Notes under the pieces: generated by a model
Seen by the model: only the letters and a program-made list of their open reading frames with translations
Databases searched by the model: none
Told to the model about the DNA's origin: nothing
Made by a program: the position numbers and the translations under genes
NCBI GenBank assembly: GCA_963755025.1
Contig: CAVWIH010000024.1
Span: 1-64,000, forward strand
DNA: 64,000 bases
Reading direction: 5' to 3'
Source: an uncultured Actinomycetes bacterium
GTDB lineage: Bacteria; Actinomycetota; Thermoleophilia; UBA2241
Part shown: in pieces, positions 1 through 64,000 of the stretch
How the letters are laid out: every line of letters starts with the position of its first letter
Numbering within the stretch: position 1 is the stretch's first letter

Positions 1-646
1 GGGGTTGTGTTCCGCCAAGCCGGGGCCGGCAAGCGAGCGCTCCCGTGGCCACTTTGGCGCTCGGCCGCGATATCCCTTTCCACCGCTGGGGCCTAATTCG
101 CCGGGGACATCGAAGCCGGAAGATGAACGTCCAACCTCTTGGCCGTGGCATGAGCTCGGACGACCATTTTCCGAATTCGGCAGTGGCGCGCGTGTCCCAC
201 TTGAGGGCCCTCAGTCGGTCTGCTGCCTTTCCAGATGCCACGTATTTGGAAATCGCGGTCGTCGAGAGGTATTCGTCGTAGAGGAAGTACAGCCACGCCT
301 GATGAGAATCTGCGACGCATTGGGGTGGATTCATGGCCGTATACGTACCGTGCAACTGGACCATCCGTCGGCGCAGCCCATCATTGCGTTTTCGGCCGCG
401 CTGCTCCCTCTCCCCGCTCTGGAAGAGCCCTAGGGCCTTGGTGCGGTCGGCCGCAATGCTGGCCACGCGGTTGTTCGACCAGATCGACGTGTTGTTCTTC
501 TGGAACGCGGTCAAGTAAAGGGCTAGCTGCTGTCTCGGGGAAGGCGCGGTCGGCGTTGGGCTGGAAGAGCCCACGGCGGCACCACCCCCGCAGCCAGCGA
601 GCAGCAGCACGAGCCCGATCCCCAGCCAAGAGGACGTCCATCGCAT
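1..646 (-). CDS. Putative lipoprotein (runs off window edge or frameshifted near 3' end; absent from ORF track)
   Basis: Manual translation from ATG at 646: MRWTSSWLGIGLVLLLAGCGGGAAVGSSSPTPTAPS, a signal peptide with LAGC lipobox and Ser/Pro/Thr linker; GGGGTGG RBS-like motif upstream. Confidence 0.65.
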   Translation of the reverse strand, partial: MRWTSSWLGIGLVLLLAGCGGGAAVGSSSPTPTAPSPRQQLALYLTAFQKNNTSIWSNNRVASIAADRTKALGLFQSGEREQRGRKRNDGLRRRMVQLHGTYTAMNPPQCVADSHQAWLYFLYDEYLSTTAISKYVASGKAADRLRALKWDTRATAEFGKWSSELMPRPRGWTFIFRLRCPRRIRPQRWKGISRPSAKVATGALACRPRLGGTQP

Positions 647-886
647 ATGACCACCCCTGGATCCAATTGCTCGAGAACCCCCTCCTCGTGTCCTATCGGA
701 CTGCGAGTGCATAACATTGAATCGGGCCAAGCAGGGCGACGATCGCCTCCTAGAAACACCCCTCTCAGAAACGTGTCGTGGCCATCGGTGGCGCGCACGG
801 TGCAAGCCAGCTTGGGCTCCGATCTCCGGCTGGACGGGTTTGGCTTGCCAATGGCCTTGTGGGCGCACGCATCTTGGGCCCCCTGA

Positions 887-2390
887 TCAGCCGAGAGGGA
901 TGCTCCACACGCCGCCCGTCCGAGCGAACGACGGCGCGAAGGCGTTGGCCTCCGACTCGGCCAGATAGACGGCCATGGCCAGCGCCACCGCGGCGTCGAT
1001 CTTGGCGTCGTCGGTGACCTTCGTCAGGCGCCAGCCGTACGGCGTCGACTTCACGCCGGCGTTAATGACCTGCTCGCGCAGCACGCGCGAGCCGCCGTGC
1101 GCCAGCCGCCCCTCCTGCAGCACGTCGAACAGGGTCATGGCGGCGGAGCTCATGCGCTTGTTCTCCTGGGGGAACTCCTCGATGGGCACCTTGAAGTCGT
1201 GCTCGAGACGCAGCATGGAGCGCGTGAAGTAGTTGGGGTCGCAGCCCACGCGCACGACGTTGAGCTCGCGGCAGAGCTCGACGATCTTGGCCTCGACGGC
1301 CTCGTGGTCGATGTGGCCCATGGCGCCGTCCTTGCGCCAGATGTACGCCTCGACGTTGTGCACGGCCGGCCGGCGAACGCTGGTCGACCAAGAGCGCCGT
1401 CGAGTCGCGCGTCCAGGAGGCGTCGAGCGCCATCATGGTCGGCGTGTCGGGGTCGAAGGTCGGCAGCGCGTCGCAGGGATCCCAGAGGTCGGCCGGGTAG
1501 GCGCGGCTCGTGCCGCTGCGACGGGAAGCGGTTCAGGTGGAGGCGCTCGAAGACCGGGAACGGCAGCGTGCGGTACTGGTCGCGCAGCATGCGCGCGGTG
1601 ATCCAGCGCGCCGGGTTGGCGGCGCGCCAGACCTTCGGGTCGTGCCCGTCGTCGTCGTCCGACGGCGCCGGCCCAGTAGACGTAGGCGCGCGGGTCGCGG
1701 CGCGCCGGCCCGGCGTGCGGCCCGGGCTCGCCGAGCGTGTCGCGCAGCAGGTCCCAGAGTGGACCCTTGCGCTCCGGCCCGGCGGTCGAGATCGTGATGA
1801 GCAGACCCTGCTCGACGCCCACCATGCCCGACAGCAGGGCCTCGCGCATCGATGAGTCGCGGTGCACGTGGTACTCGTCGATGATCGCCGCCGTCGGGTG
1901 ATAGCCCTGGGCGGTGTCGGCGTCCCACGGCAGCACCCGGAACAGCGCGCCGGTCTCGGGGATCTCGAGCACGTTGCGGTAGACCTTGGTGACGCCGCGC
2001 AGCAGGTCGTCCATGAGCACCATGCGCTTGGCCTTCTCGAAGACGATGCCGGCCTGCTGGCGGGTGGTGGCGACGACGTAGTACTCGCCCTCGAAGGTCG
2101 GCTCGGTGTACATGAGCGTGAGCCCCAGCGCCGCGGCGAGCTGGCTCTTGCCGCCCCAGCGCGGCAGCCCGACGATGCCCTCGCGGTAGACGCGCCGGCC
2201 GCGCGCGTCGAGCGTGCCGAAGATGGGCCGCACGATGTTGTCGCGCTGGAAGGCCGCCAGGCGCATCGGCTTGCCGGCGAGCGCGCCGCCGGTGAAGCGC
2301 AGGTGCTCGAGCATGAACAGCTCGGCGACTCGACGCGGCGAGCTGGCCCTCGCGATCGCGCTCGAGCTCGCGGACGGTGCGGCGCGCCAT
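887..2390 (-). CDS. terL: Phage terminase large subunit (split by several frameshifts)
   Basis: Walker A-like LPRWGGKS, ATTRQQA, Walker B IIDEYH, TISTAG, WRAANP, and C-terminal nuclease motif KIDAAVALAMA spread over ORFs 1433-2314, 1150-2589 and 887-1363. Confidence 0.9.
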
Positions 2391-2693
2391 CAGTCGCCCA
2401 GCCCGGTGAGGTCGGCCGGCGCCCAGCCCGGCGGAAGGAATCGTTTGCGCCGCTTTTCGCCGGCGCCGCGGCGCCGGCACCGGCGGCCTCGGCGTCGCGG
2501 CGCTCGACCTCGGCGGTGAGGCGCTCGATGTCGCGGATGATGACCGTGGTCTCCGGGAAGACGAGCTCGCGCTTGGCCTCGATCGACAAGGCGACCTCGA
2601 GCCGCCGACACTCGACGCCCAGCAGGAAGCGCAGGACCTCGGTCGGCTGGGTGAGGTCCGGCGGTTCGCCGGCCTTCGGGGCGGTCGGTCACG
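2390..2693 (-). CDS. Phage hypothetical protein (frameshifted)
   Basis: Coding-like stretch (PTEVLRFLLGVECRRLEVALSIEAKRELVFPETTVIIRDIERL) packed between HNH and terL. Confidence 0.45.
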
Positions 2694-2974
2694 AGAAGGC
2701 CCCCAGCGATCGCCCGCGCGCGTCGGCGACCAACTGCATGTGCCACCACATGTTGCGGTTGCGGGACCCCGGGATGGAACAGGACGTGGCAGTCGTTGCA
2801 GAGCACCATCATGTTGGCCGGCTCGATCGCCAGCTCCGAGCAGATGCCGGTCTCCGACACCGGGATGATGTGGTGCACGTGCTCGATGTCCGGCTCGCCG
2901 CAGGACTCGCAGCGGAAGTCGCGCGCCTCGAGCACGTCGGCCACGACGGAGATGTAGAGCCGCGCCCGGCTCAC
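2690..2974 (-). CDS. HNH endonuclease (terminase-associated)
   Basis: RDFRCESCG...HVHHIIP...NMMVLCNDCHVLFH motif; 3' end uncertain because of indels. Confidence 0.85.
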
Positions 2975-3478
2975 TTGGCGCCCTTGGCGAGCTCGCCGAC
3001 CAGGCGGTCGCGGATACCGAGCACGAGGCTGGCACCGGCGACTTCCTGAGGCCCGCGCGGATCCGCGCCGAGGGGTTCAAGCCCGAGCACGTCGGCAAGC
3101 TGGCGCATCGTTTGCGCGGCGTCCTTCTGCACCCGGATGAGCGGGTTCACCATCGGCCCACGATCGCCGGCGACCAGCATGCCGAGCCGATGGATCTGCG
3201 CCGACAGCCTCCTCGTGGAGAGCAGATCGCCTCGCAGGTACGCCTTGAGCAGGATGAGGTCGGTCTCGCGAAGGTGACGGTTGGCGGCCATCTCGGCGAC
3301 GCAGGCGTTCCACAGCGGCGCGACCGCGGCCGGCAGCCCGTCCGGCGGATCGGCCTCGACCACCGCGGCCGGCGCCGGCAGCGCGCGAGCCGGTCGCCGG
3401 CTTGGCGCGGCCGACTGCCGCGCGGTTACCCGTGCCACGGCGCTCACGTCCGGGATCCGGCGGTCTACCCTTCGCCAC
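2971..3478 (-). CDS. terS: Phage terminase small subunit, P27-like (frameshifted)
   Basis: MAKGRPPDP start, PPDGL..W, NPLIRVQ and LGLxPxAR-like motifs; position upstream of HNH/terL. Confidence 0.75.
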
Positions 3479-4845
3479 GCTCGAGCACCGCCTTGCCGCC
3501 GGTCGCCTTCTCCCAGCGCCGCACGATGACGTCGACGTAGCCGGGATCGAGCTCGCAGCCGACACAGCGCCGGCCCTGGGTCTCGGCGGCGATGAGCGTC
3601 GAGCCCGACCCGAGGAACGGGTCGTAGACGAGCTCGCCCTTCTTGGTCGAGTTCACGACGAAGCGCGCCAGGAGACCGACCGGCTTCATGGTGGGGTGCT
3701 CCGTGGACTTGGCCGGCCGATCGTGGCGGATGACCGTGGTCTCGCGGTAGAGGTCGCGCAGGAGCTCGAGCGCCTGCTCGCCGGTCATGGCGTCGAGGTC
3801 CGGCGCCTCGTCGGCGATGAGAGCCGACCGCTTGCGGCCGCCGTACCAGCCGTGCTTGCCGCCCTGCTTCCAGCCGTAGAGCACCGGCTCGTGCTGCGAG
3901 AGGTAGTCCATGTGGCCGAGCGTGATGCGCTGCTTCACCCAGACCAGCGTCTGGTGGACGAGGAACCCGGCGCGCGCCATCGACGCCTCGAAGAGCAGGC
4001 GCTTCACGTCGGCGTGGAAGACGTAGGCGCCGGCGCCCTCGGCGGCGTGCGCGAAGGCGAGCGCGAGCGAGTCTTTGACGAGCGCCTCGAGCACCGGGTC
4101 GGAGACGTCGTCGCCGGCGATCGCGCGATGGCGCGGCGGGACCTTGCCCTGGTCGCGCATCGTCTTGTCGAGCGAGTCGACGTAGGCCACGCCGTACGGC
4201 GGGTCGGTGATGATGCACTGGCAGAGACTCGTCGCCGAAGAGGCGCGCCACCGCGCCGGCGTCGGTGCTCGAGGCGCAGATGACGCGGTGCGGACCGCAG
4301 ACCCACAGGTCGCCCGGCGCCGACACCGGGTCGAGCGGGACCTCGCCCGGGTCGTCGGCGCCGGCGCCGAGGTCGAGCGCCGGCAGCCCGTCGAAGCCGA
4401 TGCGAATTGAGGTCGAAGCCGAGCGCGTCGAGGTCGCCGAGCTGCTCGGCGAGCACCGCCTCGTCCCAGGTCGCGAGCTCGGCCGTGCGGTTGTCGGCGA
4501 GCGCGTACGCCTTGGCCTGCTCGGCGGTCCAGTCGTCGGGCACGACGGTGATGACGATCTCGGTCAGGAGCGCGCGGAGCGATACGCCTTCGCCTGCTCT
4601 GGACAGTGTTGGCACGACGGTGATGACGATCTCGTCCAGCCCAGCGAGCGCGCCGCCTCGAGCGTGCCGTTGCCGGCGATGACCATGGTCTGACCGGCGG
4701 CGCGCCGGCAGACAAGCGGCCGGCGCTGGCCGAACTGCCGCAGGCTCCCGGCAATCGCCTCGAGGTTGCGCGTGCCGTGCTTGCGCGCGTTGGCCGGGTC
4801 GAGCGACAGTGCGCCGACGGGCACGGTCTCGAGGGTCAGGGACAT
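3465..4845 (-). CDS. Phage DNA methylase with ParB-like N-terminus (N4/N6 type; frameshifted)
   Basis: N-terminal DPANARKH/LADNRTAE; GDLWVCGPHR; TDPPYG; HPTMKPV; DPFLGSGSTLIA; ELDP. Confidence 0.9.
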
Positions 4846-5199
4846 CAGCGAACCTCCGGGAAGTAGCGGTCCATGGCGTCGAGCATCGCCTCGCCGACCT
4901 TGCCGCAGCGCCAGGCGAACTCGACCCGCGCCTCGCGGCTCAGACGGATGAAGGCGCCCGCGATGCCACGACCCTCGAGGATCGCGTGCATACCTGGGAG
5001 TCGCCGTCCGCCGGCGCCAGCGACGGGGTATTGGTTTGCGCGGGAAGGCCCGAGGGCTTCTACGCCCGATCTCCTGCTCGCGCAAACGCTGGCGGTAGGC
5101 CGCTTGCCTACAGGCGCAGGAGCAATAGCTCGCCGCGGGGCCGCGCGACCGGCGCGAAGGCAGGGGCTGCCGACAATGGGCACAGAGCGTGAAAGCCAT
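4845..5199 (-). CDS. Hypothetical protein with N-terminal Zn-finger (frameshifted)
   Basis: CAHC...YCSCACRQAAYRQR motif typical of phage small Zn-ribbon proteins; C-terminal half is in another frame. Confidence 0.55.
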
Positions 5200-5312
5200 G
5201 AGCGCATCATGAGAAACGCGTCACGCCGCGCGGGAGGCTGCCGCTGCCGGAGGGCACATCGGGGATCGGGCATAAGCCCGCGGCGGAGTCGGTTATGCTC
5301 CTGTCGCGGGAA

Positions 5313-6668
5313 TCACGCGCAGTGCCAGCTGGACGGCGTACCTTCCCCAGGCCGACTGGCGAGACGAAACGCGAGAATCTGCAGGTCGTCTTCCAGGCGA
5401 CCTGCGAACTCAAGCGCCGTATCCCGCAAGTGAGTCACGATGTCGTGAGGGCCGAAGCCCGGGGTGGATCCCAGCGCGTCCAGGACGCCCTGCTCGCCCA
5501 AGATCTCGCCGTTTTGTTTCGCCTCCGTGAGGCCGTCGGTGAAAAGGACCACGCAGTCATCTTCTGCGAGCGTGATGTGGCGTGTCATGTACTCACAAGG
5601 GAACGTGCCGAGCGGGAGGCCAAAATCGGTCTCCAGGAATCTCCACGAGGACGGTCTGACAACCAGCGGTGCAGGATGTCCCGCGCTGGCATAGCTCGCG
5701 TCGCGAGTGACCAAGTTCACCGTGAGCACAAAGAGGGTCACGAGCTGCTCGTCCGAGGCGTCACGCTTCAGAAGCAACTCGTTGATCTTGCGCAGCATGA
5801 ACGCCGGCGCAGCATCGATGAGGGCGAAGCAGCCGACCGCAGTGCGCACCGTTTCGGTCATGCCGGCTGCTCGTACACCTTTGCCCTCAACATCGCCGAG
5901 GAGAATGACGACCCTGCCGTCTGACAGGCTAAAGATGTCGTGGAAGTCGCCGCCTACAAGTTCGGGTTCGTAGGCGGTCTCTGTGACCGTTGCCACCTCG
6001 AGACCGTCGACTGCGGGGAGCGAGTGAATGAAGTTCTCCTGCAGGGTAACCGCTACGCGGCGCTCTGCTTGCAAGAGGTCGTGCTGAGCCTTGCGCTCGA
6101 GTTCATAGCGTTCCGCAGCCCAGACTGCGCTCGTGGCCTGCGAGGCGAGCAGGCGAAAGACGCCTAAGTCGTCCGAATGCGGCCAAGCCTGCCTGCGACC
6201 GAATCCAATGAGCAGGCCCTTCAGTCGCATCCCTTCGACCACCAGGGGCGCGACCCAGGCCTCGGCGTATCCATGCGAAGCGCAGAGTTCGGCAAGGTCG
6301 GCGGAGCCCAGCGCGGCGACCTCGACGACGCACGGGCCGCCGAGCTCCAGATCCAGCGACGCGATGTCGATCGGTCTCAGGCGCACATCGAAGGTCCCAT
6401 CGGGCATCCCCTCGATCGCTACGGCGCGTAGATCGCCGGCGCCTTCGGTTCTCATGAACAGCACGAACGCCGGCATCCCCGTGAGGATGCATCCGTATTC
6501 GACCACCTGTGAGGCGGCGTCTTCGATCGACAGCGTTGAGGTCAGCAGGCTCCCGAGACGGATGAGAGCTTCGAGCGTGCCTGCGTCGGGGACGCTCGGG
6601 TGGCTCCCGCGGTCAGAGAGTCGCCGAAGTGGAGCACTTGCGTGCGATTGGCCGGATGCTACTGACAC
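5313..6668 (-). CDS. GAF-domain SpoIIE/RsbU-type PP2C phosphatase
   Basis: N-terminal GAF-like region; VGGDFHD, LGDVEGKG, SAGHP, LFTDGLTE, EDD motifs. Confidence 0.9.
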   Translation of the reverse strand: MSVASGQSHASAPLRRLSDRGSHPSVPDAGTLEALIRLGSLLTSTLSIEDAASQVVEYGCILTGMPAFVLFMRTEGAGDLRAVAIEGMPDGTFDVRLRPIDIASLDLELGGPCVVEVAALGSADLAELCASHGYAEAWVAPLVVEGMRLKGLLIGFGRRQAWPHSDDLGVFRLLASQATSAVWAAERYELERKAQHDLLQAERRVAVTLQENFIHSLPAVDGLEVATVTETAYEPELVGGDFHDIFSLSDGRVVILLGDVEGKGVRAAGMTETVRTAVGCFALIDAAPAFMLRKINELLLKRDASDEQLVTLFVLTVNLVTRDASYASAGHPAPLVVRPSSWRFLETDFGLPLGTFPCEYMTRHITLAEDDCVVLFTDGLTEAKQNGEILGEQGVLDALGSTPGFGPHDIVTHLRDTALEFAGRLEDDLQILAFRLASRPGEGTPSSWHCA

Positions 6669-6681
6669 GTCTGACCCGCAC

Positions 6682-8081
6682 TTAATAGGCAGGGAAGTCC
6701 GAGAAGGATTCTCCGAGAACGACGCCGTCTGGGGTAATGGTGAACTCTCTAATCGACGGGTCGTGGTCGCTCGCCCTGGTCTTGATCACGGAGATGGCGC
6801 GCCTGATCTGCGAGTCGGCGCGCACGTAGCTGAGCAGCAGCACGTTGTCGGACATGTGGCTGATGCCCTGGCGGGAGAGCACGGTGGTGGCGAACAGGTC
6901 GCCGATCTCGTGGGTCATGAAGGTGGAGACGCCGTTGACGGCCATGGCCTGGGTGAGCGAGTACATGAAGTCGCGAAAGCGGCCGTCGCTCGGCGAGGCG
7001 GCCTGCAGGTCGTTGACGCTGTCGATGAGCACGCGCTGGGCGCCCTCGTGCAGGGCCCGGCGCGACACCCGGCTCACGAACTCGTCGATGTAGATGTCGA
7101 CCGGCGAGACGTACATGAGCGTGAGCATACCCGCGGCGACGGCCTCCTCGATGTCCCAGCCGAAGCCTTTGGCGATGCGCTGCAGCTGGGTGGGGTTCTC
7201 CTGCATGGTGGCGATCAGGCCTCTCTCGCCCATCTCGATGCCCTTGAAGATGAAGTGCAGGCCGAGCAGCGTCTTGCCGCTGCCGGGAGGGCCGAAGGCC
7301 AGCGTCGAGCTGCCCTTCCAAAGGCCTTCGGAAAGCATGCCGTCGAGTGCGGCGACCCCGGTCGCGCTGCGCGCTGCGGCGAGATCGTAGTCGACCGGCA
7401 CGTCGGGCGTGGTGAGGCGCGGGAAGAGCTCGATGCCGCTGCTGCCTATGCGGAAGGCGTGCTCGCCGCCGAAGAAGGCGCTGCCCCGCAGCTTGGTGAC
7501 GCGCAGGTAGCGCACGTCGCCCACGCCGATCTTGTCGAGCACGAGCTCGACGATGCTGTCGGTCACGGCGAACTCGGGCAGCGCGGGGATCTCGTCGGCG
7601 CCGTACTCGCCCACCCAGAACGAGGTGATGGCCAGCGACGAGAGCACCGAGGTCAGGACCGAGAGGCTGGCGCGGAACTCCTGCTCGGAGTCGGTGAACG
7701 AGTGCAGCGCCTTGAAGCTGTCGATCACCAGGAACGATGGCTGATGCTGCTTGATGAGGGCGACCAGCTCGTCGACGGCGGCGACCAGACCGCGTGTCCG
7801 CAGCGGCTCGCTCAGCTCCTGGTAGACGATCGCCTCGCCGATCTGGCTCGCGTCGAAGTAGTCGAACTCCTGCACGTAGCGCAGCATGCGATCGAGCGGC
7901 TCGGAGACCGTGCTGACGTAAAGCACGGGGTGTTCGGCGGAGGCGTTGTGAAAGGCGATGCTCTGGGCGAGCACCGTCTTGCCGGTGCCCGGCATGCCCA
8001 TGAGAAGGTTGGTGGAGTTCACGGGAAAACCGCCGCCCAGGATAGATCGAGGGCTTCATTGCCGCTTTCGATGCGTCTCAT
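6682..8081 (-). CDS. KaiC-like double-domain RecA-superfamily ATPase (frameshift near start)
   Basis: Two ATPase domains with GMPGTGKT and GPPGSGKT, VIDS/LIDS Walker B, KLRG/KTRA motifs; likely true start MRRIESGNEALD at 8081. Confidence 0.9.
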
Positions 8082-8097
8082 TGTGCGAGAGCTCCCT

Positions 8098-8757
8098 TCA
8101 GGTTCGCGAAGCCACGGGCTCGCGCACCAGCATGTTCTTGACGAGCTCGATCAGCGCCGGCTGTTCGAGCGGCTTGAGCAGGAAGGCGTCGGCGCCTGCC
8201 GCCAGGGCGCGCTCGCGTACGTCGAGCACGCTGAAGACGAGCACGGGGATCGAGGCGGTCTCAGGGTCGGCCTTGAGCGCCTGGCAGACCTTGAGGCCGT
8301 TCACGCCGGGCAGGATGACGTCGACGATGATGAGGTCGGGTTGCACTTCCCTGGCCATGTCGAGCGCCTTGCTGCCGTCGAGCACGACGACGACGTCGTA
8401 GCCTTCGTTGTGCAGGAAGAACTGCTCGAGCTCGGCGGTGATGGGGTCGCGCTCGGCGACTAAGACGATGATGGCGCCTCTGCGCGCGGCCTCACGTGCG
8501 ACCCCTCCAATCTCGCGAAGATCGTGCTCGAGCAGACGGTGCGCGGCTCCTGCCTGCAGGCCCTCATCGACCTTGGCCTTGAGAAAGCGCAGCCGCTCGA
8601 CGTCTTCCTGACTGTACAAGCGATGCCCGCCCGCGGTGCGCAGGGGCACCACGACGCCGTACTGCTTCTCCCAGTAGCGCAGCGTGGTGACGGGAATGCC
8701 CGTCATCTCGCTGACGGCGTTGATGGCGTAGATTGCAATGTCGGACCTGGAATCCAA
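8098..8757 (-). CDS. MerR-type HTH + response regulator receiver protein
   Basis: TLRYWEKQYG..RTAGGHRLYS MerR HTH; receiver motifs PDLIIVDVILPGVNG and FLLKP. Confidence 0.9.
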   Translation of the reverse strand: MDSRSDIAIYAINAVSEMTGIPVTTLRYWEKQYGVVVPLRTAGGHRLYSQEDVERLRFLKAKVDEGLQAGAAHRLLEHDLREIGGVAREAARRGAIIVLVAERDPITAELEQFFLHNEGYDVVVVLDGSKALDMAREVQPDLIIVDVILPGVNGLKVCQALKADPETASIPVLVFSVLDVRERALAAGADAFLLKPLEQPALIELVKNMLVREPVASRT

Positions 8758-9206
8758 GCGACGTCCACCCCTGTGGGAAGTCCATGGTTTGAATGCGCGA
8801 ACGAACTTCGAGCCATCCTAGAGTCAACGTCGGAAATCTTCAAGGGGGACTCGCGTTGCATTCTCAATGTGAGGCTGGGGCCGTGGGAACCCGTCACACA
8901 CGAACCCAGAACCCGTCGCCACGAAAACGCCCATTTTCGGGATTTCACAAGGGCGCCGGGCGGGCAGGGTCGGGCATTCGGCGTTACAGTGATTGACCCC
9001 CATACCCCACGTCGACGCGATCAGCGTCTGCGGACCGGGGAGGGGCAATGGTACCTCGGGGTAGGAACCTCCCCGCCGCCGGCGCCGTGTGCGTGCACAG
9101 AGAGGACCACTCCGGGCGGCGCCAGCGGCGCGCAGAACGCACATGGAGAGTTCCAAGACGCGCTGTAGAGTGATGCCAGCAGGTGGCGACCGCAGGGGGA
9201 ATCGGC

Positions 9207-9721
9207 ATGGACACAGCGTGGCAGGAGACCTTTCTTCACCGCATGCGGCGCTTCGCGGCGCCACAAGAGCACGAAGAGGACGACGTGCCGGTCTCGATCA
9301 AGGTGCGCGTCGCGTCGGGTGTTTTCACCGAGAGCACTCACCGCGTGCCTATCGCATGGTCGACCACTACATGGACGACCTGCGCCCCGACGAAGTTGAC
9401 TTCGCTCTCGAGGAACACGAGAGCGGTCCCGAGGTCCTGGTCTGGGTCGCGGTCGCGACCGCCGGGATCACGTTAGCGAAGAGCGTCGTCGACCTCATCA
9501 CGGTCGACTTTCAAGGGCCGCTCCGAAGGGGTAGTGAAGGCCGGCGACCGGCCGTCCCATCCGCTGGAGCTAATCGTTCGCCGAGTAGCAGAAGCGAGGC
9601 GTCCGACAGGACCCGTCCTGCGCGGCCACAAGACGACGACGACGACACGCGATCGATCGAGCGCGTGCTCACCGACGCGCTTCAGCGCCTCCTCGAGCAG
9701 CCGAGCGACCAGGGCAGGTAG
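9207..9721 (+). CDS. Hypothetical protein (frameshifted)
   Basis: Coding-like segments (MDTAWQETF...VSIKVRV; CFHREHSPRAY...EHESGPEVL; PLELIVRR) in shifting frames with GGGG RBS upstream. Confidence 0.5.
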
Positions 9722-9967
9722 CGAGAAAGTCGACGGCGAATTCCCGGTCGCTGGTGAGGTCTCAGAGCGCGCGGGTCGTCGGTTCTGGCTCCAGGCCAGC
9801 ACTCCGGCGTGCGGCCTGTCCGGTCTGCCGCTCCTGTCGCGCAGCCGACCATCGTGGTAGCCTCTGCCCGTGGCCGATAACACCCTCTTCTACGGCGACC
9901 ACCTCGGCGGACTGGTTGGGCATGACGGCGACCGGTTCGTCGAGCTGTCCGGCTCGGGCTCCTTCTC

Positions 9968-12900
9968 GTGACCACAGGCGCATCGCAGGGCTCCCGGGCC
10001 GCTTTCCGTGACTACCTCCAGGAAGTCGCCCGCAATCTCGAAGCCGGCAACGCCACCGAACACACCCACGGCCCGCACTCCAGGCTCTGCTTCAGGCGCT
10101 AGACCCTGGCGTGCGCGCGGTCAACGAGCCTAAACGCGTGGCCTGCGGCGCACCTGACTACATCGTCACGCGCAACGAGCTCCCTGTCGGCTACGTGGAG
10201 GCCAAGGACGTCGGCCGCTCGCTGGACAAGATCGAGCGCAACGAGCAGCTCAAGCGATACCGCGAGAGCTTGAGCAACCTCATTCTCACTGACTACCTGG
10301 AATTCCGCTGGTACCGCGACGGTGAGAGGAAGGATGCGGCGCGCCTCGCCTGCGTCGGCGACTCTGGCAAGCTACGCTCCGACGGCGAGGGCCAGGCGAA
10401 GGTGGCCTCTATGCTCAGTGCCTTCTTTGCACAAGAGCCACCAATCGTGGGCAAGCCTGAGGACCTCGCAAGACGCATGGCCTCCTTGGCGCGAACGATT
10501 CACGACGTTATCAAACTGGCGTTCGAGACAGACCGCAGCGGCGGCTCACCGCTACGTGATCAGTTGGAGGGTTTTCGGCGTGTCCTGATCCACGACCTCG
10601 ACGAAGAGCAGTTCGCCGACATGTACGCACAGACCATTGCTTACGGGCTCTTTGCTGCGCGCGTGAACGCCCCGGCCGATGAGCACTTCAGCCGCCAGCA
10701 CGCCGCCTACGACCTGCCGAAGACGAACCCGTTCCTGCGACAGATGTTCGGTCAGATCGCCGGTCCCGAGCTCGACGACCGCATCGTCTGGGTGGTCGAC
10801 GATCTGGCCGAGCTGCTCGCGCGAGCCCGCATGGACCTCGTGCTCGCAGACTTCGGCAAACGCACCCGTCAGGAAGATCCTCTGGTTCACTTCTATGAGA
10901 CCTTCCTGAAAGCCTACGATCCGAAGATGCGCGAAGCGCGCGGAGTCTATTACACACCCGAGCCGGTGGTCAGCTACATCGTGCGCAGCGTCGACCACAT
11001 CCTAAAATCCGAGTTCGGCCTGCCCGACGGCCTTGCTGACAACTCGTTGATCGAGGTGCCGGTGCCGGGCAAGCCGAAAGAGAAACGCATGGTGCACAGG
11101 GTGCAGATTCTTGATCCAGCCTGCGGCACCGGCACCTTCCTCGCCCAGGTCATCGAAACGATTCGCGACACCGTGGTGACCGAGCATGGCGCCGGTATGT
11201 GGCCCGGCTACGTGCACGATCACTTGCTGCCGCGCCTGCACGGCTTCGAGCTGCTTATGGCGCCCTATGCCATCGCACACCTGAAGCTCGGCCTGCGCCT
11301 CAAAGAGACCGGCTATGACATCGAGCAAAGCGAGCGTCTGCGCGTGTATCTCACGAACTCACTTGAGGAGGCGCACGAGCGCGAGCACGGCCAGCTCACC
11401 GGCACGTGGCTGGCCGAAGAGGCTTCACTGCGCGAGCGAAGTCAAACGCGAGCTGCCGATCATGGTAGTCCCTCGGGAATCCGCCATATTCCGAATAGCT
11501 CGCAAAACACGGGCGAGTGGATATCTACTTATCGGTGACTACAAGCGGGGCCTTGGCGAACGCAAAGTGGAACCTCGACGACGACTACGTGAAGTTCATC
11601 CGTTTCGGTCAATGGCGAATTGACCAGACGGGCTCGGGCATCATGGCGCTCATAACAAACCATGCGTTTCGCGACAACGCGACGTTCAGGCAGATGAGAC
11701 GGTCGCTTATGACCTCCTTTGACGGCTTGTCCATCCTTGATTTGCACGGAGACAGTAGGCGCGGCGAAGCAAGCCCCGATGGACTCCCAGATACGAACGT
11801 GTTCGACATCCAGCAGGGAGTGTCAATTGGCCTCTTCGTGAGGCACGAGCAGAAGCCTCACGGAGGCTGTAAGGTCAGGTTCTCTGAGCTCTGGGGCACC
11901 AGGCCGCACAAGTACGAGGTCCTCCTGGCGACTTCCTGCGAAAGCAGCGAGTGGAGCCCTCTGCAGCCCCGCGAGCCCCAACTACTCCTCAAGCCTCAGG
12001 ACGACGAGTTGGCAGAGGAGTACTACGGGGCACGCCGGTCACCGCATCTTCACCGAATACACCGACTGCGATCCAGACTGCGAGAGATTCGCTCGTCGTT
12101 GCATTCACTGCCGGCGAGCTTCGATCCAAACTGGGCGCATTTGTGGACCCGGTGGTCACTGACGAGGAGATACGGGGGCGTTTTGGAGTGGCCGACGGTC
12201 GCGGTTGGACGGTCCGAGAGGCACGAAGCGCGCTACGCGATGCCGGCATTCGCGATGACCTAGAGATGCCCTATTCGTACAGGCCCTACGACCAAAGGGT
12301 TGTCTACTACTCGCCAATCGTCGTTGCCTGGCCGCGCAATCGGATCGAGCGGCACGTCGCAGGTAGAGCAAATCTAGTGCTGTTGTGCACACGTAACAGC
12401 AACAGCCCGTCTGATGGTATTGCTCTCGAAGTCGCGGTCTCGCCGACAAGAGACTGCTCGGGGTTCGCGTGGTGAGGCGAAGTACATGTACCTGTACAGG
12501 TGGGAGTCCGGGTTCGATTCGCCAGCCGGCTTCCAGCCCCCGGATGGAAACGCCGCTGGCTCTCCTACGCCCAACCTGGATTCCACGTTCGTGAGGCGTC
12601 TTACGGAGGCGACTGGTCTTGAGTTCGTTCCAGCTGGGGCCGGGGACTGCCAAACAAGCGTTGGGCCTGAAGACATCTTGAACTACATGTTCGCAATTCT
12701 GTCGTCGCCGTCATATCGCAACAGATACGCGGACTTCCTGAGGTCGGATTTCCCTCGTATTCCGCTTACGTCCGATGCCACGCTCCTGCGGCAGCTCTGT
12801 CTGCTCGGCTCGCGGCTCGTCGCGCTCCACCTCTCAGAGGCCGACGATCTTGTTCCTGGCGCCCGATTCGAAGGGATCGGCACTAATCGGGTCGAGACTA

Positions 12901-13175
12901 TTCGCTACACGGAATCAGTCCAGGGTGGCGAGCACCGGCTGCGTGTGGATCAACAGCACCCAGTACTTTCAAGGGGTGCGCCCAATATCTGGGCATTTCA
13001 CGTGGGCGGCTTTCAGGTTTGTGCCAAGTGGCTCAAAGACCGCAAGGGCCGTCAGCTCACCTACGACGACCTGGCGCACTACCAGTACATCATCGGCGCA
13101 CTCGCCGAGACCATCGCGCTCATGCGTGAGATTGACGAGCTGATCGATGCCAATGGAGGGTGGCCGATCGGCTGA
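9968..13175 (+). CDS. Type IIG/ISP-related single-chain restriction-modification enzyme (nuclease + N6-adenine MTase + TRD; multiple frameshifts)
   Basis: N-terminal NATEHTH; PD..VEAK nuclease motif; GVYYTP; DPACGTGTFL; GNPPY at about 11476 (shifted frame); C-terminal YRNRYADFLRSDFPRIP and KWLKDRKGR. Confidence 0.85.
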
Positions 13176-13256
13176 CGTAGTGTGCCTTGCCAGGGACGGC
13201 GAACATCGAGGCAAAGCTCCTAGCCTGTCTCGACCCGGGCACGTATGATGCCAGCC

Positions 13257-14500
13257 ATGAGCGGGAAGAGTCACCGGCCATCACGAGAACCTTGGGCGCG
13301 GAGCTTGGCGACTAGTCGCCAACCTGCCGCCTGTCGTCACTGGATGGCAAGCGGCGCTACCCCGCACGACAAAGGTCGTCCACGCGAAGGGCGTTCGGGC
13401 AGCCGGTAAGGCCCTCGCCGACTGGCTCGCCGAACTCGAGGCCCACGACTGCACGGATCCCGATCGCCTGACCGTGGGCGAGGTCCTGCGGCGCTGGCTG
13501 GCCGAAGACGCAAAGCGGACGGTGCGCCCGAAAACCTACGAGCGGTACGAACAGCTCGTTGACAAGCACCTCAAGCCCTCGCTCGGCGCCATGCACGCCG
13601 CGGAGCTCACGCCAGCCGACCTCTCGGCTTTCTACGCCGCCAAACAGGAAGGCGGTCGTCTCGACGGTCGCGATGGAGGTCTGTCGGCGCAAACGTGCCT
13701 TCACATGCACCGCGTCCTTCACCGCGCCTTCCAGTGGGCAGTCTACGGTGACCTGATGGCGCGCAACCCGGCCACGCGCGTGCGCAAGCCGCCGAGCCCG
13801 AGCGGCCCACGGCGCCGCACCTGGACTGACGAGCAGATCGCCGACGCGATCGAGCTCGCGCGCGCCCACGATGCTCTACGTGCCGACCGTCCTGGCCGGC
13901 TGGGGCGGCCTGCGCCGCGGCGAGATCTGCGGCCTGGTCTGGACGACGTCCTCTGGGACGCAAACGCCGTGGTGGTACGCACCTCGGTTGAGCAGACCAA
14001 GGACGGTCTCCACGACCTGCCGACCAAGACTCGCGCCGGCGAGCGCGTGGTCGGGCTGCCCACCAGGCGATCGACGTTCTGCGCGAGCATGCACCCGCCA
14101 GGACGAGATGAAGATGGCCAAGGGTCGACGCTGGAACGCTCTCGGCCGCGTGATTTGCCGCGCCGATGGGTCGCCGATGCCCCCGAATGCGCTCTCGAAC
14201 CGCTGGTCAGAGTGGGTAGTGCGCAAGAAGCTTGAGCCGCGCATCTCCTTCCACGATTTGCGCCATAGCCACGCGACCATCCTCTACCACGCCGGCGTGC
14301 GCACCACGACGGTTTCCGAGCGCCTCGGGCATTCGACGCCGGCGATCACACGCGCCATATACCTGCATGGCACGGAGGCGACAGACCTCGCCGCGGTGAC
14401 TATTCTCGAGGAGCGCATCAAGGTGGCGCAGATTTCGCACTCGATTAGCACTTTGACCTTTGACCCATCAGAGCAGGTCGAAGAAAACTCCTGCAAATAG
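13257..14500 (+). CDS. int: Tyrosine recombinase/integrase (frameshifted)
   Basis: GLRRGEI, FHDLRHSHA, LGHS and IYLH catalytic motifs; N-terminal core-binding region; start approximate. Confidence 0.9.
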
Positions 14501-14506
14501 GCACAT

Positions 14507-14604
14507 GGAGCGGCTTCCGGTCCGGTGACCGGCGCGGTCTTCAAAACCGTCTGCGGGGCGGTGCTCCCGTCCTGGGTGGGTTCGACTCCCATGCCGCTCC
14601 GCCA
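14507..14604 (+). tRNA. selC: tRNA-Sec (anticodon TCA)
   Basis: 8-bp acceptor stem GGAGCGGC/GCCGCTCC, extended D-stem, CT-TCA-AA anticodon loop, long variable arm, GTTCGACTC T-loop, GCCA 3' end. Confidence 0.95.
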
Positions 14605-14959
14605 GCCAGTGAGGACGCTGATGTCCAACAAGTGAGCTGCGGGGCAGTGTGAGTCGCTAAGCTGCCCTGCGCTTGCGCGCCGATTGTCCTGTCGCGGCGC
14701 AGGCGACGGGGACCTGCGCTGGTCCAAAATGGTAGGCTGTCGCTGTGAGCCACTCATCCCGCACGCGCGCGAGCAGACCCCGAGCGGCAGCCCGTTGGCT
14801 GCCCGGTTGTCAGTGCTGGACCCTGGAGCCCCTCGTTCACATCTGAGTCGAGCCGCGGGCCAACGTCGCCCTTTGACCGCGTTCCAGCGCCGCAGAACCG
14901 CGCTCGCGGCGGCTGCAAGACCTTCTCTTTCGCAGACCCCTTCGACCAACGGAGTGACC

Positions 14960-16420
14960 ATGACAGACACCGACGGAAACGGCCTTCGCCTTCAGGCCGG
15001 GTTTCTCGGCGACGACGACAAGCAGGCCATCTACGACGCCGCGCTTGAGATCGCCGAAACGGTAGGCATGCGCGTGCACCAGAAAGAAGCGCTCGAGCTG
15101 CTGCGCGCCGCCGGCGCCGAGGTGGTCGGCGACGACCTCGTGAAGCTGCCCCGGCGCCTCGTCGAGCGCGCGCGCTCCACGGCTCCCTCGGTGGTGCCGG
15201 TCTTCGACCGCAACGGCGAGCCCGCCATGCGCCTGGGCGGCCGGCGCAGCTACTTCGGCACCGGCTCCGACCTCATGAACATCTACGACCTCGAGACCGG
15301 CGAGCGGCGCCTGTCGGGGCTCGACGACGTGACCCGCGCGGCCAACCTTTGCGACGGCCTGCCCAACATCGACTTCGTCATGTCGTGCGCCTACCCCAAC
15401 GACGTCGAAGACCCGCACCAGGCCTACGTGGCCGAGTTTCGCGCCATGGTCATGGGCACCACCAAGCCCATGGTCGTGACCGCCGAAGGCGTCGACGACC
15501 TCGAGGTCATGTGGCAGATCGCCTCCGCGGTGCGGGGCGGCGCCCAGGCGCTCGTCGAGAAGCCTTACTTCGTCATGTACGGCCAGCCCAGCAGTCCGCT
15601 CGAGCACCCGCGCGACAGCCTCGACAAGCTGCTCTTCTGCGCCGACAAGGGCATTCCCGCGATCTACTCGCCGGCGCCGCTGGCCGGCGCCACCGCGCCG
15701 ATCACCGTGGCCGGGCACATCGCCCAGGGCACGGCCGAGTCGCTCTTTGGCCTCGTCATGCACCAGCTCCGCAACCCCGGCGCGCCGTTCCTGTTCGGCA
15801 TCGGCCCGGCGGTCCTCGACATGGCCACCGCGCAGTCGTCGTACAACGCTCCCGAATACCTCATGACCTATCTCGGCGCCATCGAGATGGCGCGCTGGCT
15901 CGACCTGCCGAACTGGGGCTACGGCGGCACCAGCGATTCGCAGCTGGTCGACGCGCAGGCCGGCATGGAAGCCGGCGAGCTCACCCTGCTCGCCATGATG
16001 GCCGGCTCCAACTTGAACCACGACGTCGGCTACCTCGACTACGGCATGACCGGCGCGCTCGAGCTCGTCGTGATCGTCGACGAGTTCGTCGCCATGAACC
16101 GCCGTCTGCTCGGCGGCATCACGGTCGACCGCGAGACCCTGGGGCTCGACGTGATCGCCGCGACCGGCCCCGGCGGCGACTTTCTGTCGACCAAGCACAC
16201 CGCCAAGCACATGCGCGCGGCGCAGTGGCGCCCGACGATCATGAACCGCAAGGGCTACGAGCGCTGGACCGAGAGCGACAGCCCCGACCTGCGTGAGGCG
16301 GCGCGCCTGAAGGCGCAGCGCCTACTCGCCACGCACGTCGCACCGCCGGTCGCCGCCGACGTGGCCGCCACGATCGACGCGCTCGTCGAGGGCTTCGCGC
16401 CGGCGGGTCGCCAGGGCTGA
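14960..16420 (+). CDS. MttB-superfamily corrinoid methyltransferase (non-pyrrolysine), copy 1
   Basis: YFGTGSD, GATAPIT.AG, PGAPF, SDSQ..DAQAG.E, GPGGDFL...HT motifs; no in-frame TAG. Confidence 0.9.
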   Translation: MTDTDGNGLRLQAGFLGDDDKQAIYDAALEIAETVGMRVHQKEALELLRAAGAEVVGDDLVKLPRRLVERARSTAPSVVPVFDRNGEPAMRLGGRRSYFGTGSDLMNIYDLETGERRLSGLDDVTRAANLCDGLPNIDFVMSCAYPNDVEDPHQAYVAEFRAMVMGTTKPMVVTAEGVDDLEVMWQIASAVRGGAQALVEKPYFVMYGQPSSPLEHPRDSLDKLLFCADKGIPAIYSPAPLAGATAPITVAGHIAQGTAESLFGLVMHQLRNPGAPFLFGIGPAVLDMATAQSSYNAPEYLMTYLGAIEMARWLDLPNWGYGGTSDSQLVDAQAGMEAGELTLLAMMAGSNLNHDVGYLDYGMTGALELVVIVDEFVAMNRRLLGGITVDRETLGLDVIAATGPGGDFLSTKHTAKHMRAAQWRPTIMNRKGYERWTESDSPDLREAARLKAQRLLATHVAPPVAADVAATIDALVEGFAPAGRQG

Positions 16421-16422
16421 CC

Positions 16423-17520
16423 TTGAGCGCTCCGTCTCGACACGATGCGCCGGGGCCCGCGAGGGGCCCGGCGCCCGTGGCGCTCCACCCGGCCGCGCTC
16501 GGCCCGGAGTTGCGCGCGGCGCTGACCGGGCCGTGCGGCGCTCCCGAGCTCGCGCTGCCCTGGATCGACCGCTTCTTCGAGCCCGACGAGCTGCGCCTCG
16601 TCGCCGTGCTGGCGGCCGGTCCGCTTACGCTGCCGGCCGCCGCGTCGGCGCTTGGTCGCCCGCTGCCGCCCGAGTTCCTCGAGCGCGCCGTGCGTCGGGC
16701 GGTCATCGACCGCCCGACGCACGACACCGTCGCGCTGGCCGACTTTGCCTCGCGCTTCGAGGTCTGGACGCTCTTCGAAGGCTGGAAGGACCTGCCTCAC
16801 GATGTGCGACGCGCCTTGGCCGACTGGTCGCTCGCGCGTTACATCGAAGCCAAGCGCCCGCAGGTCGAGAGCCTGCTCGCGGGCGAGGCGCCGCAGCCCG
16901 GCCTCGAGAACGCCGAGTACCTGCTGCTGCCCGAAGCCGAGGCGCTGCTCGCCCGCGCTGCGCACGTCTACCTGTGGCCGTGCGACTGCCGCGCCGCCAT
17001 GGAACGCTGCCGCAAACCGTCGCTCGTCTGCCTGCGCTTCAACAACGACCGCGGCCTGGGCTGGGAGATCTCGCACGAACGCGCCGTCGAGGTGCTGCGC
17101 GATGCCGACCGCCACGGCCTCATGCACACCGGCGAGGTCGCCACTCCCGGCGAGCTCACGCCGATCACCGCCGGCGCCATCTGCAACTGCTGCGGCGACT
17201 GCTGCTTTCCGCAGCTCGCCGCCGACGAGCTCGGCGCCACGCGGGTCTGGCCGCGGGTACGCTACGTCGCCGAGCGCGACACGGCGACCTGCACGTCGTG
17301 CGCGCGCTGCGCGCGCCGTTGCCCGTTCGGGGCCTTCACGGTCGAGTCCGGTGCGCAGTCCGAAAGCGCCGCGCAGGCCGAAGGCGCCGCGCAGACCAAG
17401 GGCGCCGCGCGCCGGTCCGCGCCCGTCACGTTCCACCCCGAGCTCTGCCGCGGCTGCGGGCTCTGCGCGACCGGCTGCCCCGAAGGCGCCATCACCATGG
17501 CGCCGCTGCCCGGCGCCTGA
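16423..17520 (+). CDS. 4Fe-4S ferredoxin-domain protein
   Basis: CDCR..C..C, ICNCCGDCC and two CxxCxxCxxxCP motifs. Confidence 0.85.
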   Translation: MSAPSRHDAPGPARGPAPVALHPAALGPELRAALTGPCGAPELALPWIDRFFEPDELRLVAVLAAGPLTLPAAASALGRPLPPEFLERAVRRAVIDRPTHDTVALADFASRFEVWTLFEGWKDLPHDVRRALADWSLARYIEAKRPQVESLLAGEAPQPGLENAEYLLLPEAEALLARAAHVYLWPCDCRAAMERCRKPSLVCLRFNNDRGLGWEISHERAVEVLRDADRHGLMHTGEVATPGELTPITAGAICNCCGDCCFPQLAADELGATRVWPRVRYVAERDTATCTSCARCARRCPFGAFTVESGAQSESAAQAEGAAQTKGAARRSAPVTFHPELCRGCGLCATGCPEGAITMAPLPGA

Positions 17521-17661
17521 GGCCGCTCGGCCGGCGCGGTGCGGCGCGCCGCCCGCCTCGCCGCCGGCGGGCGTCGCTTCGCCGGCACTCTGCGGCGCAC
17601 GCCTGCCGACCTGAACAGCTCGCGACGCTTCCGCGCCCCGCCGCCGGGCAATAAAGGTGGC

Positions 17662-19149
17662 ATGACGGTCCTTCTGAGCGGCGCGGCGCTGACTCTCGAC
17701 GAGCTCGTGCGAGTGGCGCGCGGCGGCGAGGCCGTCGGGCTTGCGCCCGACGTCGCGCCGCGCATGGCGCGCTCGCGCGCGGCGGTCGACGCGGCGCTCG
17801 CGCGCGGCGACGCCGTCTACGGCCTCACGACGGGGGTGGGCGTGCTCAAGCGCGTGCCGCTGGCCGCCGACGAGGTGGTGCGCTTCAATCGCCGTCTGCT
17901 GCAGAACCACCGCGTCGCCCAGGGCGTGCCGGTGGCGCCCGACGTGGTGCGCGCCACCATGCTCCGCCTGGCCAACGGCTTCGCCGCCGGTCATGCCGGC
18001 GTGCGCTATGAACTGGCCCAGCGCCTGGTCGAGGCGCTCAACCGCGGCGTCTGCCCGGTGGTGCGCGAGCTGGGCTCGCTCGGCGAATCGGACCTGGCGC
18101 CGCTGGCCGACCTGGCGGCCGGCCTGTTCGGCGACCCCGACCTGGCTGCCGGCGAGGGGCTCGCCGTGCTCAACAACAACGCCTTCTCCACCGCCACGGC
18201 CGCCCTCGCCGTGCACGACGCGGGGCGCCTGCTCGACGCCGCCGACGCCGCCGGCGCGCTCAGCCTCGAGGCGTTCGCCGCCAACCTCACCATCCTGCAC
18301 CCGGCGATCGTCGCGGCGCGGCCCGACAAAGGCCTCGCGCTGGCTGTCGGGCGACTGCGCCGCCTGCTCGACGGCAGCTACCTGTGGCGCGAAGGCGCCG
18401 CCCGCAACCTGCAGGACCCGCTCACCTTCCGCTCGCTCCCGGGGGTGCACGGCGCCTGCCACGACGCTCTGGCCTACGTGCGGCAGCGTCTGGCCGTGGA
18501 GCTGAACGCCGCCCAGGGGAACCCCCTGGTGGTGCCCGGCGAGCAGCGCCTGATCTCGGTGGCCAACTTCGAGGTGCTGGCGCTCGCCGCGGCGCTCGAC
18601 CTTGCGCGCATCGCCCTGGCGCCGCTGCTGACGAGTGCCGACGAGCGCGTCGTCAAGCTCCTCGAGACGCCCTGGTCGGGGCTGCCCACCGGCCTTGCGG
18701 TGGCGCCCGGCACGGCGGAGAGCGGCCTCAGCATCTACGCGATCGCCGGCGAGGCCATGACGGCCGAGGCCCGCACGTTGGCGCAGCCGGTCTCGTTCGA
18801 GCTGGCGAGCAGCGCCGGCGCCGAGGGCATCGAGGACCGCGCCACGATGCTGCCGCTCGGCGCGCGCCGCCTCGCCGCCATGACCGGCCTCGGCGAGCGC
18901 ATCCTGGCCATCGAGCTGCTGGTGGCCGCCCAAGCGGTGGAGCTGCGCGGCAGCGGACCGCTGGGGCGCGGCACGCGGCGCGTGTTCGAAGAGGTGCGCG
19001 AGCGCGTGCCGTTCGTGGGTCAGGACGATCCCCTGCCGGCCGACCTGGACGGCCTGGTCGAGCTCATTCGCGGCGGCGCGCTCGCCGGTTCGATGGGTGT
19101 GGCCACGGCGCCGGCTTCGCCCGCGGCGCCCGTGTCGCGCGTGCCCTGA
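17662..19149 (+). CDS. Aromatic amino-acid (HAL-family) lyase lacking the MIO-forming ASG motif
   Basis: VYGLTTG, GEGLAVLNNN, LQDPLTFR, GNP, NF and ED motifs; GSLGESDLAPL in place of canonical GSxGASGDLAPL. Confidence 0.85.
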   Translation: MTVLLSGAALTLDELVRVARGGEAVGLAPDVAPRMARSRAAVDAALARGDAVYGLTTGVGVLKRVPLAADEVVRFNRRLLQNHRVAQGVPVAPDVVRATMLRLANGFAAGHAGVRYELAQRLVEALNRGVCPVVRELGSLGESDLAPLADLAAGLFGDPDLAAGEGLAVLNNNAFSTATAALAVHDAGRLLDAADAAGALSLEAFAANLTILHPAIVAARPDKGLALAVGRLRRLLDGSYLWREGAARNLQDPLTFRSLPGVHGACHDALAYVRQRLAVELNAAQGNPLVVPGEQRLISVANFEVLALAAALDLARIALAPLLTSADERVVKLLETPWSGLPTGLAVAPGTAESGLSIYAIAGEAMTAEARTLAQPVSFELASSAGAEGIEDRATMLPLGARRLAAMTGLGERILAIELLVAAQAVELRGSGPLGRGTRRVFEEVRERVPFVGQDDPLPADLDGLVELIRGGALAGSMGVATAPASPAAPVSRVP

Positions 19150-19213
19150 ACCGGGCTCGCCGACGATCGCGGCTCACGGCCGACGACCGCGGCCCAATGC
19201 CGCCGGGTCAGGG

Positions 19214-19513
19214 CTACCGATCGACCTCTGAGCGCTCTGGCAAGGCCGCGGCAGGTCGAGTGGCGGAAGACTGCGCCGCTGCAGGCGGCGCGCCGACAAG
19301 CTGCGCGCCGGCACGCGGCGCGGCGGCAAGCTGCGCGCCGACAAGCGGCGCGGCGCCAGACGGTGCGGCGGCATCGATCGGCAGTGACGGCAGTTCATCG
19401 TGGTTGCCGGGCAGCAACTCGACCAGCACCACGGCCGACACCACAAAGGCAATCGCCACGACGACCATCATCAGCCAGACCATGGGGTCGAGCTGCGACA
19501 GCAGGTGGACCAT
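19214..19513 (-). CDS. Small single-pass membrane protein with Ala/Pro-rich repeats
   Basis: GGAGGG RBS, MVHLLSQLDPMVW plus hydrophobic helix, short repeated GAQL/GA motifs. Confidence 0.5.
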   Translation of the reverse strand: MVHLLSQLDPMVWLMMVVVAIAFVVSAVVLVELLPGNHDELPSLPIDAAAPSGAAPLVGAQLAAAPRAGAQLVGAPPAAAQSSATRPAAALPERSEVDR

Positions 19514-20028
19514 GGGGTGTCCCTCCAGACGGCGTTTTCCCGGTGTCATCCTTCCCGTCGGGGCCGAGTCGTAACGAGAAGGTCGACCAGGGGGGCGGAC
19601 GGTGCGGCACGACGCCTGGCGCGGCGCGTCACGCGCGTGGCACACCGCCGCATCGGCGCTGCAGGCACAGAGAGTTGTGTTGCATCGCCGGTCGTCGTAA
19701 CATGCGCGCACACCGTCTCCACGTCGGATTCGGCACACCACGTCACTGTCGTTGTTCAGACGTTCCGGGGGAGAGACCGATGTCTGGCGCAGTACGGTCG
19801 CTCAGAGCCAATCGCCGCAGGGCCCGCGGGCCGGGCGTCCCTCCCTACGTCCTCACGCAAGACAGCACGAGCTTCGACTCCCACGCTCCCTGACGGCCCA
19901 CCGGCCGCCGACTGACACTCGGTCGCCGTCACCGTCACATCCGTTTTCTCTTTCGCGGCGCCGCCCCACCGGGCGCGTCGTCCTAGACGAATCCTTAGGA
20001 GACATGACATGGGAGACAAGCTGACGCT

Positions 20029-20668
20029 ACGGATGCTCTCCTCCGACGAGGTCGGCAAAGTGCGCGAGCAGTGCCTGCACCTGCTGTCCGAGATGGGCAT
20101 GAAGATCGACCACGAAGCCGTCCTGCGCATACTCGCCGACGCCGGCGCGCAGGTCGACTTCGAGACCAGGGTCGTGCGCTTCCCGGCCGCCCTGGTCGAG
20201 TCGGCCATAAAGACGGTCCCCGGCGAGCTCACGGTCAAGGGCGCCGAGGAGCGTCACGACTGCAAGATCCCGCACCCCGACGGCCTGTTCTACTCCTGCA
20301 CGAACATCCAGAGCATGCTGCACCACGACCCCGACACCGGGCGCTTCGTCGACAACACGGCCCAGAAGTACGCCGAGTGGTGTCAGGTCGTCGAGCTCCT
20401 CGACCACGCCGACATCTGCGCCATTCAGACGCCCATGGACGTGCCGGCCGAGAGCGCCGAGGTGCACGCCCTCGCCATCCAGATGCAGAACACGACCAAG
20501 CCGCTCTGGATGCACGCCTTCAGCCGCGAGGCCGTACCCTTCATGTTCGAGCTCATGGTCGCCCGCGTGGGCAGCGTCGAGGCCCTGCGCGAGCGCAGCC
20601 TCGTCATCATCAACCCCGGCACCGTCTCGCCGTTCATCATCAAGGAGATGGACGCCGAGGAGATCACG
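20029..20668 (+). pseudogene. MttB-superfamily methyltransferase, 5' half only (copy 2, truncated)
   Basis: MGDKLTLRML start with AGGAG RBS; EMGMKI, GAQVD, RFP, NTTKP motifs; similarity ends abruptly at about 20668. Confidence 0.8.
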
Positions 20669-21220
20669 GTCGGCAGCAGCGAGTTGCGCAGCACGTGGGT
20701 GAAGAGCACGCGCCGCGGCGACAGGCCGTTCAGGTTGGCGGTGCGCACGTAGTCCATCTGCAGCACGTCGACGGTGCTCGATCGCGTCATGCGTACCACG
20801 TAGGCCAGGCTGGTGAGCGCCACGGTAATCGCCGGCAGCACGAGGTAAGGGAACGCCTGCGTGAAGCTCGAGTGCGGGTCGATCGCCGAGCTCGCCGGGA
20901 ACCAGTGCAGTTTCACGGCGAAGATCGAGATGAGGATGACGCCGCTCACGAACTCGGGCAGACCGATGAAGGCCAGCGAGCCTATGGAGATCGTCTGGTC
21001 GAGCCAGGTGTTTCGTCGCAGGGCGGCGATCATGCCCAGGAAGATGCCCAGCGGCACGTAGAAGGCAAAAGCCACCAGGGCGAGCATGAGGGAGTTGCGC
21101 AGCCGCTCGAGGATCACGCCGCGCACCGGCTCGTTCATGCTGACCGAGGTGCCCCAGTCGCCGCGGATGTAGCTCGAGACCCAGCGCTCGTACTGCGTGG
21201 GGATGGGCTTGTCGAGGCCG
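20660..21220 (-). pseudogene. DppB/OppB-type ABC permease, internal fragment (inverted)
   Basis: GLDKPIPTQY..GDWGTS, LPAITVA, DYVRTA..GL, HVLRNSLLPTV motifs. Confidence 0.8.
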
Positions 21221-21429
21221 GCATAGGCTGGCTCATCGGCGGCCTCATCATCACCGAGTCGGTCTACTCGTACCCGGGCATCGGCCGGCTGCTGCTCTTC
21301 GCCATCACCAACCGCGACCTCAAGCTGGTGCAGGCCACGGCGTTGCTGATCGTCATCATCTACGTGGTCGCCAACTTCGTCGCCGACATCATCTACGCGC
21401 TGCTGAACCCGCGCATCAGGTACCAGTAG
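21221..21429 (+). pseudogene. DppB/OppB-type ABC permease, C-terminal fragment
   Basis: GGLIITESVYSYPGIG, NRD, NFVADIIYALLNPRIRY. Confidence 0.8.
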
Positions 21430-21568
21430 GGATCAGTAGGGCGATGCCGGCGCGGCGTCGCCGCGCGGCCGGGACGCGCGGTCGCCGCGCGGCCGGGGAC
21501 GCGCGGCGACGCGCGCTGTTGCGCGACGGCTATGATGTCGGGGTCGCCGTCGTCGCAAGGAGGGATTC

Positions 21569-22954
21569 GTGCTCAAGCACCCCCGCAACCCGAGGCGCGT
21601 GCAGCGTGACCTCGAGGTGCCGCCCATCTTCACCGCCGAGCTTTCGCGCGTGCCGCGCGACGAGCTGCCGGCGCGCGGCATGCCGCCCGACGCCGCCTAC
21701 CAGATCATCCACGACGAGCTCATGCTCGACGGCAACGCCCGCCTGAACCTGGCGACCTTCGTGACGACCTGGATGGAGCCCCAGGCCGACAAGCTCATGG
21801 CTGAGACCTTCGACAAGAACATGATCGACAAAGACGAGTACCCGCAGACCGCCGAGCTCGAGCTGCGCTGCGTGAACATGCTCTCGCGCCTCTGGCACGC
21901 GCCGGCCGCCGACGAGGCCGTGGGCTGCTCGACCACTGGTTCGAGCGAGGCCTGCATGCTCGGCGGCCTCGCCCTCAAGCGCCGCTGGCAGAAGCGGCGG
22001 CGGGCAGCGGGCCTGCCCGCCGATCGCCCCAACATGGTGATGGGCGTCAACGCCCAGATCTGCTGGGACAAGTTCATGAACTACTGGGACGTCGAACCCC
22101 GCCTGGTGCCCATGGAGGGCGACCGCTACCACCTGGCGGCCGACGAGGCCGTCGCCCTGTGCGACGAGAACACGATCGGCATGGTCGTCATCATGGGCTC
22201 GACCTACGACGGCAGCTACGAGCCGGTGGCCGACACCTGCCGGCTGCTCGACGAGCTCCAGGCGCGCACCGGCATCGACGTGCCGGTGCACGTCGACGGC
22301 GCCTCGGGGGCGATGGTCGCGCCCTTCATCGACCCCGACCTGCAGTGGGACTTCGCCCTGCCGCGCGTGGCCTCGATCAGCACCTCGGGACACAAGTACG
22401 GCCTGGTCTACCCCGGCGTGGGCTGGGTGGTGTGGCGCGACGCGCAGGCGCTGCCCGAGGAGCTCATCTTCTGGGTGAACTACCTGGGCGACGACATGCC
22501 GACCTTCGCCCTGAACTTCTCGCGGCCGGGCTCGCAGATCGTCACCCAGTACTACAACTTCCTGCGCCTGGGCTTCGACGGCTACGCCAGGGTGCAGGGC
22601 TACTCGCGCGACGTCGCCCTCTACCTGTCCGACAAGATCGCCGGCCTGGGGCCGTTCGAGCTGCTCACCCGCGGCGACGAGCTGCCCGTCTTTGCCTTCA
22701 CGCTGGCGGCCGACGTGAAGAACTTCAGCGTCTTCGACGTGGCCGACTGCCTGCGCGAGCGCGGCTGGCTCGTACCGGCCTACACGTTCCCCAAGAACCG
22801 CACCGACCTGGCGGCGCTGCGCATCGTCGTGCGCCGCGGCTTCACGCACGACGTCGCCGACCTGCTGCTGGCCGACTTCGCCCGTCAGCTGCCACGCCTC
22901 GCCAGGCAGACGGCGCCGGCCAACGAGGGCTCTGCGTCATCCTTCCATCACTAG
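21569..22954 (+). CDS. gadB: Glutamate decarboxylase
   Basis: LDGNARLNLATFVTTWME, KNMIDKDEYP, HVDGASG, STSGHKYG (PLP lysine), LNFSRP. Confidence 0.95.
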   Translation: MLKHPRNPRRVQRDLEVPPIFTAELSRVPRDELPARGMPPDAAYQIIHDELMLDGNARLNLATFVTTWMEPQADKLMAETFDKNMIDKDEYPQTAELELRCVNMLSRLWHAPAADEAVGCSTTGSSEACMLGGLALKRRWQKRRRAAGLPADRPNMVMGVNAQICWDKFMNYWDVEPRLVPMEGDRYHLAADEAVALCDENTIGMVVIMGSTYDGSYEPVADTCRLLDELQARTGIDVPVHVDGASGAMVAPFIDPDLQWDFALPRVASISTSGHKYGLVYPGVGWVVWRDAQALPEELIFWVNYLGDDMPTFALNFSRPGSQIVTQYYNFLRLGFDGYARVQGYSRDVALYLSDKIAGLGPFELLTRGDELPVFAFTLAADVKNFSVFDVADCLRERGWLVPAYTFPKNRTDLAALRIVVRRGFTHDVADLLLADFARQLPRLARQTAPANEGSASSFHH

Positions 22955-23066
22955 ACGCACCACGAAGTCATGCCTGTCTGAGCGGTGCCGACGAAGTCGG
23001 GCGACGGCCTAGACGCACCACGAAGTCATGCCTGTCTGAGCGGCGCCGACGAAGTCGCGCGACGGC
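22951..23066. repeat. 58-bp direct tandem duplication starting at the gadB stop codon
   Basis: CTAGACGCACCACGAAGTCATGCCTGTCTGAGCGG... at 22951 and 23009 with 2 mismatches. Confidence 0.9.
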
Positions 23067-23073
23067 CCGGGCT

Positions 23074-24453
23074 CTACCTCAGGCAGAACTCGTCGAGCTG
23101 ACGGCGCGTGACGTCGTCCAGGTCGTCGGGCGGCTCGTGGGCGGCGAGGCGGCGCTCCACCTCGGCGCGCGCCGCGGCGCGCACGTCGCCGTCGCCCAGG
23201 GCGCGCCAGCGCTCGGCGCTCTCGCGCACCAGGAACGTGGCGCGGTCGAGGTCACGGCCGTGGCGGCGCGTGTGCCCTTGACCCAGGTAGTCCCCGCCGG
23301 GGCCGACCGCGGCGATCACGTCGGTCGCCAGCGCCTCGGCGTCGGCGGCCGTCGGGGCGGCGGCGAGGCGCAGGGCGCAGATGAGCTCGTCGTCGAGCAC
23401 GTACTTCTCGAGCGACAGCACGTTGAACGAGCTCAGGATGCCGGCGGCCTGAAAGAGAAAGTCGCCGCCGGCGTCGGCCGAGGCCGACAGTCCCATGGTC
23501 GACTCGAGCAGCGCCTGGGCGTCGGGCACGTGCGAGTCGGTGACGGCTCCGCCCGCGCGCACCGGCAGTCCGGCGTGGTGGGCGAGGCTCACCGTCGCAT
23601 TCGCCATCAGGGCGAACTCCGGTGTGCCGAAGTGGGCGGCGCCGGTGCGCATGCTCGACATCGTCGAGACGGCGCCGTAGATGAACGGCGAGCCCTCGCG
23701 CGCGGCCTGCCCCAGCACCAGCGCGGCGAGCACCTCGGCGTGCTGCACGGTCAGCGTGCCGGCCGGCGTCGCCGGGCCGGTCGCGCCGCCCATCACGCAG
23801 GCGGTCACGCAGGCGGGCTGACCGAGAGCGGCCCAGCGCCGCAGGATGCGCGCGGTCTCCACCGACAGCAGCAGCGGAGAGTTGGTGTTGAGCACGATCA
23901 GCGCGCGCGGAGTGTCGGCCCACTGCGCGCCGTAGAGGATCTCGTTCATGGCGATCGCCTCGTCGACGTCGGGCTCGAGCGACGCGGTCCACTCCATCGA
24001 TTTGTCGCTCAGCGTGAGGCGAGCGTGGTCGGAGCGCCGCGTGCGCTGCTCCTCGGGCAGGTCGAGCGGCTCGATGCAGTCGCTGTTGAAGTCGAGGCCC
24101 GGCGACAGATGGCCGAGCTTGACCGTCGCCTGCGCGTCGGCCAGGGTGCCGGGTCGCACCACGGCGCCGTCGAGTACGTAGGCTGGCCCCGAGCCGCTGC
24201 CGAACACCGGCTGACCATCGCCGAAGCGCAGGTCGCGCCCCGGGTTACGCCCGGTCAGGGTGAATGCCCTCGGTGTACCGGAGAGGGCGCGCTCGACGAC
24301 CTCGCGCTCGATGAACACGCGGCGACCGTCGGCACGGGCTCCCACCGTCTTGAGCAGCGCGACGGAGTCGTCGTCCATGACGACCACGCCGGTCTGGGCC
24401 AGCACCCGCAGGGCGGCCTCGTGGATGGCGACGATGTCGGCGGGCGCGAACAT
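23074..24453 (-). CDS. MttB-superfamily methyltransferase (non-pyrrolysine), copy 3; start uncertain (possible GTG near 24594 with an indel)
   Basis: IHEAALRVL, GGATGPAT.AG, GSPFIYG, TDSH.PDAQA, GPGGDYL...HT. Confidence 0.88.
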   Translation of the reverse strand: MFAPADIVAIHEAALRVLAQTGVVVMDDDSVALLKTVGARADGRRVFIEREVVERALSGTPRAFTLTGRNPGRDLRFGDGQPVFGSGSGPAYVLDGAVVRPGTLADAQATVKLGHLSPGLDFNSDCIEPLDLPEEQRTRRSDHARLTLSDKSMEWTASLEPDVDEAIAMNEILYGAQWADTPRALIVLNTNSPLLLSVETARILRRWAALGQPACVTACVMGGATGPATPAGTLTVQHAEVLAALVLGQAAREGSPFIYGAVSTMSSMRTGAAHFGTPEFALMANATVSLAHHAGLPVRAGGAVTDSHVPDAQALLESTMGLSASADAGGDFLFQAAGILSSFNVLSLEKYVLDDELICALRLAAAPTAADAEALATDVIAAVGPGGDYLGQGHTRRHGRDLDRATFLVRESAERWRALGDGDVRAAARAEVERRLAAHEPPDDLDDVTRRQLDEFCLR

Positions 24454-24864
24454 CAGCGGCTGCGCGCGGCGAAGGCCGGCGACCGAGGGGCTCGCGAGAT
24501 GGGGACCGGCGGCCACAGGGCTCGCGGGGCGAGGGCCGGTGACCAAGGGGCTCGCGCGCGCGAGGGCGGTCTGAGCGTCGATCTGTCTCCCACTGTGCCG
24601 TCTCCTTGGTCGTGCCGTCAGATGCGTCGTGCGCGCCGCACACGCCGCAGCTCGTAGCATAGGCAATCGCGCGGCGCGTTGCTTCCGCACCGGCGCCTCC
24701 CCACGTGCCGCGCTCACGCGACCTGTGCGATCCCCGCGTGCGCGCTCACGCGCCTGTGCGATCTCCACGCGCCGCGCTTTCCGGCCGCTCGGCGCGGTTT
24801 GGGCGACCGGCGAAACCGTGCAGAACCAAACCGACACCCGGCCACGACGAAATGAGGACCCCAG

Positions 24865-25380
24865 ATGCTCGACCAGCGCATGCAGGACGCCCTGAACAAG
24901 CAGATCAACGCCGAGATCTACTCGGCCTATCTGTACCTCTCGATGTCGTCGCAGTTCGCCGAGCTGGGCATGGCGGGCGGCCAGAACTGGATGCACATCC
25001 AGTTCCAGGAGGAGCTCTTCCACGTGCAGAAGTTCTTCGACTACGTCGTCGAGCGCGGCGGCCGGGTGCTGCTGACGGCCATCGACCAGCCCGACCAGGA
25101 ATGGCCCACGGCGCTCGCCATCTTCGAGCAGGCCCTCGCCCACGAGCAGAAGGTCACCGCCCTCATCAACGGCCTCGCCGACTTGGCCGTGGAGCTGCGC
25201 GACCACGCCACCCTGCAGGAGCTGCAGTGGTTCATCGGCGAGCAGGTCGAAGAAGAGGCCACCGCCGGCGACATGGTCAAGAAGCTGCGGCTCATGGAAG
25301 GCGCCCCCGGCGCGCTCTACGAGATCGACAAAGAGCTCGCCACCCGCGTGTACACGGCGCCGGCGATCGCCGCTACGTAA
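24865..25380 (+). CDS. ftnA: Ferritin
   Basis: LNKQINAEIYSAYLYLSM, EELFH, HEQKVT, LQWFIGEQVEEE ferroxidase motifs. Confidence 0.95.
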   Translation: MLDQRMQDALNKQINAEIYSAYLYLSMSSQFAELGMAGGQNWMHIQFQEELFHVQKFFDYVVERGGRVLLTAIDQPDQEWPTALAIFEQALAHEQKVTALINGLADLAVELRDHATLQELQWFIGEQVEEEATAGDMVKKLRLMEGAPGALYEIDKELATRVYTAPAIAAT

Positions 25381-25391
25381 GAGCGGGCGCG

Positions 25392-26057
25392 GTGGCCCAC
25401 CCGGCGACAGCGACGCTGCGGCTGCACTTCGCGCGCCACGGCGAGACCGTGTCGAGCACCGAGGGCCGCTTCTGCGGGGTGACCGAGTGCGCGCTCACCG
25501 CCGACGGCCGCCTCATGGCCGAGCTGCTCGCAGAGCGCTGCGCGGCCGGCGGTCAGTGGCGCGCGGTCGTGGCGAGCCCCCTGGAGCGCTGCCTCGCGAC
25601 GGCGCGGCCCGCGGCCGAGCGGCTCGGCTTGCCGGTCGACGTCGAAGCGGGGCTGCGCGAGATCGACCACGGCGTCTGGGAAGACCGCCCCGCGGCCGAG
25701 ATCGTCGCGAGCGACGCGGCCGCCTTCGCCGCCTGGCGCGAGCACCCCGGCCTGCGCGGCGCGCCGGGCGGCGAGACGGGCTACGCCGTCGCCGCCCGGG
25801 CCGTGCCGGTCGTCGAGGCGCTGCGCAGCGCTTACGGCGACGGCGACGTGCTCGTGGTCAGCCACAAGGCGACGATCCGCATTCTCGTCTGCGTGCTGCT
25901 CGGCGTCGACGTCGACCGCTACCGCGACCGGGTGGCGTGCCCGGTCGGCTCGGTCACGACCTTCGCCTTCACCGCTGGCGACGATCCCCTGCTGCTGGCG
26001 CTGGGCGACGTCTCGCACCTGCCGGCGCGCCTGCGCTCGGCCGGCGACGGCACCTAG
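25392..26057 (+). CDS. Histidine phosphatase family protein
   Basis: RHGE, SPLERC, LREIDHG.WE, PGGE, VVSH motifs. Confidence 0.9.
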   Translation: MAHPATATLRLHFARHGETVSSTEGRFCGVTECALTADGRLMAELLAERCAAGGQWRAVVASPLERCLATARPAAERLGLPVDVEAGLREIDHGVWEDRPAAEIVASDAAAFAAWREHPGLRGAPGGETGYAVAARAVPVVEALRSAYGDGDVLVVSHKATIRILVCVLLGVDVDRYRDRVACPVGSVTTFAFTAGDDPLLLALGDVSHLPARLRSAGDGT

Positions 26058-26084
26058 GACGGGCCGGCGCTATGCTCGCATCCG

Positions 26085-26212
26085 CGCCGCCGCGCCGCGC
26101 CGCGCCACCTCGTCCGCGCGCCGCGCCGCGCCACCTCGTCCGCGCGCCGCGCCGCGCCACCTCGTCCGCGCGCCGCGCCGCGCCACCTCGTCCGCGCGCC
26201 GCGCCGCGCACC
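26085..26212. repeat. 26-bp GC-rich tandem repeat (about 4.5 copies) between convergent genes
   Basis: CCACCTCGTCCGCGCGCCGCGCCGCG units at 26105, 26131, 26157, 26183. Confidence 0.9.
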
Positions 26213-26220
26213 TCTGCCCG

Positions 26221-26667
26221 TCAGCCCTGTTCGAGGGTGGCGGTCACGGTGACGTCGACGTTGCCGGCGAGGGCCTGCGACACGGGACAGCCGTCGCGGG
26301 CGGCGTCGGCGGCCGCGGCAAAGCCCGACTGGTCGAGGCCCGGCACGACGCCCTTCACTTCAAGGCGCGAGCTCTCGACGCGAAAGCCGGCGGCGCTCTG
26401 GGCGAAGGTGACGGTGGCCGTCACCTCGAGGCTCTCGGGCGGCGTGCCGGCGTCGGTCAGGCCTCCCGAGAAGGCCATCGCAAAACACGAGGCGTGGGCG
26501 CCGGCGATGAGCTCCTCGGGGCTGGTCTTGCCCTCTGAGCGAGCAGTGCGCGAGGCCCAGGTGACCGCCATCTCGGGTGCGGCGCCGCTTGTCAATCGCA
26601 AGCGCCCTTCGCCGGCGGCGAGCGTGCCGCTCCAGCTGACCTGAGCGCGGCGTTCGGCAGAGATCAT
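26221..26667 (-). CDS. osmC: OsmC-family peroxiredoxin
   Basis: TSPEELIAGAHASCFAMA and CPVSQAL cysteine motifs. Confidence 0.92.
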   Translation of the reverse strand: MISAERRAQVSWSGTLAAGEGRLRLTSGAAPEMAVTWASRTARSEGKTSPEELIAGAHASCFAMAFSGGLTDAGTPPESLEVTATVTFAQSAAGFRVESSRLEVKGVVPGLDQSGFAAAADAARDGCPVSQALAGNVDVTVTATLEQG

Positions 26668-26790
26668 GGTTCCTCCTCGAAGGGTGGTCGACGTACGTCG
26701 GTGTCCCTACCTACCCTAAAAGGCGCGTCACCTATGCGGCGGCCGTCTCGGGCGCGCCACCCCTGCGGCGGCTGTTCCGGGAACGGCACG

Positions 26791-27420
26791 TCACCTGGTC
26801 GGCTGCCGCCCGGCGAGCGCGAGGCGGCGGTCCCAGGCGGCGACCACCTCGGGGGCGTAGCGCGTGAGCCGGTCGCCGATGACCGCGCTGTGCACGGTGC
26901 GCTCGGGCTGCAGGTGCACCACCTCACCGCCGGCGTAGACCACGAAGTCGGCCACCATGGAGCGGTGGCAGCGCCACCAGAGCGCCTCGGCGCAGAGGAT
27001 GGCCAGGTCGCCGCGGCCGCCGGCGAGCAGCAGCTCGCCGGCCGCCGTCAGGAACTCGTCGCTCGCCATGTGCCACATGTAGTTCTCGAAGCCCTCGGAG
27101 CGCCAGCGCGGCTGCGGTTCGGCCGGCGCGGCGAACAGGGTCAGCGGCGCGGCGTCGGGCGGCGCTGCGTCGGGCGGCGCTGCGACGGGGGCGGGCGGCG
27201 CGGGGCGCGCATGCGCCCCGCGCCGCCCGCCCAGCTCGCGCACCCAGCGGTAGCTCACGCCGGCGCCCGCGAGGCGCTCCTGGAGCGCCTCGCGGGCAAA
27301 CCAGGGCCAGTGCGACGTGGGGTAGGAGCGTATGTCCCACACCGCCGCGACCGGCGCCGCGGCGAGCAGCGCCTCGAACTCCTCGGGGGCAAGCGAGGAG
27401 TGTCCGACGCTGAAGATCAC
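26791..27420 (-). CDS. DUF488-family protein
   Basis: SVGHS, DIRSYP.S, ELGGRR, LCAEALWWRCHR motifs. Confidence 0.8.
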   Translation of the reverse strand: MIFSVGHSSLAPEEFEALLAAAPVAAVWDIRSYPTSHWPWFAREALQERLAGAGVSYRWVRELGGRRGAHARPAPPAPVAAPPDAAPPDAAPLTLFAAPAEPQPRWRSEGFENYMWHMASDEFLTAAGELLLAGGRGDLAILCAEALWWRCHRSMVADFVVYAGGEVVHLQPERTVHSAVIGDRLTRYAPEVVAAWDRRLALAGRQPTR

Positions 27421-27471
27421 GGCGTCGCCCCTTGGCTCGCCGAGGGCGAAACACGATAGAGTAGCGCCATC

Positions 27472-28593
27472 ATGCGTCTCGATCCCTTTCAGCTCGAACG
27501 CTACTTCGGCCAGTATGAGTTCTCGGTGCCCTTCCCGCTGGCCGCTTCCGACTGCGACGGTTTGCCCCTGAGCGAGGTGCTCGAGCTCGCCGACGCACCC
27601 ACTCGCGAGCTCTGGGACGCCCTGCAGCTGGGCTACACCGAGACGCAGGGCCACCCGCTGCTGCGCCGGGCGATCGCCGACATGTACGAGGGCTGCGAGC
27701 CCGACCAGGTGCTGGTGGCCGCCCCCGAAGAGCTCATCTTCATCGCCGCGAACTGCCTCGTGCGCAACGGCGACCACGTCGTCTGCACCTTCCCCGGCTA
27801 TCAGTCGCTGTATTCGGTGGCCGAGGCGCTGCACGCCGAAGTCGGCCATTGGGAGCCCGACGAAGCCCAGGGCTGGTACTTCGACCCCGACCGCCTGGCC
27901 GCGCTCATCCGGCCCAGCACGCGCCTCATCGTGCTCAACTTTCCCCACAACCCGACCGGCGCGCTGCCCAGCGCCGCCGACTACGACCGCATCCTCGAGA
28001 TCGCCGAGCACTATGGCATCGCCGTCTTCTCCGACGAGATGTACCGGCTGCTCGAGCTCGACCAGGCCGATCGCCTGCCGTCGGCGGTCGAACGCTACGA
28101 CAAGGCGGTCACGCTGTCGGGCGTCTCCAAGACCCTGGGGCTGGCCGGCCTGCGCATAGGCTGGCTCATAGTGCGCGACCCGTCGCTCATGCGCCGCCTG
28201 ATCGCCCTCAAGGACTACACCACGATCTGTAGCAGCGCCCCCAGCGAGATCCTGGCGATAGCCGGGCTGGGCGCGCGCGACGAGATCGTCGACCGTCACC
28301 GGCGGCGCATGACGCGCAACCTCGGCCTGCTCACCGGGTTCATGGCCAAGTACGAGCCGCTGTTCTCGTGGACGCCGCCTCGCGGCGGCACGGTCTGCTT
28401 TCCGCGCTTCAAGCCCGACTCGATCGGCACCACCGAGTTCTGCCGGCTGGTGCGCGAAGAGGCCGACGTCATGCTGGCGCCGTCGGCGGTCTTCGACTAC
28501 GGCGAGCGCCACCTGCGCATCGGCGTCGGGCGCGAGAACTTTCCCGAAGGGCTCCTGCGCCTGAGCACGTTCCTCACCAGCAGGCGCACGTAG
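27472..28593 (+). CDS. PLP-dependent aminotransferase class I/II
   Basis: NFPHNPTG, SDEMY, SKTLGLAGLRIGW. Confidence 0.92.
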   Translation: MRLDPFQLERYFGQYEFSVPFPLAASDCDGLPLSEVLELADAPTRELWDALQLGYTETQGHPLLRRAIADMYEGCEPDQVLVAAPEELIFIAANCLVRNGDHVVCTFPGYQSLYSVAEALHAEVGHWEPDEAQGWYFDPDRLAALIRPSTRLIVLNFPHNPTGALPSAADYDRILEIAEHYGIAVFSDEMYRLLELDQADRLPSAVERYDKAVTLSGVSKTLGLAGLRIGWLIVRDPSLMRRLIALKDYTTICSSAPSEILAIAGLGARDEIVDRHRRRMTRNLGLLTGFMAKYEPLFSWTPPRGGTVCFPRFKPDSIGTTEFCRLVREEADVMLAPSAVFDYGERHLRIGVGRENFPEGLLRLSTFLTSRRT

Positions 28594-28743
28594 GAGCAGC
28601 GGCCCGTGGGCGCCCGCTGCGGGCGCTCAGCCGACAGTCGCGACCGGATGGCCGTCGGGCCCGGTCGCGGCCCTCAGCGCTCACCGGCCCGGGCGCGGCT
28701 CAACGGCCACCCGGCCCGTCAGCGGCCACCCGGCTCGGCCGCG

Positions 28744-28834
28744 GCCCTCAGCGGCTCCTGCGACCATTCGGCCTCGTCGGTCGCCCTCAGCGGCTCCTGC
28801 GACCCTTCGGCCTCGTCGGTCGCGCTCAGCGGCT
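28744..28834. repeat. 39-bp tandem repeat ending at the GNAT gene stop codon
   Basis: CTCAGCGGCT at 28747, 28786 and 28825 with near-identical spacers. Confidence 0.85.
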
Positions 28835-29800
28835 GTCGCGCAGGATCTGCTCGTAGAAGTCGTGGACGAGCGACACGCGCATGCCGAGGCGCTCGTACAG
28901 GCTCACGGCGCCGCTCGGGTTGTCGGCGTCGACGCCGAGCACCGCGTTGCTGCAGCCGCGCTCGCGCAGCGCCGTGAACGCGGTCAGCAGCAGCAGCGAG
29001 CCCACGCCGCGGTGGCGCCAGGGCTTGCGCACGGCGAGCTGGTCGACGTAGCCCCCGTAAGGCTCGACGTAACTGATGGAGTAGCCGACCATCTGGTCGT
29101 CGTCCCAGGCGGTGAACCACAGGTCGGTGTCGACTTCGTCGGTGAGCGTCGAGGGTAGCCACTCTTCGAAGGGCTGGTCGGTAAAGCGAAAGTGCTCGGC
29201 GAAGGCGTCTTCGCCGGTGGCCCACAGGGCGCGCTCGTCGCGGCGGCGCGTGAAGCGGCGCACCTCGAGCCCGGGCGGCGGAGCGTAGGCCGGGCCGTCG
29301 CCGGGCAGCTCGTCGAGCGCCAGGCGCATGCGCAGGAACGAGCGCACCCGGGCGAAGCCGGCGCTCCGGTAGAGCTCGGCGCGGCGGTCGCGGCGGTCGC
29401 ACCACACGCCCAGCGACACGCGGGCGTCGGCGGCCGCTCGGGCCGCGATCTCCGCCCCGTAACCTTCGAGCCATTCGAGCAGCGGCGCTTCGAGGCCGCG
29501 CCACTGGTGGTCGGGATGCACGACGAACTGGCCGTCGATCGAGGTGTGGGCGGCCGTCACGTCGAGCGCCCACGCCCAGGCCGCGAGGCCGCCGTCGGGC
29601 GCGACCACAAGCCAGGCGTCGCGCCCGAGGTCGAAGCGGGCGTGGGCCCAGTCGGCGCGCAGGTCGTCGCGGCTCGCCAGTGTCTCGCCCGAGACGGCCA
29701 GGTCGACGGCGGCCACCAGGGCGACGACCTCGTCGAGGTCGTCGCCGCGCGGCCGCCGCGGGCTGTAGCCCGACGGCAGGCCGCGCGGCGCCGAGGTCAT
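28826..29800 (-). CDS. Tandem-domain GNAT acetyltransferase
   Basis: VHPDHQWRG and VRKPWRHRGVG motif A; LGVDADNPSGAVSLYERLG. Confidence 0.88.
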   Translation of the reverse strand: MTSAPRGLPSGYSPRRPRGDDLDEVVALVAAVDLAVSGETLASRDDLRADWAHARFDLGRDAWLVVAPDGGLAAWAWALDVTAAHTSIDGQFVVHPDHQWRGLEAPLLEWLEGYGAEIAARAAADARVSLGVWCDRRDRRAELYRSAGFARVRSFLRMRLALDELPGDGPAYAPPPGLEVRRFTRRRDERALWATGEDAFAEHFRFTDQPFEEWLPSTLTDEVDTDLWFTAWDDDQMVGYSISYVEPYGGYVDQLAVRKPWRHRGVGSLLLLTAFTALRERGCSNAVLGVDADNPSGAVSLYERLGMRVSLVHDFYEQILRDSR

Positions 29801-31620
29801 TCCTCGACCGCGCGCGGCCGCCGCCGCAGCACGAAGATGAGGACCACGATGATCACCACGACCACGGCCGCGGCGATGGCGGCGATCAGGCCGCCCCTGG
29901 CGCCGCCGGTCTTGGTGGCGGTCGCGTTCAGCGCCAGGTTCCGGTAGGTGTCGATGTTGTTGTAGTTGTAGATGGCTGCTCCCACGCCCGCCGGGGCCTT
30001 GGTCCAGCCCGTCAATCTGTTCGTGTTCCAGGCCTCGAGCTGGTAGGGGTAGGCCATGATCGCGTACGGCGAGGCGGTGTAGAAGATCTGCTGGGCCTGC
30101 TGCACGAGCGGGATGCGTTGCGCCTGGTCGATGGTCGTCGCGGCCTCGTTGGAGAGCTTGGTGTAGGCCGGGTCGGTCCACAGGCAGTCGTTCCAGCCGG
30201 AGCCGGTCGACTGGAGCGGCGTGTAGATGCTCACCATGAAGGCCGGGTCGACGTCTTGTGTCCAGTACCACATGAACATGTCCCAATCGGGCGTGTAGGT
30301 CTTGCCGGTGAACTCGTACTGCGCGCTGGTCAGCACGCCCGGGTCGACGATCGACAGATTGACCCTCACGCCGACGTCCTTGAACCACTGCACGGCGAGC
30401 TTGCCGGCCACTTCGTTGGCCGGCGAGTCGGTCGTGACCATGAGGCGCAACGTGAGCGGCTTACCCTGCTTGGTGGTGCGGTACCCGTCGGCGCCCTTCT
30501 TGTAGCCCGCGGCGTCGAGCATTTGATTGGCCTTGGCCGGGTCGTAGGTGAAGGCCGTGGCGGCCGGCGGCTGCCAATGGTAGGGCGAGTAAGGCACGAT
30601 CAGTGACGAGCCCGGCATGGCGTAGCCGTTGAACGCGGTCGAGACGATCTTGTTGCGGTCGATCGCGTAGTTCAGGGCCTGGCGGAAGACCTGGTCGCGC
30701 AGCACCGGGTTGCCCTTCGAGTTGGGGCTGGCGTAGCAGTTGAAGGCGAGCTCGGAGAACTGCCACGAGGCGGCCTTGCTGGTCTGGATGCCCTTCACCG
30801 TCGAGAGCGACTTGAACTCGGCGAACGGCACGTCGACGGCGGCGTCGATGTTGCCCAGCTTGAGGTCGCTCGCCATGGTGTCGGCGTTGGTGTAGGTGAG
30901 GATGTAGAGGTCGGAGATGTGCGGCGCGCCGCCCCAGTAGTTGGGATTGGCCTTGAGGTGGACGTACTTGCCGGTCTGCCAGCCGACGACCTGGAAGGGG
31001 CCGGTGCCCACGATCGGCGGCTTGTTCTGGAACGTAGAGGCAGCCGCCTTGCCCGAGATCTTCGACCAGATGTGCTGCGGCAGGATAGGCACCACCATGC
31101 GCAGCATGTTGGCCTTGGGCGCGTTGGTGTAGACCTCGACCGTGTTCGGGCCGGTGGCCTTGGCGCCGGTGATGCCGTCGGTGTAGACGGCCAGGTTGGA
31201 GAGGTCGTTCTTGACGATGTAGTTGAAGGTGAAGGCGACGTCGGCGGCCGTGAACGGCACGCCGTCCTGCCATTTGACGCCCTGGCGGGTGGTGAAGGTC
31301 CAGGTCTTGCCGTCGGGCGACACGCTCCACTTGGTGGCGAGCTCGGGGCGCGGCGCCAGCGTCTTGGCGTCGAAGCCCACGAGGAAGTCGTAGTTCAGGT
31401 GCCAGATCTGGTAGTCGAGCCCCTGGATGCCGATGAACGGGTTCAGGTTGTCGGGGTTCTGCAACTGGCCGATGCGCACGACGAGCGAGCCGCTCGACGG
31501 CGCCGCGCTGGGCGCCGAGCTCGAGACGGCAAAGGCGGTGCCGGCGGCGACCGCGCCGATCGCGACGACGGCTACGGCCAGACAGAGCAGGCGCACAAGG
31601 CGTGTGAGGGTCGGCGACAT
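29797..31620 (-). CDS. Family 5 (peptide/nickel-type) ABC solute-binding protein with C-terminal membrane anchor
   Basis: Signal peptide, SPDGKTWTF, KWQDG.PFTA.DV.FT, VGTGPF, RQALNYAIDR; C-terminal hydrophobic helix followed by RRRPR. Confidence 0.9.
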   Translation of the reverse strand: MSPTLTRLVRLLCLAVAVVAIGAVAAGTAFAVSSSAPSAAPSSGSLVVRIGQLQNPDNLNPFIGIQGLDYQIWHLNYDFLVGFDAKTLAPRPELATKWSVSPDGKTWTFTTRQGVKWQDGVPFTAADVAFTFNYIVKNDLSNLAVYTDGITGAKATGPNTVEVYTNAPKANMLRMVVPILPQHIWSKISGKAAASTFQNKPPIVGTGPFQVVGWQTGKYVHLKANPNYWGGAPHISDLYILTYTNADTMASDLKLGNIDAAVDVPFAEFKSLSTVKGIQTSKAASWQFSELAFNCYASPNSKGNPVLRDQVFRQALNYAIDRNKIVSTAFNGYAMPGSSLIVPYSPYHWQPPAATAFTYDPAKANQMLDAAGYKKGADGYRTTKQGKPLTLRLMVTTDSPANEVAGKLAVQWFKDVGVRVNLSIVDPGVLTSAQYEFTGKTYTPDWDMFMWYWTQDVDPAFMVSIYTPLQSTGSGWNDCLWTDPAYTKLSNEAATTIDQAQRIPLVQQAQQIFYTASPYAIMAYPYQLEAWNTNRLTGWTKAPAGVGAAIYNYNNIDTYRNLALNATATKTGGARGGLIAAIAAAVVVVIIVVLIFVLRRRPRAVEE

Positions 31621-31634
31621 GTTGACTCCTTTTG

Positions 31635-33070
31635 CTAGCTGCCGGGCGGTGCCTGCTCGACGATCTGGTCGAGTCGGCGTCGCAATGGTTGGTCGAGTGT
31701 GAAGGTCGGAGGGCTTGCGAGCAACTCCCGAGTGCGCCGCGCCACGCGCTGCTTGAGCGTGGTCGCGCCCTCGGCCTGCCAGCGTTTGTAGACCGACTGG
31801 TCGAGCAGGCTGGACTGGCGGAACGTGCGGTAGCGGCGGCGTGTCAGGGGGCGCGCCAGGTGATTGCCGCCGGGGCCGGCGAGCATGATCTCGTCGAGGG
31901 CCAGGGCCTCGTCGTCGAAGGGCAGTCGTTCGCCGAAGGCGCGGGCGTAGCCCACGAGCTCGTCGCCGAGCACGAGGTGCTCGTACGAGCTCTGCAGCCC
32001 CGACTCGAGGTAGCCGACGTCGTGGATGAGGGTGGCGCGGCAGAGCTCGCCGAGCACGGCGCCCATGGCCGCCTCGGCTGCGGCCTGCTCGTCGTCGAGC
32101 TTGCTGTCGGAGTCGCCCGCGTAGGCCCAGCTCGGCAGGCCGTACCAGCGCGCCAGGTCGATGCACGCCTGGTTGCCCAGGGCCACGCCCGGCGCCCGGT
32201 AGGGCTCGATCATGGTGCGCATGTTGAGCACGCCGACGCCGGCGCCGTACAGGAACGGCGCGCCGGGGTGGGCGAGCTGGTGCACGACGAGGCCGGCCAG
32301 TACCTCGGCGTTGGCCACCACGACGACCGCCGCCAGCGAGGCCGGCGCCGTGGTGCCGGCCGACGGCGACGGCGCCAGCACGGCCGGCACGTCGAGCTCG
32401 CCGCAGACGAGGAGCTTGTCGAGGCAGCCTTCGTCTAACTGCAGGGGCGGCGACGACATGGTAAGGCAGGCGAGGCTGCCGGCCCGGCCGCAGGCGGCCG
32501 CCATCTCGACCATCACACGCAGCGAGGCGCCGCCGAACGGGCTCGAGACGACGATCGGCTTGCGCGTGCCGGCCAGCATGGCGGCGAGCTGAGCCAGGTC
32601 GACGCGCTCGGGGTCGGCGTCGTCGGGCAGACCCATCGACATGACGAAGTCGATGTTGGGGAGGGCTTCGGCGAGCCGGGCGAAGGTCTCGACGTCGGCC
32701 AGACGGGCGCGCCGCCGGCCGTCGTGCTGGTCGGCCACGTACAGGCAGTCGGGCCCGGTGCCGTACCAGGAGAGGCCGTCGCTGAGCTCGCGGTCGAGGC
32801 TGCCGTCGGCGGCGCGACCGTGCAGCACGAAGCCGCGAGGCGCGCTCGCCACCGCCTGGTCGACCAGGTCGCGCGACAGGCGGGCGCGGGTGCCGGAGAC
32901 CTGCGCGCCCGCCCGGCGCAGCAGTTCGAGCGCCCGCGGGTGGCGCACCTCGACGCCGGTCTCGGCGAGCACCCGGCAGGTCGCGTCGTGCACCTTGCGG
33001 CAGGCCGCGTCGTGCCACACCCGCAGTTCGGCGCGCGGTTCGGCGCCCGGGTGTGGCGCCGCCGGGTCAC
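31635..33070 (-). CDS. MttB-superfamily methyltransferase (non-pyrrolysine), copy 4 (probable 1-nt indel just after start)
   Basis: YGTGPDC, IDFVMSMG, PGAPF.YG, SDSK, HDVGYLESG, GPGGNHL; GTG at 33070 overlaps the upstream stop but is out of frame. Confidence 0.9.
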
Positions 33071-34470
33071 GCTTCGCGCTCGCGCCCGGCGGCCTGCATG
33101 ATCTCGGCGACGTTCGCCAGCATCGCGGGGTCGGCCACGAAGGCGCGCGTGGCGCGCAGTTCGGCGACTCTGGCCTTGACCCTGTCGAGCATGGTCAGGC
33201 GCCCGCCCGCGTGCCAGCGGTCGTAGACCGAGTGGTCGAAGAGGTCGTCGTACCAGAAGTCGCGCGAGTGGGCGCGGGTGTACTTGCGAGCCAGAAAGTT
33301 GCCGCCCGGGCCGACCGCGGTGATCTCGCCGACGGCGAGCGCCTCGTCGGTGGTGGGCACGTCTGCCATGAAGGCCTTGGCCCAGCCGATGGCGGCGTTG
33401 CCGAAGACGATCGACTCGCACGAGCTCTGCAGGCCCGACTCGAGGTAGCCCACGTCGTGGATGAGCGTGCCGCGCGGCAGGGCGCCGGCCATGGCGGTGA
33501 GGCCGTACTCGAGGGCGAACTGCTCGTCGAGCGTCTTGGAATCGGACATGGAGGCGTAGTTGAAGCTGGGCAGTCCGTACCAGCGACAGAGGTCTTCTTG
33601 CGCGGCCTGACCGAGCGGGCTCTCGGGGGTGGTGTAGGCGTCGACCGCGGTGCGCATGTCCATGGCGCCCGTGCCCACGCCGAAGACAAAGGGCGCTCCG
33701 GAGCGGATCTGCTGGTGGTAGACGAGGCCGGCGAGCGTTTCGGCGTTGCCCACCACGGCGGTGCCGGCGATCGAGCGCGGCCCCGTGGAGCCGGCGTTGG
33801 GCGCCGCGGCCCAGATGATGGGCACTTCGTGCTCGGCGCAGGCGGCCAGCTTGGTGAGGCCGTCGCGGTCGTGCATGAGCGGCGGCGCCGGCATGGCGTA
33901 GATCATGAAGCTGTCGGGCGCGCCGGCGGCGGCGCACATGTCCTTGACGGCTTTGACGACGCCGCCGTTGCGCGTGGCCACCATGAGCGGCTTGCGCGTG
34001 CCGGCGAGCATGGCGGCCACGGCCGACAGGTCGTCGACGGCCAGCGGCGCGTCTTCGGGCAGGCCCATCGACATGACGAAGTCGAGGTGGGGCAGCTGCT
34101 CGGCGAGCGCCGCCATCTCTTCGATGTCGGCCATGCGCACGCGGCGACGCTCGCCCGAGTCGGGGTCGCGGTAGAACAGGCAGTCCGAGCCGGTGCCGAA
34201 CCAGGTGAGCCCGTTACGCAGTTCGAGGTCCTTGTCGCGGCCGCGCGACCGGACGGTCCACGTCCGGGGGGCGGAAGCTAGGGCCTTGTCGACGACGGCT
34301 GCGTCCAGTCGGACGCGCGTGCCGTCGACCCGGCCGCCGGCCGCGGCGAAGACCTCGAGGGCTGGTGGGTAGCGGACGTCGATGCCGGTCTCGGCCAGCA
34401 CCTGAAGCGTGGCTTGGTGAACGCGACGGCAGTCGTCGTCGCTCCAGACTACGATGCGGGCCGCTGACAT
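33067..34470 (-). CDS. MttB-superfamily methyltransferase (non-pyrrolysine), copy 5
   Basis: FGTGSDC, DFVMSMG, GAPFVFG, SDSK, HDVGYLESG, GPGGNFL; AAAGGGG RBS. Confidence 0.92.
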   Translation of the reverse strand: MSAARIVVWSDDDCRRVHQATLQVLAETGIDVRYPPALEVFAAAGGRVDGTRVRLDAAVVDKALASAPRTWTVRSRGRDKDLELRNGLTWFGTGSDCLFYRDPDSGERRRVRMADIEEMAALAEQLPHLDFVMSMGLPEDAPLAVDDLSAVAAMLAGTRKPLMVATRNGGVVKAVKDMCAAAGAPDSFMIYAMPAPPLMHDRDGLTKLAACAEHEVPIIWAAAPNAGSTGPRSIAGTAVVGNAETLAGLVYHQQIRSGAPFVFGVGTGAMDMRTAVDAYTTPESPLGQAAQEDLCRWYGLPSFNYASMSDSKTLDEQFALEYGLTAMAGALPRGTLIHDVGYLESGLQSSCESIVFGNAAIGWAKAFMADVPTTDEALAVGEITAVGPGGNFLARKYTRAHSRDFWYDDLFDHSVYDRWHAGGRLTMLDRVKARVAELRATRAFVADPAMLANVAEIMQAAGREREA

Positions 34471-34827
34471 CGGTTCCCCTTTCGTGGTGGCCCTTCGCTC
34501 GAGGGGCCTGAGGTGGACGAGCGTTGCCGCTGCGCGGACGGCTGACGCCCGAGTGCGGGGGGTGCTCGCCTGATCTTCGCTTTTCTGTGGCCGGCGGGCG
34601 GTGTGGCCGCGGGCCGCCCGGCAAGCGAAGGCGCTAAGGCGTAGGGACGAGGCGCGAGGGGCCGCGCTCGGAGAAGATCTTGAACCAGATGCCGCCGTTG
34701 AACTCGCCGTCGCAGGCGCTCGCCGCAGCGCGCGTGGTGGTGCGAACGATGTCTGCGCGAAGGTTCAGAATGCCGACCCCTGATAGCGACCGACGGACTA
34801 AGCCGGACGATGACCTTCCGAGGCCCC

Positions 34828-34856
34828 ATCTTCTTGGAGCGCCCGGGGAGTGTCAA
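34828..34856 (-). promoter_or_regulatory. Candidate sigma70-type promoter for the mttB-mttB-SBP-GNAT operon
   Basis: Minus strand TTGACA-17 nt-GAAGAT; -35 is consensus, -10 is weak. Confidence 0.4.
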
Positions 34857-34879
34857 GGGGCGCGGTCGCCGCGGAGGCG

Positions 34880-34966
34880 GCGGACGGGCTCCGCCGCCCG
34901 CCGGCGCGGCGCTCAGGCGGAGTAGCGGGCGGGCTCCGCCGCCCGCCGGGGCGGTGGCTCAGGCGG
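34880..34966. repeat. About 45-bp imperfect direct duplication including the ychF stop codon
   Basis: CGGGCTCCGCCGCCCGCCGG at 34885 and 34930; GCTCAGGCGG at 34911 and 34957. Confidence 0.8.
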
Positions 34967-36044
34967 TGTGGCGGAAGTTCATGACGTCGCCGTCGGCGAC
35001 CACGTAGGTGCGGCCTTCGATGCGCAGCACGCCCTTGTCGCGAGCGTGGGCGAACGAGCCCAGCTCGAGCAGGTCGACGATAGGCACGACCTCGGCGCGC
35101 ACGAACTTCTTCTGGATGTCGCCGTGGATGCGGCCGGCGGCCTGCCAGGCGGTCCAGCCGCGGGGCAGCTGCCAGGCGCGGCTCTCGCTCGACTTGAAGT
35201 CGCCGGTGAAGAAGGTGATGTAGCCCAGCGCCCGGTAACAGCCGGCGATGAGCTCGTCGACGCCGCCCGGCGGCACGCCGAGCTCGGCGCGAAACTCGGC
35301 CGCTTCGTCGGCCTCGAGCTCGGCGAGCTCGACCTCGAGCCGGGCGGCGAGCACGACGACCTCGTCGCCGCGCTCGGCGGCCCAAGCGGCGAGGCGCTCG
35401 CCGGCGTCGAGGTGCGACTCGTCGGTGTTCAAGACAAAGAGGACGGGCCTCTCGGTGACCAGGGCGAGGTCGCGCATGAGGGGCTCGTCGTCGTCGCCGC
35501 GCGCGATCTGGCAGGCGCGGCGGCCTTCGACCAGCTCGGCGGCGAAGCGGTCGAGGATGACCAGCTCCTTGCGCGCCTGGGCGTCGCCGGCGCGCGCCGC
35601 CTTGTTGGTCTTGTCGCGGCGGCGCTCGACCAGCTCGAGGTCGCTCAAAATGAGCTCGGTCTCGACGGCCTCGACGTCGGCGACAGGGTCGATGGCGGCG
35701 CGCGGAAAGGCGACCTCGGGGTTCTCGAAGGCGCGCACCACGTGGGCGACGGCGTCGACCTCGCGGATGTCGGACAGAAAGCGGCTGCCCAGGCCCTGGC
35801 CGTGCTCGCCGTCGCCCCCGCCCACGCCGGGAATGTCGACGACCTCGATGGTGGCGTGCACCTCGCGGGGCGTCTGCAGGACCTCGTTCAACCTGTCGAG
35901 GCGCGGGTCGGGCACGGCGACCACGCCGCGGTTGGCCTCGGCTGCGCTGAAGGCGTAGGCGGTGGCCAGGGCGCCGGCGTGGGTGAGAGCGTTGAACACC
36001 GTCGTCTTGCCGGCGTTGGGGAGTCCGACGATACCGAGCTTCAT
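34959..36044 (-). CDS. ychF: Ribosome-binding ATPase YchF
   Basis: GIVGLPNAGKTT, DIPG, GLGSRFL, ITFFT, AAGRIHGD, YVVADGDV TGS domain. Confidence 0.95.
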   Translation of the reverse strand: MKLGIVGLPNAGKTTVFNALTHAGALATAYAFSAAEANRGVVAVPDPRLDRLNEVLQTPREVHATIEVVDIPGVGGGDGEHGQGLGSRFLSDIREVDAVAHVVRAFENPEVAFPRAAIDPVADVEAVETELILSDLELVERRRDKTNKAARAGDAQARKELVILDRFAAELVEGRRACQIARGDDDEPLMRDLALVTERPVLFVLNTDESHLDAGERLAAWAAERGDEVVVLAARLEVELAELEADEAAEFRAELGVPPGGVDELIAGCYRALGYITFFTGDFKSSESRAWQLPRGWTAWQAAGRIHGDIQKKFVRAEVVPIVDLLELGSFAHARDKGVLRIEGRTYVVADGDVMNFRHTA

Positions 36045-36069
36045 GGGTGCATCCGATCCATCTAGCGAA

Positions 36070-36708
36070 CTATATCCTCACGAGGGCGATGTACGGCAGG
36101 CCGATGACCAGGCCCAGGCAGACGCCGGCCAGCACGTCGGCCAGAAAGTGGACCCGCAGGTAGACGCGACTCACGGCCAGCACCACGGCGAGGGCGGCGA
36201 AGGCCGGCCAGAGGCTGGGGTAGAGCGCGCTCATGGCCAGGGCGCCGACCGTGCTCATGCTGGCGTGCGACGAGGGAAACGACGGCGACAGCGGCAGCGG
36301 TATGTCGGCGCGGGCCGCCGAAGGGTCGCGCTGGGTCGGGCGCCGGCGGCGAAAGATGAGCTTGATGAGGAACGTGATCCACTCGGTGGCGAGCACCGCG
36401 GCGGCGGCGTAGGCGAAGCGCCGCCCCGAAAAACCAGCCGTGCCGGCGGCCGCGCCGACGGCGGCCAGCACGACCCAGACGACTCCGTAGTTGCCGGTGA
36501 GCGAGATCGCGCCCAGCGGCAGGGTGAGGTAGCGCGGGTGCGGCCAGCGCGTGCCGATGACGGCCGAGAGGGCCACGTCGCGCGCCTCGAGGCGCGCGAG
36601 CCACCCGGCGCGCGGCGGGCGCTGCGGGGCGTGGGGGCGTGCAGAGCCGGCGGCGGGTCGCCCCGGAGCGGCGGGGGGCCCCGCATCAGGTGTCGTACTG
36701 GTCGGCAT
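36070..36708 (-). CDS. PAP2-family phosphatase
   Basis: K....RRRP, SFPSSH, SRVYLRVHFLADV motifs and transmembrane helices. Confidence 0.88.
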   Translation of the reverse strand: MPTSTTPDAGPPAAPGRPAAGSARPHAPQRPPRAGWLARLEARDVALSAVIGTRWPHPRYLTLPLGAISLTGNYGVVWVVLAAVGAAAGTAGFSGRRFAYAAAAVLATEWITFLIKLIFRRRRPTQRDPSAARADIPLPLSPSFPSSHASMSTVGALAMSALYPSLWPAFAALAVVLAVSRVYLRVHFLADVLAGVCLGLVIGLPYIALVRI

Positions 36709-36769
36709 CGATAACCGCCTCCAGTATACTATCGGCCGTACTCGCCCCCGGCTCCGAGGCAAGGTCGCC

Positions 36770-37060
36770 ATGTCCGATCAACCACCCCGTACGAGCGTCA
36801 TCGTCACCGCTCTCGGCGCCGACAAGCACGGCCTGCTTGCGGCCGTCGCCACCACCATCGCCAACGCCAACGCCAACGTCGACGACGTCAGCCAGACCGT
36901 CACCGGCGGCATGTTCACCATGATCATGTTCGTCTCGTTCGCCACCGGCGAGACCACCATGGCGGCGCTACAGGAGGCGCTGGTCGAGACCGGCCTCAAG
37001 ACCGGCCTGCAGATCACCGTGCAGCACGAAGACATCTTCCGCTACATGCACCGCATCTAG
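36770..37060 (+). CDS. ACT-domain protein (UPF0237-type)
   Basis: VTALGADKHG, NVDDVSQT, FTMIM, QHEDIFRYMHRI. Confidence 0.9.
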   Translation: MSDQPPRTSVIVTALGADKHGLLAAVATTIANANANVDDVSQTVTGGMFTMIMFVSFATGETTMAALQEALVETGLKTGLQITVQHEDIFRYMHRI

Positions 37061-37071
37061 CGGCCGGCGCC

Positions 37072-38436
37072 ATGGTCTTCATCACAAACGAAGAGATCCT
37101 CGAGACCGTCCGCATGATCCAGGACGAGAACCTCGACGTGCGCGCCGTCACCATGGGCATCTCGCTAAACGACTGCGCCTCGCGCGACGTCGGCCGCGTC
37201 TGCCAGCGCGTGCACGACAAGATCGTCGCCCGGGCCGGCCGCCTGGTCTCGGTGGCCCTCGAGATCCAGGAGAAATACGGCGTCCCGATCGTCAATCGCC
37301 GGGTGTCGATCACGCCCATCGCGGGCGTCCTCGCGGCCGGCGGTCCCGAGGCGTTCGTGCAGGTCGCCCACGCGCTCGACGCGGCGGCGGCCGAGATCGG
37401 CATCGACTTCGTGGGCGGCTTCTCGGCGCTCGTGCAGAAGGGCTTCACCGCCCGCGACACGGCGCTCATCCAGGCCATCCCCCAAGCCATCGCCGAGACG
37501 CAGCGCGTGTGCTCGTCGGTCAACGTGGCCTCCACGCGCGCCGGCATCAACATGGACGCCGTCACGCGCATGGCCGACGTGCTGGTCGACGTCTCGCGGC
37601 GCACCGCCGACCGCGACTCCATCGGCGCCGCCAAGATCGTCATCTTCTGCAACGTCCCCGAGGACAGCCCCTTCATGGCCGGCGCCATGCACGGCAGCGG
37701 CGAGCCCGAGACGAGCATCAACGTGGGCATCTCGGGACCGGGCGTCATTCGCAACGTGGTGGCCCGCCACCCCGAGCTGCCCTTCACCGACCTGGCCGAC
37801 CTCATCAAGCGCACCACCTTCAAGATCACCCGGGTCGGCGAGCTCGTGGCGCGCGAGGCAGCCCAGATGCTCGACGCGCAGATGGGCATCATCGACCTCT
37901 CGCTCGCGCCCTCGCCGGCGATCGGCGACTCGGTGGCCGAGATCCTCGAGGCGATGGGACTGGCGCGCACCGGCGCGCCCGGCACCACGGCGGCGCTCGC
38001 CATGCTGAACGACGCCGTCAAGAAGGGTGGCCTCATGGCGACCTCGTCGACCGGAGGCCTCTCGGGCGCCTTCATCCCGGTGAGCGAAGACGCCGGCATG
38101 GTGCGCGCCGCCGCCGAAGGCGTGCTCAGCATCGAGAAGCTCGAAGCGATGACCGCGGTCTGCTCGCTCGGGCTCGACATGATCGTCGTGCCCGGCGACA
38201 CCACGCGCGACGCGCTGGCCGGCACCATCGCCGACGTCATGGCGATCGGCATGATCAACAACAAGACGACCGGCGCCCGCCTGATCCCCGCGGCCGGCAA
38301 GGCCGCCGGCGACTGGGTCGAGCTCGGCGGCCTCTTCGGGGCCGCCCCGGTCATGCCCCTGAGCCTGGCCGGCAACAGCGCCTTCATCGCTCGCGGCGGG
38401 CGCATTCCCGCGCCGCTGCAGAGCCTGAACAACTAG
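37072..38436 (+). CDS. UPF0210/DUF711 (PFL-like) protein
   Basis: ENLDVRAVTMGISL, FMAGAMHG, GGLSGAFIPVSED, EKLEAMTAVCS; canonical pairing with the ACT gene. Confidence 0.92.
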   Translation: MVFITNEEILETVRMIQDENLDVRAVTMGISLNDCASRDVGRVCQRVHDKIVARAGRLVSVALEIQEKYGVPIVNRRVSITPIAGVLAAGGPEAFVQVAHALDAAAAEIGIDFVGGFSALVQKGFTARDTALIQAIPQAIAETQRVCSSVNVASTRAGINMDAVTRMADVLVDVSRRTADRDSIGAAKIVIFCNVPEDSPFMAGAMHGSGEPETSINVGISGPGVIRNVVARHPELPFTDLADLIKRTTFKITRVGELVAREAAQMLDAQMGIIDLSLAPSPAIGDSVAEILEAMGLARTGAPGTTAALAMLNDAVKKGGLMATSSTGGLSGAFIPVSEDAGMVRAAAEGVLSIEKLEAMTAVCSLGLDMIVVPGDTTRDALAGTIADVMAIGMINNKTTGARLIPAAGKAAGDWVELGGLFGAAPVMPLSLAGNSAFIARGGRIPAPLQSLNN

Positions 38437-38450
38437 GCGGTCACGACAAA

Positions 38451-38489
38451 CGCGGCGGGCCGGGCGCCAAAGGCGCCCGGCCCGCCGCG
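38451..38489 (+). terminator. Strong GC hairpin after DUF711 gene
   Basis: CGCGGCGGGCCGGGCGCC-AAA-GGCGCCCGGCCCGCCGCG perfect 18-bp stem. Confidence 0.75.
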
Positions 38490-38525
38490 CTCTTGGTCCT
38501 TAGTCCTCTGCTCTCGTTCGAGCCT

Positions 38526-39518
38526 AGATGATTGATTCCACGCCCACAGCCTCAGGCGCAGTAGTCGACCAGGGCGCGGCTCGGCCGTCCCAGCCGGTGG
38601 TTGAGGCTGATGCAGACCGCCAGGCAGCAGAAGCGTTGCAGGATACGCTCGCGTAGCCCCGCCATGGTGCGTGCCCCGTGGCGCTCCAGGGTGAGCAGAT
38701 CCTTGGCCGTCCAGAAGATCGACTCGATGCGCTGGCGGATGGGCGCCAGGTACGGGCCGGCTGCGGTCTCGTCCTTGCGCGCAGGTCGCACCACAGCGAC
38801 GCCGCGCTCGGCGGCCCCGCGAGCGAACTCGCGCCCGGCGTAGCCCTTGTCGCACAGAAGGACCTCACCGCCGCGCGCCGCGCGTCGCAGCAGCTCGAGG
38901 GCCACCTCGCGTTCGCCGCGGGCGGGATCGGCGAGCGTAAAGGCCCGCGGGGTACCATCGGGAGCCACCAGCAGGTGGAGGCGAAAGCCCCAGAACCAGC
39001 GCGAGTGGGCGGCACAGTAGCCGTAGCCGGCGGCCTCGCCAAGCGCTGAGCGCTTGGCCGTCTCGCGGCTGGCGGCGCAGGGCAGCGGGGTCGAGTCGCA
39101 CAGCAGAAGGTCGTCCGTTAAAGCCCGGGCTTTTGCTGGCGAAGACGCCCGTGAGCCACTCGATCGTGTCGGCCAGACGGCGGCGGCGTTTGTGATAGCC
39201 GGCCTGGCGAGGCACGTCGGGGAACAGATGGACGAGGCGCTTGCGGGCCGTCGCCAGGAAGCGCCGGTCGGATGGGATCCCCATGATCGCCTGGGCCACG
39301 CAGAGGGTAACGACCTCGGCGTCGCTCACGCGGCGGCGGGCGTTACGCCGTGCCTCTGGCAGAAGATCGTCGGCTGTGCAATAAACCACGGTGCAGAGAG
39401 TGTCGAGGTCGGCGTCCATCGTGGCCTCCGGGCAGACGGTGACTTAGGGCACCGTCGGCTTCGGCCTCTCTGCTTCTACTTTCCTTGCCTGAGGCGAATC
39501 TCGTGGAATCAATCATCT
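38526..39518. mobile_element. IS982-family insertion sequence
   Basis: 17-bp perfect terminal inverted repeats AGATGATTGATTCCACG (38526) / CGTGGAATCAATCATCT (39502-39518) around a transposase. Confidence 0.9.
38552..39419 (-). CDS. IS982-family DDE transposase (frameshifted)
   Basis: MDADLDTL...SDAEVVTL, DSTP, GYCAAHSRWFWGFRLH, DKGY, RQRIES motifs in shifting frames. Confidence 0.85.
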
Positions 39519-39529
39519 GGGGGCGCGGC

Positions 39530-40480
39530 TCAGATCTGGAGCTCGCCGAGCAGCGCCTTCACCTCGCTGAGGGTGTCGTCGAGGCCGAGCGCCGTGCAGG
39601 CCTTTTCAGCCTCGGTGAGCTGCAGGATGGCGTCGAGGGTCTGTCCCTGGCTGCGGTAGGCCTTGGCCAGGGCGACCTCGTCGTCGACCAGCGAGGTCAG
39701 CAGGGCGCGCACGTCGGGGTCGGCCAGGTCGAGTTGCCCGTCGCCGCTCGTCACGATGACGTCGGACAGCGACGCCGCCTCGGCGGGCGGCGCTGCGGGT
39801 GCGGCCTGGGCCGGTCGAGGCGCGGCTTCGGCTGCCGGCGCCTCGTCGACAGGCGCCGCGGGCGCGGCCTGGGTCGGCGGCGTGGCGGCGTCCGGCGGCG
39901 TGGCGGCGGCCGGCGGCGTGGCGGCGGCCGGCGGGAAGATGTCGTCGTGCGAGCCGAACGGGTCGACCGGGAAGGGGCCGGACGGCTGTGCGGCCTTCTC
40001 GGGTTCGGTCCGTTTACCCAGACCCTCGAAGCCGCGCGACAGCGGTTCGTCGAGGAACGAGCCGGCGGTCGCCGGCGGCGCGGCGGTAACGAGCGGCCGC
40101 GGCGCGGGCGCGACGCCGGCGCTCGGCGCGGCGGGAGCGGCGGTCGCAGGCGGGCCCGCCGGTGCGCTCGCAGGCGCGGTGCTCGCCGGCGCGGCTGGTG
40201 CGGCGGCCAGGGGCGCCGGGTCGGGCGGCCCGGCGGCCGGTGGCGCCGGCGCAGCGGCGGTCGTCGGGGCGGCCGGGGCGGCCGGGGCGGCCGCGGCCGC
40301 GCCGAGGCCGGTCCAGCCCGGCGGCGGTCCTGCGCCGAGGTCGGTCGGCTTGTCGGGCCTCGATGCCATCAGCCGTTCGTCTTCGCCGCGGTGGCGGACC
40401 AGGACGACGATGAGCAGCGCGGCGACGATGAGCGCCGCCACCCCGACTCCAAGCCATTGCATCTGGATCGCTGCGATCAT
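39530..40480 (-). CDS. Membrane-anchored Pro/Ala-rich hypothetical protein
   Basis: N-terminal TM helix, long PA-rich linker, C-terminal helical domain; AAGGGG RBS. Confidence 0.65.
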   Translation of the reverse strand: MIAAIQMQWLGVGVAALIVAALLIVVLVRHRGEDERLMASRPDKPTDLGAGPPPGWTGLGAAAAAPAAPAAPTTAAAPAPPAAGPPDPAPLAAAPAAPASTAPASAPAGPPATAAPAAPSAGVAPAPRPLVTAAPPATAGSFLDEPLSRGFEGLGKRTEPEKAAQPSGPFPVDPFGSHDDIFPPAAATPPAAATPPDAATPPTQAAPAAPVDEAPAAEAAPRPAQAAPAAPPAEAASLSDVIVTSGDGQLDLADPDVRALLTSLVDDEVALAKAYRSQGQTLDAILQLTEAEKACTALGLDDTLSEVKALLGELQI

Positions 40481-40576
40481 GGCGTTCCCCTTAGGTCACG
40501 TGAGTCTCGAGTGCCAAGTTCTTCTCTTGTCGACCGTTCCCTCCGGTCGCTTGAAGGGGGCGGTAGAATCGGCGGC

Positions 40577-41589
40577 ATGATCGACCCAGCCGTGCTGCGC
40601 GCAACGATGACCGACCTCGACCAGCCGGCGTATCGCGCCACCCAGGTCTACCAGGCCCTCACGCGGGGCCTGGTCACCGACTTCGCCGCGATCAACGTGC
40701 TGCCGGCAGTCCTGCGGGGCGCCCTCGCCGAGCGCCTGCAGCCCGTCTCGCTGACGCCGGTCGAGAGCCGCGCGGCGGCCACCGGCGAGGCGCGCAAGAC
40801 GCTGTTCGCCACCGCCGATGGGCGCGCCGTCGAGGCGGTGCTCATGGTCTACCCCCGTCGTGCGACGGTGTGCGTGTCGAGCCAGGTCGGCTGCTCGGTG
40901 CGCTGCGCCTTCTGCGCGTCGGGCGCGCGCGGCCTGGTGCGTGACCTCACGGCCGAGGAGATGGTCGACCAGGTGCTGCACTTCGCCCGCGAGCTGCGCG
41001 GCGCCGGCCGGGCCGTCACCAACGTGGTCTTCATGGGCATGGGAGAGCCGTTCCACAACTACGACGGACGCTGCGCGCCTGCCGCCTGCTGAACGACCCC
41101 GACGGGTTCGGTCTCGGGGCCCGCGGCGTGTCGATCTCGACGGCGGGGGTCGTGCCGGCCTTGCGGCGCTTCACCGACGAGGAGTCGCAGATCAATCTGG
41201 CCGTGAGCCTGCACGCCGCCACCGACGAGCTGCGCGACCGGCTCGTGCCGCTCAACCGCCGCTACCCGCTCGACGTGCTGCTCGCGGCATGCGCCGACTA
41301 CGTCGCGCGCCGCCGCCGCAAGCTCTTCTTCGAGTACGTCGTGCTGGCCGGCGTCAACGACGGCGACGACCAGGTAAAGGCCCTCGTGCGGCGTCTGCGC
41401 AAGCCGCTCTATCACCTGAACCTGATCGCCTACAACGAGACCGGCGGCGAGTTCGCGCGCCCCCGGGCGCGCGAGCTCGCCGCCCTGGGCGAACGGCTCG
41501 CCGCCGCCGGCCTGTCGTGCACCGTCAGGCGCTCGCCGGGGGGAGAGATCGAGGCGGCCTGCGGCCAGCTCGCCGGCGCGCGCGCCTGA
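40577..41589 (+). CDS. rlmN: 23S rRNA/tRNA m2A radical SAM methyltransferase RlmN (1-nt frameshift at about 41066)
   Basis: CVSSQVGCSVRCAFC, NVVFMGMGEP, ISTAG, LAVSLHA, EYV..GVND, AACGQL. Confidence 0.92.
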
Positions 41590-41615
41590 TCGGCTCGCGG
41601 CCGGTCCGTAGTCGG

Positions 41616-42674
41616 TCAGAACGAGGAGGCAGGCAGACGTTCGCGCAGGCGAGCGGCGGCGTCGCGCGGGTCGACCGGGTCGACGCTGATGCCGGTGCCC
41701 AGCTCAAAGCCGGCGGCGGTCGTGAGGCGCGGGGCGATCTCGATGTGCCAGTGGAAGGGCGGCCCGTCGCCGCCCTTGGGGGCGCCGCAAGGGACGGTGT
41801 GCAGCCAGGCGTTCAGCGGTGCGTCGGCGGTGGCCGCGGCGACCGCGCTCAGGGCGCGCTTGAAGGCCGCGGCGACGGCGCCCGGGTCGGCGCCCAGAGC
41901 GTCGGCCTGGTGTGCGCGCGGCGCGAGGCGCAGCTCGTAGGGCCAGCGCGAGGCGTCGGGCGTCCAGGCCACGAGCGGCTCGTCGAACACCAGGCGCGAG
42001 CCCTCGTCGACGATCGCGGCCATCATGTCGCACAGGAGGCAGCGGCCGTACTTCACCTGGTAGCGCGCGAACTGCTCGAGCTCGTCGGTGAGCACGGGCG
42101 GCACGATCGGCGTGGCGAAGATCTGGGAGTGGGGATGGGCCAGCGACGCGCCGGCGGCGCGGCCGTGGTTCAGGATGACCGTGACCGCGGCCGCGCCGCC
42201 GGCGCACAGCGCGGCGATGCGCCGCTGGTACATGGTCACCACGGCGGTCACTTCGGCGAGCGGCTGGGCGTACAGCGGCAGGTCGTGGCGCGGCGAGTGC
42301 ACGACGACCTCGTGGCCGCCCTCGAAGACCGGGAACTTGTTGGGCACGACGCGCACGGTCCAGCCCGGCGTGTCGGGGGCGCCGCCGGCCGGGCGCAGGG
42401 CGTCGAGCTCGGGCGGGGTCAGGCCTTCGTGGCCCTCGCAGAACGGACAGTCGGCCGCGGTCGCATGGGCCGCCGGCGCGGGGGTCGCCGCCGGCGCGGG
42501 CAAGGCCGCTGTCGCGGCTGTCGCGGCTGGGGCGGCGTTGTCGGTATCGCGCGCGTCGGCGACCGCGGTGTCGTGATGCGCCGCGTCGTGGGGACGGGCG
42601 CCGCGGCGCGGCGCGATCACCGTCCAGGCGCCGCTCAGAGGATCGCGCCGCAGGCCGCCCGGGGAGTCGCTCAC
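41616..42674 (-). CDS. galT: Galactose-1-phosphate uridylyltransferase family
   Basis: RRDPLSG.W, CPFCEG.E, NKFP, NHG..AGASLAHPHSQ, FHWHIEI.PRL...AGFELG. Confidence 0.85.
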   Translation of the reverse strand: MSDSPGGLRRDPLSGAWTVIAPRRGARPHDAAHHDTAVADARDTDNAAPAATAATAALPAPAATPAPAAHATAADCPFCEGHEGLTPPELDALRPAGGAPDTPGWTVRVVPNKFPVFEGGHEVVVHSPRHDLPLYAQPLAEVTAVVTMYQRRIAALCAGGAAAVTVILNHGRAAGASLAHPHSQIFATPIVPPVLTDELEQFARYQVKYGRCLLCDMMAAIVDEGSRLVFDEPLVAWTPDASRWPYELRLAPRAHQADALGADPGAVAAAFKRALSAVAAATADAPLNAWLHTVPCGAPKGGDGPPFHWHIEIAPRLTTAAGFELGTGISVDPVDPRDAAARLRERLPASSF

Positions 42675-42720
42675 CGCCGCGCGAGCCGGCCGCCGGCCGC
42701 CTGGGGAGCGCCGGGAGCGG

Positions 42721-43698
42721 TCACGGCTTGAAGACGAACGTGTCGCCGCCGGCCTGCTTGGCTTCGTAGAGCGCGCCGTCGGCGCGCGCCAGCACGAGCG
42801 CGCCGCTGTCGTCGTCGGGGCGCACCAGGGTGGCGCCGATCGAGATGGTCATGGCGAGCGACTCTTCGCTGGGCGTGACAAAGCGCGAGCCGCGCACCGA
42901 ATGCAGGGCGCGCTCGCCGAGGCGGCGCAGATCGTCGTCGGCGCCCACGGCGCTCACCACCACGAACTCGTCGCCGCCGTAGCGCGCCAGCAGGTCGACC
43001 TTGCGGGTGCCGTCGGACAGGATGGTGGCCACGAACTTCAGGGCCTCGTCGCCGGTGGCGTGGCCGAAGGAGTCGTTGACCGGCTTGAAGTCGTCGATGT
43101 CGATCTCGATCACGCCGAAGCGCTGTCCGATGCGCTTGTACAGGTCGATCTGCTGGTCGAGCACGATGTCGATGTAGCGGCGGTTGAAGAGGCCGGTGAG
43201 CGGGTCGGTGACCGCCGAGTCGGAGAGCTTCTGGATGAGGCGCGTGACCTCGCGGCCGGCCACCGTTTCGAGCTCGCCGAAGACCTCGACGCCGTAGTAG
43301 CCGCCGTCGAGCGAGAAGCGCCGTGTCTTGACGTAGACCGCCAGGCGCTCGCCGTCTTCGCGCTTGAGCAGCACTTCGTTCACCGAGCGCGCGTGGCCGT
43401 CGGCGATGCAGCTCTGGAGCGGGCAGGCGTCGGTGCAGAGCTTGTGCCCGTAGACGTCCTGGTGGACCAGGATGTCGTCGTAGCAATGGCTGCCCACCAC
43501 GTCGGACGCCGGGTAGCCGGTGATGCGCGCGGCGCCCTCGCTCCAGTAGACGATCTCGCGCTGGTCGTTGGTGACGTAGAGGCCTTCGGGGATGGCGTCG
43601 ATCAGGTCGGTGAGGAACCGGTCGAAGGTACGCCGTCCGGCAGACGCGGCCCGGCGCTCGAAGTCGGGCGGCGGCCGGCGCAGGGGGTCGGTGCTCAT
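42721..43698 (-). CDS. PAS-domain diguanylate cyclase
   Basis: PAS region, TDPLTGLFNRR, DIDDFKPVNDSFGH, RKVD I-site, intact GGDEF. Confidence 0.92.
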   Translation of the reverse strand: MSTDPLRRPPPDFERRAASAGRRTFDRFLTDLIDAIPEGLYVTNDQREIVYWSEGAARITGYPASDVVGSHCYDDILVHQDVYGHKLCTDACPLQSCIADGHARSVNEVLLKREDGERLAVYVKTRRFSLDGGYYGVEVFGELETVAGREVTRLIQKLSDSAVTDPLTGLFNRRYIDIVLDQQIDLYKRIGQRFGVIEIDIDDFKPVNDSFGHATGDEALKFVATILSDGTRKVDLLARYGGDEFVVVSAVGADDDLRRLGERALHSVRGSRFVTPSEESLAMTISIGATLVRPDDDSGALVLARADGALYEAKQAGGDTFVFKP

Positions 43699-44447
43699 GG
43701 GTCGATGCCGAGGTGGCCGTCGGACCCCAGGGCGGTTTCGAGCGTGGGCTTTTCGGAGCCTTCGCGCGATTTGTAGAGGAGCTGCGAGTCTTGCACGCGC
43801 TCGTAGTCGTCGTCGATGATCGCCCCCATGCGGCGCCACAGGCAGAGGTCTTTCTTCAAGTACTTCTCCTTGATGCGCGGGCTGCACTCGGCGGCGACGG
43901 GGCAGCCGTAGCACACCTCGTTGTCGACCACCGTCTTGCTCGTCTTCATGACCTCGCCCTCGTCGATGCGCCGGTAGGCGTCGAGCAGCAGCGCCTGCAC
44001 GCTGCCCACGATGCGTATGGTGAACTCGGGCATGGCGTCGGATTCGTCGAACTCGAACACGCCGTTCTGCCAGTGCGCCAGCGCGAAGATCTGGTCGAGG
44101 GTCTGTTTGGCCATGATATCGCGCACCTGGTCGGCGGTGATGTAGCCCTTGTCGAGCAGGCGCTGGCCGAGCGGCTTGGCCTTCTTCTGCTCTTTGCTGA
44201 GCAGCGTGTCGGCCATGAGCACCTCGGAGAGCTGTTGCTCGGTGAGCAGGCCGGCGCGCACCAGGCGGGTGCCCAGCTTTTCGTCGGTCATGGGCAGCGA
44301 GATTGCCTGCACACGCCCGTCGATCAGGTAGATGAACCCGAACTCGTCGAAGTCGCGCACCTCGATGATGCCCGTCGCTTGACCCTGCGCCAGAAACTGC
44401 AAGACGCTCGCCAGGTCGAACCTTCGTATGGAACCAGACAGCAGCAT
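43695..44447 (-). CDS. DUF4388 (PatA N-terminal-like) protein with Cys-rich C-terminus
   Basis: LSGSI..FDLASVLQ, LG..LV..G repeats, W..G.FEF, LLLDAYRRIDE; CYGC.....C tail. Confidence 0.8.
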   Translation of the reverse strand: MLLSGSIRRFDLASVLQFLAQGQATGIIEVRDFDEFGFIYLIDGRVQAISLPMTDEKLGTRLVRAGLLTEQQLSEVLMADTLLSKEQKKAKPLGQRLLDKGYITADQVRDIMAKQTLDQIFALAHWQNGVFEFDESDAMPEFTIRIVGSVQALLLDAYRRIDEGEVMKTSKTVVDNEVCYGCPVAAECSPRIKEKYLKKDLCLWRRMGAIIDDDYERVQDSQLLYKSREGSEKPTLETALGSDGHLGIDP

Positions 44448-44551
44448 GGGTATTTGCTTCGCTCCCCTTTCCTGCTGGTTTTCGGCAGAGTATGGCAGAA
44501 ATGTTAGGATGGTCTGACGTTGCCGGCAAGCCGCGAGGGCTCGGGTGCGCG

Positions 44552-44581
44552 TTGACCCTGCCTCGCGGGGCTGGCTATACT
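44552..44581 (+). promoter_or_regulatory. sigma70-type promoter of rpmH operon
   Basis: TTGACC-18 nt-TATACT upstream of rpmH. Confidence 0.7.
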
Positions 44582-44617
44582 AACCCCTTTGGATGTCAGT
44601 GAACGAGCGAGGACGCT

Positions 44618-44752
44618 GTGAAGAGGACCTATCAGCCCAACACCCGCAAGCGCAGCAAGACCCACGGATTTCGCAAGCGGATGAGCACAAAGGCGGGTCG
44701 GTCGGTGATCAAGCGGCGGCGTCAAAAGGGACGCAAGCGGCTAAGCGCCTGA
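44618..44752 (+). CDS. rpmH: 50S ribosomal protein L34 (not in ORF track)
   Basis: Manual translation [44 protein letters not shown]. Confidence 0.97.
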
Positions 44753-44763
44753 CCGAACGGCGC

Positions 44764-45144
44764 ATGGCGGCCAAGCGCTCGCGGCTCTCCCGCTCCAGCG
44801 ATTTCCAGCGTGTTTACCGCCAGGGTCGCTCGACCGCATCGCGATTTCTGGTGTTGCACTACTTCGCCCAACCGGCCGGCACGGTCGACCAGGCGCCGCG
44901 TCTCGGCCTGTCCGTGTCCAAGAAACTCGGCGGGGCGGTCGTGCGTAACCGCGTCAAACGCCTCTTGCGCGAGGCGTTTCGTGCGAACGCCGAACGGCTG
45001 CCCGGAGACTACGACTACGTGCTGATCGCCCGCCCGCAACTCACCGAACTGCTCGACGCTCCCGACAAGGGCGCCGTGCCCGCGGCCGTACGCGACGTCT
45101 TCGTGCGCGCCGGCTTGCTCGAGAAAGGTCAAACCGAGGCATGA
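44764..45144 (+). CDS. rnpA: RNase P protein component
   Basis: [25 protein letters not shown] (RNR motif). Confidence 0.95.
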
Positions 45145-45365
45145 TCCGCAAGCTCTTCATCGCCCCGATCAGGTTCTACCAGTACGCCATCTCGCCCCTG
45201 TTCGGGCCGCGCTGCAAGTACTACCCAAGCTGTTCCGAGTACACGGTGCAGGCCATCCGCGAGCACGGACCCCTGAAGGGCATCGGGCTCGGCGCCTGGC
45301 GCATCCTGCGCTGCAACCCCTTCAGTCACGGCGGCGTCGACCACGTGCCGCCGCGGCATGCCTAG
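45141..45365 (+). CDS. yidD: Membrane protein insertion efficiency factor
   Basis: [33 protein letters not shown]. Confidence 0.95.
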
Positions 45366-45368
45366 CCC

Positions 45369-46433
45369 ATGCTGACGCTCCTGCCGCATCTCGCGACCGT
45401 AGTCGCCAGCTTCCAGCACAACCCGGTCTTCCACGCGCTCGGTCAGATCTTCGGCCCGCTGGTCGACCTGCTGCGCGGTATCCTGCGCGCCATCCACGGC
45501 GTCATCGGCAGCTGGGGCTGGTCGATCATCATCCTCACCATCATCGTGCGGCTCATCCTCATGCCGCTCACCTTCAAGCAGTACCGCTCGGCGCAGTCCA
45601 TGACCAAGCTGCAGCCCAAGATCAAAGAGCTGCAGCGCAAGTACAAGAACGACAAGCGCAAGCTGCAAGAAGAGACCATGAAGCTCTACCAGGAGTATCG
45701 GGTCAACCCGTTCGCGTCGTGCCTGCCGCTCCTGTTGCAGATGCCGATCTTCATCTGCCTGTACTACGCGATCAGGTTCACCCCCGAGATCCGCACCTCG
45801 AGCTTCTGGATCATCCCGTCGCTGGGCAAGCCCTACCTGCCGCTGTTCGCGATCTACATCATCTCGCAGTTCGTCTCGACCGAGCTCATGATGCAGCCCG
45901 AGACCGAGAAGCAGCAAAAGTGGCTCATGCGCGGCATGCCGATCATCTTCATCTTCATCCTCTTCCGGTTCCCCTCGGGCCTCATGCTCTACTGGGTCAC
46001 GACGAACCTCTGGACGATCATGCAGCAGGTCATCATCCGTAAGACCGCGCCCAAGCACGCGCCCGAGCCGCTCGGACCAAAGCCGCCAGGCCGCTTCATG
46101 CGCGCCCTCTCGCAGGCGCAGGCCAAGGCGGCCGAGACGGCGCAGAGCAAGACCGATGGCGCCGTGCCGCGCGGCACGAGCGACGGCGCCAAGGGTTCCG
46201 CCGGCCGGCAGGGCGCCGGCAAGAGCGGCTCCGCCAAGGGTTCGGCACGGCCGGGCACCGCCAAGAACTCAGCCTCAAAGCAGGGCACCGCCAAGAACGG
46301 CGGCGACCGCCCGACGCAAAAGCGACCAGGCCAGCAGCGGCCGGCGGGCAAAGGCGGGGCGCAACCGGGCGGCAAGCGTCCCCCTCGACCGAGTGGAGCG
46401 AGCGATGGACCAAAGCGTAAGCCCACCTCCTGA
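45369..46433 (+). CDS. yidC: YidC/Oxa1 membrane insertase
   Basis: WGWSIIILTIIVR, LQPKIKELQ, NPFASCLP..LQMP, GLMLYW. Confidence 0.95.
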   Translation: MLTLLPHLATVVASFQHNPVFHALGQIFGPLVDLLRGILRAIHGVIGSWGWSIIILTIIVRLILMPLTFKQYRSAQSMTKLQPKIKELQRKYKNDKRKLQEETMKLYQEYRVNPFASCLPLLLQMPIFICLYYAIRFTPEIRTSSFWIIPSLGKPYLPLFAIYIISQFVSTELMMQPETEKQQKWLMRGMPIIFIFILFRFPSGLMLYWVTTNLWTIMQQVIIRKTAPKHAPEPLGPKPPGRFMRALSQAQAKAAETAQSKTDGAVPRGTSDGAKGSAGRQGAGKSGSAKGSARPGTAKNSASKQGTAKNGGDRPTQKRPGQQRPAGKGGAQPGGKRPPRPSGASDGPKRKPTS

Positions 46434-47133
46434 CGAGCAGGCCGACGAGACCGACTTCGCCACGGTGGCCAGCGCGCCCACCGTCGAGGCGGCCAAGCAG
46501 AAGGCGCTCGAGCAACTGCGCAAGGTCGTGCCCTACGTTCGCGAAGAAGACATCGAGTTCATGGTCGTCGACGAAGGCGGCCAGGGCGGCTTTCTAGGGA
46601 TGGGCAAGTCGCAGCCGCGGGTCGAGGCCCGCGTGCTGCCCGGCGCATCGGCGGCCGTCGGCGACGTGGTCGACGCCGACGACGCCCTCGAAAAGCTCGA
46701 CGCCTTCATCACTCGCGTGACCACCGGCATGGGCCTCGACGTCGACGTCGAGGTCTCGCAGTCCGGCGAGGCCGTCGTGGCCGACATCGCGGGCGACGAC
46801 CTCGGGCTGCTGATCGGCCGTCACGGCCAGACCCTCGACGCGCTGCAGTACCTGGCGGCGATCGTCGTCAACGGACACGCGCACGCCCGGCGCCAGGTCA
46901 TCGTCGACGCCGAAGGCTACCGCAACCGCCGCGAGGTCTCCCTCAAGTCGGTCGCCGAGCACGCCGCGCAGAAGGTCGAGCGCACGCACAGCGAGCTCGT
47001 GCTCAAGCCCATGACGGCCGCCGAGCGCAAGATCGTGCACCTGCACCTCAAGGACCACCCCCAGGTCGAGACCCGCTCCGAAGGCGACGAGCCGCAGCGC
47101 TCGGTGATCGTCTCTCCGCGCAAGCGCGTGTAG
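46405..47133 (+). CDS. jag: Jag/EloR (KhpB) KH-R3H RNA-binding protein
   Basis: GFLGMG Jag_N, LIGRHGQTLDALQ KH, ERKIVH R3H, SEGDEPQR. Confidence 0.93.
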   Translation: MDQSVSPPPDEQADETDFATVASAPTVEAAKQKALEQLRKVVPYVREEDIEFMVVDEGGQGGFLGMGKSQPRVEARVLPGASAAVGDVVDADDALEKLDAFITRVTTGMGLDVDVEVSQSGEAVVADIAGDDLGLLIGRHGQTLDALQYLAAIVVNGHAHARRQVIVDAEGYRNRREVSLKSVAEHAAQKVERTHSELVLKPMTAAERKIVHLHLKDHPQVETRSEGDEPQRSVIVSPRKRV

Positions 47134-47248
47134 CACCCGGTCAAGCCCGGCGGCGCTGCCGCCGATAGAGGTCAGTACCATCACGTTGAAGAGGCATCGG
47201 ATCGCGATGCGTGGCTATGGCCTCGCGCGGCCCGAGAAGGGAGCGCTC

Positions 47249-48205
47249 ATGCGAAAAGCCCTCGTCATCATCCTCGGCGCCGCGCTGATCGCGCTCGCGT
47301 CGGTGGCGGCCGCGTGCGGCTCGTCGAGCCCAAGCGCCTCGTCATCATCGACGGCGCCGCCGGCCACGGCCGGAGGCATGACCGCCGCCCAGATCCTGAC
47401 GCGCGCCCAGCACGCCATGGGCAAGGTCAGCAGCGCACGCTTCGCGGCCGACGTCACGCTCAAGATGGCGTCGAACGGCTCGAGCGCGCAGGCCGCGCTC
47501 CTGGGCCAGGCGCCCGTCGCCCTGCACGTCGCCGGCAACGCGGGCGGCGCCGGCAAGGCCCCCGCCGCCAACCTCTTCCTCACGCTCCAGGTCGCCGGTC
47601 AGCACCTCACCTACGGCGTCAAGGTGTCCGACAAGCGCGTGTGGGTGCAGTACCACGGCAAGTGGTACGTGGCGTCCGCCTCGAGCACCGGAGCGGCTTC
47701 GAAGAAGAGTTCGAGCGCCTCACGGCTCGGCGTCGGCATCGACCCGGCGAAGTGGGCCGCCTCGAGCACGGTCACAGTCGTGCAACTGAACGGCGCCAAG
47801 GTCTACCACGTCACGACCACCGCCAACACGGCCAAAGTCGTGAGCGACCTCATCAAGGCGCTCAACGTTCCCGGCGTGGCCAGGTCGGCCGGCAGCGGCG
47901 CCGCCGCCCTCGGCCAGCTCAAGAGCTCAGGCCAGCTCAAGAGCATCGAGAAGTCGCTGGCCTCGGCGTCGGTGCAGTACTGGATCGACGCCTCCACGTT
48001 CCTCGTGCAGAAGGGCACGATCGACGCCAAGCTCAAGTTCGGCGGCGCCACGGCCGCGTCGGGCGTGAGCGGCCTGGGCGTCCACATCGGCTACGCGCTC
48101 GACCACTTCGGCGCGCCCGTCACGGTGAGCCCGCCCAAGCACGCGCTGCCGCTCAAGTCGCTCACCAACAGCCTGTCGCCGCTCGCGGCCGGGATCGGCG
48201 CCTGA
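47249..48205 (+). CDS. Lipoprotein, possibly LppX/LolA-like fold
   Basis: Signal peptide with AAAC lipobox, Ser-rich linker, YWID and V.V.PP C-terminal pattern. Confidence 0.7.
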   Translation: MRKALVIILGAALIALASVAAACGSSSPSASSSSTAPPATAGGMTAAQILTRAQHAMGKVSSARFAADVTLKMASNGSSAQAALLGQAPVALHVAGNAGGAGKAPAANLFLTLQVAGQHLTYGVKVSDKRVWVQYHGKWYVASASSTGAASKKSSSASRLGVGIDPAKWAASSTVTVVQLNGAKVYHVTTTANTAKVVSDLIKALNVPGVARSAGSGAAALGQLKSSGQLKSIEKSLASASVQYWIDASTFLVQKGTIDAKLKFGGATAASGVSGLGVHIGYALDHFGAPVTVSPPKHALPLKSLTNSLSPLAAGIGA

Positions 48206-48252
48206 CGGCCCGGCCCCAGGCGAGTCGCCGTCGGGGCGACTGACTCCCCAAG

Positions 48253-48300
48253 GCAAAAGAAGCGGCGGGCGGCCCCATTGGGGCCGCCCGCCGCTTTTGC
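48253..48300. terminator. Bidirectional intrinsic terminator between convergent genes
   Basis: AAAAGAAGCGGCGGGCGGCCCC-ATT-GGGGCCGCCCGCCGCTTTT. Confidence 0.85.
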
Positions 48301-48356
48301 GTGAAGAGAGGAGCGCTGCGCGGCCGTGGGCCGCGTAACGGGTGTCGGGTACCGCT

Positions 48357-49657
48357 TTAGCGACCCCAGTCGAAGTCGGGGGCCCGCTTTGACTTCCAGT
48401 CGGCAGGTACGTTCTCGTCGTCGGTGCGCTGGCCCATCATCGACTTCGAGATGATGACGCCGCTCGTGACGTTGGTGGGCTTTGGGTCGGAGGTGTCTTT
48501 GGGCGTGGGCGCCTTGATCTGGCTGGGCGCGAGCTGGACCGTGCCGTCGGTGCGCGAGCTGGCGTTGGGGCGCAGGTCGACCCGCTCCTCGTAGCCGCGG
48601 TCGGCCAGCGTGATGCGGCCGGCGTCGACGAGCTCGACGCGGAACTGGTACCAGCCCATCGTCCACATGAACGTGATGAGCAGGCTGTCCTGGTTCTCGC
48701 AGCCCACGTGTACCTGGGGGATGCCGAGGTTCTCGTTGGTCTCGACCACGCGCTTGGGCACGGCGCTCACGTTGAGCAGATCGACACCGCGCTGCAGGAT
48801 GGTGAGGGGCACGAAGTCGTCGGTCTCGGGCTCGGGTTCGAAGCCCGCCGCCACCGGCGTCGCCGCGCGGTCGTCGAACGGCGCCGCGCGCGGTCGTCGA
48901 ACGGCGCCGCGCCGCCCGGCGTGGCCGCGAAGGTCTCGTGCGGCCCGTCGTCGAAGGGCGCTCGCGCGCTCGGCGGGGCCGCGGTGTCGGCGCCGCCCTG
49001 GTACTGGGCGGCAAGCGCGCCGGCGCCGGCCTCGGCTCGCGCCGCGTCGCGCAGCGCTTTGCCCAGCCCCGGATCGGTGTGCTCGAGATGGCGGGTCGCC
49101 GCCGCTACCGGCGCGTCGCTCGCCAGTGCCGCGATCTCGCCGCGCTCTGTGGCCGGCGGCTCGGTGGCATCGACGGCGTCGACGTCTTTGAGGTCGGCCG
49201 CCGAGTACTCGGCCGTCTCGGCGCCGACGTCGTCGTGCGCGGCCGGCCCGGCAGGCGCCTCGGTCGGCAGGGGCACGAGCGGCACCACCGCGGCGACGTG
49301 GCCGCGCGACTCGGCGAGCTGTGCGGCGAGCTCCTGGTTTTCGGCTTCGGCGCGCGCCAGCAGGCCTTCGAGGCGGGCGATCTCTGTGTCTTTGTCTTTG
49401 AGCGCGCGCCAGAAGGCGTCGCTGTCGTTGCGCGCCGGCCTGACGCGTCCGTTGGTGACGGTGGCGCCGTCGTCGACCGGGTCGGCCGTGGCCGAAACGT
49501 CGCCGGAACGGGCGCACAGCGCGCAGATGAAGCGCTCGGTCCCGTCGTTGTCGACCACGCGCTGCGTCCACTCGCCGGCCAGCAGGGTGCGTCCGCAGGT
49601 GCTGCAGACGGTGTCGTCGCGATCGTCCTTCGTGCGTCCGAAAAGGCGTCCTAGCAT
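48357..49657 (-). CDS. Hypothetical protein with N-terminal Zn-ribbon and coiled coil (frameshift in repeat at about 48890)
   Basis: CSTCG...CALC, coiled coil, acidic linker; globular C-terminal part in another frame. Confidence 0.6.
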
Positions 49658-49783
49658 GGTCCGCTCCACGGTTTTCGGGGGCTGTAGTCAGGCTGGGGCA
49701 GTAGCCCACAAGGCCATTCATGGTACCAGACTTCGCAAGCCCCCGGTCGTCCCGCCGTGGTCACCACGCGCGGAACCGGACGG

Positions 49784-50029
49784 CTACCCCTCGTCTTCGG
49801 GAGGGTCGAACTCGAGGCCCACCGTGTCGGCCCGTGAGATCACGTCGTGGGCCAGCGGCAGGTCCTGCTCGCTCACGAGCACGTCGATCGCTCCGAGTCC
49901 CGATGTCCCCGGATAGACGTCGTGCAGGCCGCCGCGCAGGGTGGCGGCGATGCCTGCTTCGCTCAGCACGTTCGAGATCGCGGTCGCCTGGCTGAGATCG
50001 TTCGCGGTCGTCGCTCGGTGAAGTTCCAT
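49784..50029 (-). CDS. DUF2007-like small protein
   Basis: A..I..VL.EAGI.A, DVLVSEQDL..A pattern. Confidence 0.65.
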   Translation of the reverse strand: MELHRATTANDLSQATAISNVLSEAGIAATLRGGLHDVYPGTSGLGAIDVLVSEQDLPLAHDVISRADTVGLEFDPPEDEG

Positions 50030-50239
50030 CGTGACACCTCGCTTTCGTGCTCACTGGGGTTGTCTCGCACTGGCCACGGCACCCCCGAGCTGTATACCCA
50101 TTCGGCGACGGCGGTCACCAGCGAGCGTGGGGCTGCGTCGCGAGCCGCCGTCGCGCGAGTCGGGCAATCGCGGGCGCGCCCGGTCGGCGAAAGCGTGGGC
50201 GCGCCCCGAGGAGCGGCGCCGCGCCGCGCGACCGTGCGC

Positions 50240-50491
50240 TCAGGAACCGGGCAGCGGCGAGTCGGGGTCGTCGACGACGGCGTCGGCCTGCAGGTCGGCG
50301 AGCAGGCGGCGCGCCTCGTCGTAGTCTTCGTCGCGCACGATGATCGTGATCGCGCCCATCGAAGGGATGTACGCATAGACGCGGTTCATGGCGCCCCCGA
50401 GGAGCTCGGCGGGAATGCCGGCCGACACGAGCAGGTCGCGCCAGATCGTGGCGAGGACGGGATCGGCGAGACTGGCGACGACCTTGCTCAC
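50240..50491 (-). CDS. DUF2007-like small protein
   Basis: LLVSAGIPA, IIVRDEDYDEARRLL pattern. Confidence 0.65.
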   Translation of the reverse strand: MSKVVASLADPVLATIWRDLLVSAGIPAELLGGAMNRVYAYIPSMGAITIIVRDEDYDEARRLLADLQADAVVDDPDSPLPGS

Positions 50492-50745
50492 CGGTCGTGC
50501 GGCGGTCCCTGCCCCGTGGGCGGTTCCTGCCCCGCGCCGCTTTGCAGCTCGTCGACCAGCCGGCTCGCTTCGTCGTAGCGGGCCGCCGGCACCACGATGC
50601 CGTAGCCGCCCATCTGGGGCATGCCGGGGAACGCGCTCGAGCGTCCGCCCACGAGCTCGACCTCTATGCCGCCCGACTCGAGCAGCTCCTTGAGGCTGGT
50701 CGCGGTCAGCAGGTCGAGTCCCTCGGCCACCATCCTGGTCTCCAC
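50488..50745 (-). CDS. DUF2007-like small protein
   Basis: LLESGGIEV, IVVPAARYDEASRLV pattern; immediately downstream of nfo. Confidence 0.65.
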   Translation of the reverse strand: METRMVAEGLDLLTATSLKELLESGGIEVELVGGRSSAFPGMPQMGGYGIVVPAARYDEASRLVDELQSGAGQEPPTGQGPPHDR

Positions 50746-50747
50746 GG

Positions 50748-51602
50748 TCAGGCCTCCTGTGCACGCAGTGCGTGCAGGGTGTCGAGGTTGGCGCGGTCGG
50801 GGCCTAGTCCGTCGTAGCCGGGAACCTCGAGTATGCCGGGAATGTCGTCGAAAGCGGGGTGATTGACGAGCAGCCGCATGGCCTCGCGCCCGATCTCGCC
50901 CTCGCCGATGTTCTCGTGGCGGTCGCGGTTCGAGCCCAGGGCCGACTTCGAGTCGTTCAGGTGCACCATCACGAGGCGCTCCAGGCCGACGCTCTGGGCG
51001 AACGAGGCGAGCATGGCTTCGAGGCCCTCGGCGGTGCGCAGCTCGTGGCCCGAGGCCAGCAGGTGAGCGGTGTCGAGGCAAACGCCCAGGCGCTCGTCGC
51101 CGCCGGTCGCTTCGATCATGGCGGCCAGCTCGGCGAAGTTCACGCCCATAGTGCCGCCCGCGCCGGCGGTGTTCTCGAGCAGCAGTCGGACCCTGGAGTC
51201 GCCGACCTGTTCGAGGGCGCGCCGCAGGGCCTCGCGCACGCGCTCGAGGCCGGCGGCGAAGCCCGCTCCCTGGTGCGAGCCCACGTGCGTGACGATCGCC
51301 TCGACGCCGAGCTGCTCGGCGGCCGCGACCGCCCCGACCAGGGCGATGACCGACTTCTCGTAGAACTCCTCGTTCATGGTGGCGAGGTTGATCAGGTAGA
51401 TGGTGTGGATGACCGTGAAGCGGATCGACGAGCCGGCCCGCGCGTCGCGAAAGCGCGCCGCGTCGTCGGCCCTGTACGTCTGCGGCTTCCAGGTGCGCGG
51501 GCTGCCCGCGAAGAACTGAATCGCCTGCACGTCGAGCGCCTCGCCGCGTTCGATCGCCGTCCAGACCCCGCCGCTCGCCTTTACGTGCGCTCCGAAGTAC
51601 AT
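50748..51602 (-). CDS. nfo: Endonuclease IV
   Basis: FGAHV, YLINL, LLENTAG, CLDTAHL, HLNDSK..GS.RDRH. Confidence 0.95.
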   Translation of the reverse strand: MYFGAHVKASGGVWTAIERGEALDVQAIQFFAGSPRTWKPQTYRADDAARFRDARAGSSIRFTVIHTIYLINLATMNEEFYEKSVIALVGAVAAAEQLGVEAIVTHVGSHQGAGFAAGLERVREALRRALEQVGDSRVRLLLENTAGAGGTMGVNFAELAAMIEATGGDERLGVCLDTAHLLASGHELRTAEGLEAMLASFAQSVGLERLVMVHLNDSKSALGSNRDRHENIGEGEIGREAMRLLVNHPAFDDIPGILEVPGYDGLGPDRANLDTLHALRAQEA

Positions 51603-51721
51603 GCGCGCCTCCGGCCTTCTCGTCTCGCTTGTTCAGTCGCCGGCGCTGGCGCCGGCCGGGCAACGTTTCGCCGACTCTACTGGCCGTCTCGGGCGCGAGA
51701 CAAGCGGCAAGCGGTCGCCGG

Positions 51722-51790
51722 CTACCCGCGCACCAGCACGAGCAGCACGGCGACGAGGATGATCACGATGGCGATAGCCAGACCGTACAC
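51722..51790 (-). CDS. Putative 22-aa single-TM small protein
   Basis: AGAGGAG RBS, GTG start, MYGLAIAIVIILVAVLLVLVRG with GC3-biased codons. Confidence 0.55.
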   Translation of the reverse strand: MYGLAIAIVIILVAVLLVLVRG

Positions 51791-51855
51791 GTGGCGCACT
51801 CCTCTCGTTCACGCCACGTTCCCCGAGCGGGCGCGCGGTAAGCCGTGGACGCCGC

Positions 51856-52671
51856 TCAGCCGGCGGCCGGCGGCGCGCCCGGGAGGTGCGCGTCGAACCA
51901 GTCGACCAGCAGCGCGATGGCCTCGTCGAGGTGGCCCTCGAGGCTGTGCGGCGAGCCGGCCAGCAGCTCGACCCGCGAGCCGGGCGGCAGCAGCGGCAGC
52001 CCGCGGCGCGCGTTGGCCAGGGACTGGCGCTCTTCGTCGTCGCCGTCGCCGTCGATCAGCAGCACGGGACAGCGCAGGCGGCCGAACAGCGCCGCCTGGT
52101 CGCAGTCGGCCAGCGCTTCGAGCAGCTCGGCCGAGGTCACGACCGCGGCGCGGGCGCGGCCCTCGCCCTGCGGCATGACGACCCGCCCGGTGCGCTCGAG
52201 CTCGGCCATCTGGGCGGCCGTGAAGTAATCGCGCCAGTCGTAGCGCATGGCGGCGGTGGGGGCGCCGGTCGTGGCGATGGCGACGACCTGCCGCGGGGCG
52301 GCCGCCAGGCAGACGCGCCCGCCCAGGCTGTGGCCGTGGAGCGCGAGCCGGCGGTAGCCGAGCGAGCGCGCGTGGGCGAGCGCGGCGTGCAGGTCGTCGA
52401 TTTGATGGTCAAGGGTGAGCACGTCGTCGTCGCTCTCGCCGCAGCCGGCGAAGTCGAAGGCAAGCGAGGCGATGCCGGCGGCGGCAAGCGCCGCGGCTAT
52501 GGCCGGGAACCGGCCGCGCGCGCGGCGGTCGCTGGCAAAGCCATGGGCCATGACGACCAGCGCGTCGCCGGCGGCCGGCGTGAGGTCGCCGCCCAGCGCG
52601 TCGCCGCCGGCCGGCGTGAGGTCGCCGACCAGCCGCAGGTCGCGAGCGTTCCGAAAGGTCACGCGTGACAT
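51856..52671 (-). CDS. Alpha/beta hydrolase
   Basis: HGF, FDFAGCGES, GHSLG nucleophile elbow; internal 36-bp duplication (GDLTPAxGDAL). Confidence 0.88.
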   Translation of the reverse strand: MSRVTFRNARDLRLVGDLTPAGGDALGGDLTPAAGDALVVMAHGFASDRRARGRFPAIAAALAAAGIASLAFDFAGCGESDDDVLTLDHQIDDLHAALAHARSLGYRRLALHGHSLGGRVCLAAAPRQVVAIATTGAPTAAMRYDWRDYFTAAQMAELERTGRVVMPQGEGRARAAVVTSAELLEALADCDQAALFGRLRCPVLLIDGDGDDEERQSLANARRGLPLLPPGSRVELLAGSPHSLEGHLDEAIALLVDWFDAHLPGAPPAAG

Positions 52672-52785
52672 GCGCCAAGGATACTTGGTTCGACATTCTG
52701 TCGAACAGGGGCTTTGTGGGCTCCGCAGCGCTCGCACGGACGGCCAGAGGCGCGGGCGACAGCCCGCGCCTCGCGCCCCGGCTCG

Positions 52786-53448
52786 TTACGCGCTCGGGAC
52801 CAGCGCTTCGAACCGCGGATCGTTGCGGATGGGCGCGAGGTCGGAGTCGAGATGCGCGTCGGTGGCCAGCGAGGGCCGCTCGTTGACGGCCGCGCTCAAG
52901 TGCTGGAGCGCCGCGTCGGTCTCGCCGAGCTGGGCTTCGGCGCAGGCCAGGTTGTAGAAGATGGTGCTGCGGTCGTCGTAGCGTTCGAGGGCGTCGTTCA
53001 GCAGCTCCTTGGCCTGCCGGTAGCGGCCGTCGTCGAAGAGCTGGAGCACGTCCAGGTTGGTCTCCCAGGCGCGCGGCCGGAAGGCCTCACCGGGCTTGCC
53101 GCCCACCGCCAGGATGGTGGTGTCGGGCTCGCGGGCTTCGGCGCCGCGGGTGGCCTTGGGATCGCGCACGAAGACGATGGTGCCGGCGGGGGCGTCGATG
53201 CGCTCGTTGCCCACGGTGAAGGTGGCGCGCCCGGCGATGACCAGGTAGAGCTCCTCGTGGCGCGATGAGCGCTCGTCGTGCTCGAGGATGATCGATTCGC
53301 GGGCCTCATGCGCGGTCCAGGCGTTGATGCCGAACGCCTGTACCCCGAGGCTGCGACGAATGGGAGACCAGCCGCTGGGCCCCTCGAGATCGGCGAGCTG
53401 CGCCGTCTCATATGGCTTCTCGGTCACGGCTGCCTCCCCGCTCGTCAT
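52786..53448 (-). CDS. Cupin + TPR protein
   Basis: EHDE...HEELY.V..G cupin; YNLAC TPR with D.DL..IR.DPRF end. Confidence 0.8.
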   Translation of the reverse strand: MTSGEAAVTEKPYETAQLADLEGPSGWSPIRRSLGVQAFGINAWTAHEARESIILEHDERSSRHEELYLVIAGRATFTVGNERIDAPAGTIVFVRDPKATRGAEAREPDTTILAVGGKPGEAFRPRAWETNLDVLQLFDDGRYRQAKELLNDALERYDDRSTIFYNLACAEAQLGETDAALQHLSAAVNERPSLATDAHLDSDLAPIRNDPRFEALVPSA

Positions 53449-53503
53449 GGGTCCGACCAGCCGATGCTACCAGTCCGTGTGACGCGTGAGCGCGTTTTGG
53501 CCC

Positions 53504-54136
53504 TCAGGGGGTGACGTCGGCCCAGCGCCACTCGTGGTCGACCACGCGGGCCTGCCCGCCGGTGAGCTGGGCGACGAGCTGGTCGAGCCCGGCGCGCTGG
53601 CTCGTGGTGACGTCGAGCACGAGCGTGGCGCGCGCCTCGTAGACGACGTCGGTGACGAGCACGCCGCGGGCGCGCAGCTCGTTCTCGAGGCGGCCGGCGT
53701 CGGCGTGTGCCATGGCTACGCTCACGCGCTGCACGTGGCGGCGCTCGCTCACCCCGGCCGCCTCGGCCGCCGCGCGCAGCGCCTCGCTATAGGCGCGGAT
53801 GAGGCCGCCTGTGCCCAGCAGGGTGCCGCCGAACCAGCGCGTGACCACGGCGACGACGTCGGAGAGGCCGCGGCCGCGCAGCACCTCGAGCATGGGTGCG
53901 CCGGCCGTGCCCGAGGGCTCGCCGTCGTCGCTGGCGCGTGCGACCTCGCCCAGCGGCCCCAGGATGTAGGCCGAACAGTGGTGGCGCGCCTCCCAGTGGC
54001 GCTTGCGGGCGGCCTCGACTGCGGCGAGGGCGGCCGCCTCGTCGCCGGCGCGCTCGAGGCGCGCCAGAAAGCGGGAGCGCTTGACCTCGATCTCGGCTTC
54101 GGCCGTGGTGGCGATGGTCAGGTAGGAGTCGCTCAT
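53504..54136 (-). CDS. yigZ: IMPACT/YigZ family protein
   Basis: KRSRF, ARHHCSAY, SDDGEPSGTAG, VTRWFGG.LLG.GGL.RAY. Confidence 0.92.
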   Translation of the reverse strand: MSDSYLTIATTAEAEIEVKRSRFLARLERAGDEAAALAAVEAARKRHWEARHHCSAYILGPLGEVARASDDGEPSGTAGAPMLEVLRGRGLSDVVAVVTRWFGGTLLGTGGLIRAYSEALRAAAEAAGVSERRHVQRVSVAMAHADAGRLENELRARGVLVTDVVYEARATLVLDVTTSQRAGLDQLVAQLTGGQARVVDHEWRWADVTP

Positions 54137-54264
54137 GCGGGGTCTCATGCTACCACCGGCCCGTGAGTGGAGAAGGCGGCCCGTGGGCATGCACGGGTTG
54201 AACGAGCGGGCGGTCGCGGGCCGGCGCTCTCACAGCGACAGGACAGAAAAGGACGGCAGGTCAC

Positions 54265-54630
54265 ATGACGGAACAACTGGTCGACGTCAACGGCTATCGC
54301 GAACAGCTCGTGCAGAGGTGCGAGTCGCTCTCGGCGTGGCGCGCCCGCGAGGCCGCGGCCCACCCCGACGACGAGCGCGACGCGCAGTCGTCGAAGGCGC
54401 TGCGCGCGACGGCCGCCGAGCTGCTCGCCATGGCCGACGACGACCCCACGCTGCACGGCCTCGCGAGCGTCTGCCAGGTGCACAACGACGCCGAGCGCTC
54501 CTTCTACGTCGACGAAGAGGACCGCATCGTCGGTCACCACGGATTCGGTCCCGAGGCCACGCAGAGCACCGCCGACCTGCTGGCGGCCCTGACCGCTGCG
54601 GCCCACGAGGCCGCGCGCCGGTCGGAGTAG
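54265..54630 (+). CDS. Hypothetical protein
   Basis: Compact ORF with GC3-biased codons filling the gap between genes. Confidence 0.6.
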   Translation: MTEQLVDVNGYREQLVQRCESLSAWRAREAAAHPDDERDAQSSKALRATAAELLAMADDDPTLHGLASVCQVHNDAERSFYVDEEDRIVGHHGFGPEATQSTADLLAALTAAAHEAARRSE

Positions 54631-54739
54631 GCGCCAAGGTCGCGCCGCACGCGCGCAGGGCCGGCAGCGAGCTTCGCTGCCGGCCCTGCGGATGCGCCGT
54701 TTTTCAGTCGATCGGCCGGCGAGACGCCGGCCGCGACCG

Positions 54740-55687
54740 CTACTTGCCCTGGTTGACCAGCGCCGAGGTCACCGCCAGCGAAGCCTCGTTGTACTTGTTG
54801 AGGATCTGCCCGTAGGTGCCGTCGGTGATGAGCGCCTGCAGCGCCTTCTGCACGGCGTCGCGGAGCTGGGTGTCGGTCTTGGGGACACCGATGCCGATGA
54901 TGCCGTTCGAGAAGGTGGTGGCGATCGTCGGGTCCTGCAGCAGCACGAACGTGTTGCCGTTGTTGAAGGTCTTCACCGTGTAGGCGGCGACCGACTGGTC
55001 GTCCATCTGGGCCTGCGCCTTGCCCGAGGTCACGGCCAGCAGTGCGTCGCTGTCTTGCGGGAACTGCAGGATGGTGAGCTTGGGCTTGCCGGCAGTGGCG
55101 AAGGTCTTCGCGAGCTTCTGCAACTCGCCGACCTGCGCGGTGCCGCTCTGCACGGCGACGGTCTTGCCGGCCAGGTCCTGGATCGAGGTGATGTTGTCGG
55201 GGTTGCCCTTGGGCAGCAGGATGCCGTAGCTGTCGGTGGCGTAGTCGACGAAGTCGAGCTGCTTCTGGCGCGTGGCGTCGTCGAACATCGAGGCCATCAC
55301 CATGTCTTCTTTGCCGGCCAGCAGCGCCGGAATAATGCTGTCGAACACGGTCTGGTCGAAGCTCGCCTTGACGCCGAGCTTGGCGGCGATCGCCTGCGAG
55401 AGGTCGTAGTCGATGCCGGTGGCCTGCTTGCTGCCGACTGCGGTGTACATCTCCCACGGCGGGTAGGGGATGTTGGTGGCCACGCGGATGGTGCCGGCCG
55501 ACCTGATGGCCGCCGGCAGCATGGCGTTCAGCGTCGCGTCGGCGGTGACGCCGCCGCTGGTGGCGCTCGGGCTCGCGCTCGTGCTTGCGCTCGACGAGCT
55601 CGACGGTGAGCTCGACCCGCAGGCGGCCAGAACGGCTAGCACGACGAGCAGTACCGCCGCCAGAACCGCGGCTTTCGCAACCCTCAT
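54740..55687 (-). CDS. Amino-acid ABC solute-binding lipoprotein (family 3)
   Basis: LAAC lipobox, YPPWE, GIDYDL, FD.IIPAL, DL.GK.VAVQSGT, DGTY..I..KY. Confidence 0.92.
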   Translation of the reverse strand: MRVAKAAVLAAVLLVVLAVLAACGSSSPSSSSSASTSASPSATSGGVTADATLNAMLPAAIRSAGTIRVATNIPYPPWEMYTAVGSKQATGIDYDLSQAIAAKLGVKASFDQTVFDSIIPALLAGKEDMVMASMFDDATRQKQLDFVDYATDSYGILLPKGNPDNITSIQDLAGKTVAVQSGTAQVGELQKLAKTFATAGKPKLTILQFPQDSDALLAVTSGKAQAQMDDQSVAAYTVKTFNNGNTFVLLQDPTIATTFSNGIIGIGVPKTDTQLRDAVQKALQALITDGTYGQILNKYNEASLAVTSALVNQGK

Positions 55688-57090
55688 ACTTCCCCCTTGT
55701 GTAGTGGTGACGAGACGGGCGTCAGCGCCGTCGTGACTTGCGTCAGGAACTCGCAGACCCGTTCAGTATCCTCCATGCTCCAGATTCGAGCCAGAATATC
55801 GTGCGCCGCGGGGCCGGGGAGCTGGCCGGCGGTGAGCCAGGCGAACTTGGCGCTCATCTCGTCGGCGGTCCACGCCGGCTCCGGGTACAGCACGTTCTCG
55901 ACGACCCCGCTCGACACCGTGCGGCCGTCGCGCAGCCTGAGCGTGACCACGGCCGCGTCCTTGCCGCGCGGGTCGTTGGCTTCGGAGAGGTAGTAGAGGC
56001 GGGCGAGCTCGTCGGAGACGCGCACCTCGACGCGCTCGCACAGGGCGCGCACCTTGGCGCTCGCCAGGCGCGGCTCGAGGACCTGCCGGGGGCCGACCTC
56101 GCCGTCGACCAGAAAGACGGCGAGCGGCCAGGCCATGTTGAACTGCGCCTCTTCGGTGGTCGTGGGCAGGCGGGTGCCGAGGCGTACGGCGTCGGGGTAG
56201 GTCTCGACCAGGATGTGCTCGACCGACGCCGGGCCGATGCCCTCGCAGGCGATGAGCCCCTCGAGGGCCAGCAGGGCCGGGTGCGTCCAGGCGCACGAGC
56301 AGAAGCGCTTCCAGGTGATGCCGACCGGCAGCAGGTACGACTCTCCCAGGTCGGCGACGAAGTCGTGAAAGGCGTCGAGCTCGAGGCTCGAGGCGACGCC
56401 GGTAAAGCCGCGGGCCGCGAGGTCGGCGGCCATGAGCCCGGTGAGCGCGCCCACGCCGACGCCGTGCTTGACCATGGCCGGGCGGGCCACGTCGCGCATG
56501 ATGGGCAGGTCGGGGGAGTGGTACTCGGCGATGCCCAGGGCGTTGCTCGTCTGCGCGGCGGAGAGGCGCGCCACATTGGCCGCGATGGCAGCGCAGGCCG
56601 GCGCGCCCCACGCGCCGCAGCCGCGAAAGGCGCGCTCGGCCGAGGCCACGGCGGTGAGCTCGTAGTTGAGGCAGCGGCCGGCGCGAAAGGCAATCTCGTA
56701 GCCGACCACGATGGCGGTGAGCAGGTCTTTGCCGCTGTGGGCGCCGCGGTCGGTGAGGGCCAGCGCGGCCGGCACCACCTGGGCGCCGGGGTGGCCCCAG
56801 GTGTAGATGCCGCAGTCATCGACGTCGAGGGCGTTGGCGGCCACGGCGTTGGCAAAGGCCGCGCCCGGCGCCGACGCTCGCGCGCCGTCGTAGACAAGGC
56901 GCGCCTCGGGCGCCGGCCACCAGGCGCCGGCGAGCTCGGCGGCGATGCGTGTCGAGGCCGTCTGGCGGCCGGCGATCATGGCCGCCAGGGTGTCGGCCAG
57001 GCACATCTTGGCGCGCAGCACGACGTCGGCCGGCAGGTCGTCGAACGTGAGACGTGCGGCGAACTCGACGGCCCTCGTCACGGCCGTCAC
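55684..57090 (-). CDS. MmgE/PrpD family protein
   Basis: AAFANA...ALDVDD, HPG..V.PAALA, GYEI, A.RGF.G, K....C..TH, EAQF..P. Confidence 0.88.
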   Translation of the reverse strand: MTAVTRAVEFAARLTFDDLPADVVLRAKMCLADTLAAMIAGRQTASTRIAAELAGAWWPAPEARLVYDGARASAPGAAFANAVAANALDVDDCGIYTWGHPGAQVVPAALALTDRGAHSGKDLLTAIVVGYEIAFRAGRCLNYELTAVASAERAFRGCGAWGAPACAAIAANVARLSAAQTSNALGIAEYHSPDLPIMRDVARPAMVKHGVGVGALTGLMAADLAARGFTGVASSLELDAFHDFVADLGESYLLPVGITWKRFCSCAWTHPALLALEGLIACEGIGPASVEHILVETYPDAVRLGTRLPTTTEEAQFNMAWPLAVFLVDGEVGPRQVLEPRLASAKVRALCERVEVRVSDELARLYYLSEANDPRGKDAAVVTLRLRDGRTVSSGVVENVLYPEPAWTADEMSAKFAWLTAGQLPGPAAHDILARIWSMEDTERVCEFLTQVTTALTPVSSPLHKGEV

Positions 57091-58493
57091 CGTCCGCGTA
57101 GCCGGAGCCTGTCGGCGAGCAGGGCCGCGAGCCGCGCCGCGGCAGCTTCGTCGACCAGCACGGGGCGCGGCCGGGCGAGCAGCTCTTTGGCGGCGGCGCT
57201 GGTGCGCTCGCGCAGCGTCTGCGACCCCTCGGAGCGCCAGCGGTCGTGCATGGTGTGGCTGAAGAGGCTCGTCTCCCAGAAATCGCGGTAGTGGCTGCGC
57301 GTGTAGCGCGTCGCCAGGTGATTGCCGCCGGGACCGGCCGCCTTGATCTCGTCGAGGGCCAGCGCCTCGTCGTCGAACGAGGTCTCGCGCAGAAAGGCGC
57401 GGGCGTAGCCCACCAGCTCGTTGCCCAGCAGGATCGACTCGTACGAGCTCTGCAGGCCCGACTCGAGGTAGCCCACGTCGTGCAGCAGCGTGGCTTTGGA
57501 GAGCGCCCCCAGCAGCGCGGTGAGGGCGGCTTCGGCCGACCACTGTTCGTCGAGCGTCTTCGAGTCGGACACGGCGGCATACGAGAAACTGGGCAGGCCG
57601 TAGTGCCGGGCCATGTCGACGCCCGCCTGGTGGCCCAGGAAACTTTCGGGCACGACGTAGGGGTCGATGCCGGTGCGCATGTCCATGACGGCGACGCCGG
57701 CGCCGTAGACGAAGGGCGCGCCGGCCGCGGTGAGCTGGTGCAGCACGAGGCCGCTCAGCACCTCGGCGTTGCCGACCACGAGGCTGGCCGCTACCGAGCG
57801 CGGCGCGGTGGCGCCGGCGTTGGGCGCCGGCGCGTAGACCAGCGGCACGCCGAGCTCGGCGCAGGCGATCACCTTGGTGAGCGCGTCGCCGTCGTGCATG
57901 AGGGGCGGCGAGGGCATGGCGTAGATGATCACGCTGTCGGCGGCGCCACAGGCGGCGGCCATCGCCTTGATGTCGGCGATCACGTCGCCCTGGCGCGGCG
58001 CCACCACGAGGGGCTTGCCGGTGCCGCGCAGCATGGCGGCGACCTGGGCGAGGTCGTCGACGGCCTGGGGGACGTCGGCCGGCAATCCCATCGACATGAC
58101 GAAGTCGATATTGGCGAGGCGGTCGCAGAAGGCGGCCATGGTCTCGATGTCGGCGGTCGTCGCGCGGCGCCGCTCGGAGGTCTCGGGGTCGCGCACGTAG
58201 AGGCAGTCGGAGCCCGTGCCGAAGTACGACTCGGCCGCGCTCAGCCGCAGCGCGCGGCCGTCGTGGCGGGCGCGCACCGTGGCCGAGCGCGGCGCCGACT
58301 CGAGCGCGGCGCGCACCAGCTCGCGGCTCAGACGCACCCGGCGGCCGGCGACACTGGCGCCGGCCGCCGCCAGCGTCTCGAGGGCGGGCTCGTAGAACAC
58401 GTCGACGCCGACGGTCTCGAGCAGGTCGACGGTCGCGTCGTGGACCCGCCGGCAGTCGCCGTCGTCGAGCAGTGTGAGACTGGCGTGGGCCAT
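57087..58493 (-). CDS. MttB-superfamily methyltransferase (non-pyrrolysine), copy 6
   Basis: YFGTGSDC, IDFVMSMG, GATAP, GAPFVYG, SDSK, HDVGYLESG, GPGGNHL. Confidence 0.92.
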   Translation of the reverse strand: MAHASLTLLDDGDCRRVHDATVDLLETVGVDVFYEPALETLAAAGASVAGRRVRLSRELVRAALESAPRSATVRARHDGRALRLSAAESYFGTGSDCLYVRDPETSERRRATTADIETMAAFCDRLANIDFVMSMGLPADVPQAVDDLAQVAAMLRGTGKPLVVAPRQGDVIADIKAMAAACGAADSVIIYAMPSPPLMHDGDALTKVIACAELGVPLVYAPAPNAGATAPRSVAASLVVGNAEVLSGLVLHQLTAAGAPFVYGAGVAVMDMRTGIDPYVVPESFLGHQAGVDMARHYGLPSFSYAAVSDSKTLDEQWSAEAALTALLGALSKATLLHDVGYLESGLQSSYESILLGNELVGYARAFLRETSFDDEALALDEIKAAGPGGNHLATRYTRSHYRDFWETSLFSHTMHDRWRSEGSQTLRERTSAAAKELLARPRPVLVDEAAAARLAALLADRLRLRGR

Positions 58494-58544
58494 GCGGGGT
58501 TCCCCGATCGTCTGCGCGGCGGGCGTTCAACCGCGGCGCCGTGG

Positions 58545-58641
58545 GTCACTTGCTTTGTGCTACCGTAAACTGGTCGGCCAGACAACAGGCATTGGCTTAA
58601 GCGGAACGAGGCGGCGGACCCTGCGCGTACAAGCAAGTGAC
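58545..58641. promoter_or_regulatory. Pair of inverted 11-bp boxes in divergent promoter region (candidate operators)
   Basis: GTCACTTGCTT (58545-58555) and its exact reverse complement AAGCAAGTGAC (58631-58641). Confidence 0.5.
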
Positions 58642-58668
58642 TCGGGGCGCTCGCGCGAGGAGGCGCGG

Positions 58669-59730
58669 GTGCAGGAGGAGGCGCCGCATGCAGGCGCGAC
58701 GGCTCACCTTCGCGACGAGGCGGCCGCGCTCGACGTGCTGTGGCGCGTGTACTGCGCGCCCGACGGGCGCACGGCGGTCTGCCCGGGCTGCGCCGAGGCG
58801 CGGCGCTTTCATCGCGTCTCGCGGCGCCGCGCCTACGCCTGCGACCGCTGCGGCGCGCACATCTACCCGGCCGCGGCCACGCCCTTCCGCCGCTCGGCGC
58901 TGCCCCTTTCGGACTGGCTCACCGCCACGGCGATCGTCGTCGAGTCGGGCGGCAAGGTGACCCCCGCGCGCCTGGCGCGTGCGCTCGGCGTGGAGTACCG
59001 CACGGGCTGGCGCATGAGGGAACGCCTCACGGGCGCGTTGCGCTCAGACGGCGATGCAGTGGAGCGGCTCGAGGCCTGCGCTCGCGCCTGGCGTAACGCC
59101 GGGGGGTCGCCCGACGAGCCGCTCGTCGACGCCCAGCGGCCCGAGGAGCGCATTCGCGCCGCCGCCTGCCGCGTGCTGGCCGAGCGCGGGTTGAGCTCTA
59201 CCCGTGTGGCCGACATCGCCCGCGAGGCCGGCGTGTCGAGCGCCGCCATCCACTATTACTTCAAGAGCAAAGACGAGGTCCTGCTCTCGGCGCTGCTCTG
59301 GACCGGCGAGCAGTTGCACGCGGGCTTGCGGCGGCTGACCGAAGAGCCGGCCGACGCACTGACCCGGATGCGCCGCCTGCTCGACATGAGCGTGCCCAGC
59401 GACCAGCGCCTGCACGACGAGTACCTGCTCTGGCTCGAGGTCTGGGTACGCGTGCGCAGCCACCCCGACTTTCTCGACGAGTGCATGCGCATGTCGCGCC
59501 AGTGGCACGAGGCCGTGACGACCGTCATCGCCCGGGGCGTCGCCGAAGGCGCCTTTCGCCCGATCGTGCCGCTGGCGGAGCTCTGCGACCGCTACGTCGC
59601 CATGGCGGAGAGCCTCGCCTATCGCGCGGCTCTCGGGTACGAGGGGTTCACCCCCGAACGGTCCCGGCAGATCCTGGCCCGCTTCACGGCCGAGCAGCTG
59701 CAGGTCGCGCCGGGGGCGCTCGACGCGTAG
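58669..59730 (+). CDS. TetR (BetI-like) regulator fused to an IS1595-transposase-like Zn-ribbon/HTH N-terminal domain
   Basis: CPGC...YACDRC..IYP...TPF....LPL..W...LARALGVEYRTGWRM followed by TetR HTH IAREAGVS..IHYYFKSKD and a C-terminal ligand domain. Confidence 0.85.
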   Translation: MQEEAPHAGATAHLRDEAAALDVLWRVYCAPDGRTAVCPGCAEARRFHRVSRRRAYACDRCGAHIYPAAATPFRRSALPLSDWLTATAIVVESGGKVTPARLARALGVEYRTGWRMRERLTGALRSDGDAVERLEACARAWRNAGGSPDEPLVDAQRPEERIRAAACRVLAERGLSSTRVADIAREAGVSSAAIHYYFKSKDEVLLSALLWTGEQLHAGLRRLTEEPADALTRMRRLLDMSVPSDQRLHDEYLLWLEVWVRVRSHPDFLDECMRMSRQWHEAVTTVIARGVAEGAFRPIVPLAELCDRYVAMAESLAYRAALGYEGFTPERSRQILARFTAEQLQVAPGALDA

Positions 59731-59821
59731 AGCGTGAGGCGGGGCTCCGCGCGGAGCAATACGCGGCGCGACGGTCGGCACGCCGCGCCGGCGCCGCGCC
59801 GGCGGTTCGCGACGAAGGCGC

Positions 59822-60421
59822 TCAGCGCGCCGCGGCCGACCCTTGCGCCGGGCGCGCGTCGAGCGGATCGAGCGCGACCCGGCCGTCGTCGGCGACGTGC
59901 GGCGTCCAGGCCGTCCCGTCCCAGTAGCGGTGCGTGTGGCGGCCGGTCGGGTCGGGGTGCCAGGCGGCGGGAACGGCCTGATACTGCGGGCGGGGCGTCT
60001 GCTGCCGGCCTGCCGGCTCGGGCCGCGGCGGCCGGTAGGCGGCGAACCAGGCGGTCGCCGGCCGTCCGAACAGCAAGACGATGGCGACCGCGCGCATCGC
60101 CGTGTCGCAGGCAAACCAGGCCAGCGACACGGTGGTGTGGTGCACGGTGAGCAGGGCCGGCAGGCTGATCAGCGCGCCGAGCACGAACAGGACCGTGTAC
60201 ACGATCAGCGCCCAGCGCCTGCCGAACGCCATGGCGGTCACCAGGCCGATGGCCACCGCGAAGCCGATGATGGCGGCGCCGCGCAGGGGCCAGACCAGGG
60301 AGGCGGCGGGGTTCGACAGCGAGGCCAGCCTCACGGAGACGTCCACGATGAGCGCCCAGCCGATCAGGCAGACGGCTACCGTGACCGCCGTCGGCCTCGC
60401 CGGGCGTACTGTGGCGACCAA
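59822..60421 (-). CDS. Membrane protein with C-terminal DUF2510-like domain
   Basis: 4 TM helices plus PAAWHPDPTGRHTHRYWDGTAWT motif. Confidence 0.8.
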   Translation of the reverse strand: MVATVRPARPTAVTVAVCLIGWALIVDVSVRLASLSNPAASLVWPLRGAAIIGFAVAIGLVTAMAFGRRWALIVYTVLFVLGALISLPALLTVHHTTVSLAWFACDTAMRAVAIVLLFGRPATAWFAAYRPPRPEPAGRQQTPRPQYQAVPAAWHPDPTGRHTHRYWDGTAWTPHVADDGRVALDPLDARPAQGSAAAR

Positions 60422-60765
60422 GAGATCCCCCTTAGGCGGGCGGGTCGCGACGCGCGCCCGCGTCGGGCGCGCTCGAGACCCGCGTTCGCAGACCATCGCT
60501 CTCTCTTCAAGGTCGACACGCCGCGCCCGGCGCTTGAATTGCAGGCGCGCGCGGCGCGCGAACAGGCGCGGCCGCGCGAGAGGCGCGCGCCGCGCGAGAA
60601 AGCCCGGCCCGCGGCGGGCCGACGCAAGAAGGGCGCCGGGGCGGTGCGCGCCGCGGCGCCCTTCGGGGCGTCGACCCATGCTCTTACGCGGAGCTCACGG
60701 GAGAGTCCTCGGGCGGACCCGCGGTGAGCTCGGGCGCGGCGCCCGCGGGCGCCGCCGCTCAGGCG

Positions 60766-62046
60766 TCAGTCGTCGAAGTTCCCTGCGGCGCCCTTGTCGG
60801 TGTCGAGCGAGGCGGCGCGCTCGGCGATCTTGGCGTCGGTCCACTCGGCGGGGTCTTCGAGGCGGCCCGTCTTGGGCTTGAGGTCGTAGGAGCCCGCGGT
60901 GAGGATGGCCTCGATGGCCAGCGGCGCGGTGTCGCGCGCGTTGAAGACCTCGGTCATCATCTTGAACGTGAAGTCCTCGACCCGCTGCGCCATGCGCTCG
61001 CGGATCTCCCTGGGCTGCGCCAGGAACGGGCTCTCGAAGGGCAGGTTGAGGCTCTTGTAGTCGCCCTTGTGCCAGCCCTTGTCGTCGGCGTAGGCGACCA
61101 CCTTGGCCCACATCTCCTCGGTCACGCCCTCGCCCTTGACCTTGATGAAGTTGCCGTCGGCGTCGAGGATCGCGTTGCCGTAGTCGTTGACCTCGAGGCC
61201 CCAGGAGACCATCTGCAGGGCGGTGGCCACGTTGGCCTTGGTGGTGTGCGTCTGGGCGGCGATCTCGCGCAGGCGCTCGGAGCTGTTGCCCGAGGTGCCG
61301 TGCTGGGCGCCACTCACCTCGTAGGGCGCGAGGACCTCGTGGACCTTGGCGGTGAGCTCCACCTGGATGCCGGCGCTCGATGCCTCGATGCCGTGGGTGG
61401 TGCCGTTGTTCAAGGCGATCCAGTCGGCGAAGACGTCGTGCGCGTTGAGGCCCTGGATGAGGAACAGCGCCTCGTCGGGCGTAGAGAGCCCGGAAGAGCC
61501 CTTGATCTCGCCGACCTCGGTCTCGAGACCGGCCCACGCCGGGATGTGCGGATTGACGGCGAGGTTGGCCAGCAGGTTCTTGTCGTTGGGCTGGTGCGAA
61601 GCGTCGATGGCGATCGACGTGATGCCCGCCTCGAACATGGTGGGCACCTCGACCATGGCCTGCGCGAGGTCGGCGTCGTTCTTGATGCCGTAGTGGTCGG
61701 CGTGCACGGCGACCGGGACGGTGATGCCCATCTCGTTGCACAGCGAGTCGACGATGCGCGCCATGTTCCAGTAGTTCACCGGGCAGTAGGCCTTCTGGCC
61801 GCCCTCGGACTTGGCGATCTCGATGATGAGGGCGGCGTTGGCCTTTTGCGCGGCGCGCAGCGCCCCGCGGATGACGAACGAGTTGCGCCCGTTGGCGGCC
61901 ATCGCGATGGCGTGGCCCTTGGCGCGCATGGCGCGGTCGATGACCTTGCCGCTGACGATCAGCGCCTTGGAGTTCGGGAACAGGGACGCGACGGTGGGCG
62001 GACGGCCCACCTGGACGGCTTTCTCGAAATCCTTGTCGTACGCCAT
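60766..62046 (-). CDS. fba: Class II fructose-bisphosphate aldolase
   Basis: VHADH, IDASH, ETEVGEI, NGTTHG, QHGTSG, KANVAT. Confidence 0.9.
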   Translation of the reverse strand: MAYDKDFEKAVQVGRPPTVASLFPNSKALIVSGKVIDRAMRAKGHAIAMAANGRNSFVIRGALRAAQKANAALIIEIAKSEGGQKAYCPVNYWNMARIVDSLCNEMGITVPVAVHADHYGIKNDADLAQAMVEVPTMFEAGITSIAIDASHQPNDKNLLANLAVNPHIPAWAGLETEVGEIKGSSGLSTPDEALFLIQGLNAHDVFADWIALNNGTTHGIEASSAGIQVELTAKVHEVLAPYEVSGAQHGTSGNSSERLREIAAQTHTTKANVATALQMVSWGLEVNDYGNAILDADGNFIKVKGEGVTEEMWAKVVAYADDKGWHKGDYKSLNLPFESPFLAQPREIRERMAQRVEDFTFKMMTEVFNARDTAPLAIEAILTAGSYDLKPKTGRLEDPAEWTDAKIAERAASLDTDKGAAGNFDD

Positions 62047-62088
62047 GGACGGTCTCCTTCAGGGGTCATGGATGCGGTATGGCCGCGC

Positions 62089-62102
62089 TGTAAACGATTG
62101 CA
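62089..62102. promoter_or_regulatory. LacI-family/cre-like operator upstream of fba
   Basis: TGTAAACGATTGCA pseudo-palindrome with central CG; TAAACGATT repeated right after. Confidence 0.6.
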
Positions 62103-62180
62103 TAAACGATTCTATCCAATCCGGACGGTGGGGGCAGCGGAGCCGTGGCTTCTGTTGAAGCGGCCATGTTCGAGTGAGCG

Positions 62181-62858
62181 CTACCCCGCCAGCCCAATGA
62201 TCCCCTTGCCGATCAGCAAGGCCCCGAAGACGAGGAGCAGCGAACAGGCGACGGCCGCGTCGTGTGCGACCAGCCAGACTTTCCAGTCCTGGAGCCGTTC
62301 CCCCGCTTTACGACCTCTGGCGAGATAGACCGCCACGGGCGCCAGGATGCCGAGGCTGCCGATCACGACGAGGACTACCACGGCCAGGGCCTGGTCGGCC
62401 GCCGACAGCGACCTCTGGGCGACGGCCAGGGCCGCGACAGCGCCCAGCACGAACGTCTTGGGACTCACAGATGACAATATGAAAGACAGGCCCAGGGCTC
62501 GGGGCGGGGTCGTGCGGTCCAGCTCCTTCATCCACCTCGGAGTGGGTGGGTCCTGCCCGCGCTTGGGACGCCGCCGAAACTCGAGGCCCGCCAGTACCAA
62601 CAGGATGAGACCAAGCACGAGCTTGACGAGGCCGACCCAGCTTCGCTCATGCGACGACGACGTGACCCCGAGTGACTCGCTGACGATCAGCACGACCGTC
62701 GATACCGCCGCCAGGCCCACCATCCAGCCGAGCAGAAACGAGACGCCGTTCGCCCGAGCCCTGGGGGTGATGAGCATGAGGATGACCGCGATGATGGCCA
62801 GCGGGCTGATGGCGATGCCCATCGCCAACGGCAGAATGTCCCCCAGTGCCTGTGCCAC
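62181..62858 (-). CDS. GAP/Sap-family membrane protein
   Basis: LPLAMGIAISP..IIAVIL.L, FLLGW, P.WM, L...K.WL..H pattern; multiple TM helices. Confidence 0.8.
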   Translation of the reverse strand: MAQALGDILPLAMGIAISPLAIIAVILMLITPRARANGVSFLLGWMVGLAAVSTVVLIVSESLGVTSSSHERSWVGLVKLVLGLILLVLAGLEFRRRPKRGQDPPTPRWMKELDRTTPPRALGLSFILSSVSPKTFVLGAVAALAVAQRSLSAADQALAVVVLVVIGSLGILAPVAVYLARGRKAGERLQDWKVWLVAHDAAVACSLLLVFGALLIGKGIIGLAG

Positions 62859-62876
62859 GGTCGCTCTCTCGCCTAG

Positions 62877-64000
62877 CAGGCTACTGAAGATCGCCTCGCC
62901 TCAAGCTCTCCGAGAGCCTTCCGGAGGATGACCCTCGCCGCCTCGCGAACCTGCTAGTGTGCGGCCAGGCAGGCGACGGGGAGGGGCTCAGGATGCGCGG
63001 TGACGAGGAGCGGCAGGCGGGGTTCATCGTCATGACCACGCTCGAGGACGTGGTGCCCGACGATCATCCCCTGCGCGCCATCCGCGCCCTGGTCGACGTC
63101 GCCCTTGGGCAGATGAGTCCCGAGCTCGAGACTCTCTACGCCGAGCGCGGTCGCCCCTCGATCGCCCCCGAGTACCTGCTGCGCGCCCAGCTTGCCCAGA
63201 TCCTCTACGCCATCCCCTCCGAGCGCCGCCTGGTCGAACAGCTGCGCTATAACCTCCTGCTGCGCTGGTTCGTGGGCCTGCCCTTCGACGAGCCGGTCTG
63301 GCATCCGACGACCTTCACCAAGAACCGCGACCGCCTGCTCACGAGGGAGGTCGCCGAGGCCTTCTTCTCTGCCGTGCGCTGCCAGGCCGCCTCGCGCAAG
63401 CTGCTCTCCCGCGAGCACTTCTCCGTGGACGGCACGCTCCTTGAGGCGGCCGCCTCCTTGAAGAGCCTGCGGCCCCGCGAGGAGGGTGAAGATGGGGAGC
63501 CGCCGGCCGGCGGCGGCGGGCGCAACCGCAGCGTCGACTTCCACGGCGAGAAGCGCGGCAACGAGACGCACCGCTCGACGACCGACCCCGACTCACGCCT
63601 GGCCAAGAAGGGACGCGGCAAGGAGGCGCGTCTCTGCTACGCCGGCCACAGCCTCACCGAGAACCGCCACGGCCTGATCGTCGACTGCGAGCTGACTGCG
63701 GCCACCGGCAGCTGCGAGCGTGAGGCCGGCCTGCGGCTGCTCGCCCGTCAGCGGCGCCGCTCCGGCCGCGCTCGCCTGAGCGTAGGCGCCGACCGCGGCT
63801 ACGACACGGCCGGCTTCGTCGCCCGGGCTCGCGAGCTGCACATCACCCCGCACGTGGCCGCCAAGGACCGCTTCAGCGCCGTCGACGGCCGCACCACCCG
63901 CCACGCCGGCTACGCCACAAGCCAGCGTCGACGCAAGCTCGTCGAGGAGCCCTTCGGCTGGATGAAGACGGTCGGCGGCCTGCGCAAGCTGCGCCACCGC
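62877..64000. mobile_element. IS5-family insertion sequence (right end outside window)
   Basis: CTAG followed by CAGGCTACTGAAGA candidate left end, then a transposase. Confidence 0.8.
62993..64000 (+). CDS. IS5-family transposase (runs off window; not in ORF track)
   Basis: Manual translation MRGDEERQ...VPDDHPLR...GRPSIAPE...SERRL..YNLLLRWFVG..FTKNRDRL..HFSVDGT..ADRGYD..RKLVEEPFGW. Confidence 0.92.
   Translation, partial: MRGDEERQAGFIVMTTLEDVVPDDHPLRAIRALVDVALGQMSPELETLYAERGRPSIAPEYLLRAQLAQILYAIPSERRLVEQLRYNLLLRWFVGLPFDEPVWHPTTFTKNRDRLLTREVAEAFFSAVRCQAASRKLLSREHFSVDGTLLEAAASLKSLRPREEGEDGEPPAGGGGRNRSVDFHGEKRGNETHRSTTDPDSRLAKKGRGKEARLCYAGHSLTENRHGLIVDCELTAATGSCEREAGLRLLARQRRRSGRARLSVGADRGYDTAGFVARARELHITPHVAAKDRFSAVDGRTTRHAGYATSQRRRKLVEEPFGWMKTVGGLRKLRHR

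Follow-up and report, generated by a model that had tools for sequence, protein, structure and literature searches.

A conserved mttB, iron-sulfur protein and lyase operon that probably breaks down trimethylated histidine by an undescribed route

What is degraded by a lyase of the histidine ammonia-lyase (HAL) family that has lost its MIO triad and is encoded together with a methyltransferase of the MttB superfamily? The question is raised by three genes in the window (the whole stretch of 64,000 nucleotides analysed here, from an uncultured soil actinobacterium of the Thermoleophilia), and we found no paper in the literature on the pairing of a MIO-less lyase with MttB. Many non-pyrrolysine (non-Pyl) MttB paralogues are carried by soil Actinomycetota, and hercynine and ergothioneine are plentiful among the metabolites of fungi and actinobacteria. 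Whether these two compounds end in soil as trimethylamine (TMA), dimethylamine (DMA) or captured methyl groups is relevant to methylamine cycling. Our analysis suggested that trimethylated histidine is probably broken down by a route that has not been described.

Three genes in a conserved operon

The locus begins with mttB (14960..16420, + strand, 486 aa, PF06253), which encodes a non-pyrrolysine methyltransferase of the MttB superfamily. It is followed on the same strand by the gene of a Cys-rich iron-sulfur (Fe-S) protein with Fer4-type Pfam matches at its C-terminus (16423..17520, +, 365 aa) and by that of the MIO-less HAL-family lyase (17662..19149, +, 495 aa, PF00221). The spacing is 2 nt between mttB and the Fe-S gene and 141 nt between the Fe-S gene and the lyase gene, and a GGAG lies 8 nt 5' of the mttB ATG. 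The lyase ORF at its longest begins at 17539; the N-termini of homologues agree with the start at 17662 (MTVLLSG). Coding GC3 was 0.88-0.93 for all three ORFs. Their dN/dS values were 0.09-0.55 (mttB 0.09-0.32, Fe-S gene 0.25-0.55, lyase 0.18-0.30), so all three genes are under purifying selection. Pfam matches on partial ORFs revealed a decayed insertion (19725..21532) between the lyase gene and a glutamate decarboxylase gene. It holds the N-terminal piece of an MttB (about 20024-20650, +) and pieces of ABC permease genes (about 20616-21048, -, and about 21223-21420, +). The insertion is outside the working module; it is missing from the closest long relative (L009), whose decarboxylase gene follows about 0.5 kb after the lyase.

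The same-strand order was found in 9 of 80 related lyase loci, a tally that includes one locus (L001) whose mttB is cut by the contig end. The Fe-S gene lies between mttB and the lyase gene in 7 of the 80, and L005 and L068 have no Fe-S gene. All nine loci fall inside one 18-row lyase clade (SH-aLRT 99); the order was kept while lyase identity fell from 96% to 61%, and it persists at 61-65% lyase with 65-67% MttB identity. In a reciprocal test of the 11 non-own loci with an MttB at least 73% identical, the lyase was downstream in 7; the others had the Fe-S gene only (1), were truncated (1) or had neither (2). MttB orthologues 79-80% identical without a lyase nearby occur in L089 and L090. In another genus, the three families come together again in a different arrangement, with identities of 56-57% (mttB), 55-56% (lyase) and 42-45% (Fe-S protein). 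These results showed that the three genes are a conserved operon, and that the linkage to mttB noticed by a first-pass annotation, made from the letters alone, is conserved in this clade.

The link to MttB is clade-specific and not family-wide, and MttB is absent from 71 of the 80 lyase loci. A methyltransferase of N-demethylase type was present within 4 kb of the lyase in 58 of the 80 (MetE-like in 46, PF02574 homocysteine S-methyltransferase in 27, MttB in 9), often with overlapping stop and start of the neighbours; in the remaining 22, no methyltransferase was found nearby. Most relatives thus pair with Zn-type homocysteine methyltransferases, and the recurring partner is therefore methyl capture rather than MttB itself.

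Loss of the MIO triad and the active site of the lyase

The lyase matched PF00221 with an E-value of 1.3e-110, in two stretches broken at the MIO site. Its translation contains AVYGLTTGVG and ELGSLGESDLAPL, and the alignment placed GSLGES-DL in the same columns as GSLGASGDLAP of the genome's own HutH. Therefore, Ala-Ser-Gly is replaced by Glu-Ser, and the site is one residue shorter. The triad was absent from all 81 aligned family rows, in which the site reads [EQ..][SAG]-D. A shortened-loop pattern of our own making was matched by 84 of the 120 homologues listed, and A-S-G occurred in 0 of these 84, to which the count applies (36 fell outside the pattern). Because the triad is missing in 81/81 rows and dN/dS is 0.09-0.55, the loss is no sequencing error. 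The first-pass annotation had described this same-strand trio at 14960-19149 and a lyase in which VYGLTTG is kept and GSxGASGDL is replaced by GSLGES-DL; both were confirmed, and the loss is genuine.

The best PDB sequence match of the lyase was the ergothionase of Treponema denticola (6s7j; phmmer E 5.4e-57), to which it is only 29% identical and whose gene stands in another genomic context. The family profile matched 6s7j in a single unbroken stretch (E 2.9e-85) and with 289.9 bits, versus 243-274 bits for HALs, which is an order of scores and not a tree. Both 6s7j and the lyase have the one-residue-shorter G-E-x-D loop, and both have Leu (L254 in the lyase) in place of the HAL Tyr (Tyr280). 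These comparisons of sequence support the placement of the lyase in the MIO-independent trimethylammonia-lyase branch (ergothionase/histidine-betaine lyase), as the first-pass annotation had it; its literature statements on MIO-independent lyases and non-Pyl MttB also agree with the published descriptions, as far as their available text goes. The structure model (pLDDT 85.9) has the HAL fold, with loop residues 139-141 modelled poorly. Foldseek TM was 0.86-0.87 to 6s7j and 0.89 to P. putida HAL, and the fold model cannot tell ergothionase (0.87) from HAL (0.89). HutH shares with the lyase this fold and the Tyr, His, Gln, Arg and Glu residues; unlike HutH, the lyase has no MIO triad and has Leu for Tyr280. 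An assignment as HutH (NCBIfam TIGR01225) was rejected by the missing triad and a score of 318.2 bits, below the cut-off of 539.15, and a separate true hutH exists in the genome (C30:42770-44125).

Active-site residues were mapped by HMMER alignments to 6s7j and P. putida HAL, in which the carboxylate-site Asn was mapped without confidence. Y53, H83, Q251 and R257 were invariant in the 81 family rows, and E391 was kept in 78 of them. According to the available text of a preprint (bioRxiv 10.1101/2025.08.13.670108), their equivalents in HAL or in histidine betaine (HB) lyase bind the beta-proton, the imidazole and the carboxylate, Lys384 of the T. denticola ergothionase binds the thiolate and was reported to be essential, Asn stands at the Lys384 site in HB lyase, and the characterised MIO-less lyases require a trimethylammonium group. 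Ile361 of the lyase aligns with Lys384. Lys was found at this site in 0 of the 81 rows, and seven MetE-linked members carry Asn there. Since the residues for catalysis (Tyr), imidazole (His/Glu) and carboxylate (Gln/Arg) are kept but Ile stands at the thiolate-binding Lys, the lyase looks like a hercynine-type enzyme rather than an ergothionase. It is predicted to be a methylated-amine lyase whose substrate is an imidazole (histidine-derived) betaine and whose product is urocanate. Of the two substrate types named at first pass, the hercynine type fits better and ergothioneine is unlikely. His83 is the sole residue that points specifically to imidazole.

The Shewanella woodyi histidine betaine trimethylammonia-lyase (Swoo_3913) was compared by its description in the available text of the same preprint. 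It is likewise a PF00221 protein without Ala-Ser-Gly, keeps the catalytic Tyr and the residues for carboxylate (Gln/Arg) and imidazole (His/Glu), and its residue at the Lys384 site is neutral, as in the lyase. Swoo_3913 is periplasmic and Mg2+-dependent, whereas no signal peptide was seen in the lyase by inspection of MTVLLSGAALTLDELV, and the lyase is predicted to be cytoplasmic. The contexts also differ: the cluster of Swoo_3913 includes a urocanate reductase that serves anaerobic respiration, and that of the lyase includes MttB and an Fe-S protein.

The MttB methyltransferase, the Fe-S protein and machinery elsewhere

The mttB product matched PF06253 (MTTB, E 1.4e-81), and no in-frame stop was present in its ORF, which makes it non-Pyl, as had been read before. 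A Pyl-dependent TMA methyltransferase (TIGR02369) was rejected, with a score of 362.9 bits (cut-off 525) and no internal stop. The best PDB matches were D. hafniense MtgB (2qne/9yce, E about 1e-61). MtgB and the other non-Pyl quaternary amine methyltransferases MtpB, MtcB, MtyB and MthB are, in the available text of their description (J Biol Chem 2026, PMC13080624), PF06253 TIM-barrel proteins without UAG, as MttB here; the same text gives Y97, R312, H348 and F356 as the substrate residues of MtgB. These align with S103, W319, H354 and G362 of our MttB, so that only His is kept (1 of 4), and an assignment as the glycine betaine methyltransferase MtgB was rejected. Two of the changes from MtgB, to Ser and Gly, bring smaller residues into the pocket, and the third brings in a Trp. 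The S/W/H/G signature was found in 48 of 48 distinct MttB proteins at least 50% identical. MttB is thus predicted from its sequence to be a quaternary-amine:corrinoid methyltransferase of the S103/W319/H354/G362 subfamily, for which we know of no substrate. It is paired with a lyase and has no adjacent gene for a cognate corrinoid protein or methyl-THF methyltransferase, whereas the non-Pyl systems in the available descriptions have no lyase.

The Fe-S protein has a helical N-terminal domain, a middle part with nine conserved Cys (C187, C189, C196, C203, C254, C256, C257, C260 and C261, all invariant) and a C-terminal 2x[4Fe-4S] ferredoxin domain with two CxxCxxCxxxC motifs, which are also invariant. 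Its Pfam matches were Fer4-type only (residues 285-360), its Atlas neighbours were unnamed Fe-S proteins, and its model (pLDDT 60.6) gave no fold match at E <= 0.001. The earlier label 'polyferredoxin-like' was right about an Fe-S protein and overstated the rest. A RamA/RACo corrinoid reductive activase was rejected, with Fer4 matches only and no ASKHA ATPase or RACo_C_ter domain.

The corrinoid-dependent methyl capture that the first-pass annotation had proposed as part of the pathway is not encoded locally. The window's contig (C24) gave no B12-binding, pterin-binding or RACo match, and the operon and window contained no gene for a corrinoid protein, a methyl-corrinoid:THF methyltransferase or an intact transporter. 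Elsewhere, the genome has 17 B12-binding matches, 2 Pterin_bind matches and 2 RACo activases. It also encodes tRNA-Pyl, PylS, PylD and HutU, and an in-frame TAG was observed in 5 MttB and 6 MtbB genes (Pyl TMA/DMA methyltransferases). Related clusters in another genus include a corrinoid protein gene.

A proposed route and its alternatives

We put at about even the chance that the operon serves to degrade an amino acid that is imported, carries an imidazole and is trimethylated at N-alpha; the likeliest candidate is hercynine (histidine betaine). The non-Pyl MttB would take one methyl off the quaternary nitrogen and load it onto a corrinoid protein whose gene lies at another site of the genome, and the cofactor-less lyase, with its conserved Tyr as base, would eliminate the remaining methylated amine. 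The favoured elimination would release DMA from N,N-dimethylhistidine; alternatively, TMA would be released straight from the betaine. The product urocanate would enter the genome's HutU pathway, and the amine would be demethylated by the pyrrolysine-containing DMA and TMA methyltransferases. The Fe-S protein is probably an electron carrier, which is the least certain part of the scheme. We infer the substrate, which of the two enzymes acts first and which amine is set free. The trimethylammonium group reportedly needed by characterised MIO-less lyases argues against the DMA step, and we know of no HAL-family enzyme for which elimination of DMA from N,N-dimethylhistidine is known. If the lyase took the betaine directly, the adjacent MttB would compete for the substrate and the linkage would be unexplained.

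A wider and tentative reading, to which we give clearly less than an even chance, is that histidine betaines are degraded by a route of the type 'demethylate, then eliminate', with this lyase family providing its shared second step and DMA being eliminated from N,N-dimethylhistidine. The first methyl of hercynine would then be taken off by MttB here and by Zn-dependent MetE-like/homocysteine S-methyltransferases in most Gaiellales. If this is true, it gives a first substrate for the S/W/H/G MttB subfamily, which has undergone a great expansion in the Pyl-using Thermoleophilia of soil, and a lyase that accepts a dimethylamino substrate would extend what cofactor-less members of the HAL superfamily are known to catalyse. 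A histidine-pointing lyase fixed in its operon provides a concrete, testable substrate hypothesis for one MttB subfamily.

It is possible, but rather unlikely, that the lyase is a plain cytoplasmic hercynine trimethylamine-lyase (yielding urocanate and TMA), like the S. woodyi HB lyase, and the neighbouring MttB is only co-regulated. TMA would then go to a Pyl MttB encoded elsewhere, and the adjacent MttB would act on another betaine or draw in parallel on the same pool. This chemistry has precedent among MIO-less lyases, the 5 in-frame-TAG MttB genes and the Pyl machinery could consume the TMA, the Asn of the seven MetE-linked members is that of HB lyase, and 22 of the 80 loci have no methyltransferase nearby. 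However, three unrelated methyl-onium methyltransferase families beside the lyase in 58 loci, and one MttB subfamily with an invariant pocket, would be left unexplained. Mere nearness of MttB is weak evidence because the 3.37 Mb genome gave 34 MTTB matches, corresponding to about 26 genes, and six of these matches fall in the window. Genomes with this locus carry MttB genes by the dozen, and with this high base rate, the lyase may have landed beside one of many paralogues and the adjacency been inherited within the lineage without functional meaning. The linkage is limited to one 18-row clade, whose members are kin and not independent, and of 19 HAL2 paralogue loci only 8 have an adjoining MttB, these being confined to one or two genera. 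We nevertheless consider such an accident improbable: the same-strand gaps are short (2 and 141 nt), the order is kept where identity has dropped to 61-65% (lyase) and 65-67% (MttB), the trio is regained, rearranged, in another genus, and only 1 of 16 control loci with true HutH orthologues has an MttB within 8 kb.

The other two explanations concern the lyase itself. It might act on a non-histidine substrate (the betaine of another aromatic or heterocyclic amino acid, or an amino acid that is N-methylated) or be a non-catalytic or regulatory relic. The poorly modelled loop would fit this, as would a related MIO-less lyase (L115) that has Ser for His83 and adjoins an opine-dehydrogenase-like gene; family-wide conservation of Y53, H83, Q251, R257 and E391, a lyase dN/dS of 0.18-0.30, and a genomic hutU that can take urocanate speak against it and make it doubtful. 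An ergothionase (ergothioneine to thiourocanate and TMA) is suggested by the best PDB match in both sequence and fold and is highly improbable, with just 29% identity and the thiolate Lys replaced by Ile361.

It had also been expected that the lyase would be auto-annotated as hutH. JGI indeed calls relatives 'histidine ammonia-lyase', but the NCBI name is 'aromatic amino acid lyase' and the hutH score is under the cut-off. Many 'histidine ammonia-lyase' labels in metagenome annotations are probably wrong for copies of this lyase family.

A HAL-family lyase without the MIO triad

The lyase gene (17662-19149, + strand) matched PF00221 with an E value of 1.3e-110. Its Tyr loop reads AVYGLTTGVG and its MIO-site stretch reads ELGSLGESDLAPL. 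The columns aligned with this site hold GSLGASGDLAP in the genome's own HutH (contig C30:42770-44125), and the PF00221 match to the lyase was interrupted there, leaving two stretches. This direct reading of the motif bore out the first-pass annotation, which had described the lyase as MIO-less. The annotation had also allowed that reads might restore Ala-Ser-Gly. When the window protein was aligned with 80 related loci and with HutH, this triad was absent from 81 of 81 family rows, and such family-wide conservation of the loop settles the question against restoration. The shortened pattern G-[ST]-x-G-[EQL..]-[SGA]-D-L fitted 84 of the 120 listed homologues, none of these 84 carrying A-S-G; the other 36 fell outside the pattern.

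The best solved sequence relative of the lyase was the T. denticola ergothionase (6s7j, E 5.4e-57). The lyase family profile aligned with 6s7j in a single unbroken alignment (E 2.9e-85), while MIO-bearing HALs scored lower against the profile and were mostly aligned in two pieces. Ergothionase S-I-G-E-G-D-I aligned with S-L-G-E-S-D-L of the window lyase, and both proteins share a Leu at the position of Tyr280 in P. putida HAL. The AlphaFold model of the lyase showed the HAL fold (pLDDT 85.9, pTM 0.88). Its similarity to 6s7j (TM 0.86-0.87) was on a par with that to P. putida HAL (TM 0.89), and the fold search therefore cannot separate ergothionase from HAL.

The active-site residues were more informative. 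According to two preprints by Bertsova et al., MIO-less trimethylammonia-lyases keep the catalytic Tyr together with Gln/Arg/Asn for carboxylate binding and His/Glu for imidazole binding. The preprints also describe Lys384 of T. denticola ergothionase as thiolate-binding and essential for ergothionase activity, and give Asn at this position in the S. woodyi histidine-betaine lyase (bioRxiv 10.1101/2025.08.13.670108) and Gln in SO_3299. In our family Y53, H83, Q251 and R257 were invariant and E391 was retained in 78 of 81. At the position of Lys384 the window lyase has Ile361, and none of the 81 rows has Lys there, which makes ergothionase identity very unlikely. On these residues, we predict that the lyase belongs to, or stands close to, the cofactor-less branch acting on unsubstituted imidazole. 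No signal peptide was seen at its N-terminus, whereas the Shewanella enzymes are periplasmic.

The mttB-Fe-S-lyase trio and its surroundings

The window is C24:1-64000 of a genome (3.37 Mb, 39 contigs, about 70% G+C) with an estimated completeness of 84%. The three trio ORFs lie on one strand at 14960-19149, with a coding GC3 of 0.88-0.93. GGAG stands upstream of the ATG of mttB (14960-16420, + strand; PF06253, E 1.4e-81). The Fe-S gene (16423-17520, + strand) follows after 2 nt and the lyase gene after a further 141 nt. In pairwise comparisons with four relatives, dN/dS was 0.09-0.32 in mttB, 0.25-0.55 in the Fe-S gene and 0.18-0.30 in the lyase gene. By these sequence measures the trio genes are neither artefacts nor dead.

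No in-frame stop was found in the window mttB, and its product scored 362.9 against the Pyl-MttB equivalog, below the cut-off of 525. The best solved relative of this MttB was D. hafniense MtgB (E about 1e-61), whose substrate residues are Y97, R312, H348 and F356 according to the non-Pyl MttB paper (PMC13080624). They aligned with S103, W319, H354 and G362 of the window MttB. Among the loci compared, this S/W/H/G signature was present in 48 of 48 distinct MttB proteins at least 50% identical to the window's and absent from 10 more distant ones. The pocket therefore differs from that of MtgB and is probably roomier.

The Fe-S protein matched only ferredoxin domains in Pfam and NCBIfam (Fer4-type, C-terminal), and its Atlas neighbours were unnamed Fe-S proteins. 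Its AlphaFold model was poor (pLDDT 60.6). A Foldseek search with this model had no match at E <= 0.001; the weaker hits were ferredoxin modules and faint suggestions of a winged helix. Paralogues exist on contigs C30 (47%) and C14 (27%) of the same genome, in unrelated contexts.

Upstream of the trio is a tRNA-Sec gene (14507-14600, + strand; Rfam 72.8 bits). Just 5' of it lie a frameshifted tyrosine integrase gene and pieces of a restriction-modification gene of type ISP (13474-14500 and 10111-13175), which looks like a decayed island inserted next to tRNA-Sec. Only from 14693 onward is the window syntenic with L009, its closest relative. Downstream, a 1.8-kb insertion with MttB and permease fragments separates the lyase gene from a PLP decarboxylase gene (21536-22954) and is missing in L009. 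This decarboxylase was rejected as a pathway member, because TIGR01788 (648.7 bits) identifies it as a glutamate decarboxylase and copper-resistance genes intervene between it and the lyase in two related loci (L003, L004). A second MttB gene on the opposite strand (23077-24453) is flanked by this decarboxylase gene and a Dps/ferritin gene (24856-25380).

MttB forms a very large paralogue expansion in this genome. Of 34 MTTB matches genome-wide, six fall in the 64-kb window, at 15002-16387 (the trio's mttB), 20024-20650, 23077-24453, 31656-33035, 33151-34461 and 57108-58541.

Methyltransferase partners of the lyase family

We scanned one genome per species and obtained 80 lyase loci (lyase identities 56-96%). 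Most belong to Gaiellales and other Thermoleophilia; Chloroflexota contributed a few and Dormibacterota one. An MttB match lay within 4 kb of the lyase in 9 of the 80 loci, in 8 of them upstream on the same strand, counts in which kin are not independent and genomes carry tens of MttB genes. At one locus (L001) the contig ends within the upstream mttB, leaving only a 93%-identical fragment of it. The Fe-S gene stood between mttB and lyase in 7 loci, split in two pieces in L002; L005 and L068 are mttB-lyase loci without it. In a quick IQ-TREE tree rooted on the genome's own HutH, all mttB-linked lyases fell in one 18-row clade (SH-aLRT 99), and the window lyase sat inside an all-mttB group of 7 (SH-aLRT 97). 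In another genus the trio is rearranged, with mttB at 56-57% identity, lyase at 55-56% and Fe-S at 42-45% on the opposite strand. In two mttB-lyase loci an aldehyde:ferredoxin oxidoreductase gene lies immediately upstream of mttB (L007:5168-7393, L068:6157-8214).

The reciprocal search used the window MttB as query in 401 genomes from the class. At E <= 1e-100 it matched 81 of them, among which were 68 of the 79 genomes of the same family. Eleven loci outside the window's own genome carried an MttB at least 73% identical, and the lyase was downstream in 7. The other four comprised one with Fe-S but no lyase, one truncated locus and two (79-80% identity) with neither. As a control, the surroundings of true HutH orthologues were compared, and 1 of these 16 loci had any MttB within 8 kb. 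The linkage of mttB to the lyase, whose lack of conservation would have told against the first-pass annotation, is therefore real but lineage-restricted. No description of the pairing was found in the literature searched, which mostly excluded subscription journals.

Other methyltransferases were more frequent beside the lyase. A MetE-like gene (PF01717, about 367 aa) abutted or overlapped the lyase start in 46 of 80 loci, and a PF02574 homocysteine S-methyltransferase lay within 4 kb in 27. At least one of the three types was present in 58 loci and none in 22, several of which have short flanks. What is constant beside the lyase family is thus not MttB itself but a type of enzyme known to demethylate onium donors. 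Other recurring neighbours were an MFS transporter, an ATP-grasp gene and an Opp-type ABC transporter. A CDO-like cupin and an amidohydrolase were also seen in a few loci; a link to oxidative ergothioneine breakdown was dropped, as two papers gave no support for assigning the enzyme of that breakdown to the CDO family.

MttB genes were also seen beside other HAL types. In a sister genus (L113, L121, L151, L153, L158; e.g. L113:3929-12404), two or three tandem MttB genes are divergent from a MIO-bearing HAL paralogue, HAL2, whose His83 site reads Asn-His. Two MttB genes of this cluster have the S/W/H/G pocket, and the cluster also holds a corrinoid protein, an SBP5 ABC transporter and an IclR regulator. 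An MttB gene lay within 8 kb in only 8 of 19 HAL2 loci, all of them from one or two genera, so a general MttB-HAL rule was rejected and this pairing was not used as main evidence. A third HAL type (L123-L126), 51% identical to HutH, has an intact MIO triad and Ser-Cys-Cys replacing the HAL Ser-His; within about 3 kb of it lies an MttB that shares about 30% identity with the window MttB. At L115:13327-15916 and L171:6720-9392, three tandem MttB genes are followed by an opine-dehydrogenase-like gene and then by a MIO-less lyase sharing 54-56% identity with the window lyase; the L115 copy has the loop G-A-S-D and Ser in place of His83.

Possible order of the two reactions and machinery in trans

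In our view, nothing argues more strongly than the constant methyltransferase partner for a single compound undergoing both methyl removal and amine elimination. We predict the trio to be a functional module for an imidazole betaine, a reading about evenly poised between right and wrong. As to the order, we tentatively favour, with less than even confidence, the methyltransferase acting before the lyase. Methyl removal from the betaine would come first, a step whose chemistry has precedent, and the lyase would then eliminate dimethylamine from the demethylated compound. If the lyase acted first, it would release TMA directly from the betaine. We rate this order only somewhat less likely than the other. 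The lyase chemistry itself has precedent, but the neighbouring quaternary-amine methyltransferases would be left without a role or would have to demethylate TMA, and we know of no such activity in any of the three families (MttB, MetE-like, PF02574). The methyltransferase-first order has to face a counterpoint, since the characterised MIO-less lyases are reported, in the Bertsova et al. preprints, to need the trimethylammonium group.

Genome searches gave no match on the window's contig (C24) to B12-binding, RACo, pterin-binding, urocanase, Pyl, TAG-bearing MttB/MtbB or MtmB proteins, and no MtmB match anywhere in the 84%-complete assembly. Elsewhere in the genome there are 17 B12-binding matches, two RACo-type activases, two pterin-binding proteins and one urocanase. 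PylS, PylD and tRNA-Pyl (C10:71096-71168) are encoded at C10:70114-76259, and five MttB and six MtbB matches carry one in-frame TAG each. With this Pyl machinery and these TAG-bearing enzymes, the cell could make use of either amine, TMA or DMA, that the lyase may release.

Follow-up and report, generated by a model that had tools for sequence, protein, structure and literature searches.

A conserved fusion of an IS1595 transposase-type DNA-binding head to a BetI-type TetR protein, a probable local regulator beside methyl-transfer genes in Actinomycetota

Introduction

TetR-family regulators act as homodimers that leave their operator upon ligand binding. Two of them bear directly on the protein described here. 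BetI, the choline-responsive repressor of the bet genes, is a regulator tied to quaternary-amine metabolism; it is about 190–200 aa long (models 189–197), has no N-terminal extension, and its gene neighbours betAB. A regulator from Saccharomonospora viridis has been crystallized with choline (4KWA), with an N,N-dimethyl compound (4NEL) and with benzamidine (4JNN), and we know of no paper on its structure. The full-length S. viridis construct (4ICH, 311 aa) also carries an extra N-terminal DNA-binding-type domain before the TetR part; since the 4ICH model covers only about 193 residues, no structure shows how this extra head is placed.

That DNA-binding domains of transposases have been turned into transcription factors is textbook knowledge for eukaryotes but little documented in bacteria. 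One preprint describes the TldR proteins as TnpB-derived, nuclease-dead, RNA-guided repressors (bioRxiv 10.1101/2023.11.30.569447), a case in which a bacterial transposon-encoded DNA-targeting protein has become a transcription factor. TldRs originate from IS200/IS605 TnpB and reuse the whole protein under RNA guidance. In the fusion regulator, by contrast, only a protein-based DNA-binding front end is kept, and it is grafted onto an existing regulator family.

This front end is of the kind found in IS1595-family (ISXO2-like) transposases, which have the same N-terminal Cys4 ribbon and helix-turn-helix (HTH) as the fusion protein. Unlike these transposases, the fusion protein lacks the DDE catalytic domain and has a TetR protein after the head instead. 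Its gene lies in a 64,000-nt stretch of actinobacterial DNA, hereafter the window, and the original prediction, made from the letters of the window, had described it as an apparently domesticated IS1595 module fused to a TetR regulator, inferred to control a methyltransferase operon. Taken as a whole, the evidence is best explained, and in our judgement probably correctly, by a local TetR-family transcription regulator with two kinds of DNA-binding head.

Results

The fusion regulator is encoded by a single uninterrupted open reading frame at 58669–59730 on the plus strand of the window, as originally called, which gives 353 aa plus a stop from a GTG start. A Shine-Dalgarno-like GAGGAGG (58657–58663, plus strand) lies 5 nt before this GTG, and the GTG aligns with the ATG of an 89%-identical ortholog from the same genus (L085). 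The same open frame runs back to a GTG at 58474, which would give 418 aa if used and would overlap the divergent MttB gene (ATG at 58493). GC3 of the head (0.907) is near that of the TetR part (0.93) and of the neighbouring genes (0.93–0.97), so the composition of the head is host-like, in line with the codon usage noted earlier.

The protein comprises a Cys4 zinc ribbon and HTH (about residues 15–143), a disordered linker of ~15 residues and a complete BetI-type TetR protein. The zinc ribbon (58717–58866, plus strand; residues 17–66), defined by C38, C41, C58 and C61 and by their conservation, matches the Pfam family Zn_ribbon_IS1595 (PF12760) over residues 17–63 at E 6.4e-5, with 23.3 bits just below the 25.4-bit cut-off. 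Colinear with this match, the NCBIfam model of IS1595 transposases (NF033547, positions 2–54 of 215) matches residues 76–127 at E 5.4e-5, within the HTH (58867–59097, plus strand; residues 67–143), which is further delimited by alignment to transposases and by structure models. After the linker (59098–59139, plus strand; residues 144–157) come the TetR_N DNA-binding domain (59140–59292, plus strand; residues 158–208) and the BetI-type C-terminal ligand and dimerisation domain (59293–59727, plus strand; residues 209–353). Both TetR domains are well over their Pfam cut-offs, with PF00440 on residues 162–207 (E 7.8e-16, 58 bits against 24) and PF13977 (TetR_C_6) on residues 232–344 (E 1.3e-14, 54.7 bits against 27). 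The DDE domain of IS1595 transposases (DDE_Tnp_IS1595, PF12762) has no Pfam match in the 353-aa protein. The predicted order of domains, including the missing catalytic domain, was thus borne out, with the zinc-ribbon score falling just short of its threshold.

Structure models were confident for the full-length protein (pLDDT 92.1) and for the head by itself (pLDDT 93.2, pTM 0.86). They place a helix at residues 9–28 before the zinc ribbon, ribbon strands at 35–37, 44–49 and 56–58, and HTH helices at 80–92, 99–106, 110–124 and 128–143 (pLDDT 92–93). In the full-length model pLDDT drops below 50 at residues 149–155 of the linker.

The closest solved relative of the TetR part is the S. viridis regulator (4ICH/4KWA/4NEL; E 1e-23, 31–32% identity), on which the model superposes with a Foldseek TM of 0.85–0.87 over the target, and the two proteins have the motif P..G.L.DE(Y/W)..WL(E/Q)VW in common. 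The extra head of the S. viridis protein is of another kind, a different N-terminal HTH; for P0121, a close homolog, precomputed annotation gives the XRE-type HTH families PF01381 and PF13560, with no zinc ribbon or IS1595 similarity. The best NCBIfam match of the TetR part is BetI TIGR03384 (E 2.4e-17), and BetI has the same 'BetI-type' C-terminal family, PF13977. The score on TIGR03384 is far under the equivalog cut-off (63.3 against 201.3 bits), as it also is on NF001978 (54.9 against 118), and the fusion protein is therefore not a BetI ortholog.

Unlike that of BetI, the gene neighbourhood is one of MttB and PrpD-like genes. In the divergent arrangement that had been pointed out, an MttB-family methyltransferase gene (57087–58493, minus strand; 468 aa, no in-frame stop; PF06253, E 5.2e-83) is followed by an MmgE/PrpD-family gene that overlaps its stop (55684–57090, minus strand; 468 aa; PF03972 and PF19305) and by a gene for a family-3 solute-binding lipoprotein (54740–55687, minus strand; 315 aa; PF00497), the last of the putative operon. 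An MttB-family and/or MmgE/PrpD-family gene adjoins the fusion gene in 17 of 23 loci, usually divergently. In the Nonomuraea loci and in locus L086 it is the PrpD-like gene that lies divergently next to the fusion gene, and in Nonomuraea the solute-binding gene is conserved with it. The remaining six loci have neither gene within the flank examined, which was only 1.5 kb for most, and two of the six adjoin a SAM methyltransferase or a C11 peptidase. Judged by gene order, the fusion regulator most likely controls the neighbouring methyl-transfer genes, in agreement with the predicted link to a methyltransferase operon.

Other genomes carry the fusion as well. A search returned 131 relatives at E≤1e-3; among the 120 listed, 105 were aligned with the query (106 sequences), while 15 were left aside: P0002, which is the cluster of the window itself, and 14 entries that were truncated, too long or poorly covered. 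The aligned full-length relatives come mainly from the window's own actinobacterial family and from Nonomuraea, and counts across them overstate independence because related loci are kin. TetR_N and TetR_C_6 match all 106 members, and PF12760 matches 76 of them at E≤1e-3. The fusion is already visible in databases; our literature search found no paper on a fusion of an IS1595-type head to TetR, and supplementary domain-architecture tables, which lay outside that search, could list it. Some members bear the JGI label 'AcrR family transcriptional regulator/transposase-like protein'. Contigs from soil, peat and wetland metagenomes carry this stretch of the window or relatives of it. In one metatranscriptome run, short contigs that are 90–99% alike cover some of mttB, of the intergenic region and of the 3' portion of the regulator gene; these appear to come from a relative, and they are no proof of transcription, as the library may contain DNA, nor do the uncovered parts carry any meaning.

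By sequence comparison, the head is homologous to the N-terminus of IS1595 transposases, as had been claimed for its first ~130 residues. A phmmer search with residues 1–140 against 1.84 billion representatives gave 2621 matches at E≤1e-3 and 440 at E≤1e-10, including proteins with both Zn_ribbon_IS1595 and DDE_Tnp_IS1595 confirmed by Pfam (P0152, 3.8e-20; P0169, 1.8e-18; P0264, 4.5e-15). With tblastn, residues ~31–135 matched loci encoding proteins of ~310 aa at 31–40% identity. The head also aligns without gaps, at 27–38% identity, to true IS1595 transposases; this alignment took in eight transposase N-termini from genome contigs, and all six of the eight that were scanned have both PF12760 and PF12762. 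Invariant throughout are C38, C41, R53, C58, C61, G62, P67, S76 and W83 (query numbering). A word-index search with residues 1–140, for which distant homologs are out of reach, returned only five close relatives. In the ESM Atlas, 29 of the 30 nearest clusters carry PF12760, which we take as a lead only.

The likeliest origin of the head is a transposase gene of the IS1595 type whose catalytic part was lost, because carriers with a DDE domain occur in several phyla (Acidobacteriota, a delta-proteobacterial MAG and an actinobacterial MAG) and the TetR fusion is rare and confined to Actinomycetota among records that name an organism; it was found in none of 400 other genomes in an even sample of the phylum (five candidates scored per genome). 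We infer the direction from transposase to regulator from this distribution, the trees being unrooted. The opposite direction, in which the head is an old cellular DNA-binding module, seen on TetR proteins, STAND NTPases, WYL regulators and NHL propellers, that IS1595 transposases shared or captured, strikes us as rather unlikely. It draws on the trees, in which DDE-bearing and TetR-fused heads lie on separate sides, no nesting of the latter within the former is seen, and five architecture labels need four changes, the minimum possible, so that each architecture forms nearly its own group. In a careful tree, likewise unrooted, the TetR label needs two changes and forms a single group in 1% of bootstrap trees, and an AU test did not reject one TetR group (p 0.73). 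The many short stand-alone PF12760 proteins could also speak for an ancestral module, but many of them group with DDE proteins and may be fragments, and the distribution across phyla argues against it. Were it true, 'domesticated transposase' would be a misnomer and the protein would work in the same way. The claim of transposase exaptation is supported in that homology to a transposase domain, lost catalysis, syntenic orthologs and purifying selection were all found; in the unrooted trees, nesting within the transposases was not seen.

Conservation common to the head and the transposases is highest in the stretch Y(K/R)TAWRM (residues 110–124), the predicted recognition helix. Even so, the head might no longer bind DNA and might serve instead to sense zinc or redox state, to oligomerise or to bind a partner, leaving the TetR HTH as the only contact with the operator. 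Cys4 ribbons can sense redox state or metals or mediate interactions, and the same head occurs on STAND NTPases and NHL propellers, neither of them a classical transcription factor. Nor does any significant structural match put the head on DNA: Foldseek found no PDB fold for the head model at E≤0.001 (best E 0.56). The best hit of the head sequence in the PDB (E 0.086) is at chance level. The weak Foldseek matches (E≥0.56, TM ≤0.34), which are not evidence, are all HTH DNA-binding regulators, a leaning contrary to a non-binding head. Against such a head stand the conservation of the recognition helix and the retention of L106, A113 and R115, each in 92% or more of the 106 members; in transposases, moreover, this region is where end-binding is expected. 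We rate the loss of DNA binding as somewhat less probable still than the reverse direction, and favour a head that contacts DNA.

Candidate sites for such contacts lie in the 175 bp between the fusion gene and the divergent mttB (58494–58668). Here an inverted repeat has its left arm at 58536–58555, with the core GTCACTTGCTT at 58545–58555, and its right arm 75 nt away at 58631–58650, with the core on the minus strand at 58631–58641. The exact 11-mer GTCACTTGCTT has two sites in the 3.37-Mb assembly, both in this region and inverted, and a genome search allowing one mismatch added 8 sites, compared with 17 when the reversed control was used, and so gives no sign of a wider regulon. The inverted-repeat core ACTTGCTTTGT is conserved in ortholog L085, and the outer part of the right arm is not conserved in this one close ortholog. 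As RNA, the inverted repeat is predicted to fold at −69.5 kcal/mol (z −3.5) and could be an RNA hairpin instead of an operator.

Candidate operator motifs differ between lineages, and sister lineages have phased CAAG-core repeats every 29–30 nt. Enrichment of k-mers in 17 upstream regions yielded no firm shared operator: CTTGACA, present in 12 of 17 (null maximum 9), was rejected because it is the −35 consensus, and CAAGTA, present in 13 of 17, only equals the null maximum. A consensus promoter and terminator scan of 58400–58760 found nothing, Rfam gave no family for 58300–58800, and a search for terminal inverted repeats at five related IS1595 loci gave no convincing ends to compare with the operator candidate.

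Unlike IS1595-family elements, the fusion gene is single-copy in its genome (84%-complete assembly) and holds syntenic positions across genera. The assembly contains one copy of the head, no inverted repeats were found flanking the fusion gene, and the sole inverted repeat sits within the promoter region; by these traits the fusion gene is not mobile. It is very improbable that the protein regulates or inhibits IS1595 transposition, as a truncated transposase acting on IS ends with metabolic neighbours that are incidental. Truncated transposases that keep their DNA-binding part do inhibit transposition in other IS families, as Tn5 Inh and IS1 InsA show, but the assembly holds neither a PF12762 match nor a second copy of the head (repeats can drop out of assemblies of this completeness), a complete ligand-binding TetR protein is attached, the MttB/PrpD synteny holds across genera, and the candidate operator 11-mer is confined to the gene's own promoter region.

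The fusion is old and, by its substitution pattern, under purifying selection. Across the 13 pairs for which dN/dS was computed, values were 0.06–0.50 for the head, the domain on which the original prediction had proposed this check, 0.11–0.43 for TetR_C and 0.01–0.12 for TetR_N, and they reached 1.45 in the linker for the closest pair, which is almost neutral. Conservation was likewise lowest in the linker (0.35, compared with 0.79 in TetR_N). The frame stays open across the 106 relatives at identities down to 34%, and all four cysteines are kept in 105 of 106, the exception being truncated at the N-terminus. Translation of TetR only is unlikely, given the Shine-Dalgarno site and conserved start codon where the head begins, its retained cysteines and its low dN/dS. 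None of the three findings named beforehand as refuting the original prediction (no IS1595 similarity, translation from the TetR domain, a unique and unconstrained fusion) emerged. The least probable reading, a gene-calling artefact or decaying relic in which only the TetR part is translated and the 150 codons before it are the dead remains of a transposase that happen to be in frame, could cite the sub-threshold PF12760 score and the nearly neutral linker, and is already contradicted by this conservation and, further, by the confident structure model.

Discussion

The fusion protein is most likely a repressor that acts locally, responds to quaternary amines and has two DNA-binding heads on each subunit. 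By analogy with other TetR proteins, a homodimer would bind the 175 bp that separate its own gene from the divergent mttB–prpD-like–SBP operon and repress the operon. A small cation of the quaternary-amine class, similar to choline or betaine, would enter the C-terminal pocket and free the TetR heads; this ligand would probably be what the MttB enzyme uses as substrate, or a related compound. The two tethered IS1595-type heads would still bind DNA and let the dimer reach additional sites farther away, such as the two candidate GTCACTTGCTT arms, which could raise affinity and specificity or loop the promoter.

A more far-reaching version, which we entertain tentatively and consider doubtful, is that the IS1595 front end serves Actinomycetota as a reusable module for DNA targeting, which they have joined to TetR proteins, STAND NTPases, WYL regulators and NHL propellers. 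Here it would supply a second, independent specificity on flexible tethers, allowing one dimer to hold two distant sites (the inverted 11-mers, or the CAAG-core repeats of sister lineages) and to loop the shared promoter. If this were true, the paired-end architecture of transposases would have been reused for ligand-controlled gene regulation.

The fusion offers a conserved, testable bacterial case of a transposase DNA-binding domain in a transcription factor, and cultured carriers exist among Nonomuraea strains. It also indicates that a second DNA-binding head can be added to a one-component regulator. In this TetR clade such a gain appears to have happened at least three times, with three different heads, and its repetition bears on the evolution of operator specificity and of promoter looping.

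A cobalamin-dependent glycine betaine methyltransferase system is reported to operate in aerobic marine bacteria (PMC12478193). In aerobic soil Actinomycetota, the fusion family directs attention to regulators of MttB-family methyltransferases of the non-pyrrolysine kind. As the substrates of these enzymes are mostly unknown, the ligand of the regulator could reveal them.

A TetR regulator with an IS1595-type head

The regulator gene (58669-59730, forward strand) is a single 353-codon open reading frame with a GTG start. The frame stays open upstream as far as a GTG at 58474, which we disfavour as a start because a gene beginning there would run into the divergent neighbour (ATG at 58493). Translation from the TetR domain is argued against by a GAGGAGG 5 nt upstream of the GTG at 58669, and by the alignment of this GTG with the ATG of a congeneric ortholog (L085, 89% identical). 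Pfam placed TetR_N on residues 162-207 (E 7.8e-16) and the BetI-type TetR_C_6 on residues 232-344 (E 1.3e-14), found no DDE domain, and matched Zn_ribbon_IS1595 to residues 17-63 below its cut-off (23.3 bits vs 25.4; E 6.4e-5). The NCBIfam IS1595 transposase model aligned by positions 2-54 of 215 to residues 76-127 (E 5.4e-5); the two weak matches are thus colinear, in transposase-like order. The original prediction of one uninterrupted 353-aa frame with a complete TetR protein and no DDE domain was upheld, as was host-like codon usage (GC3 of the head is 0.907, similar to neighbouring genes). From its sequence, the product appears to be a TetR regulator with an extra transposase-type head, predicted to bind DNA.

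The proposed IS1595 similarity of the first ~130 residues is real, as judged by the HMM matches, a gap-free alignment and phmmer matches to DDE proteins. When one genome per species was scanned, some loci matched residues ~31-135 alone (31-40% identity), and all six of these examined with Pfam encode ~310-aa proteins with Zn_ribbon_IS1595 and DDE_Tnp_IS1595 above its cut-offs. Seventeen fusion heads and eight transposase heads aligned without internal gaps, sharing the helix motif Y(K/R)TAWRM and the invariant columns C38, C41, R53, C58, C61, G62, P67, S76 and W83 (numbering of protein P0001).

Searching residues 1-140 against 1.84 billion representatives with phmmer returned 2621 matches at E<=1e-3, 440 of them at E<=1e-10. 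Sorted with small custom-made HMMs, the best 150 of the 2621 comprised 23 head+TetR, 22 head+DDE and 105 head-only proteins. Pfam confirmed six of eight head+DDE proteins checked above its cut-off (e.g. P0152 and P0169; phmmer E 3.8e-20 and 1.8e-18); P0134 fell below the cut-off, and P0263 was wrongly sorted, Pfam showing a chorismate-binding domain. P0263 (297 aa) passes straight from an IS1595 zinc ribbon into the C-terminal half of this enzyme domain, which may reflect either IS insertion into a gene or a chimeric gene call. Among 95 head-only proteins (the 105 minus ten long proteins, treated apart), 80 match PF12760 and few match other families; many short ones may be fragments. The same head also occurs on NHL-repeat propellers, STAND/NB-ARC-type NTPases (one with a MalT-like TPR region) and an HTH_11-WYL-WCX regulator (phmmer matches P0126, P0177, P0153, P0162, P0170, P0204, P0144 and P0223), and in trees the four heads joined to STAND proteins make up a separate group with good support.

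Conservation and distribution of the fusion

Searched at full length, the protein has 131 relatives at E<=1e-3. From the best 120 of them, 105 were aligned to the query, after removal of the window's own cluster and of 14 sequences that were truncated, too long or poorly covered. TetR_N and TetR_C_6 were present in all 106 members and PF12760 (E<=1e-3) in 76, while the four cysteines were all kept in 105/106, the sole exception lacking the N-terminus. Mean column conservation was 0.70 in the ribbon, 0.57 in the HTH part, 0.35 in the linker, 0.79 in TetR_N and 0.59 in TetR_C. In 13 pairs hand-picked among 16 loci, dN/dS was 0.06-0.50 for the head, 0.01-0.12 for TetR_N, 0.11-0.43 for TetR_C and 0.08-1.45 for the linker, so the head is about as strongly constrained as the ligand domain. 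The fusion is thus neither unique nor unconstrained.

Matches at E<=1e-20 occurred in 17/61 related genomes; in 11 of the 61, the window's own included, one match spanned both parts, and all 11 belong to the window's own family. L096 and L097 are two further, divergent fusions. Among 400 further genomes sampled evenly across the phylum (5 candidates scored per genome), there was no full-length fusion match and there were only two matches in all, both TetR-only. Carriers by name are Nonomuraea species, one 'Mycobacterium sp.' record and Thermoleophilia/Actinomycetes MAGs; together with the genome samples, these indicate a patchy distribution, with the family frequent in two distant actinobacterial groups and uncommon outside them. 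The architecture is already visible in databases, some members bearing the JGI name 'AcrR family transcriptional regulator/transposase-like protein', and our literature search, which covered papers without their supplementary tables, found none on an IS1595-head + TetR fusion.

The gene is not an active mobile element: the 84%-complete assembly has no DDE_Tnp_IS1595 match and a single copy of the head, whose GC3 is neighbour-like. An unrelated IS5/IS1182-type transposase gene (DUF772 + DDE_Tnp_1) lies at 62957-64000 on the forward strand and continues past the window end.

Predicted structure

The full-length AlphaFold2 model (106-row alignment; pLDDT 92.1, pTM 0.61) has a helix at residues 9-28, ribbon strands at 35-37, 44-49 and 56-58, HTH-part helices at 80-92, 99-106, 110-124 and 128-143, a disordered stretch at 149-155 (pLDDT <50) and then a TetR fold. 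The head modelled alone (25 rows) reached pLDDT 93.2 and pTM 0.86. Searches of the PDB by sequence and by fold gave no significant match to the head (best fold E 0.56), which is represented by no solved structure. The TetR part best matched a Saccharomonospora viridis regulator (4NEL, 4ICH, 4KWA, 4JNN; fold E ~1e-8, TM 0.85-0.87 over target, 31-32% identity; sequence E 1e-23).

Origins of the head

In a FastTree of 174 head sequences, a branch with support 92 separated all 40 TetR-fused heads, along with 12 short and one unclassified sequences and zero DDE proteins, from all 30 DDE proteins. In a tree of 64 full-length sequences, IQ-TREE likewise set the DDE proteins apart by a branch with support 93, and a single TetR group was not rejected (AU p 0.73). 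In a careful run on 62 sequences, the TetR label needed two changes, a single change occurring in only 1% of bootstrap trees. Because all head trees are unrooted, they show homology and few origins, not the direction of descent.

The TetR-part tree (62 sequences, after exclusion of three whose TetR match was missing or short) contained a clade of 56 (support 91) with all 50 fused proteins, five unfused ones and L014, which has a different head. Those six fall inside a clade of 46, which implies either about three or more losses or replacements of the head, or more than one gain. The extra N-terminal domain of L014 (5635-6618) is HTH_28/HTH_23/HTH_29, a kind common in IS630/IS3-type transposases. 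Outside the fused clade, P0121 carries precomputed XRE-type HTH families at its N-terminus and can be aligned over the whole length of the 311-aa 4ICH construct; judged by this homolog, the S. viridis regulator likewise has an extra head on TetR, but probably of XRE type. The IS1595-, L014- and XRE-type heads together suggest that these BetI-type TetRs acquired an additional head on three or more occasions.

Neighbours and promoter region

As originally predicted, the gene occupies a divergent-regulator position; upstream of it and divergent from it are an MttB-family methyltransferase gene (57087-58493), an MmgE/PrpD-family gene (55684-57090) and a family-3 solute-binding lipoprotein gene (54740-55687). 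We compared 23 fusion loci: the window, 10 from the one-genome-per-species scan and 12 from related genomes. MttB adjoins the fusion in 12 of them, a PrpD-like gene adjoins it in 6, and the window has both; one or the other neighbours it in 17/23, the loci being kin and not independent samples. Of the six lacking both, one is at a contig edge and several have 1.5-kb flanks only. Two divergent members adjoin a SAM methyltransferase or a C11 peptidase.

Five more MttB-family matches lie in the window (15002-16387, 20024-20650, 23077-24453, 31656-33035, 33151-34461), and only the copy at 57087-58493 adjoins the fusion regulator. The whole assembly has 34 such matches, five with exactly one in-frame TAG, and 17 B12-binding-domain matches. 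PylD and the PylS C-terminal domain, above curated cut-offs, are near one another on contig C10, next to a gene of corrinoid-protein size. The loci concerned are at C10:70114-76259, C14:383544-384962, C14:392337-393638, C16:23860-25281, C34:134667-136073 and C21:4604-5737, and the assembly looks like a soil actinobacterial MAG with pyrrolysine machinery and TAG-bearing methyltransferase genes.

The 175-bp intergenic region contains a 20-nt inverted repeat (85% complementary, arms 75 nt apart), whose exact core GTCACTTGCTT has no copies in the 3.37-Mb assembly beyond the two here. Its inner ACTTGCTTTGT/ACAAGCAAGT is kept in L085, with diverged flanks. As RNA, the repeat folds at -69.5 kcal/mol (z -3.5; 2/200 shuffles fold equally well), with no Rfam match and no covariation in the predicted hairpin against the one ortholog compared. 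A CAAG core recurs in promoter regions of other lineages in different arrangements: GTCAAGG-N9-CCTTGTA in Nonomuraea, and, upstream of six Thermoleophilia-type loci (L008, L009, L010, L012, L087, L088), repeats spaced 29-30 nt. The latter (GTCAAGCA, CACAAGT, CCAAGTAA) are in direct orientation, three or four per region, and may be candidate operator sites on one helix face or simply promoter geometry. Since CAAG-core motifs partly coincide with -35-like hexamers, we leave these arrangements uninterpreted.

Proposed mechanism and ligand

TetR-family regulators repress as homodimers on promoters, and ligand in the C-terminal pocket releases DNA. By this scheme, a homodimer of the fusion regulator on the shared promoter would repress the divergent operon, and probably its own gene too, until ligand binding in its C-terminal pocket released it. 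The probable ligand, a quaternary amine or a similar cation, is suggested by the nearest structure, which is choline-bound (4KWA is titled a choline complex), by the aromatic and acidic motif DE(Y/W)..WL(E/Q)VW common to both regulators, and by the MttB neighbour. Characterised non-pyrrolysine MttB-family members demethylate glycine betaine, carnitine, gamma-butyrobetaine and choline (PMC12478193, among other sources). The tethered IS1595-type heads would most likely supply additional, distant DNA contacts.
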